DNA from: Mustelus asterias
Lineage: Eukaryota
Length of the DNA: 64,000 nucleotides
Direction: 5' to 3'
Assembly (NCBI RefSeq): GCF_964213995.1
Contig: NC_135816.1
Location: 11,036,001 to 11,100,000 of the forward strand
Below are positions 1 to 64,000 of the stretch, piece by piece (positions within the stretch are counted from its first letter, which is position 1; every line of letters starts with the position of its first letter). The position numbers and the translations under genes are program-made. The notes under the pieces were generated by a model that was not told the origin of the DNA, made no database searches, and worked only from the letters and a program-made list of their open reading frames with translations.

Positions 1-16
1 ACAAGACATTAAAATG

Positions 17-446
17 CAATGACCCTTGCCCCTTGTTAGCGCAGAGACCCTTGCCCCTGGTTAGTACAGTGACCTTTGCCCCTTGTTAGGGCAGTGACCT
101 TTGCCCCTTTTAGTACAGTGACCTTTGCCCCTCGTTAGCACAGTGACGCTTGCCCCTTGTTAGTACAGTGACCCTTGCCCCTCATTAACCCATTGACCCT
201 TGACCCTTGTCAGTGCAGCGACCTTTGCCCCTCGTTGGCGTAGTGACCCTTGCCCCTCGATAGGGCAGTGACCCTTGCCCCTCTTTAACGCATTGACCCT
301 TGCCCCTGTTTAGCGCAGTGAACCTTGCCCCTCATTAGCCCAGTGACCCTTGACCCTTGTCAGCACAGTGATCTTTGCCCCTCATTAGCACAGTGACCCT
401 TGCCCCTTATTAGCACAGTGACCTTTACCCCTCATCAGCACAGTGA
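17..446. repeat. 25-bp minisatellite, about 17 copies (cagtgaccYttgcccctYRttagca), in CD74 intron 1
   Basis: Units read directly from the sequence. Confidence 0.95.
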
Positions 447-504
447 ATGTAGGAATAGTTGGAGGTAGAAGATATTGCAGTGAAAGTTCAAGGAATGCCA
501 GCAT

Positions 505-910
505 TTGGCGATCACTTCAACCACCTGGTGCGGAGGGGAGCGGGCAGGCGGGGAAGGCAGAGGACCTCCTTGTGAACCTGCCTCTGGGCCTGGCCAAGCT
601 TGCCATAAACAGGTCCAGGCAGTGGGTGACTGAGGGAGTCATCTGAAGTGACTGCCTGCCCCTCTTCCGCAGCTATATTCGCAGCTGGGTGTGCCTACAT
701 AGGGAGCGTGCAGTGTCCACGAGCACCGCTGAGATCTTCTGTACTCATTGGGCACCGCAGGGGCTGGGACGTATTATTGACTCTTTTGATCACATTTTGG
801 TTTGATGTTTCCTTTATGCTTTGTTTCTTGTTTCAGGTGGTCCTCCTTCCTTTAAGGGGCTGCCCCTTTTACTTTGTCCCTCAGTTTGTTTGGTCAGTTT
901 AATTGTTTTG
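505..910 (+). mobile_element. Degenerate 3' end of an L1/Tx1-like LINE
   Basis: Translation EDLLVNLPLGLAKLAINRSRQ resembles the Tx1-type ORF2 C-terminus, followed by a T-rich 3' UTR-like tract. Confidence 0.5.
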
Positions 911-978
911 GGAATGGCAACCCCCTCAACCTTAGAGAGCACTCCAATAACCCTCCGTTTGACTTGTCTATTTTCCAG

Positions 979-1157
979 CAGCAGCACGTGCTCTCGAAGC
1001 CTCCTCTGGGGCGGTGTGACCGTGCTGGCCGCCATGCTAATCGCTGGGCAGGTAGTCAGCGTCATGTTCTTGCTGAAGCAACAGGACAAGATCACGGGTC
1101 TGCAGAAGACAACAGATCGAATTGAAAACAAGTATTCTTCAGGCCGGTATCCAGTCA
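979..1157 (+). CDS. CD74: CD74 exon 2 (juxtamembrane Cys, transmembrane helix)
   Basis: Acceptor ttttccag ends 978 (phase 2). Encodes STCSRSLLWGGVTVLAAMLIAGQVVSVMFLLKQQDKI, similar to human [37 protein letters not shown]. Donor a|gtacgt at 1158 gives the phase 1 needed by the next exon. Confidence 0.9.
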
Positions 1158-4100
1158 GTACGTACATCCTCTTTCCTTTCAGTACTTTGACTCAAGCCAA
1201 AATAAATCTGAGGGCCCCCGAGATAGGGCAACACGATATTAGCTAAATGGCAAATAGACTGAAAGCAAGTTGTTACATCTCAAGTATTATGCAGAAATGA
1301 TGCTAGTTTCTTACCGTGCAGGAACTGGATTTACAGCGTTTTATATAATGTTCTAAATGCCATTCAGCTCTCGACTTCCAGCTCTTTCTACAGCTCATTA
1401 TTTTCCTCAGAATCAGCAACCAGGTTCAAGCACACTGAGCATCAATAGTAAGCAGACCCACATCCGCCATGATTGAGCACTGCACAATCAAGGTTCGCAA
1501 CAGTAATCTGTGTCAGCAACCAGGCTCAAAAGTTTAAAGTTTTTTGATTAGTGTCACAAGTGGGCTTACATTGACACTGCAATTAAGTTACTGTGAAAAT
1601 CTCCCAGTCACCACACTCCGGCGCCTGTTCGGGTACACTGAGGGAGAATTTACACTCGGGTACACTGAGGGAGAATTTAGCACGGCCAATCCACCTAACC
1701 AGCATGTCTTTCGGACTGTGGGAGGAAACCGGAGCACCCGAAGGAAACCTACGCAGACACGGGGCGAACATGCAGATTCCACACAGTGACCCAAGCCGGG
1801 AATTGAACCTGGGTCCCTGGTGCTGTGAGGCAGCAGTGCTAACCACTGTGCCACTGTTCCACCCCCAAGACCTGGTTTCGATTCCCGGCTTGGGTGACTG
1901 TCTGTGTGGAGTTTGCATGTTCTCCCCGTGTCTACGTGGGTTCCCTCCGGGTGCTCCGGTTTCCTCCCACACTCCAAAGATACGCAGATTAGGTGGAGTG
2001 GCCGTGCTAAATTGCCCCTTAATTTCAGGTGGTATCACCTGGGCACACAATCGGATGGTGGAATCAGGTGAGGTTAGAAATTTCACAAGGCAAATGGACT
2101 TTGAAGAGGACTAAGCCGCAAGATTATGGGAATAACATGGGAATGGAGAGCTCTTACACTGACAGGATGAACCGAATAATCACTTTATTGTTGTAAGGCT
2201 TTATGATTCTATGATGAGGAGTGGGGCATTCAGCTCCTTGTGCCTGCTAAATTTAATTAGATCATGATGGATCTGCATCTTAACATCGACCACATTACTT
2301 CCATCACCCATAACACTCGTGTGTAACCACAGTCTGGGGGCCAGATTCTCATGCTCCTTGTCCGCGTCGGAGCAGAGACAGGTTGAATTGAAAAATGGCA
2401 GACCGGGTCTGATCCCGGGATTCCCGCTCCCATTCCCAGTGCCAACAGTTTTCACTGGCACAGGGTGAGGGTGGGGATAGCGAGCTCGACACCCTGTACA
2501 CCCAAACTGGCCAGCCTCATTGCCGGGATAGGCATCTCATATTCTCCTATCCGCCTCCCCATACTATCCCCTCCCCGCAATTTCCATGGAGCCAGACCAG
2601 CTTCTAGGTGACTCATAGCCCACACCTCCTCAGAGCAGATAGGAACTACAGTCTGGATTCAGGAACCTTTTGAGAAATAAGTGTAAAATGTCTTATCCAT
2701 ACTCCCTCTACTGTATCCTCACACACCAGAACCAATCAGCTGTGTCATAATAAATGACACTAATGCTGAGGGGAAAAAGCATTTAGAAATCTGATTTGCA
2801 AAAATAACTGCCGTTCTTACAACCCCATAAAAGTGTCAGACAGAGCCATTAATAACATTAATAAGCAAAGCTTCATGTCACAACTCTTCGTCCTGTCCAA
2901 ATATACATACAGACATTGACAAAACAGAACAAAGAAAAAGATAACTGACCATAATCTCATAAACATGTCAATCAAACAGAACCCAGGCTCAGCTAATCCG
3001 TTTGTAAGTCTTAGTGATCAGCCAAGCATTTATAATGAGGCCATCTGGAAACTGTGTTAACAGAATTAGATAGCTAGAGATCTGTTCCTTGAAATGGGCT
3101 CATTATGCATTTTATGTTAATGCAATCTAACAAAACTGTTAATCATACCCCTGAACAGCCATGCCACAGGCCATCAAATTTTCAAAATCAGCCAAACATT
3201 CATAATAGCCACAGCTATCAAAAGATTATTGAGTTCCCAACTCCAAAGGCTGAAATTGAAAGAGTAGAGGCTGACTTCTGCATTTCAAAACAGATTACCT
3301 GTCAATCAATGTGGAGGAGCAACATATTTTTGAATGCATTATAGCATTTTCTTCATGGGAAAAAGTACTGTAATGCATATCAATGCTTATACAATGGTAG
3401 TCAAAGTAATGTTCAACTTACCTTTGCAGGATAGAGTCCTGCAATGAAGCACTGCATCAAAACAGATCCACATTGCAATATAACATCTTATAGTAACATT
3501 TGAAGGCGTCAAAACATTTAACACTTCCTGTCAAAATGTTCCCAACTCCCCAGGCCTCCTGAAGGGTCATGTGCTCTCCAAGGACATGTTTTTTTTTTGT
3601 GTTTGAATACCCGCCAGCACATGAAAATAGCGTGCGGGAGGAAGTAGTCGTCACAATGAGGACTCCTGACCTCAGAAAGGGCGAGTGTGCGTTTTGCACT
3701 CAAGGCCTTCCCAACCCGCCAAAAGTCCAGATGAAAATGGTGTGGGGTCGGGAAGGTGGAGGAAAATTGCTTCTTCTGCAAAAAGGAAATAAGCACCGAA
3801 ACGCATCTCTGTTTCGCTGTCTTCTCTCCATGTTGTCAATGAGTTGCACTCATAACAAAATAATTTCCACTTATCTCTTCAGAGCCTAAGCAAATAATGC
3901 ATCTCCGACCCATGATGATGGACATGCCCATTTCGTACATCGACCCAGACAACGAAGGTCCAAAGGTAACTTCCAGCAAAGAAAGAAAAGCAAGACATTA
4001 CACTTCACATGAATGGATGGAACGACGGAGGTTGAGGGGTGACCTGATAGAAGTCTACAAGATTATGAGAGGCATGGACAGAGTGGACAGTCAGAAGCTC

Positions 4101-7100
4101 TTTCCCAGAGTCAATTACTAGGGGGCACGGGTTTAAGGTGCGAGGGGCAAGGTTTAAAGGAGATGTACGAGGCAAGTTTTTTACCCAGAGGGTGGTGGGT
4201 GCCTGGAACTCGCTGCCGGGGGAGGTAGTGGAAGCAGATACGATAGTGACTTTTAAGGGGCGTCTGGACAAATACATGAATAGGATGGGAATAGAGGGAT
4301 ATGGTCCCCGGAAGGGTAGGGGGTTTTAGTTCAGTTAGGCAGCATGGTCGGTGCAGGCTTGGAGGGCCGAAGGGCCTGTTCCTGTGCTGTAATTTTCTTT
4401 GTTCTTTGAATAAAGGTTAAACACCGCGAGGAGACACATTGGGCGGGATTTTTCAGCCTTGCTTGTCCTGAAACATAAAATCCCGCCTGAGATCAATGGA
4501 CCTGTCCAAGCGCCACCCCTCGCCTGCTCCGATTCCTGTGGCGGGCAGGTCGATACCCAACCATTAAGTGGCTCGCCATCTGAGTGACTATTTTTTGGAT
4601 CTTACTGTGCACAACAGTTGTGTTTGGCCCACCTGATTACAGTGACTGATCTTCACTCAGACTCACTGGGTATGGAGATGTTCTGAGAAGGGGATAAAGC
4701 ATTGCACAAAGAGAATGGCTGTTGAAATTGGGTTACTGTTCCATTGGGCCCCTCCTCCATGTCCTACTGGGGCCTTCGTGCAATTGGAGGAACCAGGTAC
4801 CAGGGTAATAATAGGTTGGGGCCGAGTGGTGGAGCCAGCGGAGGGGAAGGTCATCACTCAATGTGAAACTACCTTCTCCGTTTACCTTCCTTGGTCGCCT
4901 CGTTACCGCACCCCCCACCCCTCCCCCCCCACCCTCCTCTACCATTATCGGGCTCTGTGTTCAGCCTGTGGTCCGTGAGGCATTCTGACTTCGTTTTCCA
5001 ACTTGGGTCAGTCAAAATTCTCAGCACCCTCGAGTGTATTTAAGACAGAGATAGATAGGTTCTTGATTGGTAAGGAGGTCAAAGGTTACGGGGAAAAGGC
5101 AGGAGAATGGGGTTGAGAAACCTACCAGCCATGATTGAATGGTAGAGCAGACTCGATGGGCCGAATGGCCTAATTTTAATTCTGCTCCTACATTTTATGA
5201 TCTTATACCCTCTCCATCACCCCAATCCCTAGCTCCCTCCCTGTCAAGTGGATCCAACATTAAGCATGAGTCTTAACCATTCCCCCCCCCCCATCTGACC
5301 CGACACCAATCGATTAAACCAAGCTACTCCCAAGCACCTCCCCCCCCCGCCCCCCCCCGCTCCCCCCAATGCAAACGTAAAATAAAGCCTGGGGACGCCA
5401 GAGTTGATGCAGGATCCTCCAGACTCGAAACGTTGGTTCTATCCCTCTCTCCACAGAGGCTGTCAGGCCGGCTGAGATTTTCCAGCATTTTCTGTGCTAA
5501 GATTAACTGGACAAGCTGAACCATACAGCAAGAGTGGGAGTGGTGGAGGAGAACTCAAGTTTCTCTTCCTCATGCTGGTGAGAAATGGAAAATCCAATCG
5601 GTGGCCGTTACAGCCTTCCACAATACAACCCGCACCGTTCAAACACTGACAGAGGAGTGGGAGGAACCACCTGCTGCTTCTCCAGCTCCAGGTTCATGTC
5701 ACACTACGTGTAACCCTCACCATTTCCTGGGCTTGCAAAATCCGACTAACTGTCCTGGTTTGAGACAATTCACACCTCTTTAACCTGTGATTATCCCTCT
5801 CTTCACTCGCACTGTCTGTCCCTGTAAAGACTTGATTACCTGTAAAGACTCGCATTCCAAACATTATCTTACAATTGTGTCTTTGTCTACAAATGCCGTG
5901 TTTGTGAACCCAACTCTCCACTCACCTGATGAAGGAGCAACGCTCCGAAAGCTCGTGATTCCAAATAAACCTGTTGGACTTTAACCTGGTGTTGTGTCTC
6001 CGGCTAAGATCAGGAGGTCTAATCGCACCACTTTGGAGCTCCCTCACCCATTTTCCGTTAACTTTATTCCGTGTTTGTTTCCGGTTGGATGCTCGAGGGC
6101 TTAAGTTCATGGCCACCGGCACATGGATTAAAAGAGGGAAAATGATGGCTTTTGCACAGAACATTCCACACTCCCAGCAAAAGCTTGTAAAGAGAACAAC
6201 ACTGCTCGTCTACAACAGAGGTTGTGGGATCTTTAACATCCCCCCGCTCAGAGGGCAGATATCACGGGTTCCACATCTCATCTGGTGGGGCAGTGTTTCC
6301 TCAGTACTGGCACTGGGAGAATCATAGAATCCCTCCAGTGAGAAGGAGGCCATTTGGCCCATCGAGCCTGCACCGACCACAATCCCACTCTGGCCCTACC
6401 CCCGTAACCCCACATATTTACCCTGCTAATCCCCCTGACACTAAGTGGCAGTTTAGCATGGCCAATCAACCTGACCCGTACATCTTTGGAGTGTGGGAGG
6501 AAACCGGAGCACCCAGAGGAAACCCACGCAGACACGGGGAGAACGTGCAGCGACCCGAAGCTGGAATTGAACCCGTGTTCCCGGCGCTGTGAGGCAGCAG
6601 TGCGAACCACTGTGCCACCCTGCCTAGATTTTACATTTGAGTCTCTGGAGTACGTGGGACCTGAACCCACAATGTGCTGATCCAAAGGCAGGGAAGTTAT
6701 CCAGTGGGAGTTGGTAAATTCTTCCAGAGTTGGAGTGATATATTTTGATGAGTTTTGATTTTGGAACAGTTCATGATGTTTACGACCCGTTAATTGTATC
6801 AGAGAAAAATGTAATTTGCTTTTTGTGCTTGTTTTTCCCACAGGCTCCAAAACCCACCCCCGCCAAGCCCCTGACCTTGCTGGAACAGGTGCAGGAACTG
6901 CTGAAGGTAGGACATTTTTGAAAGCTTTTGTGGAATCGGGGAATGATACAGAGGTGGAGGAGGTTATTTCTACCCATGCCAACTCCTTGAAAGAAGAACC
7001 CAAGTAGTTCCATTTCACCAGCCCTTTCCCCTGAAAATCCTAATCTTTACAGATATTTATCCAATTCTCTTTGAAAGTTAATCATTGAATTCGCTTCTAC

Positions 7101-10100
7101 GGCCCTTTCTGGCAGCACATTCCGGATCACAATTCATTTGTGTGAAAACAAATTCTCCCACCTGGCTCCTTCGCCAATTAACTTTAACCTGTGACCTCTG
7201 ACCCGGCTTCAAGGAAACAATTCCTTCCCTTATACACTCTCAAAACTGTTTGACCGCCTCTATTCAATCTGCCCTTTAACCTTCTCTGCTCGAAGGAGAA
7301 CCAACCCAGCTTCTCCAGACCCGCCACATAACTGAAGCTCTTTATCCCCGGCACCGTTCTGATAAATCCCCTCCGCACCCTCTCCAAAGACCGCGACCTT
7401 ACTGGTCGTTTGCACTCATGGCGCATCAAGGTCAGAGAATTTGACGACCAGCCAAATCTCCATTCACTGCGGCGGGGATGGGAAAATCCCATCAGCATGA
7501 ACGGTGGTAAGATTCTGGCCAAATTCTTTTTTAAAATTCATTTGATTATTTGACACGGGCGTCGCTGGCTGACCAGCATTTATTGTCCATCCCTAGTTGC
7601 CCTTGTCGGGCAGTTGAAAATCAACCACATTGCTGTGGCTCTGGAGTCACATGTAGGCCAGACCACGTAAGGATGGCAGATTTCCTTCCCTAAAGGACAT
7701 TAGTGAACCAGATGGGTTTTTCCAACAATCGACAATGGTTTCATGGTCGCCTGTAGATTCTTAATTCCGGATGTTTTTTATTGAAGTCAAATTTCACCAT
7801 CTGCCGTGGCGGGATTCGAACCCGGGTCCCCAGAACATTAGCTGAGTTTCTGCAATAATAGTCTAACAATAATACCACTAGGCCATCACCTCTCCAAGTC
7901 AGCCAACCTAATGGTGTTCGGAAGTAGGTATGATCCTCCAGCTGGGGCGGATCTAGTGGTTTATAAAGGGTCTTTAAAAATGATTTTGAAAGGTTATATT
8001 TGAGGAGTTATGGGAAAAGGATGGGCAATGAATGCCGGACTAATCAGATAGTTCTTTCAAAGAGCTGGAATACGCTGGATGGGTCAAATGGTTCTATAGC
8101 ACCAACATGTCTCCATATTGTGACCTGAATGTGGGAAGAATGGCCCAAAAGATATTGAAGGCTTTGATCATTCACGTAAATTTCCCAACCGCGAGGGAAG
8201 AAAAAGCACTTGACGGACTTTAAGGCTGTTTGTGTGTAGCTCAAATCTGAACAGAAGGTTTAATATCGTTGAAGAATGGGTGACTACACCTTTGGTTAAA
8301 CGGTTAGCCAAATATGACATGATGTTGCTTTTTCAATGGCAGAAGGAGAACACAAGCAAGGCGATTCCTGAATTCAACAGCTCCTTCTCCGCTAACATCG
8401 ACCTACTGAGAGAGAGCATGACCGAATCCGAATGGCAGGTTAGTGCTTTGTCGCAAAGGATTACATCGACCTTACACCACTGGGAAAGGCCATTCGGCCC
8501 AACTGGTCCATGCTAGTGTTAAGGCTCCACACGTGCCTCCTCCCACCTCACCCCATCAGCATAACCTTCTAGTCCTTTCTCCCTCATGCAACTTATTAGC
8601 TTCCTCTTAAATGCATCTACACTATTCACCTCAACTGCTCCCAATGATAGATTGGTGAATCTGTGGAACTCTTTGCCGCAGAAGGCTGTGGAGGTCATTG
8701 AGTGTCTTTAAGACAGAGATAGATAGGCTCTTGATTAATAAGGGGGTCAGGGGTTATGGGGAAAAGGCAGGAGAATAGGGATGAGAAAAATATCAGCCAT
8801 GATTGAAGGGCAGAGCAGACTCGATGGGCCGATTGGCCTAATTCTACTCCTATGTCTTATGGTCTTATGGTCTTATAGCAAACTCCCAGTCTCTGGTTGA
8901 CAAAATTTTTCCTGAATTCTTCTTGGATTTATTAGTGTCTGTCTTACACTGATTTCTCTCATTCTAACAGGTCTAAACAATATAGAAGCAGGAAGGATGT
9001 TCCCGATGGTGGGGATGTCCTGAATCAGGGGTAATAGCATTGGGATACAGGGTAGGAAGTTTAAGACGGAGATGAGGAGAAATTTCTTCACGCAACAAGT
9101 GGTCAGCCTGTGGAATTCCCTACCCAGAAAGCAATTGAGGTCAAAACATATGTTTTCAAGAAGCAGTTAGATATAGCTCTTGGGGCGAAGTGGATCAAAG
9201 GGGGAAGACGGGATTAGGCTATTGAATTGGATGATCAGCCATGATCATAATGAATAGTAGAGCAGGCTCAAAGGGCTGAATGGCCTCCTCCTTCTCCTAT
9301 ATTCTATGTTTCCAGGTCTCTTTAGTTTTAGTTTCTCCCACAACTCATGAACTGGAAGAGGCCATTCAGCCCCTCCAGTGTGTTCTGCCATTCAGTGATA
9401 TCATGGCTGATCTGTGCCTTAATCCCATCCTGGCTCCATAATTCCTTGATACCCATGGCTAGCAAAGATCTATCACCCTCAACTTTGAAAATGTATAACT
9501 GAGCTGGCATCTACTGGGGCGGCACGGAGGCACAGTGGTTAGCACTGCTGCCTCACAGCGCCAAGTACCTGGGTTCAATTCCGGCCTTGGATGACTGTGT
9601 GGAGTTTGCACGGTCTCCCCGCGTCTGCATGGGTTTCCTCCGGGTGCTCCAGTTTCCTCCCACACTCCACAGATGTGTGGGTTAGGTGGATTGGCCATGC
9701 TAAATTTCCCCTTAGTGTCATGGGAAATACATGGGGATAGGGCCTGGGTGGGATTGTTGTCGGTGCAGGCTCGATGGGCCGAATGGCTTCCTTCTGCATT
9801 GTAGGAATTCTATGATCCTTCTATTCTATACTGCTTTTCTGTGGGAGAGCGTGCCACACCTCCAGGAGCTTCTGTGTGAAGAATTGGAACCATCTTCTCT
9901 GCGTCTACTCTTCCTGAACCATTTGAATGTTTAAAGTTTGTGGAAACTTTTCCCTTCAGTGTTTGAGCTTGGTTTGAGAGATGCTTCGATACCTAACATT
10001 AAAATGTCTGCCTCCCGCCAGCAAAAGTAAACCCACAATGCAGTTCAGAGGACTCAAGCCATCAGATACTGACCTGGTGATATATCTTTTGTTTACAGGA

Positions 10101-13100
10101 CTTCGAAACTTGGCTCCGAAACTGGCTTCTCTTTCAGCTCATTCAGGAGAAGAAGCCAGTCCCGACAACCAGTCCCCCCAAACCTGAACCTCAACCTAAA
10201 CACAACGGTATGTATCTGTGATATGCTTTATATGATTGGCACCTCATCCACCACCTTCGACATTCACTCCCCCTGCCCCCGCCCGCCCCCATACTGACGC
10301 ACACTGCGGCCAGAGTGTTCCATCTACAAGATGCACTGCAGCAACTCACCAAGACTCCTTCGACAACACCTTCCAAACCCACAACCTCTACCATCTGGAA
10401 GGACAAGAGCGGCAGATACCTGGGAACTCCACCACCTGCAAATTCCCCTTCGAGCCCCTCACCATCCCGATTTGAAAATATATCGGCTGTTCCTTCACTG
10501 GGTCAAAAATCCCTAAGCTCCCTCCCTAAAAGCACTGTGGGTGTACCTACACCACATGGACTGAAGAAGTTCAAGGTGGCAGCTCACCACCACCTTCTCA
10601 AGGGCAACAAATGCCTAGCCTGGCCAATGGCACCCTTATCCTGTGGAAGAATGAATTAAATATGTTGAGCACCAGTCAATTAACTCCTTCTGAAGTATAA
10701 CCACTGTTGTTATATATACAAAATGATAACCAATTTGTGCTCACCACAAACACAAGTGAGATAAATGAGCAAATCATTGATTTTAATTGAGGGATTGATG
10801 CTAAATGGTAAAAAGGCTGCAGTGATTGGGTGGAGGTCTTAAATACTTCAAAGAGTTTGCACGTTCCCCTCGTGTCTGCATGGGTTTCCTCCGGGTGCTC
10901 CGGTTTCCTCCCACACTCCAAAGATGTGCAGGTTAGGTGGATTGGCCATGCTAAATTGCCCCTTGGTGTCAGGGGGACTAGCTAGGGTAAATGCATGGAG
11001 TTACGGGGATAGGGCGGGATTGTGGTCGGTGCAGACTCGATGGGTCGAATGGCCTCCTTCTGCCCTGTAGGATTCTATAACGTCCCAGTCAATGAAATAA
11101 CTTGAGGTGTATTCTCTTAGGTGGACATAACAGACTCCACAGAACTATTTTGAAAAATAGGGACAGTCTCCGTTGGTGGGCTGAGCCAATATTTATTCCT
11201 CAACAACATCATGAAACATCATTAAATTTAAACAAATTATCTGGAAATGATCTCATTACTGTTTGGGAGACCTCCCTGTGTTGGGCAAAACTGAGTGTGG
11301 CACAGGCACAGCGGTTAGCACTGCTGCCTCACAACACCAGGAACCTGGGTTCGATTCCTGGCTTGGGTGACTGTTTGTGTGGAGTTTGCACATTCTCCCT
11401 GTGTCTGCGTGGGTTTCCTCCGGGTGCTCCGGTTTCCTCCCACAGTCCAAAGATATGCAGGTTAGGTGGATTGACCGTGCTAAATTGACGATTAGTGTCA
11501 GGGGATTAGTAGGGTAAACATGTAGGGTTACAGGAATAAGGCCTGGGTGGGATTGTGGTCAGTACAGACTCGATTGGCTGAATGGCCTCCTTTTGCACTG
11601 TAGGGATTCTATGACCAGTGGGATTGGGAAAATTGGATCACTCTTTCAAAGAGGCAGGATGGGAAGACTGGACTCCTTCTGTTCTCTGATTCTATGGCCC
11701 CTACTTTTCCAGAACAGCTGTAGCTTCCTTCCCTCCAAGGAATCTCCTCAGCTCCCACATGGCTACTGATCCTGCTTCCCTCACCAGCTGTGTCCCTGCC
11801 TGATCCAAATGCTCTTGTTCCTCCCTCTCTAGCAATGGATGGGAATCCCATTTCCCAGACACCAGGAGGTCACTGCTGTGTGGGTGCAGTGACTCTGCTC
11901 CAAAGGCTGGTGAGCAGACCTGGCTGAGCATACTGAGAGAGATCCACTCACAATAAAGGGCAGGCAATGGCCTAGTGGTATTATCACTAGACTATTAACC
12001 CAGAAGCTCAGCTAATGTTCTGGGGACCCGCGTTCGAATCCCAATTTTATTGAATTTGAATTCAATAAAAAGTATCTGGAATTAAGAATCTACTGATGAC
12101 CATGAAACCATTGTTGATTGGCCGAAAAACCCATCTGGTTCACTAAGTTTACTTATTAGTGTCACAAGTAGGTTGGCATTAACACTGCAATGAAGTTACT
12201 GTGAAAATCCCGTAGTCGCCACACTCCAGCGCCTGTTCGGGTACACTGAGGGAGAATCTAGCACCTAACCAGCACCCGGAGGGAACGCACACAGACACGG
12301 GGAGAACATGCAGACACTGCACAGACAGTGACCCAAGCTGGGAATTGAACCCAGGTCCCTGATGCTGTGAGGCAGCAGTGCTAACCACTGTGTCACCGTG
12401 CCACCCCTTATGTCCTTTAGGGATGGAAATCTGCTGTCCTTACCTGGTCTGGCCTATTTGTGACTCCAGAGCCACAGCAACATAGTTGACCTCAGGCAAC
12501 TAGGGATAGGTAATAAATGCTGGCCAGCCAGCGATGCCCATATCCCACAAATGAATAAAAGAAAACTCACAAAGTACTCATAAAGACATCACTTGCTAAC
12601 TAGTGCTGTGGCCTTTCCCTTTAAATCATTCAATGGATGTCACAAGAGGGGTTTACATCAACAAAGCATTTTGAACCCAGTAAGATATCCCAATGTGTTT
12701 CACAGGCAGTATTTTACACTGAGCAACATAATGAGATATTAGAAACATGGAAACATAGAAAAACTACAGCACAAACAGGCCTTTCGGCCCCACAAGTTGT
12801 CCCTACCTTCTAGGCCTATCTATAACCCTGTTATTAGAAGTCATCAAAACCCTGATCTAGGATGTACATTTTAAGGAGAGAGAGGTAAGTAGATGCAGAG
12901 GATTCAGAGGGGATTCGGAGCTAAAGTCCAAGGCAGCTGAAGACATGGCTGCCAGCGATGGCCTGAATCAAGTCAGGGATGACGGAGTTGGGAGAGGGCG
13001 GATAACTCGGGGAGAGGGGGGGTTTGTCTGGCTACGGTTTCAGTGAGACCATGGAGGGATTTGAAAAGAAGGGTGGGAGTTTTGAGATTGAGGCTGGACC

Positions 13101-16100
13101 AGGATGCACTACAGAGGGTGGCGATGACCTAGTGGTATTATCACTAGACTATTAATCTAGAAACTCAACTGATGTTCTGGGGACCTGGATTCGAATTTTG
13201 TCACGGCGGATGTTAGAATTTGAATCAATAAAAAATATCTGGAATTGAGAATCTACTGATTGTCGATTGTCGGAAAAAACCATCAGGTTCATTAATGTCC
13301 TTCAGGGAAGGAAATCTGCTGTCCTTAACCGGTCTGGCCTACATGTGACTCCAGAGCCACAGCACCGTGGTTGACTCCTAACTGCCCCTTGGGCAACTAG
13401 GGATGGGCAATAAATGGCCAGCCAGCGACGCCCGTGTCCCACGAATGAATAAAAAAAAAAGATCCACAGTCATAGAGGATGATGGGTATAGTGCGCAAAC
13501 CACATCGGCACCAACTTGCTCTGGAGAATTGGTGCCAAGTGCATCATTGTAATGTTATATTAAACTGCTGCATTATTTGTGTCTGCGACAGGGAGAATGA
13601 TTTATTCAAGCATTGTGATGAAACCAATGATGGCTAACCTGCCAGATGAAATCAAGCCGAAGGAGGCCAAATCTCCCAATGTCATTCCTGCATTGAAGGG
13701 TAACTATGGCAACTAATGTTTAATCCGTGGCGAATGCGGGGATTGGAAAGGACCAGTGTGGTTCAGCGTTTGGGTGTCAGTGTAACGGTGAGACTAGCCC
13801 TCCCTTTCCCCCACCCCATACGCAGAGCAAAGATTCGATCTGGGTTAGGGATGGTGTCTTCAGGCTGTTCACTCACATTGCTCAGAACAGCAGAACCAGC
13901 TCAAAGCAATAAAATTCAGAAGTGGTTTTGAGACATGCGGGCCGGAATTTTACTGGCTTGCCCACTCCAGAATCGGGGCGCAGAACCGGGCATTCTCTGT
14001 TGGCCTCGGGCGGGATCTTACGAGCCTCGGGTGGGCGAGGCGGTAAAATTCCGGCAGCTGGGTGGGATCTCCCCCCTCCCGCCCCCAATGCTGGTGGTAG
14101 GGTCACAGGCAGGGGTGGGAAATTTGGAGGGATGCCCGTCTTTTAACGGCCCTGCAAATTTTCTCGTCCCGCCCACGACGATGCCCCACCTGTGCCAGGA
14201 CTGGAAAGTTCTGCTGGATGTCTGGTGAGTGTAATGTGCTCCGAAGAATGGGTAATTTTGGATCTGGGGTTCCCCAAGTTCTCCGCTACTGGGGTTTTTC
14301 CTCATCTCCTGCCTGGGCCTGTTGTAAACTCAGTGGCACCATTTGTGACACAATAAGTTCTGACTCATTGATCACCATGATTAGTGAGAAACGCGTGCAA
14401 ATGGGGAGTGGGGGCTCAAGCCAAAGAGCCTTAGCCATAGCATGTGTACAGGCTGGGTTCACCAGAATGATTCTGGGGATACGTCAATGTTATGAGGACA
14501 GACCTGAATTATTGGGAATATTTGCACTGGAGTAGAGAAGAATTCATTGAGGTTTGTAAATGTCTGATGTGCCTTTGATTAGGGAATTGATTAAAGGGAA
14601 AGGTTGTTTCCCCTTGTGGGAGAGTCCAGAACCAGAGGACACAATCTTAGAGTAAGGGGGTCACACACTTAAGACGGGGATGAGGAGGTATTTCTTCTCT
14701 CAAGAGGGGAGTGAATCTGTGGAATTCTTTACCGCAGAAGGCTGTAGAGGCTGGGTCATAGGATCATAGAATCCTACAGGAGGCCATTCAGCCCATCGAG
14801 TCTGCACCGACCACAGTCCCACCCAGGCCTTATCCCCAAACCCCATGCATTTACCCCAGCTAGCCTCCCTGACATTTAGGGTCAATTTAGCATGGCCAAT
14901 CCACCTGATCCGCACATCTTTGGACTGTGGGAAGAAACTGGAGCACCCGGAGGAAACACATGCAGACACGGGGGAGAATGTGCACACTCCGCACAGACAG
15001 TGACCCAAGGCGGGAATCGAACCCGGGTCCCATCGTTAAGTATGTTCAAGGCTGAGATAGACAGATTTTTAATCAGTAAGGGAATCGAGGGTCATGGAGA
15101 TAAGGCAGGAAAGTGGAGTTGAGGATTATCATATCAGATCATGATTCCATTGAGAGGTGGAACAGACTCAATAGGTCGAAGGGCCTACTTCTGCTCCTAC
15201 GACTTATGACCTTATGGATGCATAGAGTTTAGAAGAAACATCTCCACACTGGCTGGGAACTTGTGCCACGGGGAGTTACTGAGGCAGGAACTGGCTATTG
15301 AATGGAAAACTAGTGAAAGCCTTGATTCAGAAAGTACAAGGTGAAAACCCGTCTGTGGGATTAGGGTTGGATTGATCTTGAGAAAAGGAGACAGACAAGA
15401 TGTGTTGAAAGACCTCCTTCTGTGCTTAAAGGACAAGGTTCAACCATGGGATTCTAAGGTCACAGAGCCAAGCTGAAACCAATCGGCACAAAAAGAACTG
15501 AGCCATTATTGACAATTATTTGCTCACTCAAAGAAGTGGACCCAGTTCTGACCACACACATTTCACAAAACACAAAGACAAAGAAAGTCAACTTGAGAGA
15601 CAAAACCAACAGTTATCTTTTCTGGGGAGGTATTATGATTGATTCTCGGGATGTGGGCATTGTGGGCGAGAGCTACGTTCATCGGTAAAGGGGATGGTGG
15701 AAGTTCTTCTTTGAAGTCCTCCTCTCTGTGGGATATTCCTTGAAGAAACTCAGGGCCCTGATGGGCAACTTCTGAGGACAGTCAACAGTCGACCATGGTG
15801 GTGTGGGACTGGAGTCACATTTAGGCTCATATCAGGTAAGGACAGCAGGATTCTTTGCTAAACGGATATTAGTGAACTAGTTGGGTTCGCATGACAACAG
15901 CTCCTTACTCACTTTTACTGATATCAATATTTCATTTCAGTATCTATTTTTGAACTGAACTCCAACATTCACCTCACAACTCGCAACCCTATGCACTTAG
16001 CATGGCCCATCCATCTAACCTACACAACTTCGGACACTAAGGGACAATTTAGCATGGCCCATCCATCTAACCTACACAACTTCGGACACTAAGGGACAAT

Positions 16101-19083
16101 TTAGCATGGTGCATCCACCTAACCTATACATCTTTGGACACTAAGGGGCAATTTAGCATGGCCAATCCACCTAACCTACAGCCTTTTGGACACTAAGGGG
16201 CAATTTAGCATGGCTAATCCATCTAACTTATACATCTTTGGACACTAAGAGGCAATTTAGCATGGCCAATCCACCTAACCTGCATACTTTTGGACACTAA
16301 TGGGCAATTTAGCATGGCCAATCCACCTAACCTACAGCCTTTTGGACACTAAGGGGCAATTTAGCATGGCTAATCCATCTAACTTATACATCTTTGGACA
16401 CTAAGAGGCAATTTAGCATGGCCAATCCACCTAACCTACATACTTTGGACACCAATGGGCATTTCACCAGGGCCAATCCACCTAACCTGAATATCTTTGG
16501 ACCGTAACCCCATGCTTAGGTTCCATCTTATCCCAGAGCTCCGAGACTGCCCCCATGGAATATCAACATTGCTGAGTTCAAAACTGATCTGCTTATTCCA
16601 CACGGGATCACATTCCATAGGAACTCAAGCACAAGATCAGGAATGTTCTAGAATGCTGAGCTTTGAGTGTAGGTTTTCACCTACACATCTTCTCAAGAAA
16701 GGACTCTTAAGTTCTTTTGTTATGCCATTGGAGACTTGTCCAGTGTCCCCTTCACCTTCGTAGAAGCATTACAGTGCAGCAGGAGGCCATTCGGTCCATC
16801 GAGTCTGCACCGATGTTAGGGCGATGGGCCGATGTTAGTCTTTGCTGTGGATGTTAGGATACTGACCCCTCGTTCCCGGTCCCTCAGGATATCCTGATCC
16901 CCTCTCTTACCGGAAAACGTGCAGTCAGCAGAGTTACAAATCCCAACTCCAGAGACGTCTCCCAATCATGTGTGCTTTGAATGGGGAGTTAGAGGCATCA
17001 GTTTTAATGAGGGGGGGAAGCAACAACAGTAATGTGCATTGATATAGCACCTTTAATACAATAAAATATCCCAACCTACTTCACAGGGGTGATGGGCACC
17101 AAGCCACATAAAGGGACACCAGGATAAGCTTGATCAGAAAGTTAACTTTAAAGAAACAGTGAGCTAGGGAGGCAGACAGGGTTATGGAGGAAATTCCAGA
17201 GCCGATGGCCTAGGCAACTGAAGGAACCACTACCAATGGTGCAATTAGAATCAAGAATGCGCAGGAGGTTAGAAAGAGAGGAATGCCGAGACCCCGGAGG
17301 CTTGTAGGGCTGGAGGAGGTGACAGAGATAGGGAAGAAGGAAGAGGCCCATGGAGGAATTTGGGGAAGGAACTGCAAGCAAAGGACCTTGGGGTGTGAAG
17401 AACATCATTCTGATGTCAAACATTGCCTTCCCTCGTCCAGTGCTCAAAGCCGACACCGAGTGTGAGAGACGCCGCAAGCAAGCCGACTTGAAGCCTGGAG
17501 TCTTCCGCCCTAAATGTGATGAGGAGGGCAACTATGAGGTGAAGCAGTGTTGGCCCAGCACGGGGTTCTGTTGGTGCACTTACCCGAATGGAACTCAGAT
17601 CGCAGGAACAGCCAGCCGTCACCAATTAGACTGCAAACGTATGTTTTAGTTTTCTTGCTCTTGGTGTGATTAACAAGTCTCCCATTTCAGAGTAGCTGAT
17701 GCCCACGTGTAGCAAGACCTGGACAATGTTCAGGTTTGGCTGGCTACTGAGGAAATCACTCCATACAAGTGCCCGGCAATGACCATCTCCAGCAAGAGAG
17801 AGAATCTAACCATCTCCTCTTGACATTCGCTGCTATTACTGTTGTGGAATCCCCCGTGTCTCTGAATTACACTAACATTGTCCAGCATTCTGTAATCCTG
17901 CAAAGCAGGCGAGCCTGCAGAGGTTCAAGGCTAGAGCCACTACCCACCTGTGCTACGGATCGCGCTATCATTTGCCCTCTAGATAAGGAAGGTCTGTTGC
18001 ACGTGGTACATGCTCTACCCAAAGAACTTAACAAAGCAAGAAATGAAGAAAGACCTAATGTATTACCCCTACCAATCTCAAAGCCCGTGTACAGGCTATA
18101 ATAAACTCTACGTATCCATTCGTTATCCTCTCACCGCCTATGTGCCCTCCACCCTACCACGGGTTCTCCCCACCCAGCTATGTCCTGAGGGAAAATTCAA
18201 TATAAATGTTCCCTGATGCCAAAAGGTCATTCAGCCCAATGGGTCCGTGGGGTATTTATGTTCTTGACCAACTACCCACCTCCTCCTCTTTACACTCAAT
18301 CTCATCCAAAACCTTGCTGCCCGTTAGCTCCCAAAGAAACAATGCCTCCTTTTCAAAACTCACATCCCAGTCTATGCAACCCATCCTTGTAATTTTAACC
18401 CTGTAAAGTGGGGATGGGGGGAACGTTAGCAGGTAAAGAAAGGGGTGTGTTTTGCTCACTATTTACGGTAATGTTGTTAATGCACCCACCATGGTTTTTT
18501 AACTTTGCCTTTGATGGAAATTGCAGACAGAGTCCCAATTGAACCTCTAAGTTTCTGTCATCTGTGCCTCAATGAGTTAACGCTCTTGTTTCTGAATCGG
18601 AAGGTTGTGGGTTCCACAAACTCAGACTTGAGCACAATCTCCAGGCTGACACTCAGGGGCTTGTCTTGGGTCATTGCCTGTGTGGAGTCTGTGTGTCTGC
18701 GTGGGTTTCCTCCGGGTGCTCCGGTTTCCTCCCACAGTCCAAAGGTGTGTGGTTTAGGTTGATTGGCCATGATAAATTGCCCCTTAGTGTCAGGGAAATT
18801 AGCAGGGTAAATATTTGAGGTTACGGGGATAGCGCCTGGGTGGGATTGTTGTCGGGGCAGGCTCGATGGGCTGAATGGCCTCCTTCTGCACTGTGGGTAT
18901 TCTATGATTCTATAGCCAGTGATGCCTATGTTCTATGAAAGATTTTAAAAAATAAATCTACACAAATTGTTTACATACAGAAACCAGAGGAAAGCAACAT
19001 TTAAAAAAATTGTTGAAATTTCAAAATTTTGTATTAATTGTCAAGCTGATGTGAACTCTTTCTCTTTGATTGCAGCGCACTAA
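979..19083 (+). CDS. CD74: CD74 / MHC class II invariant chain, multi-exon gene, 5'-partial (exon 1 upstream of window); join 979-1157,3883-3965,6844-6906,8343-8438,10099-10207,13592-13699,17441-17638,19076-19083
   Basis: Exons join in one open frame with GT-AG introns: SSTCSRSLLWGGVTVLAAMLIAGQVVSVMFLLKQQ...PVKPKQIMHLRPMMMDMP...TLLEQVQELLKKENTSKAIPEFNSSFSANIDLLRESMTESEWQDFETWLRNWLLFQLIQ...ECERRRKQADLKPGVFRPKCDEEGNYEVKQCWPSTGFCWCTYPNG. Domain order (type II TM with AGQ, CLIP, trimerisation domain, thyroglobulin type-1) and intron phases match vertebrate CD74. Confidence 0.95.
1530..1864 (-). mobile_element. HE1/V-type tRNA-derived SINE, tail type B
   Basis: Head ggcacagtggttagcactgctgcctcacag...ggttcaattcc (A and B boxes), core gggtttcctccgggtgctccggtttcctcccac, tail ...gtaagcccacttgtgacactaat. 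Small internal tandem duplication at about 1630-1680. Confidence 0.85.
1869..2020 (+). mobile_element. Partial HE1/V-type SINE, inverted relative to the adjacent copy
   Basis: B box plus core, running to ccgtgctaaattgcccctta. Confidence 0.8.
3883..3965 (+). CDS. CD74: CD74 exon 3 (CLIP)
   Basis: ttatctcttcag acceptor, aag|gtaact donor, phase 1-0. Encodes (K)PKQIMHLRPMMMDMPISYIDPDNEGPK, a Met/Pro-rich CLIP-like segment. Confidence 0.9.
4018..4409 (+). mobile_element. CR1/HER1-type LINE 3' fragment
   Basis: ERRRLRGDLIEVYKIM and FFTQRVVGAWNSLP C-terminal ORF2 motifs, plus gggccgaagggcctgtt 3' tail. Confidence 0.9.
5710..5996 (+). mobile_element. Penelope-like element terminal repeat (pLTR) fragment
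   Basis: Ends in a hammerhead motif followed by ccaaataaacctgttggactttaacctggtgttgt, which is shared with the 36.8-kb copies. Confidence 0.65.
5922..5958 (+). ncRNA. Minimal type I hammerhead ribozyme motif
   Basis: tcac / CTGATGA / a / ggagc-aac-gctcc / GAAA / gc / TC / gtga: stem I tcac:gtga, 5-bp stem II, palindromic agct in place of stem III, UC cleavage site. Confidence 0.8.
6319..6624 (-). mobile_element. HE1/V-type SINE, tail type A (CR1-like tail)
   Basis: Head and core as in the other copies; tail gatgggccaaatggcctccttct...attctatga. Confidence 0.85.
6844..6906 (+). CDS. CD74: CD74 exon 4
   Basis: Long pyrimidine tract plus cag, donor aag|gtagga, 63 nt, phase 0-0. APKPTPAKPLTLLEQVQELLK resembles the first trimerisation helix (human MTEDHVMHLLQ). 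Not visible in the ORF track in this frame. Confidence 0.85.
7525..7895 (-). mobile_element. Second tRNA-derived SINE family (type C)
   Basis: Reverse complement reads ggcctagtggtatt...gggttcgaatcc...ccatctggttcactaatgtcctttagggaaggaaatctgcc...ggacaataaatgctgg; further copies at 11.96, 13.1, 24.1 and 30.5 kb. Confidence 0.75.
8343..8438 (+). CDS. CD74: CD74 exon 5 (trimerisation domain)
   Basis: 96 nt, phase 0-0, donor cag|gttagt. KENTSKAIPEFNSSFSANIDLLRESMTESEWQ aligns with human [32 protein letters not shown]. Two N-glycosylation sequons (NTS, NSS). Confidence 0.92.
8647..9312 (+). mobile_element. Two CR1-type LINE 3' fragments (about 8647-8876 and 8965-9312)
   Basis: gtgaatctgtggaa / gagatgaggagaaatttcttcac motifs and cagccatgat...gggccga..ggccta tails. 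Confidence 0.75.
9516..9828 (+). mobile_element. HE1/V-type SINE, tail A, full length
   Basis: Runs from ggggcggcacgg to ...gaattctatga. Confidence 0.88.
10099..10207 (+). CDS. CD74: CD74 exon 6 (trimerisation domain C-terminal helix and Pro-rich linker)
   Basis: ttttgtttacag acceptor, g|gtatgt donor, phase 0-1. DFETWLRNWLLFQLIQ matches the FESWMHHWLLFEM motif. Confidence 0.93.
10235..10660 (+). mobile_element. LINE 3' fragment whose tail resembles that of the type C SINE
   Basis: ccatctacaagatgcactgcagcaactcacc...caccaccaccttctcaagggcaa; related copy on the minus strand at 37.6-38.2 kb. Confidence 0.65.
10853..11614 (+). mobile_element. Two HE1/V-type SINEs, tail A (about 10853-11079 partial, 11296-11614)
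   Basis: Core and tail motifs shared with the other copies. Confidence 0.85.
11960..12563 (+). mobile_element. Type C SINE interrupted by a minus-strand V-type SINE, tail B (about 12147-12407)
   Basis: The type C consensus ggttcactaa|tgtcctttag is split by the inserted element. Confidence 0.8.
13115..13460 (+). mobile_element. Type C SINE, full length
   Basis: From cctagtggtattatcactagact to gaatgaataaaaaaaaaa. Confidence 0.8.
13592..13699 (+). CDS. CD74: CD74 additional linker exon encoding a second CLIP-like peptide
   Basis: cattatttgtgtctgcgacag acceptor, aagg|gtaact donor, 108 nt, symmetric phase 1-1, open in the required frame: (G)RMIYSSIVMKPMMANLPDEIKPKEAKSPNVIPALK. Unique sequence between repeats. 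Confidence 0.75.
14450..15216 (+). mobile_element. CR1 3' fragment interrupted by a minus-strand V-type SINE (about 14757-15030)
   Basis: CR1 text gaggctgggtc...ttaagtatgttcaagg is split by the SINE. Confidence 0.75.
15998..16502. repeat. About 52-bp minisatellite, 9-10 copies, derived from a V-type SINE internal segment (minus orientation)
   Basis: Unit ttagcatggccaatccacctaacctacacatctttggacactaaggggcaat is a circular permutation of the SINE segment between core and tail. Confidence 0.92.
17441..17638 (+). CDS. CD74: CD74 thyroglobulin type-1 exon (p41-type cassette)
   Basis: ccttccctcgtccag acceptor, c|gtatgt donor, 198 nt, phase 1-1. Six Cys with FRPKCDEEGNY, QC and CWC-x-x-PNG motifs. 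Confidence 0.95.
18659..18914 (+). mobile_element. HE1/V-type SINE, tail A, 5'-truncated
   Basis: Core and tail motifs. Confidence 0.85.
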
Positions 19084-21157
19084 GGGTGAGGATGGACTCA
19101 TGATGGAGGGTCAAACTCATCCTGATTGGCTTCGCTCCACAATTAAATCATACATTAATTGCAACTACTGATTTCTATTAACCTTGGGTATGATTGTTAA
19201 CCATTGAGAGCTGGCTCCTTATCTGACTATCATAATTTCCTTCTCTTGTGTTAAAGATTTGTCTTCACTGATTTTGTTTTATATAAATATAGTAGATCAC
19301 CCTGATCTTTGACACGATTCATTTTGCTCCCCCCCCCCCAAAAAAAGAATTGAATTTCCACAGAGATGTTCTGATCCCATTCCCGAGGGGGACTTGGCAA
19401 AACGCAGCCGTGTCCGGCATTCCTCTCCAAGATCCGTTCCTGGGTCTCCCACCAGAGTTGTGACAGGGGACAGTGGGGAGTGGGGACTGGGGGTGTGGGG
19501 GAACAACATCTCCTCAATTCCAGGCCCTTCCTTAAAAAAAAATCTGCATTTTCAAACTTGTAAACATTGAGACACGAGGAGACGTGAAGAGTAAAATGCC
19601 ACACAGGTCTGATTCAATCCTAGGAATCCCAAAGGAATGTAGACTGGGACAGGGTATCATGAGTAACTGGACACCAGAACACTGCATTGAATGGTAGAGT
19701 TCTGAAAATTCACAACATCCAAAAGGGAACCAAATTAGGGCAATGGTTTGAGATTGGGACCCTTCTTTGTGTCCCATGATGTCTCCCACTTGTTATATAA
19801 ACCTGCCCTTCTCTCTTAGATACTGACCTATCCATTAGCCACACACCCCATCTTGATTTGAACCTATAACCTCCGTTTGTTCATTAATACTGGGTCATGA
19901 TCCTAGAACTCTGGCCACACCCTCTCTCCCCCTCCCCTCTCACCATCCCCCCCACCACCCACTCTCACCCCCCCCCCCCCCCCCCCCCCACCCTCCACAC
20001 ACCCCTTGTCTCTCTGCGTTCCACCCCGCCTACTGCAGGCTGCAAGGAGCATCACTCCACAAGCTAAAACAATTTCAGAAGAAGGCCCACACCATCTTCT
20101 CAAAGGTCAACGAGGGATGCTCAATGTATGTTGGCCTGGCTAGCATTGGCCACATTCAGAAGCAGAAGTAGATAAATTGGGTTAAAAATTGTTCCTTTGC
20201 AATTTGTTTTTAGATGTCAAGTGATTTTGTTCCCATCCCCATATTTTGAGGTTCGAGATTTGAGCCAGTTATAGTGTTACCAGTTTATTTTCCTAAAACA
20301 CCACACCTTACAGAAGCATCACATTACAGCTGTATTCTTGGCTATTGATTAATTTGTTTGAAGCTAGTTTTGCCTATAATCAACTTATGAGAAAATGACA
20401 TTGCTTCCTGATCATTTTTATTTGTTACGGAATGGCGATTGCTGACTGTAGATGGGGAAAATCTTTTCGCAATAAAGGGAGGGAATTTTATCCTTGTGTT
20501 TTATTTTGGACAATGGAAGTGACCAATGTGTGACTGACAGAAATATAAAAGGTTTGCCCGGTTCATGGGGCCTAGCAATGAGGCCTCAATCCAATAACAA
20601 CTCCTTGTATTATGAGCAGTGAATGGGAAAGCTTCATTGCAGGGTTGCCAAAGCTCCGGGGCTGTCCTGGAACCTACAAAAATTAAAGATTAATCACCAG
20701 GACATTTCTAGAGGAGAAAATCTATGGCCACATTTCAAAAATGTTCGGTGTGTCTTTTTTTGTTATTGGCTAAATTGGAAAAGGGATAACAAGTCTGTTT
20801 GCAAGCATCAACTAATCTGCTAGCTATGAGACGGGTTTACTATTGGGAGGTGGGGAATGGACAGGTTGGACAACCAATGATGGGACTGTGTGGGCAGAGG
20901 AGGGAGGTCACACAACACAACCTGCCGGAATATGTCCAACCAGAGTTGGGAACCCAAGTCTAGAGTGGAATTTTCCCGTCCTGCCCGCCAGGGGAATTGT
21001 AGCGGACGGGACACAGACCATGCAAAGGTCCATTGACCTCGGGCAGGATTTTTGGCCTTCGGGTGAGCGCGGCTGGAAAATCCCGCCCAAGTGTCTGTCT
21101 TTTTATTGCAGTTCTTTCACACACACAAAGTTAAAAACATCTATTCTCTGAAAATAA
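19076..21157 (+). other. CD74: Probable CD74 terminal exon (PH-stop at 19081-19083) and 3' UTR; end uncertain
   Basis: Strong acceptor gaactctttctctttgattgcag with branch-like gctgat upstream, followed by repeat-poor AT-rich sequence. Candidate AATAAA near 20471 and 21153. No transcript evidence. Confidence 0.45.
20962..21090. mobile_element. Short MITE-like element with imperfect terminal inverted repeats; relatives at about 4441-4560, 7395-7522, 13938-14210, 29455-29590, 37134-37282
   Basis: Ends gtggaattttccc ... ggaaaatcccgccc; shared internal ccatgcaaagg/cattgacctcg motifs. Superfamily not determined. Confidence 0.5.
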
Positions 21158-24122
21158 AAACTTGACAAAATCTTCTCGATCTTTCCATCCTCCAATGAAC
21201 AACAAGTGCGGTATAAAGAAGAGTAGGAATAGTTGGAAATCAGACAGTGAGGGGGGCGATTGGTACAAAGGGCTAGTTTCACTTTGCTTCTACCACATGC
21301 TAATCCTTAACTACTCAGGGAATCAGTTGTGAACCGTTTTTTGCCAGTCCATTGTGACAGCTTGACAGAAGAGAAAAAATATATAAAATGTGTAATTTCT
21401 ATTCTTAAACTCGTCAAATCCCACAGTATGGAAGGCAAATGGTGAACTTCTGCACTGTAACCAATCAAGTTGAGGTATTATAGTGAGGTCTCAATTTTAA
21501 TCACACGTCAAGAGCCTTGGAGCACTGAAGGAGGCCATTCAGCCCACTATACCTGTGCTGGCTGTTTAATGGTACCAATTGATCCCTTCTGCTCTTTATT
21601 CTTGCCATTATTTTCATTTCCAAATGTAGATATCCACTTTCCTTTTGAAATTTTTTCGGGAAGGAGCATTAATTTGAACAAAACCCAGTATATATTTGAT
21701 CTTCATTGAGAAACTCAGGTGGAAAGGCAAAGCTTAACATGTGGGATAGGTAGTAAGACTGGAGGGAAAATGTGCACACGGGAATGTAGACTGCTGGTGG
21801 TTCGGAGATGCAGCTTCTATCAGGGAGAGGAGTGCTCTGGTATCTTTCAATAATAGTCTGAAACATATAAAGGGCGCAGTTCAGATGTTCAAGAAGAATT
21901 TAGCAAAAGGTTTATAATAGAAAAGGGAAGTTGAATTTGGCAGTCTTTTCACAGAGATTCAAAACTATTCATGCAAAAACTCCGAGACATCTGCTCTGGG
22001 CTTTGAGTGAATGTCTCGCTGAGGCTGTTTCACCTTTGATTGGTGTATGAGGATGGACTTGAGAGAATCTTGAGGAGAGATCGATGACTATTCCATAGAA
22101 TGTACAACTCCAGAACAGGCCGCACTGCACACCAATGAGGGGAGGGCGGGGGTTAGGTGGTTAAAGATCAGGAACACATTGCCTGAGGGTGCGGCGGAGG
22201 CAAATTCAAATCGAGGCATTCAAGAAGGAGTTGGATTGTTATCCGAAATGGAAGAATGCGCAGGGGTTTGGGAAGAAGGCAGGGGAGTGGCACTAAGTGA
22301 ACTGCTTACGCAGAGAGCCAGCACTGTCACGGTGGGGCCGAGTGGCCTCCAGGGCCGTACCGATTCTGTGAACCGATCCGTGCGGTGTTCATGCTCCACA
22401 CGAGCCTGTTCCAACTTGTCTCACCCCCATCAACAGACCCATCATTCCCCTCACCCTCAAGCAGTTCAGATCGAGAGACACCAGGCCTGACAGGCGAGAG
22501 GGGATTAGGGAATCGGGCAGACCCGGAGAAACGGAACACAAGAACCAGAAGGTGAAACAAATGTCCACTGGCCTCAACCGTCTGGGGCTAGGTAGGCAGG
22601 GAGGCCGGCACACCCGGCATTCACATTGGAATCTTGCTGTGCAATATTAGCAAACGCGTATTAATGATCAGGATGAAAATCCTTCATCCAATATTGGAAT
22701 AAAATACGTCTGACTTTATTAAAGCCTTGGACAAATTCCCTGTAGACAGATTCATATCCTTCACTGCCAACTTTAACTCACAGTCGAGGGTGAAAATATT
22801 TCTCTCTTCATTCCCTTTGATCCTCTCACAGAGACACACAAGCCAATTCTAAACCCACCCCCCACCACAACCATCCCACTGGTGTTTGCTGGTCGCAGTG
22901 GCTTCAATCTGTCAAATAATCTAATAAAGGCGATCCCATCTTGTTAGCTTTCCAATCAAAATGGTGGGGGGATGGGAGGGGATTGGGGGGAGTGGTGGAG
23001 AGGGAGTCAGATGGGGCAGGCGGGGTATTAAGCCCTGAGCTGGAGAATTGGCTGCACTTTGTATCAAGTGACCCCATGCCAATGCCTCACCTTTTACAGG
23101 CCACACCAGGGCTCCCATTCACAACCTAGGCCCCAATGACAGGACGTCCCTGCGGAACTGGGCAGTTTTGCAAACAGTTTCCCCAATTCTTCTGTCAGTC
23201 TGCAATAGAGTTGCTGCAGCTTTAAACAATAGAAATCGTTGCATATTTTTTGCTGAGGAACCTTGTGTTTGAATAAGGGCGTGTTGCGGTGGGAAAGGTC
23301 GCTGTTAGGGCCACTTTTTAAATTTTAGGCTGATTTGCAATTGACATTGAAAAGCTGTGACTACTCTTTTAATATTTTTTGCATTGCCGGATTTATAACC
23401 AGAACTTTTCCCAAAAGCGGGAGATTTTTTCACGGATTATTAACTCATTTTAGCTTGCATAGACATCAGGGCTAACCAATCACCTGCTGGAGTTTGTGTG
23501 GTTTTGCATTTTAAGGCTGCGTTGTTTTAAGATTTGCATATTTTAATCAAGATTTGCTTAAATAAAGGTTTTCCTGTGTTTGGTTGGGTCGGTGTTGGTG
23601 GATAAAGTTAAGGAAAAGGGGCATTAAGCCAAGAATGCCGGATTATATCGGAATGACCATTGCTGTCTCTCACGGGGGCACTGGGCAGTGAATTGTGTAT
23701 TTGGGGAAAGATACTGTCAATGGTGTGATGGTGACTCCATGATCAAGAGGGCAGTGGGGTTTCAGAGAGATTCTGAAGTCCATGTGAGATAAGAGAATGG
23801 CTTCTGAATAATGTGATTTGTAAAAGATTTGGATTTGTTATAAAGGAGAAACAAAGGAATAAATGCCCCAGAGGAAAATTAAATGACTGTTTCCTTCCTG
23901 TGTGGTTTTGTCTCTCTCTCTCTCTCTCTCTTCATTCATTGCTCGGGTGTGTGTCACTAGCAAGGAGAGAACTTGTCCTTGGGGACATGGTGGTGAGCCA
24001 TCTTGATGGACCACACAGTCCACCTTCTGTTGAACTCCTCATCCATGTCTTTCCACCACTCCATAGCTCCTATTTCTAGACTCCCACATTCCATTCTCCC
24101 TAAATTTATGATGTCTGCGTCC

Positions 24123-24470
24123 TTTTTTTCTAATTCGTTCATGGGATGTGGGCGTCACCGGCTGGGCCAGCATCTATAGCCCATCCCTGAGAGCATTTTA
24201 AGAGTCAACTACATTGCTGTGGCTCTGGAGTCACATGTAGGCCAGACCGGGTAAGGACGACAGATTTCCTTCCCTCAAGGACATTAGTGAACCAGATGGG
24301 GATTTTCCAACCATCAATAATTGTTTCATGGTCACGATTAGACTTTTAATTCTGGATTTTTATTGAATTCAAATTTCACCATTTGCTATGGTGGCATTTG
24401 AATTCAGATCCCCAGAGCATTACCTTGGGTCTCTGGAGTACTAGACAATGCCACTATATCACTGCCTCCC
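24123..24470 (-). mobile_element. Type C SINE
   Basis: Colinear with the 7525-7895 copy. Confidence 0.78.
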
Positions 24471-24489
24471 CAAACTTGTACCAACAAAA

Positions 24490-25181
24490 GAACATATCCC
24501 TGTCTACATCATTGGTAATGAAGTAGAAATGGTCAACAGCGTCAATTTTTTAGGTGTCCAGATCTTCAACAACCTGTCCTAGTTACCCCATGCCGGCACC
24601 ATAGTTAAGAAAGTCCATCAACATCTCTACTTTCTCAGAAGACTATGGAAATTTGGTATATCCACTACGCCTTTCACCAGCTTTTACAGATGCACCATAG
24701 AAAGCATGCTTTCTGGTTGCGTCACAGCTTGGTATGGCTCCTGCTCTGCCCCAGACCACAAGGAATACAAAGGGCCATGAACAAAGCCCAATCCATCACG
24801 CAAACCGGCCTCCCATCCATTGACTCCATCTACACTTCTTGCTGCCTCGGCAAAGCAGCCAGCATAATCAAGGACCCCACGCACCCTGGACATTCTCTCT
24901 TCCACCTTCTTCCATCGGGAAAATGATACAAAAGTCTGAGGTCACGTACCAACCGACTCAAGAACAGCTTCTTCCCTGCCGCCGTCAGACTTTTGAATGG
25001 ACCTATCTCGCACTAGGTTGATCTTTCTCTATACCCTAGCTATGACTGTAACACTACATTCTGCACTCTCTCATTTCCTTCTCTATAAAAGGTATGCTTT
25101 GTCTGTATAGCGCGCAAGAAACAATACTTTTCACTGTATACTAATACATGTGACAATAATAAATCAAATCAAGTCAAATCA
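24490..25181 (+). mobile_element. Rex1/Babar-like LINE 3' fragment
   Basis: Decayed ORF (EVEMVNSVNFLGVQI, VKKVHQHLYFLRRL, HPGHSLFHLLPSGK, TNRLKNSFFP) and (tcaaa)n tail. Confidence 0.75.
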
Positions 25182-25767
25182 TTCATTCACTATCACCCCT
25201 CACCCACTCGCTGATCTATGTTGGCTCCTGGTACAGCAACGTCTTGATTTTACAATCCTTCTCTCCATGGCCCAATCCCTCCCCATTCACCAACCCAAAC
25301 TCTCTGGGATCTCTGTGCTCCTCCAGTTCTGGCACCTGCCTGATTTTAATCATCTCACTCCGCTCTCAGCTGCTGAGGCTCAAAACTCTGGAATTCAATC
25401 GTAAACCTCGCCAGCTTGTGGCTTCCTGCTCCTCCTTCAAGATACTTTCTGAAACCTTTCGACCAAGGCTGAGATGTTCCATTCTGGCCTTTATGGGGTG
25501 GTGGTCGGGGGATCGCCGTGGCTGGGAGAGAAAATCTAACGGACCGGCATAACATACGTTGACTTTGGGCGGGAGTTTCTAGTCCTGCGGTGGGGGCAGA
25601 TAGGTGTTTGGCCACCCACCAATCTCCTCACTTTGGCTGACTATCCAATCAAGCCCTCGTGCTCTGTTAGCAGAAGAATTCCAAAGATGTGCAGGTTAGG
25701 TTGATTGGCCGTGCTAAATTGCCCCTTAATATTAGGGTAAATTAGCAGGGTAAATATGTGAGGTCAC

Positions 25768-26508
25768 ATAGAACATAGAACATTACAGCGCAGTACAGGC
25801 CCTTCGGTCCTCGATGTTGCGCTGACCAGTGGAACCAATCTAAAGCCCCTATAATCTACACTATTCCAATATCATCCATATGTTTATCCAATAACCATTT
25901 GAATGCTCTTAATGTTGACGAGTCCACTACTGTTGCAGGCAGGGCATTCCACGCCCTTACTACTCTCTGAGTAAAGAACCTACCTCTAACATCTGTCCTA
26001 TATCTCTCACCCCTCAATTTAAAGCTATGTCCCCTCGTGCTAGCCAACACCATCCGAGGAAAAAGGCTCTCACTATCCACCCTATCTAATCCTCTGATCA
26101 TCTTGTATGCCTCTATTAAGTCACCCCTTAACCTTCTCTCTAACGAAAACAACCTCAAGCCCCTCAGCCTTTCCTCATACGATTTTCCCACCATACCAGG
26201 CAACATTCTGGTAAATCTCCTCTGCACCCTTTCCAACACTTCCACATCTTTCCTATAATACGGCGACCAGAACTGTACGCAATACTCCAAATGCGGCCGC
26301 ACCAGAGTTTTGTACAGTTGCAGCATGACCTCCTGGCTCCGAAACTCAATCCCTCTACCAATGAAAGCTAACACACCATATGCCTTCTTAACAACCGTAT
26401 CAACCTGGGTGCCAACTTTCAGGGATCTATGCACATGGACACCCAGATCTCTCTGTTCATCCACACTACCAAGTATCTTACCATTAGCCCAGTACTCTGT
26501 ATTACAAA
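25768..26508 (-). mobile_element. CR1 3' fragment inserted into a V-type SINE (25681-26598)
   Basis: 202-aa ORF with LYKTLVRPHLEYCVQFWSP and a (ttctatg)n tail; flanked by gtcac direct repeats at 25763-25767 and 26509-26513. Confidence 0.9.
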
Positions 26509-26639
26509 GTCACGGGGATAGGGCTTGGGTGGAATTGTTGCCGGTGCAGACTCGATGGGCTGAATGACCTCCCTTTGCATTGTAGGGATTCTATGATTTA
26601 GAATTTCACTCCAAAGGATTTCCTTTCTCTGGAACCTGA

Positions 26640-27465
26640 TGTAACCGCCGGATGAAATAATGAAAGTGGGCGTGGGCCATGTCGTCTTTTTGTGTGTTGG
26701 AATGGTATCTTGGAATGAGATAATTCACCGAGAGACTGCAGCTACAGCCCCCCCTTGATAATTCCCAGATTACAATGCAATTCGACTGACCTCATCACTA
26801 TTGTTATGGTTCAGGTCGGAAACTCCAAAGCGTTCTATGGAGACCGCCCGGATCATATATTTTGCATCTTGAATTCGGCTAGGATGAGCATGCGATGTTT
26901 CACTTCAGATATGATTCAAGTGACCCACTGGGGAGCTTTCATAAAGCAAAGTTTATTTAAGAATACAGTTAACATGTATTGTAAGAAAATTAGCAATAAC
27001 TTTTTATCAATTACAAACAAGAAGCAAACAATCATGATAATGTACAGCCCTTAACAAAGATATGCACAATGTTCCAATCAAACCAACCCCATAGAAAAAA
27101 AGACCCTTTTCACAAGTTTAACACAGCACAGACTAATGCCCACGTGATACTGGAAATTGAGTCATTTGGTTGAAGATTCAGTCTTGAGGAAGACAAGACA
27201 GTTTCCCAAAACACCAGAGAGACTGGTCCAGCAACAGCAGATTTTCACCCTTCAGAAAAGCAACAGAACTTCCAAAAAAATAACAGAGAGAGAGTCTTCT
27301 CTTTCAGCTTGATGCTTTCAACGCTTCAATTCCCAAAACCGAAACAGGGAATGAATCCCTGTCACCTGACCTGCCCACAGCTTTTTCTTCCTCCCAACAA
27401 TGACATCACCTAAGGTTGTGAGCATGAATTTTAAAAAAATCTCTTAAAGGTACACTAACATCACA
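26640..27465 (-). mobile_element. Possible solo LTR
   Basis: TG...CA termini (tgtaac...catcaca) and AATAAA on the minus strand; no matching TSD seen. Confidence 0.35.
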
Positions 27466-28349
27466 TTATGGAGAAGGCGGTACATCTTCACCAGCCAATC
27501 AAATCGAAGAATGGTAGTGAAGCTGTATTAATACTCATTGTGTGGAACCATGATGTCTTTTTGGATGAGGGTGTCAAACCCAGGCCTCACCTGCCCTCTC
27601 AAGTGGGTAAAAGGTCCCCGGCCTCTATATGGAAAATGAGAAGGGGGTGCTCCCCCATGTGTCCTGGGCCAACATTTATCCCTCTCAAACACTCGTATCT
27701 CAACCTGCATCCAGGAACTATCAATAAAACTCCTGTGTTTCTATAGTTTTTGGGGCAAAGAGGATGTAGCTGCCATAGCTGACTGGTTGGAATATGTGAA
27801 TGCTATGAGATGTGGGTGCGGGCCATGCGACAGTGGTTGGACTAACTCCTGAGAATTCATTGAAAGGGATTTCTGATGGGTGAACGATGGGGCTGTGGTG
27901 CATTGGGAAGTGGGAGAGGTTGGTGGTGTATAATGGGCAGGTTATTTGAGGGTGCATTCACTGACCTGGACCTGAGATCTTTGAACTTCCTGTGGCACTA
28001 CAGCCAGGTCTTGGCCTGGCCCTCATTTTAAAGATCCACCCCCCTCGTCACTCCTAAATTATCAATTCCTTTCAGAATCCAAAAGACCTCAATCAAAGTG
28101 CACCATAATCTTCCATATTCCAAGACATACCAGATTAAAACTATGCCCACGAATCTTGTCAGACCTGGGTGTTGGCTCGCTAGTGTGTTGCCAAAGTCAT
28201 TGATGACTAGAGTGAATAAAGATCCTTATTGGACATGAATAGCCACTCCCTTCCAATTTGAGTATACACCCATTATCCTTCCACTGCTTAACCAATTGCC
28301 TTACCAGATCAACCATTTGCCTTCAATTCCATGGCCAGGGTGCTACATA

Positions 28350-28965
28350 AAAACATAGGAACATAGAAAGTCGGAGCAGGAGTAGACCATTCAGCTCTTC
28401 GAACCTGCTCTGCCATTCATTTTGATCATGGCTGATCATCAAATTCAATATCCTGATCCTGCCTTTATTTCCCTCTGAGAATTGGTTACTCTGGACGCAT
28501 GCTACATACAAAATATCTTTGTTTAAGATAATGCTTAGAAACTAGAAGCAGGAGTTGGCCATTCGGCCCTTCGAGCCTGCTCCGCCATTCATTTTGGTCA
28601 TGGCTGATCAGCAAATTCAATATCCTGATCTCCCCCTTCCCCCTCATATCCCTTTAGCCCCAAGAGCTATATCTAATTTCTTCTTGAAATCAGACAGCAT
28701 TTTGGCCTCAACTACTTTCTGTGGCAGTGAATTCCACACATTCACCACCCTCTGGGTAAAGAAATTTCTCCTCACCTCAGTTCTAAAAGGTTTCCCCCGT
28801 ATCCTCAAACTATGACCCCTAGTTCTGGACTCCCCCAATCATTGGGAACATTCTTTCTGAATCTACCCTGTGTAACCCTGTTAGAATTTTATAAGTTTCT
28901 ATGAGATCCCCTCTCACTCTTCTAAACCCTAATGAATATAATCCTAACTGACTTAGTCTTTCCTT
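28350..28965 (-). mobile_element. Two CR1 3' fragments
   Basis: SRTRGHSLRIRGKPFRTEVRRNFFTQRVVNVWNSLP and CR1 tails. Confidence 0.85.
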
Positions 28966-29057
28966 ATATTATGGCCTCACCCTGTCTATTCCAGTGGATC
29001 TTGGCGAGCCATTTAAATCTCCATTCAGTATAACAGATCCATCCGTACTATCCTGCT

Positions 29058-29363
29058 GGGTGGCACGATGGCACAGTGGTTAGCACTGCTGCTTCACAGC
29101 TCCAGGGACCTGGGTTCGATTCCTGGCTTGGGTCACTGTCTCTGCGGAATCTGCACGTTCTCCCCATGTCTGCGTGGGTTTTCTCTGGATGCTCCGGTTT
29201 CCTCCCACAGTCTGAAAGACGTGCTGGTTAGGTGCATTAGCCATGCTAAATTCTCCCTCAGTGTACCCGAACAGGCGCTGGAGTGTGGCAACTAGGGGAT
29301 TTTCACAGTAACTCCATTGTAGTGTTGATGTAAGCCTACTTGTGACACTAATAAATAGACTTT
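29058..29363 (+). mobile_element. HE1/V-type SINE, tail B, full length
   Basis: From gggtggcacgatggcacagtgg to gtgacactaataaatagacttt. Confidence 0.88.
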
Positions 29364-29621
29364 AAAATCCTGGCCCATGAGTTATAATTTTAGCTGACAA
29401 CCAGTTATGTGGAACCTTGTCAATAACGTTTTGGAAGGCTGCATAAATTACAGCCAGAATTACAGCCAGTCTCACATGTCCCACCACTGCTGGCCAGCGA
29501 GAATGGAAAATCTGGTTCTCAGCTAAATCTCCATTCACTGCAGTGGGACTGGAGAATCCCAACTGCGGGCAAGGTCAGAGAATCCAGCCTACATCTGTAG
29601 GCATCCTCCATCCACTACTTT

Positions 29622-29962
29622 ATTTGATTTGATTTGATTTATTATTGTCAAGTATTGTTTCTTGCGCGCTATACAGACAAAACATACCGTTCATAGAGAA
29701 GGAAAGGAGAGAGTGCAGAATGTAGTGTTACAGTCATAGCTAGGGTGTAGAGAAAGATCAACTTAATGCAAGGTAGGTCCATTCAAAGGTCTGACAGCAG
29801 CAGGGAAGAAGCTGTTCTTGAGTCGGTTGGTACGTGACCTCAGACTTTTGTATCTTTTTCCCGACGGAAGAAGATGGAAGAGGGAATGTCCGGGGTGCGT
29901 GGGGTCCTTGATTATGCCGGCTGCTTTTCCGAGGCAGCGGGAAGTGTAGACAGAGTCAATGG
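29622..29962 (-). mobile_element. Rex1/Babar-like LINE 3' fragment
   Basis: Reverse complement of the 24.8-25.2 kb copy, with (tttga)n tail. Confidence 0.78.
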
Positions 29963-30319
29963 AGTTAATTGATTCCCCAAAATATTAACTTGGGTTTGTT
30001 AGCTGTGACCTAACTTTTTTAGCAATCCATCTTGGTTCTCTCGAATCAGTTTAGATATCTCTAAGTATTGAGTCATTCTGACCTTAATTACATATTCCAT
30101 CAACTTCCCTACACAGCAGCTGTTGGATTAATAGGTTTATAACTTCCTCATTTCTCTCTGACAACTTTCTGAAATAATAGTGCTAATTTGTAATTTTCTC
30201 TCAAGGGCCTGTTCCTGGATCAAGAAGATTTGCAGGATCAGGGTCAAAGCATCTGTGTTTTCATTAGAAAATTTAGGTTGTCCACTGGTGTGGAAGACAC
30301 CAGTCGCTTTTTTTCATTC

Positions 30320-31597
30320 AAAGAACAGAGAACAAAGAAAATTACAGCACAGGAACAGGCCCTTCGGCCCTCCAAGCCTGCACCGACCATGCTGCCCGTG
30401 TGAACTAAAACCCCCTACCTACCAGGGACCCTCCATTCCCATCCTTTTCATGTACTTGTCCAGACGCCCCTTAAAAGTCACTGTCGTATCTGCTTCCACT
30501 ACCTCCCCCGGCAGCGAGTCCCAGGCACCCACCACCCTCTGTGTAATTCAATCCTGGGAGATGGGCGTCGCCGGCTGGGCCAACATTTATTGCCCATCCC
30601 TGAGGGCATTTAAAAGTCAATCACATTGCTGTGGGTCTGGAGTCACATGTAGGCCAGACCGGGTGATGATGGCAGATTTCCTTCCCTAAAGGACATTAGT
30701 GAACCAGATGGGTTTTTATGACAATCGACAATGTCTCCAAGGTCACCATCAGATCTTTTAATTCCAGATTTTTTTTATTGAATTCAAATTCCACCATTCG
30801 CTATGGTTTAATTTGAATCCGGGTCTCCAGAGCAGTACCTTGGGTCTCCAGATTTAAAATTTTATTTCATTTATTAGTGTCACAAGTAGGCATCCATTAA
30901 CACTGCAATGAAGTTACTGTGAAAATACCCCAGTCTCCACACTCCGGCACCTGTTCGGGTATACTGAGGGAGAATTTAGCACGGCCAATGCACTAACCAG
31001 CACGTCTTTCGGACTGTGGGAGGAAACCGGAGCACCCAGAGGAAACCCACGCAGACACGGGGAGAATGTGCAGACTCCGGACAGACAGTGACTCGAGGCT
31101 GGAATTGAACCTGGGTGCCTGGTGCTATGAGGCAGCAGTGATAACCACTGTGCCACCGTGCTGCCCCCATTATTAGTCCAACCACAATACCACCACGCCA
31201 TCACCTCCCCTAAACCTCTGGGGGATTTGTCAGTCTTGAGGTGCCATTATTTCTTAGAATAAATCATAGAAACCCTACAGTGCAGAAGGAGGCCATTTGG
31301 CCCATCGAGTCTGCACCGACCACAATCCCACCCAGGCCCTACCCCCACATATTTTACCTGCTAATCCCTCTAACCTACGCATCTCAGGACTCTAAGGGGC
31401 AATTTTTAACCTGGCCAATCAACATAACCCGCACATCTTCGGACTGTGGGCAGAAACCGGAGTACCCGGAGGAAACCCACGCAGACACGAGGAGAATGTG
31501 CAAACTCCACACAGACAGTGACCTGAGCCGGGAATCGAACCCAGGACCCTGGAGCTGTGAAGCAGCAGTGCTAACCACTGTGCTACCGTGCCGCCCA
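30320..31597 (-). mobile_element. Cluster: CR1 3' end (30320-30545), type C SINE (30545-31210) with nested V-SINE tail B (30866-31168), V-SINE tail A (31254-31597)
   Basis: Each piece is colinear with family copies elsewhere in the window. Confidence 0.8.
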
Positions 31598-32039
31598 CCA
31601 TTCTAACACCATTTTTGTTGCTTGTGAAACGTTAGTGAGTTTCCACCCCTCGATTGATTATTCATTTCCTGGATACAGTAACCTCTTCCTCCATCGTAGT
31701 CATTCAAAAAGTCTTCCATTTCCTTATTTTCATTATCAATATTACATGCTTCTGTTTTTAAAAGGCCCACGTCAGCCTTTCTCTTTCTCATTGTAAAAGT
31801 TTTTTCTGTTTGAATGGGTATCCAGAGCAAAGAACCAATGTACGTAGCACCTTTAGTGAACTCAGGGCACCTCAAAGTACTAAACAGCTATCAAAGAGCT
31901 TCTGTAGTGCGGCCACTGCTGATGTAGGAAATAATGGCTGAGACTGCCAGGCCGAACTCCCTTCCTCTTATTCTACTTAGTACTGTGGGGTCTTTCACAT
32001 CCACCTTGGAGAGTCAATGGGAATGGGGGAAGGGTTGAT

Positions 32040-32585
32040 TTAATTTGATTGAATTTGATTCATTATTATCACATGTATTTGGATACAGTGAAAAGTATTG
32101 TTTTTTGAGCACTATACAAAGCATACTGTACATAAAGTACATCGGGAAGAAGGAAAGAATAGGGTGCAGAATGTAGTGTTACAGTCATAGCTAGGGTGTA
32201 GAGAAAGATCAACTTAATATATGGTAGGTCCACTCAAAAGTCTGATGGCAGCAGGAAAGAAGATGCTCTTGAATCCGTTGGTGTGTGATCTCAGGTGGAA
32301 GAGAGAATGTTCGGAGTCCGTGGGGGCCTTTCCGAGGCAGCGGGAAGTGTAGACAGAGTCAATGGATGGGAGGCTGGTTTGCATGATGGACTGGGCTTTA
32401 TTCACAACCCTTTTGTAGTTCCTTGCAGTCTTGAGCAGAGCAGGAGCCATACCAAGCTGTGATACATCCGGAAAGAATGCTTTCTATGGTGCATCTGTAA
32501 AAATTGGAGAGATGTAGCAGACATGGTGAATGTCTTTAGCCATATGAGAAAGTGGAAGGTTTGGTTGGTATTCTTAACTATAGTG
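32040..32585 (-). mobile_element. Rex1/Babar-like LINE 3' fragment
   Basis: Homologous to 24490-25181. Confidence 0.75.
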
Positions 32586-32856
32586 TTCACATGGGGGAGA
32601 CCAGAACAGCTTGTTTGTTTGACATCTTGCCTGAAGGCAAGCATTTCCAACAGTGCAGTTCTCCCTCAGCACTGCACTGGGAGTATCAGTTTGTTACACT
32701 CACGTCTAAGGAGCGAGACTTGAATCCATAACAATGCTTAAGTCTTAACTGCCTCTGAAAATGGCCACTGCACTCCATTGTCACCACCAGCCTCTCAAGG
32801 GCACTAGGGATGGGCAATAAAATTAAAGCAAATCACTGCGGATGCTGGAATCTGAA

Positions 32857-33297
32857 ACCAAAAAAGAAAACGCTGGAAAATCTCAGCAGGTCTGGCAGCA
32901 TCTGTAAGGAGAGAAAAGAGCTGACGTTTCGAGTCCAGATGACCCTTTGTCAAAGCGAAAAGGCATAGGAAGTGGGAGATATTTATACTGCAGGGTGAGG
33001 GAATGAAGGATGAGACAAAAACAAGGGAAAAGGCTGCTAATGGCAGTCCATAGAGAGAATAGAAGGTTCTTTCTCTTCTCTCCTATTCTCTCTATAGACT
33101 GCTGTTAGCAACCTTTCCCCTTGTTTTTGTGGCTATGACTCATCCTTCATTCCCTCACCCTGCAGTATAAATATCTCCCACTTTCTATGCCTTTGAACTT
33201 TGACAAAGGGTCATCTGGACTCGGAAACGTCAGCTCTTTTCTCTCCTTACAGATGCTGCCAGACCTGCTGAGATTTTCCAGCGTTTTTTCTTTTGGT
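32857..33297. repeat. Fold-back of two inverted Penelope-like terminal repeats (arms about 210 bp)
   Basis: The left arm accaaaaaagaaaacgctggaaaatctcagcagg... is the reverse complement of the right arm; each arm has a degenerate hammerhead core (ttgacaaagggtc...gactcgaaacgtcagct). Confidence 0.85.
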
Positions 33298-34199
33298 CAG
33301 AGATGGGCAGTAAGTGCTGGCCTCCCCAGCAACACCCACGTCGTACCAATGAATTGAGAAAAAAATCCCTTCTGACTCAGAAGTGAACGAGCTACTGAGG
33401 CAATGATAACTGCAAGGTCCCAGCACCTGTGACAGCAAACGGAACCTGAACAAGTGCAGAAACTGCCTTTCCCAAGGGGAACGAGGAATGGGCAATAAAA
33501 TGCTGGCCCAGCCAACGATGCCCACATCCTGCAAATGAATAAAAGAATTGCAGGGACTTCAGTTCCACTATTGGTCCCTTGCCCCTTGATGTATGTTTGC
33601 CAGTATTTCCCACTCCACCGATGCTACCTGACCTGCTGGGTACAGCCAGCATTTTCTGTTTTATTTTCTGCCTTCTTTCCAGTTTGAGCTAGGATGAGAT
33701 CAGCCCCCTCAGCGATAGTTGTCATGATTTGGAACGTGCTGCCTGAAAGAACAGCTGAGGATGATTCGAGGGTGACTCTCTAAAGGGGAATTGGACAAGT
33801 TCTTGAAAGGGAAGGAGGTTGCGGAGCTGTGAGCTAATAGAGGGGTGGGGGAAGGTGTGGGGCTGACTGGATAGCTCACGCTGGCACAAACACGACAGGC
33901 CAAATGGCCTCTGCACTCTGCCATTCAGTGAGCTGAGAGTTGGGCAGTGGGGATTTTCCGTGTGGGAAGGTAACTCCACCCCCTGCATACCTCTCCAGTG
34001 AAAAGAAAAGGTATGAGATTCATCGCCTGGCAACAGGCTGAAACGGAAAGTCCCCAACACAAGCTTCCTGATTCACTTTAACAAACTGAAACCCACAAAG
34101 AGGATCGGTTTGAATGGTTTTCAGGACTTTGAAGATTTACTTTTGATCATGAAAAGGCCTATTGCTGCATGTCAGTGTGTCCTGAAAAGTTTATTTCAC

Positions 34200-34790
34200 C
34201 CTTCGTCCAAAGATATGCCGGCTGGGTGGATTGGCCATGCTAAATTGCCTCTTAGTGTCCAAAGATCTGTAGGTTGGGTGGATTGGCCATGCTGAATTGT
34301 CCCTTGGTGTCCAAAAATGTGTTGGTTAGGGGGTTAGCCATGGTAAATGGGCAGGGTTATAGAATCATAGAATCCTACAGCACAGAAGGAGGCCATTCAG
34401 CCCATCAAGTCTGCACCGACCACAATCCCTCCCGGGCCCTATCCCCACAACCCCATGCATTTATTCTAGCTAGACCCCCTGATACTAAGGGGCAATTTAG
34501 CATGGCCAATCCACCAAACCCGCACATCTTTGGACTGTGAGAGGAAACCGGAGCATCCGGAGGAAACCCACGCAGACATTGGGAGAACGTGCAAAGTCCA
34601 CACAGATAGTGACCTAAGCCAGGAATTGAACCCGGGTTGCTGGTGCTGTGAGGTAGTGGTGCTAACTGCTGTGCCGCCGTGCCGCCCATGGTTATGAAGA
34701 TAGGGTAGGGGAGAGATCCAGGGAAAGTCAGTGCAGACTCAATGGGCCAAATGACCTCCTTCTGCACTGTAGGGATTCTATGATTCTATT
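34200..34790 (+). mobile_element. Partial V-type SINE with a nested minus-strand V-type SINE (34361-34688)
   Basis: The nested copy is flanked by ggttat at 34355-34360 and 34690-34695; the host carries two copies of the 52-bp unit. Confidence 0.78.
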
Positions 34791-34819
34791 CCATGATTCG
34801 CAGTTTATTGACTTTATAT

Positions 34820-35905
34820 CGAAACGAGGAGATTGTTTTTCTCAGAGGGCCGTGAGTGTCAGGAACTCTTCCCCAAAAGGCAGTGGGAGCAGAGTCTTTG
34901 AATATTTCTAAAGTAGAGCTGGATAGATTGATCAGATTGATAAAGAGGAAGGTGTTGAATAGACTGTCAATACTGAAAGTTGACAAGGCAATAGGGCCGG
35001 GTGAGGTACATCAAGGATATTGAAGGAAGTGAGAAAGGAAATAGCAGGGGCGCTGACAATAATCTTCCAATCTTTAGACTCAGGAGAGGTGCCAGATGCC
35101 AGGAGATTTGCAAATGTGACGTCCTTGTTCAAAAACGGTTGTAAGAAAAAGTCCCAGCAATTACAGACCAGACAGTTTAACATCAGGGGTGGGGTAGCTT
35201 CTAGGATACAATTATTCAGGATTGAATTGGTAATCACATGGGAAAATGTGAGTTGACTAGGAAGAGCCAGCGTGGATTTCTAAAGGAAAAATCGTGTTTA
35301 ACTAATTTGCTAGAGCTTTTTGAGGAGGTGACAGAAAGGGTCGATGAGGGTAATGCAGTTGATGTGGTGTACATGGACTTTCAGAAGCAGTGCCACGCAA
35401 CAGACTTGTGAGTAAAGTTATAGCTCATGGAATGAAAGGCACAGCAGCAACGTGGATACACAATTAGCTGAATAATAGGAAGCAAAGAGTAATGCTCAAT
35501 GGATATATTTTGGGCTGGAGGGAGGTTTGTTGTTGTGTTTCCTGGGCGTCAGTGTTGGGTCCTATAAAACTCCAACAGGGCTGGACAGACTGGATGCAGG
35601 GGTGTTGATTCCTCTGGCTGGAGGGGACCAGAACAAGGGATCACAATCTCAGGATATTGGAGTAGGCCGTTTAGCTCTGAGATGAGGAAAAACCTCTTCA
35701 CTCAGCGGGATTCCTGTGGGATTGTTTACAACAGAAGGCTGTGTTAGCCAAGTCATTGAGTATATTTACAAAGGAAATAGATAGATTTCTAGATTCTGAG
35801 AGTGTCATGGGGGGAGGACGGGAGCATAGTGTGGATTAGCCATGGTCAGATTGAATGGTGGAACAGGCTCAAAAGGCCAAATGGCCTACTCCTGTTCCTA
35901 TTGTC
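34820..35905 (+). mobile_element. Decayed CR1 ORF2 fragments
   Basis: LKEVRKEIAGALTIIFQSLDSGEVP..ANVTSLFK and VDVVYMDFQK remnants, plus 3' tail. Confidence 0.75.
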
Positions 35906-36126
35906 TATATTCCTAGGTCACTTGTCCACTTACAGGCCTCTGTTAATGGTGGCGCTTAACTGCGATGAAGGTGGGAAAGTGGCAGCGACCCACCCTGCCC
36001 GATTAAATGCCCTCCCCCCCTCATCCCCACCAACAAACTTAGCAGAGAGGAGGAACAAGATTCCTCTCCATAGTACAACTGAAAGCAGCAAAGCTGAGAG
36101 GAAAAAGGATCTAAAGACAAAATTTT

Positions 36127-36632
36127 AAAGTTAAAATTTATTTATTAGTCACAAGTAAGGCTTACATTAACACTGCAATGAAGTTACTGTGAAATTCCCC
36201 TTGTTGCCACATTCTGGCGCCTGTTTGGGTCAATGCACCCTAACCAGCACGTCTTTTAGACTGTGAGAGGAAACCAGAGCACCCGAAGGAAACCCACGCA
36301 GACACTGGGAGACTGTACAGACTCCACACAGACAGTGACCCAAGCCGGGAATCGAACCCAGGTCCCTGGCGCTGTGAGGCAGCAGTGCTAACCACTGTGC
36401 CACCGTGCCGCCCCTTCACCAAGATTGTGGGAGGCATGGACAGAGTAGATAATCAGAAGCTTTTTCCTAGGTTGGAAGAGTCAATTACTAGGGGGCATAG
36501 GTTTAAGGTGCGAGGGGCAAGGTTTAAAGGAGGTGTATGAAGCAAGTTTTTTACACAGAGGGTGGTAGGTGCCTGGAACTCGCTGCCGGGGGAGGTAGTG
36601 GAAGCAGGTACGGTAGTGACTTTTAAGGGGCG
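36127..36632. mobile_element. V-type SINE tail B (minus, 36127-36414) abutting a CR1 fragment (plus, 36419-36632)
   Basis: Family motifs; the CR1 piece is nearly identical to 4060-4262. Confidence 0.8.
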
Positions 36633-36779
36633 TAAAAGATCCCAAGGCCAGTACTTCAAAGAGGAGAGGGGATTTCTCCACCAATATTTATCCCTCAGTC
36701 AATGTCACAAAATCAGACTATGTGGTCATACCACAGTGCTGCTTGTGGGATCTCGCTGTCTGCAAATTGGCTCAGTAAC

Positions 36780-36958
36780 AGTTTTAACAACACCAGATTA
36801 AAGTCCAACAGGTTTATTTGGTAGCAAATGCCATTAGCTTTCAGAGCGCTGCTCCTTCGTCAGATGGAGTGGATCGGACGAAGGAGCAGTGCTCCGAAAG
36901 CTAATGGCATTTGCTACCAAATAAACCTGTTGGACTTTAACCTGGTGTTGTTAAAACT
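36780..36958. repeat. Near-perfect palindrome of two inverted Penelope-like hammerhead repeats (arms about 85 bp)
   Basis: gttttaacaacaccag...cttcgtcagat / atcggacgaagg...tggtgttgttaaaac. The minus-strand arm has the intact core ccat CTGACGA a ggagc-agc-gctct GAAA gc TA atgg (36831-36867). Confidence 0.88.
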
Positions 36959-37639
36959 CTAACTGTGTTTACCCCAGTCCAACGTTGACATCTCCACACC
37001 ATGCAAATTGGCTGCCATGATTTCAACATAACAACACTGACCAAAAGTATTTAATTGACTGCAAAGTATTTTGGAATGTGATGAGCTTATGGAAGGTACA
37101 AATTAAATCATGGTTATGCAATAAAGGCAAAGGAGGGAATTTTCCTGTCCCATCCACCATGGGAATCATAGCAGGCGGGTGGGGGTTGGGTGGGGTGGGG
37201 GGGGGGGGGACCATGCAAAGGTAATTGACCTCGAGCAGGGCTGTGCGGTTTTGGGGTGGGCGCGGCTGGAAAATCCCATCCAATGTTGCTCTGTTTTCTT
37301 TAATCTGAAGCCTGTCTTCACCATCATGCAAGTTGCAAGTGATCAGCCCAGGACTGTGACAATTGGAGGGCGGCCAATGATTGTGTAACACAGGGTATAC
37401 AAGTAGCATTTGTGTTAGTATTGGGAGAATGCTTGTGGATACCTGAGCTCCAGTATATGTCAATTTCACTGCTTTGTTTCCTGCATTACAATAGTGGTTG
37501 CACAACACAAAGTATTTCATTGGCTGTAAGGGGTTTGGGATAAGCTGAGGTTGTAAAAGGTGCTATTGAAATGCACCTTTCTTTTTTGTGTTCCTTCTCA
37601 GTGCTGTGTGCAACTAAGGTGTGATCCTGACAGCAATTC

Positions 37640-38574
37640 CTTTTCATCTGTTCACATGATGTGATCATCGCTGGCTGGGCCAGCATTTATTGCCCATCCC
37701 TAACTGCCCTTCGAGAAGGTGGTGGTGAGCCGCCTCCTTAAACCGCTGCAGTCCATGTGGTGTAGGTACACCGATAGTTCTGTTAGGGAGGTTTTGACCC
37801 AGCCACAGTGAAGGAATGGCCGATATATTTCCAAGTCGGGATGGCGAGTGACTTGAAGGGGAATTTCCAGATGATGGTGTTCCCACGTACCTGCTGACCT
37901 TGTCCTTCTAGATGGTGGCGGTCTCCAGTTGGGAAGGTGCCACCGAAGAAGGCTTGGCGAGTTGTAGATGGTACACATGGCTGCTAATGTATGACAGTAA
38001 TGGAGCGAGTGGATGTTTGTGGGAGGGATGCCAATCAAGCGGGATTGCTTCTTTCTGGATGGTGTCGAGCTTCTTAAGTGTTGTTGGAGCTGCACTCATC
38101 CAGGCAAGTGGGGAGCATTCCATTACATTCCTGACTGGTGCCTTGTAGATGGTGGAGTTAGTAGGTGAGTTATTTGCCACAAGACCTATGGTGTTGTAGC
38201 CATAATATTTGTACAGGAGTTTCAGTTCAGTATCTGGTTAGAGAACAATTGTGACGTATTTTCTTAGAATCCTACAGTGCAGAAGTAAGCCAATCGGCCC
38301 ATCGAGTCTGCACCCACCCAGGCCCTATCCCCATAACCCCATGCATTTACCCTAGCTAGTCTCCCTGAAACTAAGTGGGCAATTTAGCATGGCCAATCCA
38401 CCGAACCCACACATCTTTGAAGTGTGGGAGGAAACCGGAGCACCCGGAGGAAACCCACGCAGACACGGGGAGAACGTGCAGACTCTGCACAGAGAGTGAC
38501 CCAAGCCAGGAATCGAACCCAGGTCCCTGGCGCTGTGAGGCAGCAGTGCTAACCACTGTGCCACCGTGCCACCC
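37640..38574 (-). mobile_element. LINE 3' fragment (37640-38250) and V-type SINE tail A (38264-38574)
   Basis: YKAPVRNVMECSPLAWMSAAPTTLKKLDTIQK RT C-terminal remnant; SINE motifs. Confidence 0.78.
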
Positions 38575-40324
38575 AAGTTGTAAGATACTGGGCTAAATCT
38601 CTGGATCTATGAGCCTTGCGTGCAATGTCGCAGTTCCCACACCAAAATACTGTACCCTCGTTCTTCCCAGAAGCATGCGGTACAGTGGAAGAGGAACTTT
38701 CATGTGGTTCCGGTTTTCTCTGTGACCAGGAGCCTGGAATCAGTCCAGCTGAGCAATCTGAAACTGTAGATCCAACCGACCCCCCCCCCCCCACCCCCTA
38801 AACCTCGTTACAGAATTCCGAAATGGGCGGCAAATAGGCTGCACACTTCAGCATTTCCACTTGGGGCAGTAACCTGGGGGAAACTGATCACACGTCCATT
38901 GTACGATCTCTTCCATCTTCAACTGCATTGAAATGAATGGGACAAATATGGAATGTGTTCTGGAGAGGAAATATCTTCCATATCGTGACAGCCAATGAAG
39001 CACCTTTTGAAATGTGGCCACTGTTGTAATGTAAGGAACGAGGCAGCCAGGTTTGGGCACAGCAAGATCCCATAAATAACGCTATCTTAAATGACAAGAC
39101 CGTTTGTTTGTTGTGATGCCGATTGAGGGATAAATATTATTGGCCAGGACACTGGGAGAACAATCCTGCTCTTCTTCAAAATAGAGCTATTGAGAGCTTT
39201 TAATTCAGCCTGATAGGCCTGGGTTTAACTTCCCAACTGAATGCAGATACTGCCAGCAATGCAGCATTCCCTCAGTACTGCACCAAATGTGTCAGCCTAG
39301 ATTATGTGCTGTGATGACATTGTGGTACTGACGTATTTCATATTAAAGGGGAATGTTTTAGAGTTCAGTTTTTTCCACAGGCAGTCGGTGTGTCTCGGAA
39401 ACATGCAGCTCAGATGCTGGGAAAGCAGGATAATTACTCATTTTAGGTGAGTCATGTTTATTTAGGATTGAGCTAATGGATTTTTATTTATAGATGAAAA
39501 TGTCCCCTGGTTTATTTTTGATTAAAGGAATAGAAGGTAGGTTTAGGTATACAGGAACATGTGATAATGTGATTAATGGGAGGAGCTAGATATGTAGCAG
39601 AGAGAAAATGATTTCTGTTTAGTTTCTGTGGGGCTGTTTAAGGACAAAAGTCTGCAAGCTGCTCTGAAAATCAAATCGTCTCCGAAAGCTACAATACTGC
39701 AAACACAATTTATAGCAAGTCTGCCTGGGTTTGCTAATTGTATTTATGAGCATTTGAGCCAAAGATAAGTGTTGCTTATTTGGCATTGAAATAGTGATAA
39801 GTTAGAAATTAGAGTTATTTCATTTCTTTAACAATTGTTTCACTGTTCAGAGTTAAGCTGCTTCATTTTGTTAGAGTTATATTTAAACTGTGTTATGAAT
39901 AAAGCTTTTTTGAGAAAAGATCTCTAACTTGTCAGTGGAATTACTGGGAAGTGAAGCATCCTGTCCTCATATTAATGCCAAAATAGAAAATATGTTGGGG
40001 TCTAGTCTGGCTTCATAGTATACCATGGGGGTTCGGGCCCAGGACCCTAATGGTGCTCTTAATTTGAAAATGTTCTGAGATAATGAATATTCATGGGATA
40101 CAAATGTATCGAAAATAGGAACTCACCACCAGATGGCCGACTATCAGAAAACTGAGATTTCAGCTTCAGCCCAAGTGAATCAATCCATCCACCACATTCC
40201 CCATTCTCACAGACCCCATTAAATACCATCCTTGGACCTCCCTGAGGTCGAGGTACTTCAACAAATGATACTTACAAAAATATTGCTTCCTGAAGACTCT
40301 GGGTTCACTTCCTCCAGCTGAGGG

Positions 40325-41420
40325 ATCTAGGGTGCGGTAACCAAATGGATACAAAATTGGCTTGATGACAGAACACAGTGGGTGGTTGTAGAGGGTTGTT
40401 TTTCAAACTGGAGGCCTGTGACCAGCGGTGTGCCTCAGGGATCAGTGCTGGGTCCACTGTTATTTGTCATTTATATTAATGACTTGGATGAGAGTTTAGT
40501 AGGCATGGTTAGTAAGTTTGCAGATGACACCAAGATTGGTGGCATAGTGAACAGTGAGGAAGGTTATCTCGGATTGCAATGGTATCTTGATCAATTGGGC
40601 CAGTGGGCTGATGAATGGCAGATGGAATTTAATTTAGATAAATGCGAGGTGATGCATTTTGGTAGATCAAACCAGGGGTGGACTTACTCTGTTAATGGTA
40701 GGGCACTGGGGAGAGTTATAGAACCAAGAGATCTAGGCTCCTTGAAAGTGGAGTTACAGGTGAACAGAGTGGTGAAGAAGGCATTCGGCATGCTTGGTTT
40801 CATTGGTCAGAACATTGAATACAGGAGTTGGGACGGCTTGTTGAAGTTGTACAAGACATTGGTAAGGCCACACTTGGAATACTGTGTACAGTGTACACCC
40901 TATTATAGAAGGGATATTATTAAACTAGAAAGAGTGCAGAAAAGATTTATTGGGATGCTACCGGGACTTGATGATTTGAGTTAGAAAGAGAGGTTGGAGA
41001 AATTGGGACTTTTTTCTCTGGAGCATAGGAGGCTTAGGGGTGATCATATAGAGGTCTATAAAATAATGAGGGGTATAGGGGTTAGATAGTCAATATCTTT
41101 TTCCAAAGGTAGGGGAGTCTAAAACTAGAGGGTACAAGTTTAAGGTGAGAGGGGAGAGATACAAAAGGGTCCAGAGAGGCAATTTTTTCACACAGAGGGT
41201 GCTGAGTGCCTGGAACAAGCTGCAAGAGGTAGTAGTAGAGGTAGGTACAATGTTGTCTTTTAAAAAGCATTTAGATAGTTACATGAGTACGATGGGTATA
41301 GAGGGATCTGGGCCAAATGCGGGCAATTGGGATTAGCTTAGGGGTTTAAAAAAAAGGGGCAGAATGGACAAGTTGGGCTGAAGGGCCTGTTTCCATGCTG
41401 TAAACCTCTATGACTCTATG
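40325..41420 (+). mobile_element. CR1 LINE, 5'-truncated within RT
   Basis: SGVPQGSVLGPLLFVIYINDL, KFADDTK and LVRPHLEYCV motifs, and a ctctatgactctatga tail. Confidence 0.92.
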
Positions 41421-41605
41421 AGAGCCCTGCTCCTCCTCCTTCCCTTGGCGGCTTGTCCTACTCTATATCGCCTTTACACAATCTCACTGTCAGACTTTTG
41501 GCTGAGGGGCAGGGAAACCACTGTGTCCATGTTTGGAAGCAAGCAGCCTTTCTTGGAATGTGAAGCAAGGCCATGCAATGTGTGAATTTTTGTGTGACCT
41601 TTTTT

Positions 41606-42010
41606 CCAAGATGGCACCGGAGCAAGGCGACTTCCTGCGAGCTGTGCCCAGCATACCCTCTAATTCTATCTTTTACTCTTGTCCTACACTTCTAAACCTC
41701 TATCCTAACTCTTTTAAACTCTCTAACAATGCTCTATTACAATCTCTTAAACATCCTGTAACGCTACATTCTGCACACTCTCCGTATCAAGAACAGCTTC
41801 TTCCCTGCTGCCATCAGACTTTTGAATGGACCTACCTCATATTAAGTTGAGCTTTCTCTACACCCTAGCTATGACTGTAACTACATTCTGCACCCTCTCC
41901 TTTCCTTCTCTATGAACGGTATGCTTTGTCTGTATAGTGCGCAAGAAACAATACTTTTCACCGTATGTTAATACATGTGACAATAATAAATCAAATCAAA
42001 TCAAATCAAA
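41606..42010 (+). mobile_element. Rex1/Babar-like 3' end (about 41760-42010) with a possible LINE 5' leader
   Basis: caagaacagcttcttccctgctgccatcagac...(tcaaa)n tail; upstream segment starts ccaagatggc. Confidence 0.6.
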
Positions 42011-43696
42011 TGCCACTTCCTGTCGTCATCGTCTATTTTAAATCCCAGTGGACAACCCGAAGCAATCTACAAGCTCAGCAGCAGCCGGTAAAAATTAATC
42101 AGCAACTAGCCAGATCACAGTGAATGATTCATTTAAATCAAGCTGGTGGGGTCCTTCCTGCTGTCGACTACTTGCTCCGCTGTGTGAAGTTAAGAGAGCA
42201 TTTTGGCTGGAGCATTGGTGTTGAAAATAGCACCACTGGAGTCAACCATACCCACAGGCTGGCATCACAATCTGCCGACCACCACATGGTCCTTATGCCC
42301 ACAGCGATGCCCTTGCCAAAATGACGTCTGGTGTGTGCCACACTGGCAAGTGTACAAGCAAAGGTATTGTGGAAACTATGGGGGGGGCGAAGGAACCAAA
42401 TTTTGTTTCTGAAAATGGACAGCCAGAACTTTCATGAAAAAAGAGAAGGGATGACGTAATCGAGTTCTTTAAAGGTATGAACATTGTGAAGCAGCAGTGC
42501 TGACCACTGTGCTTCTGTGCTGACCCAGGCAAAAGGTGTTCACGTTGTTTGGTTTAGCAATGATAAATTGCCCCTTCATGTCCCAAGATGTGTAGTGTAG
42601 GGGGAATAGCAGGGTAAGTACATGGGGTTATGGAGATACGGCCTGAGTGGGGTGCTCTGTCGGAGAGTCGGTACTGAATCGATGGGCCGAAAGGCCTCTT
42701 TCTGCACTGTGGTGTTTCTAAGGTGTCGTCCCTCCCAGCATTCTCCAATGCTGAGTATCTGCTTGAGAGCGGCTCACACCCAGAACACTCCTGTCCCAAC
42801 ACAACCCCACCCCTCTCTCTTTCCATCTTAAAGACACTTCTTAAAGCCGACCTCACTGGGGAAATATTAGGCCGAGTCTCCTAATATCTACTTCATCATC
42901 TCAGTGACATATTTAGTTTTATAATGACCCATTGCCTCTGATCTCTGGGATGCTGAATCCAGTGTAGATCCATAAAAGTGTGGGGAACACATCCCAAACC
43001 GGAATATCCATGCAGGAATTGCAAGGGAATTTCTCAAAAAGTTCAAACCTATATTGGGCAATTTCTGGCACTGAGAACCATCCGATACTCTGATTTTATT
43101 CCCAATCATTGCATTGTTTCAATTGTATTCCAGAAATAGATACCCCGGAAAAGTGAGAATTGAAACCACTTCTAACGCCTCGGTAACGATGGGACTGGCA
43201 CACTCCAACACCCCCCCTCACTTGATCTCCCAACCAACTTGAGAAACCCATCCCCAGTGACAGTTTCCCCATATCTACCCCCCGATTAGCCATCTGACCG
43301 CTGGCAACCCTGAATGCCCCTGAAGCATCACAGGACACACATTACCCGACACCCCAACACCCCCCCCCCCCCCCCCCCCCCCGCCCCCAACCCCCACTGA
43401 CTCAGTGACCCCACCGTCCAGGTAGAACCAATCCCAGAAATGCAGGGCTTTAAAGGGGTACATGATGAATCTGTGAGATGGGTGGCAGTGATTTGTGGGA
43501 TTACGAGGAGAGAGCAGGGTAATGGATCAGGAAGTGTAACTCTTAAAATGATCCATCACAGACACGATGGGCAGAATGGCCTCCCTCCATACTGCTTCCT
43601 CTCCATCACTTGCCACAGGGTCGTCACCGGCTGGGTCAAACAAACGCAACGTCTGGTGAGTGCAAGGTCACTACAGAACTTTAAAAGGGGACATTA

Positions 43697-46531
43697 ATCC
43701 GGAACAACGTAGATGAACTTGGGGCGTGGATTGGTACTTGGGACTACGATGTTGTGGCCATTACGGAGACGTGGGTAGAACAAGGACAGGAATGGTTGTT
43801 GGACGTTCCGGGGTATAGATGTTTCACTAAGTATAGGGAAGCTGGTAAAAGAGGTGGAGGAGTGGCATTGTTAATCAAGGATAGTTTAACGGCTGCGGAA
43901 AGGCACTTCGAGGGGGATCTGCACACTGAGGTAATATGGGCTGAGGTTAGAAATAGGAAAGGAGTGGTCAGTTGTTAGGAGTTTACTATAGGCCCCCAAA
44001 TAGTAATAGAGATGTGGAGGAAGAAATTGCTAAGCAGATTATGGATATGTGTGGGGGTCACAGGGTAGTTGTCATGGGGGACTTTAACTTTCCAAATATT
44101 GATTGGAGCCTTTGTAGGTCAAATAGTTCGGATGGGGCAGTTTTTGTGCAGTGTGTGCAGGAGGGTTTCCTGACACAATATGTGGATAGGCCGACAAGAG
44201 GTGAGGCCACATTGGATTTGGTACTGGGAAATGAACCGGGCCAAGTGTTAGATTTGGTTGTGGGAGAGCACTTTGGAGATAGTGACCACAATTCGGTGTC
44301 TTTTGTTATTGCAATGGAGAGGGATAGGGCCGTACGGCAGGGCAAGGTTTACAATTGGGGGAGAGGTAATTATGATGCGATTAGGCAAGAATTAGGGGGC
44401 ATAAGTTGGGAACAGAAACTGTCAGAGAAAGGAACTAATGAAAAGTGGAACTTTTTCAAGGAACAAATACTGGATGTCCTTGATAGGTATGTCCCTGTCA
44501 GGCAGGGAGGAAATGACCGAGTGAGGGAACCATGGTTCACGAAAGAGGTGGAATGTCTTGTGAAAAGGAAGAGGGAAGCTTATGTAGGGATGAGGAAACA
44601 AGGTTCAGATGGTTCGATTGAGGGTTACAAGTTAGCAAGGAATTAGCTGAGAAAGGGGCTTAGGAGAGCTAGGAGGGGACATGATAAGTCCTTGGCGGGT
44701 CGGATCAAGGAAAACCCCAAGGCTTTTTACTCTTATGTGAGGAATAAAAGAATGACCAGGGTGAGGTTAGGGCCGGTCAAGGACAGTAGTGGGAACTTGT
44801 GTATGGAGTCAGTAGAGATAGGCGAGGTGATGAATGAATACTTTTCTTCAGTGTTCACCAAGGAGAGGGGCCATGTTTTTGAGGAAGAGAAGGTGTTACA
44901 GGCTAATAGGCTGGAGGAAATGGATGTTCGGAGGGAGGATGTCCTGGCAGTTTTGAATAAACTGAAGGTCGATAAGTCCCCTGGGCCTGATGAAATGTAT
45001 CCTAGGATTCTTTGGGAGGCAAGGGATGAGATTGCAGAGCCTTTGGCTTTGATCTTTGGGTCCTCACTGTCCACGGGGATAGTGCCAGAAGACTGGAGAA
45101 TGGCGAATGTTGTTCCTCTGTTTAAGAAAGGGAATAGAAATGACCCTGGTAATTATAGACCGGTTAGTCTTACTTCGGTGGTTGGTAAATTGATGGAAAA
45201 GGTCCTTAGGGATGGGATTTACGACCGTTTAGAAAGATGCGGATTAATCCGGGATAGTCAGCACGGATTTGTGAAGGGCAAGTCGTGCCTCACAAATTTG
45301 ATTGAAGTTTTTGAGGAGGTAACTAAGTGTGTTGATGAAGGTAGGGCAGTTGATGTCATATACATGGATTTTAGTAAGGCGTTTGATAAGGTCCCCCATG
45401 GTCGGCTTATGATGAAAGTGAGGAGGTGTGGAATAGAGGGAAAGTTGGCCGATTGGATAGGTAACTGGCTGTCTGATCGAAGACAGAGGGTGGTGGTCAA
45501 TGGAAAATTTTCGGATTGGAGGCAGGTTGCTAGCGGAGTGCCGCAGGGATCAGTGCTTGGTCCTCTGCTCTTTGTGGTTTTTATTAATGACTTAGAGGAG
45601 GGGGCTGAAGGGTGGATCAGTAAATTTGCTGATGACACCAAGATTGGTGGAGTAGTGGATGAGGTGAAGGGCTGTTGTAGGCTGCAAAGAGACATAGATA
45701 GGATGCAAAGCTGGGCTGAAAAATGGCAAATGGAGTTTAACCCTGATAAATGTGAGGTGATTCATTTTGGTAGGACTAATTTAAATGTGGATTACAGGGT
45801 CAAAGGTAGGGTTCTGAAGACTGTGGAGGAACAGAGACATCTTGGGGTTCATATCCACAGATCTCTAAAAGTTGCCACTCAAGTGGATAGAGCTGTGAAG
45901 AAGGCCTATAGTGTGTTAGCTTTTATTAACAGGGGGTTGGAGTTTAAGAGCCGTGGGGTTATGCTGCAACTGTACAGGACCTTGGTGAGACCACGTTTGG
46001 AATATTGTGTGCAGTTCTGGTCACCTCACTATAAGAAGGATGTGGAAGCGCTGGAAAGAGTGCAGAGGAGATTTACCAGGATGCTGCCTGGTTTGGAGGG
46101 TAGGTCTTATGAGGAAAGGTTGATGGAGCTGGGGCTGTTCTCTCTGGAGCGGAGGAGGCTGAGGGGAGACTTAATAGAGGTGTATAAAATGATGAAGGGG
46201 ATAGATAGAGTGAACGTTCAAAGACTATTTCCTCGGGTGGATGGAGCTATTACAAGGGGGCATAACTATAGGGTTCGTGGTGGGAGATACAGGAAGGATA
46301 TCAGAGGTAGGTTCTTTAGTCAGAGAGTGGTTGGGGTGTGGAATGGACTGCCTGCAGTGATAGTGGAGTCAGACACTTTAGAAACATTTAAGCGGTTATT
46401 GGATAGGCACATGGAGCACACCAGGATGATAGGGAGTGGGATAGCTTGATCTTGGTTTCAGATAAAGCTCGGCACAACATCGTGGGCCGAAGGGCCTGTT
46501 CTGTGCTGTACTGTTCTATGTTCTATGTTCT
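43697..46531 (+). mobile_element. Young CR1 LINE with nearly complete ORF2 (APE endonuclease and RT), lacking ORF1
   Basis: VAITETW, GVYYRPP, MGDFNFP and SDHN endonuclease motifs; 585-aa open RT region with QGSVLGP and FADD. One frameshift near 43970 and one stop at 44644-44646; (ttctatg)n tail. Confidence 0.95.
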
Positions 46532-48551
46532 AATCAATGTCACAGAACATTCCTGGTTCCAGGGAGTGAGTGATCAGCTTAGATTGGGATGCAGCTGAAG
46601 CCTCAGGGAATGCGGAGAACAATCACTCGGAACATTCTCCTCAATTAGCCACGGTCCATTCTGTTCCAAGAGGGAGTGTAACTTGAAGATGGGATGTGTG
46701 CGTGTGAGCTCACACTGTCTACTGGACAGGCTGAGTTTGATGGTGCTGATAGTCTTTCTGTGTGTTTGTCTGTACAGACTGGAGAGTGAATGTGGGAGCC
46801 GCCTGCAATGTGACTCACAGAGTTCACTCAGTCAGTAGCTGAGCCTGTGGACAATATGTTAGCATCGTGTCAATGTGACTGGGTTAGTAATCCAGAGACT
46901 GGAATAATGCCAGACACACGAGTTAAACACACACTGCGCCGGAAGGAGAAATTAAACTCAATTAATGTAATTTAAACTGAAAAATCTAACGTCAGTAATG
47001 GTGACCATAAAACCGTAGATGATTGTTCTAAAAACATCTGGTTCACAATGTCCTTTAGGGAAGGAAATCTGCCGTCCTCACTTTGTTTGGTCTACAGCAC
47101 GTCAATCAGGCAAAGCCAAGTTGGTGAGTCACCACGATCTTCTGATGGTCAATTAGGAATGGACAATAAATACTGACCTTGCCCCTCACACCCACACCCC
47201 ATGATTGAATAAAAATACTCCCCAGTCTGTGTGTGAAAATGAAGGGAACTCTCTTCTTCCCATTTCTGTTTCTGTCGATGATCCGCGCAAAAATGAGAAA
47301 ACACACACAAAGTTTGTCCAATTTGAAGCCACATTTATTTCCAGATTTGAGGTTTTACTCATTGAAATAACGACATTTGAAAGATAATTGTTGGATGGAC
47401 AGCTCCCTCTCTGCTCCATCCACCTCTCCCTCACAACCGCAATGCCTTGTTCATCACAACATACTGACTCATCCCCACCCCCCCATCCAGACCATGTGAT
47501 CTCCAGGGAGAGGCGAAAACCCAGAGTGAAAACCCCAGGGCCAATATGGGGAATATAAATCTGGGAAATTCCTCTCCGACCCCCTGTGGCGATCGAAACG
47601 AGTCCAGGAGATCACACTGGCCCTGATCGGAAAATGCTTCCCAAGACAATTGATTTCCATTTCTGTTTTACGAACACCATCTGAACCCGCTGTCTCAGAG
47701 ACTGGTTCCCAACTATCCGCTGTCTCGCTCTGTACTGGCACCAACAAGACCAACATTCAATGATGGCTTGAAACTAGTTAACGAGCTCTTCCCATTTCTG
47801 TGTTATTCCAACTTGAACAAAAACTTTCCTCAATCCTTTCTCTGAATTGTTAAGTTGCTGAAATTCATTCCCCCAGTCAACACAACCCATATCTCAAAGC
47901 ATTCACTGAAGAGCCTTTGTAAAACCTCAAGCCTGAGCTCAAACTCCCAGTGAGGGGAATTCTGGAAGCCACAGTTTCAGACTCTGGCTCACCCTCATGT
48001 TAAACATGAAAAAGCTGAAATGCTGGAGGGCTGAGCTGGAGCGACCAGAGGCTGTGACGTGTGTCTTGATGAAGGATTCTTGTGAACCACCAGCAGTTGG
48101 GGTTTGAAAGCAGCCTGACACTGGCACCAGTCAACACAGACACCTCCGAGCCAGTTGGTGCCAGTGAGGATTCTTTATCATATCCTGGGACTCTCAGTAC
48201 AAGCTGATGCTGAGAGTCAGTGGTGTACAGTGGACTGCAAATGACCCCTCCCTGTGGGATTGAGTTCCAGATTGTCACAATTCTTTGTGTAAAAAAGTAT
48301 CTTCTGATTTCCCAGTTGGATTTCTGGGTGACTGTCTGAGATCGATGGCTTCTCTTTATCCTCTTCCCCATAAGAGAAAACATTCCCTCTGTATCCACTC
48401 CATCAAACCATTTAATCATTTTAACAACTTCTATTCAGTCACTCCTGCTTTATTGCAAGATAAAATAGACCCAGCTTGTCAATCCATTCCGGGTGTATAA
48501 ACACACACATTTCTGGTATCATTCTTGTGAATTTTCCCTGCAGCCTCCCAG

Positions 48552-49764
48552 TCATAGAGTGATTGAGGTTTACGGCATGGAAACAGGCCCTTTGGCCCAA
48601 CTTGTCCATGCCGCCCTTTTCTTTTAAAAAGCCTAAGCTCGTCCCAATTGCCCGCTTTTGGCCCATATCCCTCCCTTCCCATCTTATCCATATAACTGTC
48701 TAAACACTTTTTAAAAGACAAAATTGTACCCGCCTCTACTACTACCTCTGGCAGCTTGTTCCAGACACTCACCACCCTCTGTGTGAAAAAATTGCCTCTC
48801 TGGACCCTTTTGTCTCTCTTCCCTCTCACCTTAAACCTATGCCCTCTAGTTTTAGACTCCCCTACCTTCGGGAAAAGATATTGACTATCTAGCTGATCTA
48901 TGCCCCTCATTATTTTATAGACCTCTATAAGGTCACCCCTCAGCCTTCTACGCTCCAGAGAAAAAAGTCCCAGTCTATCCAGCATCTCCTTATAACTCAA
49001 ATTATCAAGTCCCGGTAACATCCTAGTAAATCTTTTCTGCACACTTTCTAGTTAAATAACATCCTTTCTATTAAAGGGTGACCAGAACTGTACGCAGTAT
49101 TCCAAGTGTGACCTTACCAATGTCTTGTTCAACTTCAACAAGACATCCCAACTCCTGTATTCAATGTTCTGACCATTGAAACCAAGCATGCCGAATGCCT
49201 TCTTCACCACTCTGTCCACCTGTGACTCCACTTTCAAGCAGCTATGAAGCTGTATCACGAGAACCTCTTTGTTCTATTACTCAACCCAACGCCCGACCAC
49301 TAACTGAGTAAGTCCTGCCTTGGTTCGATCGACCAAAATGCATCACCTCGCATTTATGTAATTTAAACACCCTCTGCCATTCATCGGCCCACTGGTCCAA
49401 TTGATCAAGATCCCGTTGCAATCTGAGATAACCTTCTTCACTGTCCACTATGCCACCGATCTTGGTGTCATCTACAAACTTACTGACAATGCGTACTAAA
49501 TACTCATCCAAATCATTAATATTAATGACAAATAACAGTGGACCAGCACTGATCCCTCAGGCACACCGCTGGTCACAGGTCTCCAGTTTGAAAAACAACC
49601 CTCCACAACCACCCTCACTGGCTTCTGTCATCAAGCCAATTTTGCATCCATTTAGCTACCTCACCCTGGATCCTGTGGGATATAAACTTATGCAAGAAAC
49701 GACCATGCGGCACCTTGTCAAAGGCCTTGCGAAAGCTCATGTAGACAACATCAACCGAACTGCC
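48552..49764 (-). mobile_element. CR1 LINE 3' part, interrupted by the Gypsy array
   Basis: Tail at 48552; RT C-terminal ORFs 48479-49042, 49052-49258 and 49281-49511. Confidence 0.92.
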
Positions 49765-50009
49765 TGTGGTGGACCTCAGTTGTACCTTTGTCCTATATGG
49801 ACCACCGTTGTGTGTGTTTGTCGTACCTGGACACACCCCCTTCCAGTTTGGTTCCTCCCCTCGGCACCTAGTATAAAGGTGGCTGTCTCCTCCCCCTTGT
49901 TCAGTCCAGGACGGTTATTTGTTGGGATCTGCTCCTGATTCTGTTGTTAATAAAAGCCTACACTTGTATTGGCACACCGGTAGTCTTTCGCCTTATTGAT
50001 AGCGCATCA
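49765..50009 (+). repeat. Gypsy LTR 1 (245 bp)
   Basis: tgtggtggac...gcgcatca; contains TATAAA, TCAGT initiator and AATAAA. Confidence 0.95.
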
Positions 50010-50034
50010 ATTTTATTCACAACAGTTGACCAGC

Positions 50035-53000
50035 ATGGAGCAGTTTCTAAAACCCGACAAGTTAGCATTAGACCCTCAAGAGGTTGGAGCCTCTGATAAA
50101 TCCGATCATTGGCTGGACTGCTTCGAAGCATTCGTCGACACCGCTACTGCCATCGACACCGAAGACGCTAAACTCCACGTGCTCCGCGCCCGGGTAAATG
50201 AAGCCGTCTATGGAATCTTCCGGCACGCTGCTACATACGCAGACGCTATCGAACTCCTAAAACGGCAGTTCCGAAAGAGCCCTAACGTGGTTTACGCCAG
50301 TCATCTCCTAACTACCCGCAAGCAGCAGCCAGGAGAATCGGGCGCCCAATTTCTGCGCGCCCTGCGGATCCTAGCTCGAGCTTGTGACTGTAAGGCTGTT
50401 ACAGCAGCTCAGAACACGGAGGACCTGATCCACGACGCCTACGTTGCGGGCATTGAGTCTACATACATCCGGCAGCGCCTGCTGGAACAAGATGACCTAG
50501 ATCTCCGAAGAACAGCCACGATGGCTTAAACATTAGAAGCGGCCTTTCACAATCTCGGGTCTTACCCTGCATCCCGTTCTATCGACGGCTCCACCGCGAC
50601 GGCTGTTCCGGCGGGGCCCAAATGTTACTTTTGCGGCCTACCCAAGCACCGTCGGCGTCGCTGCCCGGCGAAGGACGCGATTTGCTCCGGATGCGGTAAG
50701 CTAGGCCACTTCGTTAAAGTCTGCCGGGCAAAGCCGCTTCCGAAGCCTCGTGGCGCGAGTTCGCGAGAACGTGTGTTCCGCGGGCGCAGCCATCTTTAAT
50801 GCAGGCGGCGGCTGCGCGCGAATCGCCATCTTTAATGCGGTCACCGGAAGCGCGGGAATCGCCATCTTTGATGCGGTCACCGGAAGCGCGGGAATCGCCA
50901 TCTTTGAGACTGGCATCAAGACGTGCTGAGCAGGAAGCTTTATCCGTGACGTCATCAGACGGCGACGAAGATGGATTCTTCTTGGATTCGACGGTGGCAT
51001 CGATTTGCCTGGACCAGTCGCAGCCTCATCAACTCTCCAAGTCAATAATGAAGATCAAGGTAAATGGTCATGCAGAAAACTGCCTGTTCGACTGTGGGAG
51101 CACAGAAAGTTTTATACACCCTCGCACAGTGCGTCAATATGCTCTTCCCGTGCAACCCTGGGGCCAGACCATCTCCATGGCCTCGAATTTCCACTCGGTG
51201 GAGGTCCTCGGGTGCTGTTTGGTGACGCTGACGGTACAGGGCACAGTCTACGAGCGTTTTCGGCTCCTCGTGCTGCCGCGACTCTGCGCAGCTATACTGC
51301 TGGGGTTAGATTTCCTCAGCCATCATAGGAGCGTCACCCTGCAGTATGATGGCCCTTATCCTCTGCTCTCCGTCTGCAAGGTGCCGTCACGGCAGTGCCC
51401 CTCGCGCACCGCCTGCAGTCTCTCGACCCTCAAGATCACCCCCCCCCCCCTTATTTGATAAACTCACCCCGGATAGTAGGCCTATAGCCACCAACAGTAG
51501 GCGCTATAGTGCGGATGACCGGGCCTTCATTCGGTCAGAGGTACAACGGTTGCTCCAGGAAGGGATTATCCAGGCCAGCACCAGCCCCTGGAGGGCGCAA
51601 GTGGTCGTAGTTAAATCGGGGGAGAAACACCGCATGGTAATTGACTACAGCCAGACCATAAACAGGTATACCCAACTAGATGCGTATCCTCTTCCCCGTA
51701 TCGCGGACATAGTCAACCGCATCGCGCACTGTAGGGTTTTCTCGACGGTCGATTTGAAATCGGCTTACCACCAGCTCCCTATCCGCTCGGAGGATCGCCC
51801 ATATCATGTGCCAGCGCCCAACTAGACCAGCTACAGTCCCTCCATAACAACCTCTGTCATCTGGGTGTCACCAGATTTTTCCACTTTGTCAAGTCCCGTA
51901 ACCTGCCCTACTCCCTCGAGGAAGTTCGGACGATTACCAGGCAATCCAGGGTCTGCGCTGACTGCAAACCGCAGTTCTACCGGCCAGGTAGGGCGCACCT
52001 TGTAAGGGCCACTCGCGCGTTTGAGCGCCTTAGCATTGATTCTAAAGGCCCCCTCCCTTCCTCTAACCACAATGTTTATTTCCTGAATATCATTGATGAA
52101 TACTCACGTTTCCCTTTTGCCTTCCCCTGCTCGGACATGACCACGGCTACAGTGATTCGGACCCTGACCACGCTCTTCACCCTGTTCGGCTTCCTAGCCT
52201 ATGTCCATAGCGATCGTGGGTCCTCTTTCATGAGTGACGTGCTGAGGCAGTACCTACTCGCCAAAGGCGTTGCTTCCAGCCGCACCACTTGCTATAACCC
52301 CAGGGGAAATGGTCAAGTAGAGCGGGAGAACGCAACCGTCTGGAAGGCCGTTCTATTAGCACTACGGCCTAGGGGTCTTCCAGTCAGCCGTTGACAAGAT
52401 GTCCTTCCGGACGCATTACATTCCATGAGGTCACTCTTGTGCACGGCGACCAATACGACCCCTCACGAGCGGATGTTTTCGTTTCTCAGCAAGTCCTCCT
52501 CGGGTACTTCACTCCCGGATTGGCTGATGTCCCCGGGGCCCGTCCTGCTTCGGAAGCATGTCCGGACCCATAAGGCAGATCCCTTGGTCGAGGAGGTCCA
52601 ATTGCTCCACGCAAATCCTCAATACGCTTATGTAGCTTACCCTGATGTGCGGGAGGAGACGGTTTCTGTCCGTGACTTGGCACCCGCGGGTGCCCCTGAG
52701 GTCACCACGTCCTTCCGCCCCATGGTCCCTGGTGTTGTCCACTCGGAGACTGCTACGCCTCTTCCTCCCTCAGTCCCTGTCCCCAATGTAGTGTGCCCAG
52801 AGCCTGTTGCGGCCCCCCACCCCCCAGCTCCGGTTCCCACTGTTCCCCATACGCCACCAGGGCCACTGCTCACTCCTCTCGCCCCTGTGTACAGCTCGCT
52901 TGAGTTGCCGGAGCCGTCGCCACGCAGTACCCGACGACTGGACGGGACGACGGATCGGTCCACTTCACACCACTTGGCGCCTTCTCTCGACGCTCACTGT

Positions 53001-53102
53001 ACGGAGCCTGGGCCGACATCGCTCCCTGCTCGGACGACTCTGCGACCTGCACTACGACGATCGCGACGGCGGATCAAGCCACCGGTTCGCCTGGACTTGT
53101 AA
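50035..53102 (+). pseudogene. Gypsy unit 1 gag-pol, disrupted, with about 0.9-kb RT/RNase H deletion
   Basis: Stop at 50527-50529, frameshifts, deletion junction cccatatcatgtgcc near 51800, stop in integrase. Confidence 0.9.
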
Positions 53103-53150
53103 TATTGTTACCGCTTCACCCCCATGTTGTTTTTTAAAGGAAGGGGTGAA

Positions 53151-53395
53151 TGTGGTGGACCTCAGTTGTGCCTTTGTCCTATATGGACCACCGTTGTGTG
53201 TGTTTGTCATACCTGGACACACCCCCTTCCAGTTTGGTTCCTCCCCTCGGCACCTAGTATAAAGGAGGCTGTCTCCTCCCCCTTGTTCAGTCCAGGTCGG
53301 TTATTTGTTGGGATCTGCTCCTGATTCTGTTGTGAATAAAAGCCTACACTTGTATTGGCACACCGGTAGTCTTTCGCCTTATTGATAGCGCATCA
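53151..53395 (+). repeat. Gypsy LTR 2 (245 bp, shared)
   Basis: TATAAA 53258, TCAGT 53287-53291, AATAAA 53335-53340. Confidence 0.95.
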
Positions 53396-53420
53396 ATTTT
53401 ATTCACAACAGTTGACCAGC

Positions 53421-56400
53421 ATGGAGCAGTTTCTAAAACCCGACAAGTTAGCATTAGACCCTCAAGAGGTTGGAGCCTCTGATAAATTCGATCATTGGCC
53501 GGACTGCTTCGAAGCATTCGTCGACACCGCTACGGCCATCGACACCGAAGACGCTAAACTCCACGTGCTCCACGACCGGGTAAACGAAGCCGTCTATGGA
53601 ATCTTCCGGCACGCTGCTACATACGCGGACGCCATCGAACTCCTAAAAGGGCAGTTCCGAAAGAGCCCTAACGTGGTTTACGCCAGACATCTCCTAACTA
53701 CCCGCAAGCAGCAGCCAGGAGAATTGTGCGCCCAATTTCTGCGCGCCCTGCGGGTCCAAGCTCGAGCTTGTGACTGTAAGGCTGTTACAGCAGCTCAGAA
53801 TACGGAGGACCTGATCCGCGACGCCTACGTTGCGGGCATTGAGTCTACATACATCCGGCAGCGCCTGCTGGAACAAGATGACCTAGATCTCCGAAGAACA
53901 GCCACGATGGCTGAAATTTTAGAAGCGGCCTCCCACAATCTCAGGTCTTACCTTCCATCCCGTTCCACCGACGGCTCCACCGCGACGGCTGTTCCGGCGG
54001 GGCCCAAATGTTACTTTTGCGGCTTACCCAAGCACCCTCGGCGTCGCTGCCCGGCGAAGGACGCGATTTGCTCCGGATGCGGTAAGCTAGGCCACTTGGC
54101 TAAAGTCTGCCGGGCAAAGCCGCTTCCGAAGCCTCGTGGCGCCACGTGTGTTCCGCGGGCGCAGCCATCTTTAATGCAGGCGGCGGCTGCGCGCGAATCG
54201 CCATCTTTAATGCGGTCACCGGAAGCGCGGGAATCGCCATCTTTGATGCGGTCACCGGAAGCACGGGGATCGCCATCTTTGAGACTGGCATCAAGACGCG
54301 CTGAGCAGGAAGCTTTATCCGTGAAGTCATCAGACGGCGACGAAGACGGATTCTTCTTGGATTCGACGGTGGCATCGATTTGCCTGGACCAGTCGCAGCC
54401 TCATCAACTCTCCAAGTCAATAATGAAGATCAAGGTAAATGGTCATGCAGAAAACTGCCTGTTCGACTGTGGGAGCACGGAAAGTTTTATACACCCTCGC
54501 ACAGTGCGTCAATATGCCCTTCCCGTGCGACCCTGGAGCCAGACCATCTCCATGGCCTCGAATTTCCACTCGGTGGAGGTCCTCGGGTGCTGTTTGGTGA
54601 CGCTGACGGTACAGGGCACAGTCTACGAGCGTATTCGGCTCCTCGTGCTGCCGCGACTCTGCGCAGCTGTACTGCTGGGGTTAGTTTTCCTCAGCCATCA
54701 TAGGAGCGTCACCCTGCAGTATGATGTCCCTTATCCACCGCTCTCCGTCTGCAAGGCGCCGTCACTGCAGCGCCCCTCGCGCACCGCCTGCAGTCTCTCG
54801 ACCCTCAAGATCACCCCCCCCCCCCCTTATTTGATAACCTCACCTCCGATTGTAGGCCTATAGCCACCAAGAGTAGGCGCTATAGTGCGGATGACCGGGC
54901 CTTCATTCAGTCAGAGGTACAACGGTTGCTCCAGGAAGGGATTATCCAGGCCAGCACCAGCAAGTGGTCGTAGTTAAATCGGGGGAGAAACACCGCATGG
55001 TGATTGACTACAGCCAGACCATAAACAGGTATACCCAACTAGATGCGTATCCTCTTCCCCGTACCGCGGACATAGTCAACCGCATCGCGCACTATAGGGT
55101 TTTCTCGACGATCGATTTGAAATCGGCTTACCACCAGCTCCCTATCCGCTCGGAGGATCGGCCATATCATGTGCCAGCGCCCAACTAGACCAGCTACAGT
55201 CCCTCCATAACAACCTCTGTCATCCGGGTGTCACCAGATTTTTCCACTTTGTCAAGTCCCATAACCTGCCCTACTCCCTCGAGGAAGTTCGGACGATTAC
55301 CAGGCAATGCAGGGTCTGCGCTGAGTGCAAACCGCAGTTCTACCGGCCAGGGAGGGCACACCTTGTAAAGGCCACTCGCGCGTTTGAGCGCCTTAGCATT
55401 GATTTTAAAGGCCCCCTCCCCTCCTCTAACCACAATGTTTATTTCCTGAATATCATTGATGAATACTCACGTTTCCCTTTTGCCTTCCCCTGCTCGGACA
55501 TGACCACGGCTACAGTGATTCGGACCCTGACCTCGCTCTTCACCCTGTTCGGCTTCCCAGCCTATGTCCATAGCGATCGTGGGTCCTCTTTCATGAGTGA
55601 CGAGCTGAGGAAGTACCCACTCGCCAAAGGCGTTGCCTCCAGCCGCACCACTTGCTATAATCCCAGGGGAAATGGTCAAGTAGAGCGGGAGAACGCAACA
55701 GTCTGGAAGGCCGTTCTATTAGCGTTACAGTCTAGGGGTCTTCCAGTCAGCCGTTGACAAGATGTCCTTCCGGACGCATTACATTCCAATAGGTCACTCT
55801 TGTGCACAGCGACCAATACGACCCCTCACGAGCGGATGTTTTCGTTTCTCAGCAAGTCCTCCTCGGGTACTTCACTCCCGGATTGGCTGATGTCCCCGGG
55901 GCCCGTCCTGCTTCGGAAGCATGTCCGGACCCATAAGGCAGATCCCTTGGTCGAGGAGGTCCAATTGCTCCACGCAAATCCTCAATACGCTTATGTAGCG
56001 TACTCTGATGTGCGGGAGGAGACGGTTTCTGTCCGTGACTTGGCACCCGCGGGTGCCCCTGAGGTCACCATGTCTTTCCGCCCCACGGTCCCTGGTGTTG
56101 TCCACTCGGAGATTGCTGCGCCTCTTCCTCCCTCAGTCCCTGTCCCCAATGTAGTGCGCCCAGAGCCTGTTGCAGCCCCCCACCCCCCAGCTCCGGTTCC
56201 CACTGTTCCCCATACGCCACCAGGGCCACTGCTCACTCCTTTCGCCCCTGTGTACAGCTCGCTTGAGTTGCCGGAGCCATCGCCACGCAGTACCCGACGA
56301 CTGGACGGGACGACGGATCGGTCCACTTCACACCACTTGGCGCCTTCTCTCGACGCTCACTGTACGGAGCCTGGGCCGACATCGCTCCCTGCTCGGACGA

Positions 56401-56465
56401 CTCTGCGACCTGCACTACGACGATCGCGACGGCGGATCAAGCCACCGGTTCGTCTGGACTTGTGA
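53421..56465 (+). pseudogene. Gypsy unit 2 gag-pol; gag-protease open, same RT/RNase H deletion as unit 1
   Basis: Open from MEQFLKP through the protease; same deletion junction near 55165 and same integrase stop as unit 1. Confidence 0.9.
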
Positions 56466-56515
56466 TATTGTTTCCGCTTCACCCCCGTGTTCTTTTTTTA
56501 AAAGGAAGGGGTGAA

Positions 56516-56760
56516 TGTGGTGGACCTCAGTTGTGCCTTTGTCCTATATGGACCACCGTTGTGTGTGCTTGTCATACCTGGACACACCCCCTTCCAGTTT
56601 GGTTCCTCCCCTCGGCACCTAGTATAAAGGTGGCTGTCACCTCCCCCTTGTTCAGTCCAGGGCGGTTATTTGTTGGGATCTGCTCCTGATTCTGTTGTGA
56701 ATAAAAGCCTACACTTGTATTTGCACACCGGTAGTCTTTCGCCTTATTGATAGCACATCA
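56516..56760 (+). repeat. Gypsy LTR 3 (245 bp, shared)
   Basis: tgtggtggac...gcacatca. Confidence 0.95.
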
Positions 56761-56785
56761 ATTTTATTCACAACTGTTGACCAGC

Positions 56786-59700
56786 ATGGAGCAGTTTCTA
56801 AAACCCGACAAGTTAGCATTAGACCCTCAAGAGGTTGGAGCCTCTGATAAATTCGATCATTGGCCGGACTGCTTCGAAGCATTCGTCGACACCGCTACGG
56901 CCATCGACACCGACGACGCTAAACTCCACGTGCTCTGCGCCCGGGTAAACGAAGCCGTCTATGGAATCTTCCGGGATGCTGCTACATTCGCGGACGCCAT
57001 CGAACTCCTAAAAGGGCAGTTCCGAAAGAGCCCTAACGTGGTTTACGCCAGACATCTCCTAACTAGCCGCAAGCAGCAGCCAGGAGAATCGTGCGCCCAA
57101 TTTCTGCACGCCCTGCGGGTCCTAGCTCGAGCTTGTGACTGTAAGGCTGTTACAGCAGCTCAGAACACGGAGGAACTGATCCGCGACGCCTACGTTGCGG
57201 GCATTGAGTCTACATACATCCGGCAGCGCCTGCTGGAACAAGATGACCTAGATCTCCGAAGAACAGCCACGATGGCTGAAACGTTAGAAGCGCCCTCTCA
57301 CAATCTCGGGTCTTACCTTGCATCCCGTTCCACCGACGGCTCCACCGTGACGGCTGTTCCGGCGGGGCCCAAATGTTACTTTTGCGGCCTACCCAAGCAC
57401 CCTCGGCATCGCTGCCCGGCGAAGGACGTGATTTGCTCCGGATGCGGTAAGCTCGGCCACTTGGCTAAAGTCTGCCGGGCAAAACCGCTTCCAAAGCCTC
57501 GTGGCGCCACGTGTGTTCCGCGGGTGCAGCCATCATTAATGCAGGCGGCGGCTGCGCACGAATCGCCATCTTTAATGTGGTCACCGGAAGCGCAGGAATT
57601 GCCATCTTTGATGCGGTCACCGGAAGCACGGGGATCGCCATCTTTGAGACTGGCATCAAGACGCGCTGAGCAGGAAGCTTTATCCGTGACGTCATCAGAC
57701 GGCGACGAAGACGGATTCTTCTTTGATTCGACCTTGGCATCGATTTGCCTGGACCAGTCGCAGCCTCATCAACTCTCCAAGTCAATAATGAAGATCAAGG
57801 TAAATGGTCATGCAGAAAACAGCCTGTTCGTCTGTGGGAGCACGGAAAGTTTTATACACCCTCGCACAGTGCGTCAATATGCTCTTTCCCGTGTGACCCC
57901 GGAGCCAGACCATCTCCATGGCCTCGAATTCCCACTCAGTGGAGGTCCTCGGGTGCTGCTTGGTGACGCTGACGGTACAGGGCACAGTCTACGAGCGTTT
58001 TCGGCTCCTCGTGCTGCCGCGACTCTGCGCAGCTGTACTGCTGGGGTTAGATTTCCTCAGCCATCATAGAAGCGTCACCCTGCAGTATGATGGCCCTTAT
58101 CCCCCGCTCTCCGTCTGCAAGGCGCCGTCACGGCAGCGCCCCTCGCGCACCACCTGCAATCTCTCGACCCTCAAGATCACCCCCCCCCCACCCCCCCCCC
58201 CTTATTTGATAACCTCACCCCGGATTGTAGACCTATAGACGCCAGGAGTAGGCGCTATAGTGCGGATGACCGGGCCTTCATTCGGTCCGAGGTACAACGG
58301 TTGCTCCAGGAAGGGATTATCCAGGCCAGCACCAGCCCCTGGAGGGCGCAAGTGGTCGTAGTTCAATCGGGGGAGAAACACCGCATGGTGATTGACTACA
58401 GCCAGACCATAAACAGGTATACCCAACTGGATGCGTATCCTCTTCCCCGTACCGCGGACATAGTCAACCGCATCGCGCACTATAGAGTTTTCTCGACGAT
58501 CGATTTGAAATCGGCTTACCACCAGCTCCCTATCCGCTCGGAGGATCGCCCATATACTGCCTTTGAGGCGGATGGCCGCCTCTACCAGTTCCTCCGAGTC
58601 CCCTTTGGTGTCACCAATGGGGTCTCAGTCTTCCAGCGGGCCATGGATCAAATGGTAGACCAGCACGGGCTACGGGCCACTTTCCCGTATCTGGATAACG
58701 TCACCATCTGCGGCCATGACCTGCAGGATCATGATGCCAACCTACAAAAATTCCTTCGTACGGCCACTCTCCTGAACCTCACATATAATGAGACGAAGTG
58801 TGTTTTCCGGGCACGCCGCCTCGCCATCCTTGGGTACGTGATAGAAAATGGTGTCCTTGGCCCCGACCCAGCCCGTATGCGTCCCCTTATGCAGCTTCCC
58901 CTTCCTACTACCCTCAAAGCACTGAAGAGATGCCTGGGCTTCTTCTCCTACTATGCCCAGTGGGTTCCCCGTGATGCAGATAAAGCCCGTCCACTCCTAA
59001 AATCGACCTCTTTTCCCCTGGCGGAGGAGGCCCGTCAGGCCTTCGACGACATCAAAGCGGACATCGCGAAGGCCGCGATGCATCTGTGGACGAATCCATC
59101 CCATTCCAACTGGAAAGTGATGCGTCTGAATTGGCCCTAGCCGCCACCCTTAACCAGAGGGGCCGTCCAGTGGCCTTCTTTTCCCGGACCTTACAAGGCC
59201 CTGAGATTCGACACTCCTCGGTCGAGAAGGAGGCCCAGGCCATCGTGGAAGCCGTCCGGCACTGGCGCCATTATCTTGCGGGCCAACAATTCACCTTAAT
59301 TACCGACCAGCGGTCAGTTGCCTTCCTGTTTAACACCAGGCAAAAGGGTAAGATTAAGAATGACAAGATCTTGCGGTGGAGGATTCAGCTCTCCACCTAC
59401 AGATATGACATCATGTACCGGCCCGGGAAGCTCAATGAGTCCCCAGATGACCTGTCCAGTGGATCATGTGCCAGCGCCCAACTAGACCAGCTACAGTCCC
59501 TCCATAACGACCTCTGTCACCCGGGTGTCACCAGATTTTTCCATTTTGTCAAGTCCCGTAACCTGCCCTTCTCCCTCGAGGAAGTCCGGACGATTACCAG
59601 GCAATGCAGGGTCTGCGCTGAGTGCAAACCGCAGTTCTACCGGCCAGGTAGGGCGCACCTTGTAAAGGCCACTCGCGCTTTTGAGCGCCTTTGCATTGAT

Positions 59701-60762
59701 TTTAAAGGCCCCCTCCCCTCCTCTAACCGCAATGTTTATTTCCTGAATATCATTGATGAATACTCACGTTTCCCTTTTGCCTTCCCCTGCTCGGACATGA
59801 CCACGGCTACAGTGATTCGGTCCCTGACCACGCTCTTCACCCTGTTCGGCTTCCCAGCCTATGTTCATAGCGATCGTGGGTCCTCTTTCATCAGTGATGA
59901 GCTGAGGCAGTACCTGCTCGCCAAAGGCGTTGCCTCCAGCCGCACCACTAGCTATAACGCCAGGGGCAATGGTCAAGGAGAGCGGGAGAGCGCAACCGTC
60001 TGGAAGGCCGTTCTATTAGCGTTACGGTCTAGGGGCTTTCCAGTCAGCCGTTGGCAAGACGTCCTTCCGGACGCATTACATTCCATTAGGTCACTCTTGT
60101 GCACAGCGACCAATACGACCCCTCACGAGCGGACGTTTTCTTTCCCCAGGAAGTCCTCCTCGGGTACTTCGCTCCCGGATTGGCTGATGTCCCCGGGGCC
60201 CGTTCTGCTTCGGAAGCATGTCTGGACCCATAAGGCAGATCCCTTGGTCGAGGAGGTCCAATTGCTCCACGCTAATCCTCATTACGCTTACGTACTGCAC
60301 CCTGATGGGTGGGAGGACATGGTTTCTGTCCGTGACTTGGCACCCGCGGGTGCCCCTGAGGTCACCACGTCCTTCCGCCCCACGGTCCCTGGTGTTGTCC
60401 ACTCGGAGATTGCTTCGCCTCTTCCTCCCTCCGTCCCTGTCCCCAATGTAGTGTGCCCAGAGCCTGTTGCAGCCCCCCACCCCCTAGCTCCGGTTCCCAC
60501 TGTTCCCCATACGCCACCAGGGCCACTGCTCACCCCTCTCGCCCCTGTGTACTGCTTGCTTGAGTCGCCGGAGCCGTCGCCACGCAGTACCCGACGACTG
60601 GACGTGACGACGGATCGGTCCGCTTCACACCATCTGGCGCCTTCTCTCGACACTCACTGTACGGAGCCTGGGCCGACATCGCTCCCTGCTCGGACGACTC
60701 TGCGACCTGCACTACGACGATCGCGACGGCGGATCAAGCCACCGGTTCGTCTGGACTTGTAA
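56786..60762 (+). pseudogene. Gypsy unit 3 gag-pol, full domain set with a few frameshifts
   Basis: RT (IDLKSAYHQ, PFGVTN, YLDN), RNase H (LESDAS, EKEAQA, ITDQRS), integrase HHCC and D,D,E (IDFKG, HSDRG, GERE). Confidence 0.93.
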
Positions 60763-60811
60763 TATTGTTTCCGCTTCACCCCCGTGTTGTTTTTTTAAAG
60801 GAAGGGGTGAA

Positions 60812-61056
60812 TGTGGTGGACCTCAGTTGTGCCTTTGTCCTATTTGGACCACCGTTGTGTGTGCTTGTCATACCTGGACACACCCCCTTCCAGTTTGGTT
60901 CCTCCCCTCGGCACCTAGTATAAAGGTGGCTGTCTCCTCCCCCTTGTTCAGTCCAGGTTGGTTATTTGTTGGGATCTGCTCCTGATTCTGTTGTGAATAA
61001 AAGCCGACACTTGTCTTGGCACACCGGTAGTCTTTCGCCTTATTGATAGCGCATCA
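60812..61056 (+). repeat. Gypsy LTR 4 (245 bp, terminal)
   Basis: Follows the PPT; ends gcgcatca and is followed directly by CR1 sequence. Confidence 0.95.
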
Positions 61057-63597
61057 CCAGCACTGATCCCTCAGGCACACCGCTGGTCACAGGTCTCCAG
61101 TCTGAAAAACAACCCACCACATCCACCCTCTCTGGCTTCTGTCATCAAGCCAATTTTGTATCCATTTAGCTACCTCACCCCGGATCCCGTGGGATATAAC
61201 CTTATGCAAGAAACGACCATGCGGTACCTTGTCAAAGGCCTTGCTAAAGTCCATGTAGACAACATCAACCGAACTGCCCTCATCGGCCTTCTTGGTTACC
61301 CCTTCTGTTATCAAGCCAATTCTGTATCCATTTAGCTACCTGGATCCTGAGGGATTTAACTTTAGACAGCAACCTACCAGGTGGCACTTTGTCGAAGGCC
61401 TTGCTAAAGTGTATGTGGACAACGTCAACTGCACTGCCCTCATCGACCTTCTTGGTTACCCCTTCAAAAATCTCAATCAAATTTGTGAGACATGATTTTC
61501 CACTTACAAAGCCATGCTGATTATCCCGAATCGGTCCTTGCATCTCTAAATGCCGATAGATCTTGTCTCTCAAAATACATTCCAACAACTGACCCACCAC
61601 AGATGTGAAGTTTACCGGCCTGTAGTTCCCAGGCTTTTCCCTGCAGTCCTTTTTAAACAGAGGCACAACATTTGCCACTCTCCAATCTTCAGGCACCTCA
61701 CTTGTAACTAACGATGATTCAAATATCTCTGCTCGGGGATCCGCAATTTCCTCCCCAACCTCTCACAATATCCTGGGATACACTTCATCAGGTCCCGGGG
61801 ACTTATCTACCTTGATGCTCTTTAATACTTCCAGCACCTCCTCTTGTTATATGTGCACTGCTCAAGACATCACTATTTATTTCCCCAAGTTCCCTAACAT
61901 CCATGCCTTTCTCAACAGTAAATACTGATGAGAAATATTCATTTAGGATCTCACCCATCTCTTGTGGATCCACACATAGGTGACCAGGTTGATCCTTAAG
62001 AGGCCCTACTCTGTCCCTCGTCACTCTTTTGGCTTTTATGTATTTGCGGAAGCTCTTTGAATTCTCCTTTGCCTTATCTGCCAAACAATCTTGTGTCCCC
62101 ATTTTGCCCGCCTGATTTCCCTCTTAACTCGACTCCTACACCCCCTATACTCTTCAAGGGATTCACTTGATCCCAGCTGCCCATGCATGTCATGTGCTTT
62201 CTTCTTCTTGACCAGGTCCGCAATATCCTGAGTCGTCCAGGGTTCCCTACTTATACCAGCCTTGCCCTTCACTCAGGGTGGAATGTGCTTACCCTGAACA
62301 CAGGTTAACATACTTTTGAAAACCTCTCACTTTCCAGGCGTCCATTTGCCTTCCCACAGACTCCCCCAATTAACTTCTGAAAGTTCCTGCCTGATACCAT
62401 CAAAATTGGCTTGCCCCAATTTATAATTTTAACTTATGGGCCAAACCTATCAATCTCTGTAGCTATCTTAAAACCAAGAGAATTATGGTCACTGATCCCA
62501 AAGTGATCCCTCACTAACACTTCTGTCACCTGCCCGTCCTTATTTCCCAAGAGGAGGTCAAGTTTTGCCCCCTCTCTGGTCGGGCCATCCACATACTGAA
62601 TGAGAAATTCCTTCTGGATACACTCAACAAATTTCTCTCCATCCAACCCTCTAATACTACGGCTGTCCCAGTCATTGTTGGGAAAGCTAAAATCCCCTAC
62701 TAATACTACCCAATTTTTCTTGGAGCTATCTGTAATCTCCTTTCATATTTCCTCCTCAATTTCCCGCTGACTATTTGGGGGGCTATAGTACAACCCAATC
62801 AAAGTGATTTCCCCCTTCTTATTTCTCAGTTCTACCCAAATAGATTCAGTGGCCAAACCCTCGCATATATCCTCTCTCAGAACTGCCGTGATGTTTCCCC
62901 TAATCAAACGTGCAATTCCCTCTCCTCTCTTACCTCCTGTTCTATCTTTCCTATAGCACCTGTACCTGTCCTGTCCCTCCCTTAGCCATGTTTCAGGAAT
63001 TGCTATAGTATCCCATGTACCCATCCATTCCCTGAGTTCATCTGCCTTGCCCATCAGGCCTCTTGCAGTGAAATAAATGCAGTTTAGTCTGGACTTCCCT
63101 TGCTCTCTGCTCTGCTTTTGCCTGATCTGTCTGGTACCAGGATTACTGACACTGCCTTTATTATTTAGTGTGCTCTCTTTAATTTTTGTGCTGTCCTCAA
63201 CCTTCTCTTCTGTCTCCCTACTGCTTTGGGTCCCATCCTCCTGCCAAATAAGTTTAAACCCTCCCGAGTGGCTCGAGCAAATCCCCCCATCAGGATATCA
63301 GTCCCCCTCCAGTTCAGGTGTAACCCGTCCCTCTTGAACAGGTCACCCCTTCCCCAGAAGAGATCCCAATGATCCAAAAATCTAAATCCCTGCCCCCTGC
63401 ACCAGCTCGCAAGCCACACATTCATCTGCCTAATCTTCCTATTCCTATTCTCATTGGCACAGGCCACCGATAGTAGTCCAGAAATTACTATCATCGTGGT
63501 CTGGCACTTTAGCCTTTTGCCTAACTCTCCATATTCACACTTCAGGACCTCATCCCTTTTCATGCCTGTGCCATTGGTACCAATATGTACAACGACC
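61057..63597 (-). mobile_element. CR1 LINE 5' part: RT N-terminus, endonuclease and partial ORF1 (SGNH esterase-like)
   Basis: DWRVANVVPLFKK, IGLYYSPP and SDHN motifs; ORF1 remnant VVVHIGTN...FLDHWDLFWGRGDLFKRDGLHLN. Confidence 0.92.
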
Positions 63598-63763
63598 TAG
63601 AAATAGAACCATAGAAAATTACAGCGCAGAAACAGGCCTTTTGGCCCTTCTTGTCTGTGCCGAACCATTTTATGCCTAGTCCCACTGACCTGCACTTGGA
63701 CCATATCCCTCCACACCCCTCTCATCCATGAACCCGTCCAAGGTTTTCTTAATAGAACCATAG
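63598..63763 (-). mobile_element. Short CR1 3' end
   Basis: gaaacaggccttttggccc tail, bracketed by atagaaccataga repeats. Confidence 0.7.
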
Positions 63764-64000
63764 AATACTGGCTGCTCACCCTGTTCCACACCCTGGGGGT
63801 CTCAGAACAAGCTGGTACGGTGGTTCCATGCGAAGCTTTGCAGTGGATTGGCAGAGGTGGGCTGGCCAGTGGCGTTTTCCAGTTGATCTCATCCACAACA
63901 TTGGAATAACATTGGAGACATTCAGACTCTTGTTCACCCGCGATTTAAATACAAATTTGAGGAGTGGCTGAGTGGGTTCAAGCCCCCAAGGGGAGTGGCC

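What the first reader, a model, noticed from the sequence alone, without database searches (positions are those of the whole stretch)
13592..13699. Extra CD74 exon encodes a second CLIP-like peptide, probably from duplication of exon 3
Seen: a 108-nt phase 1-1 exon between the trimerisation and thyroglobulin exons reads GRMIYSSIVMKPMMANLPDEIKP. It aligns with this gene's own CLIP exon (IMHLRPMMMDMP vs SIVMKPMMANLP; codons cga ccc atg atg atg gac atg ccc vs aaa cca atg atg gct aac ctg cca). Both exons have a phase 1 acceptor and the same gtaact donor after aag(g). It also resembles mouse CLIP as I recall it (RMATPLLMRPMSMDNM). Established: mammalian CD74 has one CLIP and no exon at this position. 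From memory, an extended linker before the thyroglobulin domain has been described for cartilaginous-fish Ii; I cannot confirm whether its CLIP-like nature was noted. Inference: a two-CLIP invariant chain could occupy additional or different class II grooves, or tune peptide exchange in a lineage reported to lack DM.
Basis: partly seen in the sequence, partly recalled or inferred. Interest (0 to 1): 0.85.

Follow-up and report, generated by a model that had tools for sequence, protein, structure and literature searches.

The report
Shark invariant chain's second CLIP-like exon
Sharks, rays and chimaeras carry an extra, expressed exon in the MHC class II invariant chain gene, and its conserved core resembles the gene's own groove-blocking CLIP peptide more than chance allows, which hints at a second class II-binding segment in animals that lack the peptide-exchange helper DM.

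Summary
Window 13592-13699 is a 108-nt, phase 1-1 exon (exon 7) of a CD74/invariant-chain gene. All its exons match the Mustelus asterias protein P0006 at 100%.

Spliced contigs from four coded organisms use it. It joins to the thyroglobulin (Tg) exon at 17441 or straight to the last exon at 19076, and upstream to sequence like the end of exon 6.

The exon is present in 16 of 17 cartilaginous-fish CD74 proteins from sharks, rays and chimaera. Human Ii has no counterpart. It is not new as sequence: the nurse-shark Ii (P0002) and NCBI models already contain it.

The CLIP-likeness is mixed:
- In this species alone it is near chance: 3.9-5.8% of shuffles reach the protein score, and the DNA shows nothing.
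- Across the clade the two exon profiles match collinearly over 23 columns: hhalign P 3.9e-6, and 0 of 600 column permutations reach the score.
- The flanks add signal beyond the PMM core: 1 of 20000 permutations.
- Chimaeras show only the core.

Ancient duplication of exon 3, or convergence on one binding site, is likely. Groove binding is inference only.

No paper I could search calls this linker CLIP-like, but the key 2012 paper was not held. The scan did not find this before on other DNA.

The parts
979..1157 (+). CD74 exon 2 (transmembrane and membrane-proximal helix), phase 2->1. Exon 1 is not in the window.
   Evidence: tblastn of P0006 residues about 37-93; acceptor ttttccag| and donor |gtacgt
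3883..3965 (+). CD74 exon 3, the CLIP exon (PKQIMHLRPMMMDMPISYIDPDNEGPK), phase 1->0
   Evidence: lies within the Pfam MHC2-interact match 5-112 of P0006
6844..6906 (+). CD74 exon 4 (Pro-rich spacer and start of the trimerisation region), phase 0->0
8343..8438 (+). CD74 exon 5 (trimerisation domain), phase 0->0
10099..10207 (+). CD74 exon 6 (last trimerisation helix plus Pro-rich spacer ...PPKPEPQPKHN), phase 0->1
   Evidence: loose ends before 13592 in X1, X2 and X6 read like its end
13592..13699 (+). CD74 exon 7, the finding: 108 nt, phase 1->1, (G)RMIYSSIVMKPMMANLPDEIKPKEAKSPNVIPALK
   Evidence: present in 16 of 17 orthologues
13592..13644 (+). Conserved core of exon 7 (GRMIYSSIVMKPMMANLP; clade consensus GRKI[FY]SSxAMKPMMVxLP). 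Its second half is the CLIP-like part.
   Evidence: Column conservation; hhalign and permutation tests
17441..17638 (+). CD74 exon 8, thyroglobulin type-1 domain, phase 1->1, alternatively skipped
   Evidence: Pfam Thyroglobulin_1 at 258-311 of P0006; joints 13699->17441 and 17638->19076 in X1 and the skipping joint 13699->19076 in X1, X2, X7
19076..19083 (+). Coding part of the last exon: two codons, then TAA (protein ends ..CKPH with Tg, ..ALKAH without). The 3' UTR runs on to at least 19398.
   Evidence: contig pieces 19075-19398; P0006 ends CKPH

Best explanation
Shown:
- 13592-13699 is exon 7 of 9 of a houndshark (Mustelus asterias or very close kin) CD74/invariant-chain gene. It was included in every spliced form seen, but exon-7 skipping could not be tested, because exon 6 lay outside the laid stretch.
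- It sits after the trimerisation domain and a Pro-rich spacer. It is kept both in the form with the thyroglobulin domain and in the form without it, where it is practically the C-terminal tail.
- It is conserved across sharks, rays and chimaera and is missing from human Ii.
- It encodes a segment predicted to be disordered. Its first 14-17 residues (GRKI[FY]SSxAMKPMM..LP) are about as conserved as CLIP itself.

Supported statistically: from [LM][RK]PMM onward, the exon is collinear with the CLIP exon down to the PK at the end of that exon.

Inferred:
- The exon arose by an ancient internal copy of the CLIP exon, made before elasmobranchs and chimaeras split, with one base gained at the donor to fit a phase 1-1 slot. 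Alternatively it converged on the same binding site.
- It most likely acts as a second, probably weaker, ligand for the class II peptide groove. It hangs from the membrane-distal trimerisation domain close to the grooves, where it could hold further class II dimers or compete with CLIP.

Odds: exon real 0.98; CLIP-relatedness not chance about 0.75; groove binding about 0.25-0.3.
For: Gene identity:
- P0006 matches every exon at 100%.
- Pfam finds MHC2-interact, MHCassoc_trimer and Thyroglobulin_1 in P0006.

Splicing:
- GT..AG joints 13699->19076 (X2 and X7 with 108-letter sides, X1 with 29) and 13699->17441 (X1).
- Exon depth is hundreds to thousands, against 2-40 in the flanking intron bins.

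Conservation:
- 16 of 17 cartilaginous-fish proteins have the exon, including Callorhinchus.
- From the per-column values I averaged by hand: mean pairwise column identity is about 0.6 over the first 14 columns, against about 0.25 in the exon's tail and about 0.67 in the CLIP core.

No human counterpart: 8vrw_C aligns to P0006 residues 5-203 and 252-312 only.

CLIP-likeness:
- Profile score 33.97 against a permuted mean of 13 (sd 2.6); 0 of 5000, 0 of 2000 and 0 of 2000 permutations reach it.
- hhalign probability 87.2, P 3.9e-6, 23 columns; 0 of 300 and 0 of 300 column permutations reach it.
- In the rest of the protein the best match of the exon-7 profile is the CLIP region (P 3.6e-5; next hit P 0.93).
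- Own-against-own tests give 0 of 5000 shuffles in P0007, P0009 and P0013, and at most 54 of 5000 in 9 of 16 proteins.
- Flanks beyond PMM: 1 of 20000 (all), 2 of 20000 (sharks), 99 of 20000 (batoids).

Disorder: both segments have pLDDT below 50 and are coil.

Geometry: the trimerisation domain is membrane-distal, above the grooves (PMC11087810, passages read).
Against: - In the window's own species the similarity is at chance level: 776-1163 of 20000 shuffles, and 9265 of 20000 codon shuffles at DNA level.
- Six of 16 proteins, including both chimaera-type sequences, the nurse shark and Narcine, are not significant. Chimaera flanks add nothing (6854 of 20000). The extended similarity could therefore be an elasmobranch-only development.
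- The orthologues are related, so pooled tests count one history, not 16.
- The donor phases differ (0 against 1).
- Pfam's CLIP model gives no second match in P0006, P0007 or P0015, and none on the exon alone.
- If the first Pro is placed at pocket 6 as in human CLIP (numbering recalled), pocket 1 falls on an invariant Ser, which is a poor anchor.
- No binding, structure or peptidome data exist here.
- No substitution pattern shared by CLIP and exon 7 across species was seen by eye in A2.
Confidence: 0.6

Rival explanations
1. Plain spacer exon. The exon only lengthens the flexible linker between the trimerisation domain and the Tg domain, and its likeness to CLIP is a by-product of Met/Pro-rich composition.
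For: The within-species test is marginal and the DNA test negative. The C-terminal half of the exon is poorly conserved (pairwise identity about 0.1-0.4). The segment is predicted disordered. There is no Pfam CLIP hit. Chimaeras share only [LF][RK]PM.
Against: Column permutations keep composition, yet none of 5000, 2000, 2000, 300 and 300 reach the observed scores. The N-terminal half is conserved from chimaera to sharks, with an invariant Ser and near-invariant Arg, Ser, Pro and Met, which a mere spacer does not need. The neighbouring Pro-rich spacer varies freely in length.
Confidence: 0.2
2. A conserved linear motif with another job, for example a site for the stepwise luminal proteolysis of Ii, an O-glycosylation patch (the invariant SS), or a contact with a cathepsin or the Tg domain. 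It may still descend from the CLIP exon without binding the groove.
For: The most conserved residues (G-R-[KR], SS) lie N-terminal of the CLIP-like part and have no match in CLIP. The left flank alone is weakly significant (705 of 20000). Ii is degraded from its luminal end, and Cathepsin S cuts between CLIP and the trimerisation domain in human Ii (PMC11087810, passages). Tg isoforms have been linked to cathepsins and CLIP release (PMC8010645 citing Criscitiello 2012).
Against: The motif is kept in Tg-less isoforms (P0002, P0012; joints 13699->19076), so it does not depend on the Tg domain. Nothing here points to a specific protease site. The collinearity with CLIP over 23 columns is not explained by this reading unless common descent is also accepted.
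Confidence: 0.3
3. Not a real exon: a chance open frame in an intron.
For: None found.
Against: Spliced contigs in several runs, 100% match to an annotated protein, and presence in 16 of 17 orthologues.
Confidence: 0.01

Closest known systems
Nurse shark MHC class II invariant chain (P0002, UniRef entry for Ginglymostoma cirratum; Criscitiello et al. 2012, Dev Comp Immunol 36:521, not held here, abstract recalled only)
   Same: Same gene and same exon: P0002 ends ...EPEPQPRERKIFSSVAMKSMMVSLPEPAKAPVSKKAN. As I recall the abstract, it mentions an extended linker before the thyroglobulin-like domain in cartilaginous fish.
   Different: Whether that paper noticed the likeness to CLIP could not be checked. 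The nurse-shark copy is among the least CLIP-like: Ser replaces Pro, and 790 of 5000 shuffles reach its score.
Mammalian CLIP (human Ii, PDB 8VRW/8VSP chain C; Wang et al. 2024, PMC11087810)
   Same: A Met- and Pro-rich, disordered luminal stretch next to a Pro-rich spacer and the trimerisation domain. The shark CLIP exon falls within the stretch that aligns to the human CLIP region, residues 5-203.
   Different: Human Ii has one such segment, N-terminal of the trimerisation domain. Exon 7 lies C-terminal of it and has no human counterpart. Shark CLIP and exon 7 share a Pro-to-Pro spacing of 6 (PMMMDMP, PMMVDLP), whereas the human sequence printed has 7 (PLLMQALP). Groove binding is proven for human CLIP only.
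Alternatively spliced Tg exon of Ii (the p41 form)
   Same: It is also a phase 1-1 cassette inserted after the trimerisation exon, and it is the neighbour of exon 7. Skipping it is seen here too.
   Different: The Tg exon encodes a folded domain (pLDDT 82-86) and is optional. Exon 7 is disordered and was present in every spliced form seen.

Membership tests
CD74 / MHC class II invariant chain | N-terminal tail, transmembrane and CLIP region (Pfam PF09307 MHC2-interact) | tested here: met
   P0006, identical to the window's exons, scores E 2e-18 over residues 5-112.
CD74 / MHC class II invariant chain | Trimerisation domain (PF08831) | tested here: met
   E 4e-17 over residues 135-194; it also matches PDB 1iie_A.
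CD74 / MHC class II invariant chain | Optional thyroglobulin type-1 domain produced by alternative splicing | tested here: met
   PF00086 E 8.4e-15; joints with and without exon 8.
[quoted passage not shown] | Sequence relationship to the gene's own CLIP exon beyond composition | tested here: met
   Met at clade level: hhalign P 3.9e-6, with 0 of 600 column permutations reaching the score, and 0 of 5000. Not met in the window's species alone: 3.9-5.8% of shuffles reach the score.
[quoted passage not shown] | Anchor pattern that fits the class II groove (hydrophobic P1, Pro at P6, Met at P9 in human CLIP; numbering recalled) | tested here: inconclusive
   From A2, with the first Pro at P6 the core is S-x-A-M-K-P-M-M-V, which puts Ser at P1. 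With the second Pro at P6 it is M-M-V-D-L-P-x-x-x, which puts Met at P1. A third register puts F/Y at P1. No shark-specific binding rules are available.
[quoted passage not shown] | Occupies the peptide groove of class II and remains after Ii proteolysis | not testable with these tools
   This needs binding assays, peptide elution or a complex structure. The single-chain AF2 model shows only disorder.
Internal exon duplication (exon 3 to exon 7) | Collinear similarity over most of the exon | tested here: met
   23 of the 27 CLIP-exon columns align, down to the terminal PK. Flanks beyond PMM reach the observed gain in 1 of 20000 permutations.
Internal exon duplication (exon 3 to exon 7) | Same intron phases | tested here: inconclusive
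   Both acceptors are phase 1, but the donor is phase 0 in exon 3 and phase 1 in exon 7. A one-base change would be required.
Internal exon duplication (exon 3 to exon 7) | Nucleotide-level similarity | tested here: not met
   The local DNA score of 9 is reached by 9265 of 20000 codon shuffles and 3280 of 20000 base shuffles. This is expected if the event is older than 400 million years (age recalled). DNA of other species could not be fetched.

The most novel reading that the evidence does not exclude
Each invariant-chain subunit of cartilaginous fishes carries two working class II groove ligands: CLIP before the trimerisation domain and a second CLIP after it. An Ii trimer could then chaperone up to six class II dimers. 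Alternatively, the second copy could displace the first in cis and provide a built-in CLIP-exchange step that stands in for the missing DM.
Probability: 0.2. Interest if true: 0.85.

Novelty: new variant of a known kind. Interest (0 to 1): 0.62.

Why it matters
How class II molecules lose CLIP and acquire peptides in vertebrates without DM is an open question. Almeida et al. 2020 (PMC8010645, passages read) state it as such for cartilaginous and bony fish.

A conserved second CLIP-like segment, more than 400 million years old (age recalled) and found exactly in a DM-less lineage, gives a concrete hypothesis. It can be tested with peptides, peptide elution from shark class II, and exon-7 mutants.

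If the segment does not bind the groove, the result still dates an internal exon duplication in Ii. It also marks a conserved luminal motif of unknown partner.

Shark Ii sequences are used as genetic vaccine adjuvants (PMC6177389, passages read; PMC10543776, search listing only). A better map of their functional segments therefore has some practical use.

Tried and rejected
Steps that led nowhere:
1. Representative-library search with the 35-aa exon peptide. The one hit, P0001, is a 1145-aa repetitive junk protein (E 2.8e-4), so nothing was learned. The query is too short to see diverged orthologues.
2. PDB phmmer with exon 7 gave 0 hits. The control with the real CLIP exon gave 2 irrelevant hits (lanmodulin, an EF-hand protein) and no CLIP chain. 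Because the positive control fails, the blank means nothing.
3. Pfam on the exon alone gave 0 families, and there was no second MHC2-interact stretch in P0006, P0007 or P0015. This is a weak test, because that model is dominated by the transmembrane part.
4. The AF2 model of P0006 on A2 has mean pLDDT 50.7, and only the Tg domain is confident. No fold search was run, since a disordered segment gives meaningless matches.
5. ESM Atlas on residues 205-248 of P0006 gave no usable hit.
6. The profile search with A1 returned only cartilaginous fishes: 17 proteins among 8000 scored candidates. Whether bony fishes, coelacanth or amphibians have the exon was therefore not tested. Outside Chondrichthyes only the human chain 8vrw_C was compared.
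Exon structure and DNA of exons 3 and 7 in other species, and thus a test for gene conversion, could not be examined.
8. Papers. Criscitiello et al. 2012 and Dijkstra & Yamaguchi 2019 are not held, and supplements are closed. Searches found no paper that calls the shark linker CLIP-like or describes a second CLIP in Ii. The claim "not in print" rests on these searches only.
9. I looked by eye in A2 for substitutions shared between CLIP and exon 7 across species and saw none. No formal test was run.
P0005 lacks exactly this exon, but that may be an annotation miss.
11. The spliced model was not joined. The window's exons were searched one at a time, by reference or as open frames, and full-length comparisons used database proteins only.
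Full report
WHAT IS THERE. The + strand of the window from about 979 to 19400 holds exons 2-9 of a CD74 (MHC class II invariant chain, Ii) gene. A tblastn of P0006, named by NCBI [quoted passage not shown], finds every exon at 100% identity in its coding part. The window is therefore that species or very close kin. With canonical AG/GT borders the exons are:
- 979-1157: transmembrane exon.
- 3883-3965: CLIP exon.
- 6844-6906, 8343-8438 and 10099-10207: spacer and trimerisation domain.
- 13592-13699: the finding.
- 17441-17638: thyroglobulin (Tg) type-1 domain.
- 19076-19083: two codons and a stop, followed by the 3' UTR.
Exon 1 is not in the window. Pfam finds MHC2-interact (residues 5-112), MHCassoc_trimer (135-194) and Thyroglobulin_1 (258-311) in P0006. 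I searched them singly and used database proteins for full-length work.

THE OBSERVATION. The CLIP exon is 83 nt with a phase 1 acceptor and a phase 0 donor. Both donors read gtaact.

IS IT USED? One call of read laying on 13400-19399 with four runs of four coded organisms (Logan contigs, guessed RNA) gave GT..AG joints at the predicted borders:
- 13699->19076 (Tg exon skipped), in contigs with the full 108 letters on the exon side in X2 (1295-letter contig, depth 775) and X7 (1209 letters), and with a 29-letter side in X1.
- 13699->17441 and 17638->19076 in X1 only, each with a 29-letter side. That is under the tool's own 31-letter rule, so these two joints are weaker evidence.

Just before 13592 the contigs of X1, X2 and X6 continue with letters unlike the intron and, by my own eye, like the end of exon 6. 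No call aligned them. By my hand count X2 matches the window in 25 of 30 letters, and X1 is identical except for six missing letters.

Depth on the exon is 384 to 3196 in X1, X2 and X6, against 2-40 in the next intron bins. The exon differs from the window by 1 of 108 letters in X1, 9 of 108 in X2 and 11 of 108 in X7. So the exon is spliced into both the Tg-containing and the Tg-less forms in several related species. Exon-7 skipping could not be tested, because exon 6 lay outside the laid stretch.

IS IT CONSERVED? A search from the open frame that holds exon 2 found the nurse-shark Ii (P0002). Searching with P0002 and then with the alignment A1 gave 17 cartilaginous-fish proteins. Named by their sources, these are Ginglymostoma, Rhincodon, two Chiloscyllium, Mustelus, two Scyliorhinus, Carcharodon, Heterodontus, Heptranchias, Pristis, Hemitrygon, Mobula, Narcine and Callorhinchus. 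Two more have no visible taxon.

In alignment A2, 16 of 17 proteins have the exon. Only the Chiloscyllium punctatum model P0005 lacks it, and it lacks exactly this exon. The consensus is GRKI[FY]SSxAMKPMMVxLP followed by a variable tail. From the per-column values I averaged by hand: mean pairwise column identity is about 0.6 over the first 14 columns, with one invariant Ser and near-invariant Arg, Ser, Pro and Met. It is about 0.25 in the tail and about 0.67 in the CLIP core.

The human Ii chain of PDB 8VRW/8VSP aligns to P0006 residues 5-203 and 252-312, with only about one human residue between the two stretches. The roughly 48 shark residues 204-251 therefore have no human counterpart.

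IS IT CLIP-LIKE? In the window's own gene the answer is "hardly". The best local alignment (LRPMMMDMP against MKPMMANLP, score 30) is reached by 776, 1163 and 988 of 20000 composition-preserving shuffles. The DNA score is reached by 9265 of 20000 codon shuffles and 3280 of 20000 base shuffles.

The orthologues change the picture, because Mustelus is one of the less CLIP-like species.
- Scyliorhinus torazame has LRPMMMDLPIAYIDPKMEHPK in CLIP and MSPMMVDLPVASDATKAKHPK in exon 7 (score 60, 0 of 5000 shuffles).
- Hemitrygon has MHMRPMIMDLPMSYIDPKAEAPK and MAMKPMLQVLPLSVDQPKASEMPK (score 55, 0 of 5000).
- Nine of 16 proteins reach their score in 54 or fewer of 5000 shuffles.
- Six are clearly not significant: P0002, P0011, P0015, P0017 and P0018 at 790-2648 of 5000, and P0006 at 202 of 5000. 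P0003, at 158 of 5000, is marginal.

Profile tests on the column slices gave the following:
- The profile-against-profile score is 33.97, against 13.0-14.6 (sd 2.5-2.6) for permuted columns. None of 5000, 2000 and 2000 permutations reach it.
- hhalign gives probability 87.2, P 3.9e-6 and 23 aligned columns. None of 300 plus 300 column permutations reach its score of 24.2 (the maxima are 18.6 and 16.7).
- Against the rest of the protein, the exon-7 profile finds the CLIP region first (P 3.6e-5) and nothing else (next hit P 0.93).
- The signal is not only the PMM tripeptide. With PMM fixed, the flanks reach the observed gain in 1 of 20000 permutations (all sequences), 2 of 20000 (sharks), 99 of 20000 (batoids) and 6854 of 20000 (the two chimaera-type sequences).

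Caveats: the sequences share history, so these are tests of one ancestral pattern and not of 16 independent ones. Permutation shows non-random order, not common descent.

HOW IT LIKELY AROSE AND WORKS. The collinearity runs from [LM][RK]PMM to the PK that ends the CLIP exon. In the orectolobiform sharks exon 7 is about as short as the CLIP exon.

This fits an ancient copy of exon 3 placed in the intron before the Tg exon. One base would have been gained at the donor to fit a phase 1-1 slot, and the N-terminus rebuilt to GRKIFSS. The event would predate the split of chimaeras and elasmobranchs. No DNA trace is expected at that age, and none is seen. Convergence on one binding site would give the same picture, and I cannot separate the two.

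Both CLIP and exon 7 are predicted to be coil with pLDDT under 50. Each is tied to the trimerisation domain by a Pro-rich spacer, one on each side. In human Ii complexes the trimerisation domain sits membrane-distal, above the three class II molecules (PMC11087810, passages read). A tail that leaves that domain would therefore hang near the grooves.

My preferred mechanism, by inference only, is a second and probably weaker groove ligand. Alternatives are a processing or glycosylation site, or a contact with another partner, since the most conserved residues (GR[KR], SS) lie outside the CLIP-like part. The anchor reading is ambiguous: depending on which Pro is put at pocket 6, pocket 1 is Ser, Met or Phe/Tyr. 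The pocket numbering of human CLIP is recalled, not taken from a call.

WHAT IS KNOWN. The exon is public sequence: the nurse-shark Ii P0002 and the NCBI models contain it. From memory, the abstract of Criscitiello et al. 2012 mentions an extended linker before the Tg-like domain in cartilaginous fish. That paper and Dijkstra & Yamaguchi 2019 are not held, so I could not see whether the CLIP-likeness was noticed. Seven full-text searches found no paper that says so. Almeida et al. 2020 (PMC8010645, passages read) confirm that DM is absent in cartilaginous fish and that peptide loading without DM is unexplained.

VERDICT. In detail: the exon is real and old. Its existence is already known. Duplication is plausible, and function is untested. 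I class it as a new variant of a known kind (an invariant chain with two CLIP-like segments), of moderate to high interest because it makes the DM-less loading question testable.

Noticed in passing
window 15997-16502: A tandem array in intron 7, with period 52 (9.8 copies, 85% matches) or 156 (3.2 copies). It belongs to a family with very high depth in all four runs (bins 16000-16599).
   Followed up: partly
window 1587-2111, 9543-9801, 10812-11067, 11319-11514, 18576-18815 and others: Repeated open-frame fragments of one interspersed element (peptides such as GFPPGAPVSSH... or SAWVSSGCSGFLPHSKD...) are scattered through the CD74 introns. The bins at 14600-15199 and 18600-18999 also show huge contig depth.
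   Followed up: no
window 50001-60000: GC content is 0.56, against 0.42-0.51 elsewhere. This coincides with the tandem retrotransposon that earlier notes s1-893065 and s1-892830 place at 49765-61056.
   Followed up: no
window 19076-19083; A2 columns 326-344: Mustelus, Scyliorhinus and Carcharodon Ii end two residues after the Tg domain (..CKPH). Heterodontus, Chiloscyllium, Heptranchias, Pristis and Callorhinchus keep a further tail with an SGL/SGV motif. In human Ii a similar tail carries the chondroitin-sulphate site (recalled). Some sharks seem to have lost it.
   Followed up: no
window 971-984: The exon 2 acceptor lies in a cagcagcag run with AGs ending at 978, 981 and 984. This NAGNAG-type site could vary the number of Ser residues. 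Orthologues differ by one residue in this region.
   Followed up: no
window 10180-10207 (end of exon 6): Contigs of run X1, which are otherwise near-identical to the window, lack six letters of the PEPQP repeat at the end of exon 6 (loose ends). This is an allele or a sister-species difference in the Pro-rich spacer, whose length also varies among species.
   Followed up: no
window 3885-3925 (CLIP exon): In the clade consensus the CLIP exon holds an internal repeat, PMMH-LR-PMMM, so the Met/Pro core may itself have grown by a small duplication. In the window's species the first unit reads QIMH, not PMMH.
   Followed up: no
P0005 (Chiloscyllium punctatum model), A2 columns 223-260: This protein model lacks exactly exon 7, while the other Chiloscyllium protein P0004 has it. 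It is either a real exon-skipped form or an annotation miss.
   Followed up: no

Follow-up and report, generated by a model that had tools for sequence, protein, structure and literature searches.

Probable self-priming of reverse transcription in a widespread Gypsy lineage without a chromodomain

Introduction

We describe a widespread lineage of Gypsy retrotransposons without a chromodomain in which a stretch of the element's own long terminal repeat (LTR), and not a tRNA, probably primes reverse transcription. This reading is based on sequence comparison around a window of 64,000 nucleotides from Mustelus asterias (NCBI RefSeq assembly GCF_964213995.1, contig NC_135816.1, positions 11,036,001 to 11,100,000 of the forward strand). 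Coordinates below are those of the window, and all element features lie on its plus strand. An arm within the LTR pairs with the sequence directly behind the LTR in a register set at one base beyond where the LTR stops, both sides covary among relatives, and a TGG-initiated primer site is absent.

Self-priming has so far been viewed as a mark of the Tf1/sushi chromoviruses and a few plant lineages. In Tf1, the primer is 11 nt long and is cut by RNase H. Self-priming is reported as proven for this yeast element (10.1101/2022.12.06.519325, PMC4600332), with cleavage of the self-primer by the element's RT (PMC5341516). Further papers describe self-priming in Tf1/sushi, Tcn1 and TAR/Houba; for Skipper, for GalEa of fungi and for TRIMs of bivalves, they describe non-tRNA primer sites that lack an explanation (PMC5006619, PMC6934838, PMC3601003, PMC6317226, PMC6238403). 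No published report of self-priming in a non-chromoviral animal Gypsy lineage was found in a literature search that lay outside subscription journals, Repbase and GyDB.

Collection of related elements

Protein searches of the shark's own genome, followed by fetching of the matches, yielded 90 loci with other gag types, which were grouped by eye into seven families including the window family. From a metagenome scan, the best 80 of 484 confirmed loci were taken; 51 had a gag start and were likewise sorted by eye into 31 families, and the 29 loci without a gag start were left out of the family set. The 38 family representatives (seven from the shark genome, 31 from metagenome contigs) are related to each other to varying degrees, six metagenome families exceeding 75% Gag identity. 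Named protein relatives of the lineage come from sharks, rays, cnidarians, molluscs, arthropods and nematodes, among them a sea slug, insects and mantis shrimp (hosts other than sharks known from protein matches only), and the closest named matches of the window element come from sharks and rays. No relative was found in the viral contigs searched. Other Gypsy lineages of the shark genome, fetched as a control, were too decayed for their LTRs or primer sites to be read. For the analysis of coupled changes, a gag tree of 72 shark copies was used, leaving out four duplicates, four damaged loci and 11 distant or partial-type copies.

Element architecture and classification

Positions 49765-61056 hold three Gypsy units with four common 245-bp LTRs, which differ at 5-9 positions in each pairwise comparison; the host genome measures 3.68 Gb. 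LTR1 (49765..50009) is followed by a primer site and by the internal region of unit 1 (50010..53150), in which 908 bp of the RT region are deleted, as they are in unit 2. A polypurine tract, recognized from the sequence, lies at 53136..53150 ahead of LTR2 (53151..53395), which runs from TG to CA and is common to units 1 and 2; the same tract stands 5' of the 3' LTR in most dispersed copies. The gag-protease frame of unit 2 (53421..54863) encodes a double zinc knuckle and an aspartyl protease. LTR3 (56516..56760), again with a primer site behind it, opens unit 3, the internal region of which (56761..60811) is full length and encodes gag, protease, RT (YLDN), RNase H and integrase, broken up over three frames and without a chromodomain. 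The 3' LTR, LTR4 (60812..61056), has no primer site behind it.

The gene order gag-PR-RT-RNase H-integrase without env, the 245-bp TG...CA LTRs, the polypurine tract and the short target duplication are Ty3/Gypsy features found in the family, and the best relative of solved structure is the Ty3 RT (E 7.6e-36). An earlier note on this DNA had called the element a non-chromovirus, which agrees with the lack of a chromodomain in the window integrase frames and in nine out of nine long relatives (E 0.05). A double zinc knuckle occurs in 71 of 74 long relatives and is suggestive only as a mark of the Mag lineage. The second aspartate of the RT catalytic motif is normally regarded as catalytic. In the window, the motif belongs to the RT frame at 58091-59140; among the relatives (P0062-P0180), it reads YxDN in 99 of 119 and YxDD or FxDD in 20. 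A literature search had no paper with a YLDN or YXDN motif among those listed.

Pairing between LTR arm and primer site

The sequence at 53397..53411, separated from the terminal CA of LTR2 by a single A (53396), is the exact reverse complement of 53327..53341 (15/15), as the earlier note had stated. By this pairing, the former is a putative primer binding site that the arm of the element itself could occupy; the latter, the predicted self-primer arm, has its 3' end at 53341 and contains AATAAA at 53335-53340. The bases after the predicted cut (53342..53346) are conserved and are usually the first bases of a helix. LTR1 and LTR3 indeed show the same arrangement with a single mismatch (14/15 each), and LTR4, with host DNA behind it, has an arm match of only 4/15. 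Among the 30 best LTR-plus-leader copies in the genome, arm and site match at 15/15 in 27 and at 14/15 in three. Within the 160 nt ahead of gag, the longest perfect inverted repeat measures 15 bp; 30 dinucleotide shuffles yielded at most 9 bp. The RNA from 53289 to 53440 folds at -43.8 kcal/mol (z = -2.98), with equally stable folds in 2 of 200 shuffles.

Two further helices had been proposed. The outer stem, in which CTGCTCC (53315..53321) pairs with GGAGCAG in the gag start region (53423-53429, overlapping the gag ATG), is present and conserved in sharks with one compensatory change. Its core, GCTCC or GTTCC, occurs in most of 83 shark loci; L091 is altered on both sides and L112 carries a G-U form. 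The 6-bp hairpin across the LTR end (ATTGAT 53381-53386, ATCAAT 53392-53397) is real in the window family and not conserved: its 5' arm is intact in ~52 of the 83 shark loci and reads ATCAAT in 14. Given this poor conservation, the hairpin was rejected as an essential part. An Rfam search of 53100-53600 (E 1) revealed no known RNA family or ribozyme, and neither a transcript start nor a poly(A) site was visible in four contig runs over 53000-54300.

Register and covariation across the lineage

In an unanchored search, the longest perfect inverted repeat exceeded that of all 30 shuffles in 31 of 38 representatives. For the 24 loci in which both LTRs were found, it starts two bases past the end of the LTR pair in 14, one base past it in three and elsewhere in seven. 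When anchored one base past a CA, the pairing reaches 10 or more Watson-Crick pairs out of 12 in 34 of the 38 representatives, the remainder being L154, L159, L167 and L177. These 34 pairing families share a median Gag identity of 42% and carry 33 distinct arms (compared as 13-mers), and their perfect arm/site runs have a median of 14 bp. An arm matches its own site at a mean of 11.7/12 positions and the site of another family at 7.0/12, with 11 or more matches in 14 of 1122 cross-pairings. The covariation of the arm/site helix that the earlier note had proposed to look for in related families thus extends across the lineage; one shark family, for instance, has ATTAAA in the arm and a matching change in the site. 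At pairing positions 2-11, 337 of 340 pairs are Watson-Crick and one is G-U, a strictness that is partly by construction, as the anchored scan fixes the site one base after a CA and selects on Watson-Crick pairs. G-U forms do occur in the outer stem and the post-arm helix, and are nearly absent from the arm/site helix. The absence of a tRNA-type primer site also held: the number of families with a site beginning in TGG close behind the LTR is 0/34.

Some letters are shared between families. The spacer base is A in 31/34, and G at arm position -10 (53332 in the window) is kept in 32/34, including all seven shark families. Behind the arm, position +1 is a purine in 33/34, +2 a C in 30/34 and +3 a C in 31/34, and at least three of the first four post-arm bases are paired in 25/34 folds. 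Since arm letters are conserved to this degree (cross-family mean 7/12), some sequence-specific role of the arm also exists.

Coupled evolution of arm and site

When retroelements make their plus strand, the primer is copied and the copy becomes the primer site; a self-primer should therefore carry its site along with it. In the gag tree, the arm changed on internal branches 3, 3, 2 and 1 times at positions -8, -9, -11 and -13, and the site changed 3, 3, 2 and 1 times at the same positions (nine changes each); the other positions from -1 to -13 show no internal-branch changes. Third codon positions of gag average 1.43 internal-branch changes, a value that two arm positions exceed. Changes on both sides thus occur as fast as those at single sites or faster, and several are transversions, a pattern that would be hard to reach by selection alone. 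The coupled changes fit copying of the primer into its site, which makes self-priming likely. About half of Tf1 cDNA is described as keeping a copy of the primer site at its end (PMC11042837).

Individual copies add detail. The metagenome copy L136 differs from its four siblings by 26 private changes in ~4200 sites, of which one affects the arm in each of the two LTRs and another is its exact complement in the site; by our own estimate this would arise by chance in ~0.2% of cases, for a pattern noticed after the fact. In L145, L114 and L063, the arm is altered in both LTRs and the site is unaltered, which is the first step expected if the arm changes before the site. L071 and L073 carry the letter of a sister subfamily in the 5' arm only, which is unpredicted by a simple self-priming model. 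In L066, a letter found in this copy alone occurs in the 5' arm and in the site and is absent from the 3' LTR. In L071/L267, L073/L268 and L066/L265, subfamily-type letters differ between the 5' and 3' LTR arms; the 5-bp duplication is intact in L073 and near-intact in L066. Such 5'/3' mismatches may stem from plus-strand transfer between molecules or from later conversion.

Transcription start and primer geometry

Both promoter motifs named in the earlier note are present: a predicted TATA box (TATAAA, 53258..53263) and, from TCAGT at 53287, an initiator-like site (53287..53292) with a predicted start at 53289. TATAAA is found in all seven shark family representatives, 31-34 nt ahead of the initiator-like site, which in turn lies 51-53 nt ahead of the 3' end of the arm in five families and 64 and 74 nt ahead of it in two. 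The proposal of a primer made from an internal R segment fits this spacing in the sharks (7/7 families) and suits the other families less well, as they look more Tf1-like. We lean slightly towards a shark primer that is a 5' fragment of ~53 nt with an internal 3' end, a reading supported by the position of the TATA box and initiator together with the conserved outer stem. No mechanism was found for trimming the ~38-nt unpaired plus-strand tail that such a 53-nt primer would leave.

The 27 non-shark representatives mostly have A at -11 (21), G at -10 (25), a pyrimidine at -9 (24) and T at -13 (19), and a TATA box at a fitting distance was found in none. These letters at -13 to -9 resemble an initiator and speak for a primer of the Tf1 kind, placed at the 5' end of the RNA. 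Pairing at -12 and -13 is kept in 24 of the 27. Polymerase and RNase H sites are reported to be spaced 13 bp apart in Ty3 (PMC5371799), and by analogy we infer that the reach of the pairing to -13 may be linked with this spacing. A TACCT-type motif stands upstream of the arm in the window (~53208-53215) and in the U3 of L122, L137, L147 and L181; its opposite strand is splice-donor-like.

Masking of the poly(A) signal

Of the 34 families, 22 carry an AATAAA or ATTAAA hexamer within the arm, four have it in the loop alone and eight have it in neither place. In all 20 families folded of these 22, opening the hexamer costs more when the primer site is present (mean 6.6 versus 1.4 kcal/mol); in the window family, the difference is small (7.0 versus 3.5-4.5 kcal/mol). 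Folding thus favors the earlier suggestion that the helix silences the 5' poly(A) signal, and the 12 arms without a hexamer rule it out as the lineage-wide reason for the helix. Masking is at most a secondary role; as a side benefit where the arm holds the hexamer, it seems plausible from the modeled folds, with slightly more doubt than belief on our part. AAUAAA lies within a helix on the 5' side of HIV-1 RNA as well (PMC2645353). That hairpin forms at both ends of the RNA, and HIV-1 is primed by a tRNA. The shark helix would form only at LTRs followed by internal sequence, because its partner strand lies outside the LTR.

Mechanism and alternative explanations

Under self-priming, folding of the RNA would place the R arm on the primer site, and a nuclease cut after the arm (53341/53342), by analogy with Tf1 made by the element's RNase H, would free a 3' end aimed at U5. 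An RNase H domain is present in the element and its relatives, its activity being predicted only. The stretch of R from the cut to the poly(A) site, about 20 nt, would remain for use in the first strand transfer, and plus-strand synthesis would copy the primer back into the site, so that a new arm letter would appear in the site within two rounds. The full combination is rather unlikely to hold in every part: an animal-wide Gypsy lineage that evolved self-priming independently of Tf1/sushi, a shark primer whose cut within R falls precisely where the poly(A) signal stops, a single helix that primes, conceals this signal at the 5' LTR alone and covers the gag start codon, a primer that rewrites its site every cycle, and a natural YxDN RT.

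A variant closer to Tf1, in which the RNA that is packaged starts inside the arm and only its first 10-11 nt serve as primer, deserves real weight, with the balance tilting against it. It would account for the initiator-like letters and missing TATA box in the non-shark representatives and for the G at -10 in all seven shark families; with such a primer, the copy made on the plus strand would be flush with the site, and Tf1-type primers are described at the RNA 5' end (10.1101/2022.12.06.519325). However, pairing extends beyond -11 (24/27 at -12 and -13, median run 14), the shark TATA box and initiator lie 51-74 nt upstream in 7/7 families, and in sharks the outer stem (-21 to -27) has been kept, in one case through a compensatory change, so that this stretch is likely transcribed. 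That the helix is instead a regulatory structure over the 5' poly(A) signal or gag start codon, with priming by something else, appears improbable. The hexamer in most arms, its costlier opening in every family folded and the HIV-1 hairpin over AAUAAA, which is reported to repress 5' polyadenylation (PMC2645353), are in its favor; yet 12 arms lack the hexamer, which in four of these families sits in the loop outside the arm/site helix, the energy asymmetry of the window family is small, and regulation leaves the one-base register, the scarcity of G-U pairs, the fast coupled changes and the missing other primer site unexplained.

Priming by a host RNA (a tRNA fragment or other small RNA), with an incidental LTR match, draws on the half-tRNA primers described in copia lineages (PMC6317226) and on the arm positions conserved between families. 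It is largely refuted by the family-specific covariation in these sequences, and we consider it very improbable: the 34 families have 33 different arms, each of which fits its own LTR and rarely that of another, letters change jointly on the two sides between subfamilies of a single genome, and TGG is absent. A genomic search for the arm followed by CCA gave 0 matches, which is a weak test as CCA is added after transcription. Just as improbable is that covariation results from DNA-level correction between the inverted repeats after insertion, the helix having no role in priming. L066, with its private letter in the 5' arm and site, its unaltered 3' LTR and its near-intact 5-bp duplication, is what such correction could leave behind, whereas the L136 change is present in both LTRs and the site, the internal-branch changes are inherited by whole subfamilies, and correction would not set the register at the end of the LTR, while a primer would still be required.

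Comparison with known elements

Like Tf1/Tf2, Tj1 and other Tf1/sushi elements, the present lineage has a primer site right behind the 5' LTR and complementary to its own LTR transcript. It also shares with Tf1/sushi the Ty3/Gypsy gene order and helices flanking the cut, the latter described as a 'pretzel' (10.1101/2022.12.06.519325). It differs in lacking a chromodomain, in its double zinc knuckle and mostly YxDN RT, in a paired stretch of usually 13-16 bp and in an arm whose end falls within or close to a poly(A)-type hexamer. The shark arm is furthermore predicted to lie ~40 nt inside the transcript and not at its 5' end, and an extra helix reaches the gag start. The lineage is thus likely Tf1-like in its mode of priming, judging by these comparisons, and not a member of Tf1/sushi. 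The TAR/Houba/Osr-1 Ty1/copia elements and Tcn1 of plants offer a parallel in that lineage-wide self-priming was, as reported, predicted from LTR complementarity alone (PMC6317226); they belong to the copia superfamily or the chromoviruses and have plant hosts.

The Mag lineage and the Cigr-1 clade are, like the present lineage, non-chromoviral animal Gypsy elements. Mag has a double knuckle, and Cigr-1 a single frame of 1.2 kaa and short LTRs. Mag-lineage elements carry tRNA primer sites, unlike the present lineage. Cigr-1 is placed under Mag in one supplement (PMC6238403 supplement 1).

If self-priming holds, an abundant non-chromoviral self-primed lineage would mean either a separate origin or an old shared trait; element finders that demand a tRNA site would miss such elements, and control by tRNA fragments would likely be escaped. 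Coupled arm/site changes would provide a genomic test of self-priming even where no element is active. From the geometry in sharks arise the questions whether an internal primer can be cut and trimmed, and whether one helix can solve both priming and the 5' poly(A) problem.

Tandem arrays and neighboring sequence

The earlier note had predicted a tendency to form tandem arrays, which the genome does not bear out. All 29 other best copies have unique upstream flanks, and the window copy is the only one among the 30 best LTR-plus-leader copies with internal sequence upstream of its LTR. A query with the LTR junction, for which 40 of 4044 candidates were scored, gave two full junctions and one partial junction beyond the two of the window; one locus, L286 (G000:C6:93754800-93764799), is an older full-length tandem dimer with one shared LTR and a normal 5-bp duplication. 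Dispersed copies are single and up to 4.5 kb long. In 17 of 20 dispersed copies fetched, a second LTR lies within 6.5 kb, with an exact 5-bp duplication in 14 of these 17, and the 908-bp RT deletion of units 1 and 2 was seen in 0/20. With copies single and junctions few, the tendency was rejected. Tandems with a shared LTR are described as products of recombination in Tf1 and many other elements (PMC11042837).

At the flanks of the window array, a duplication of 222 bp of host DNA (left copy 49543..49764, right copy 61057..61278, 12 differences) replaces the usual 5-bp duplication of the family. It could result from aberrant integration of a concatemer or from recombination between two nearby insertions. 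Depth in contig runs X3 and X5 is several times greater over LTR bins than over internal ones, which suggests many solo LTRs; contig depth is a poor measure of copy number. Within gag, a 36-bp tandem repeat (54164-54282, with equivalents in units 1 and 3) encodes a RESPSLMRSPEA-type peptide and varies in copy number. Elsewhere, the window contains a LINE-type element with endonuclease and RT frames (43957-46449), tandem repeats with periods of 25 bp (48-497) and 52 bp (15945-16516), and numerous SINE-like copies throughout.
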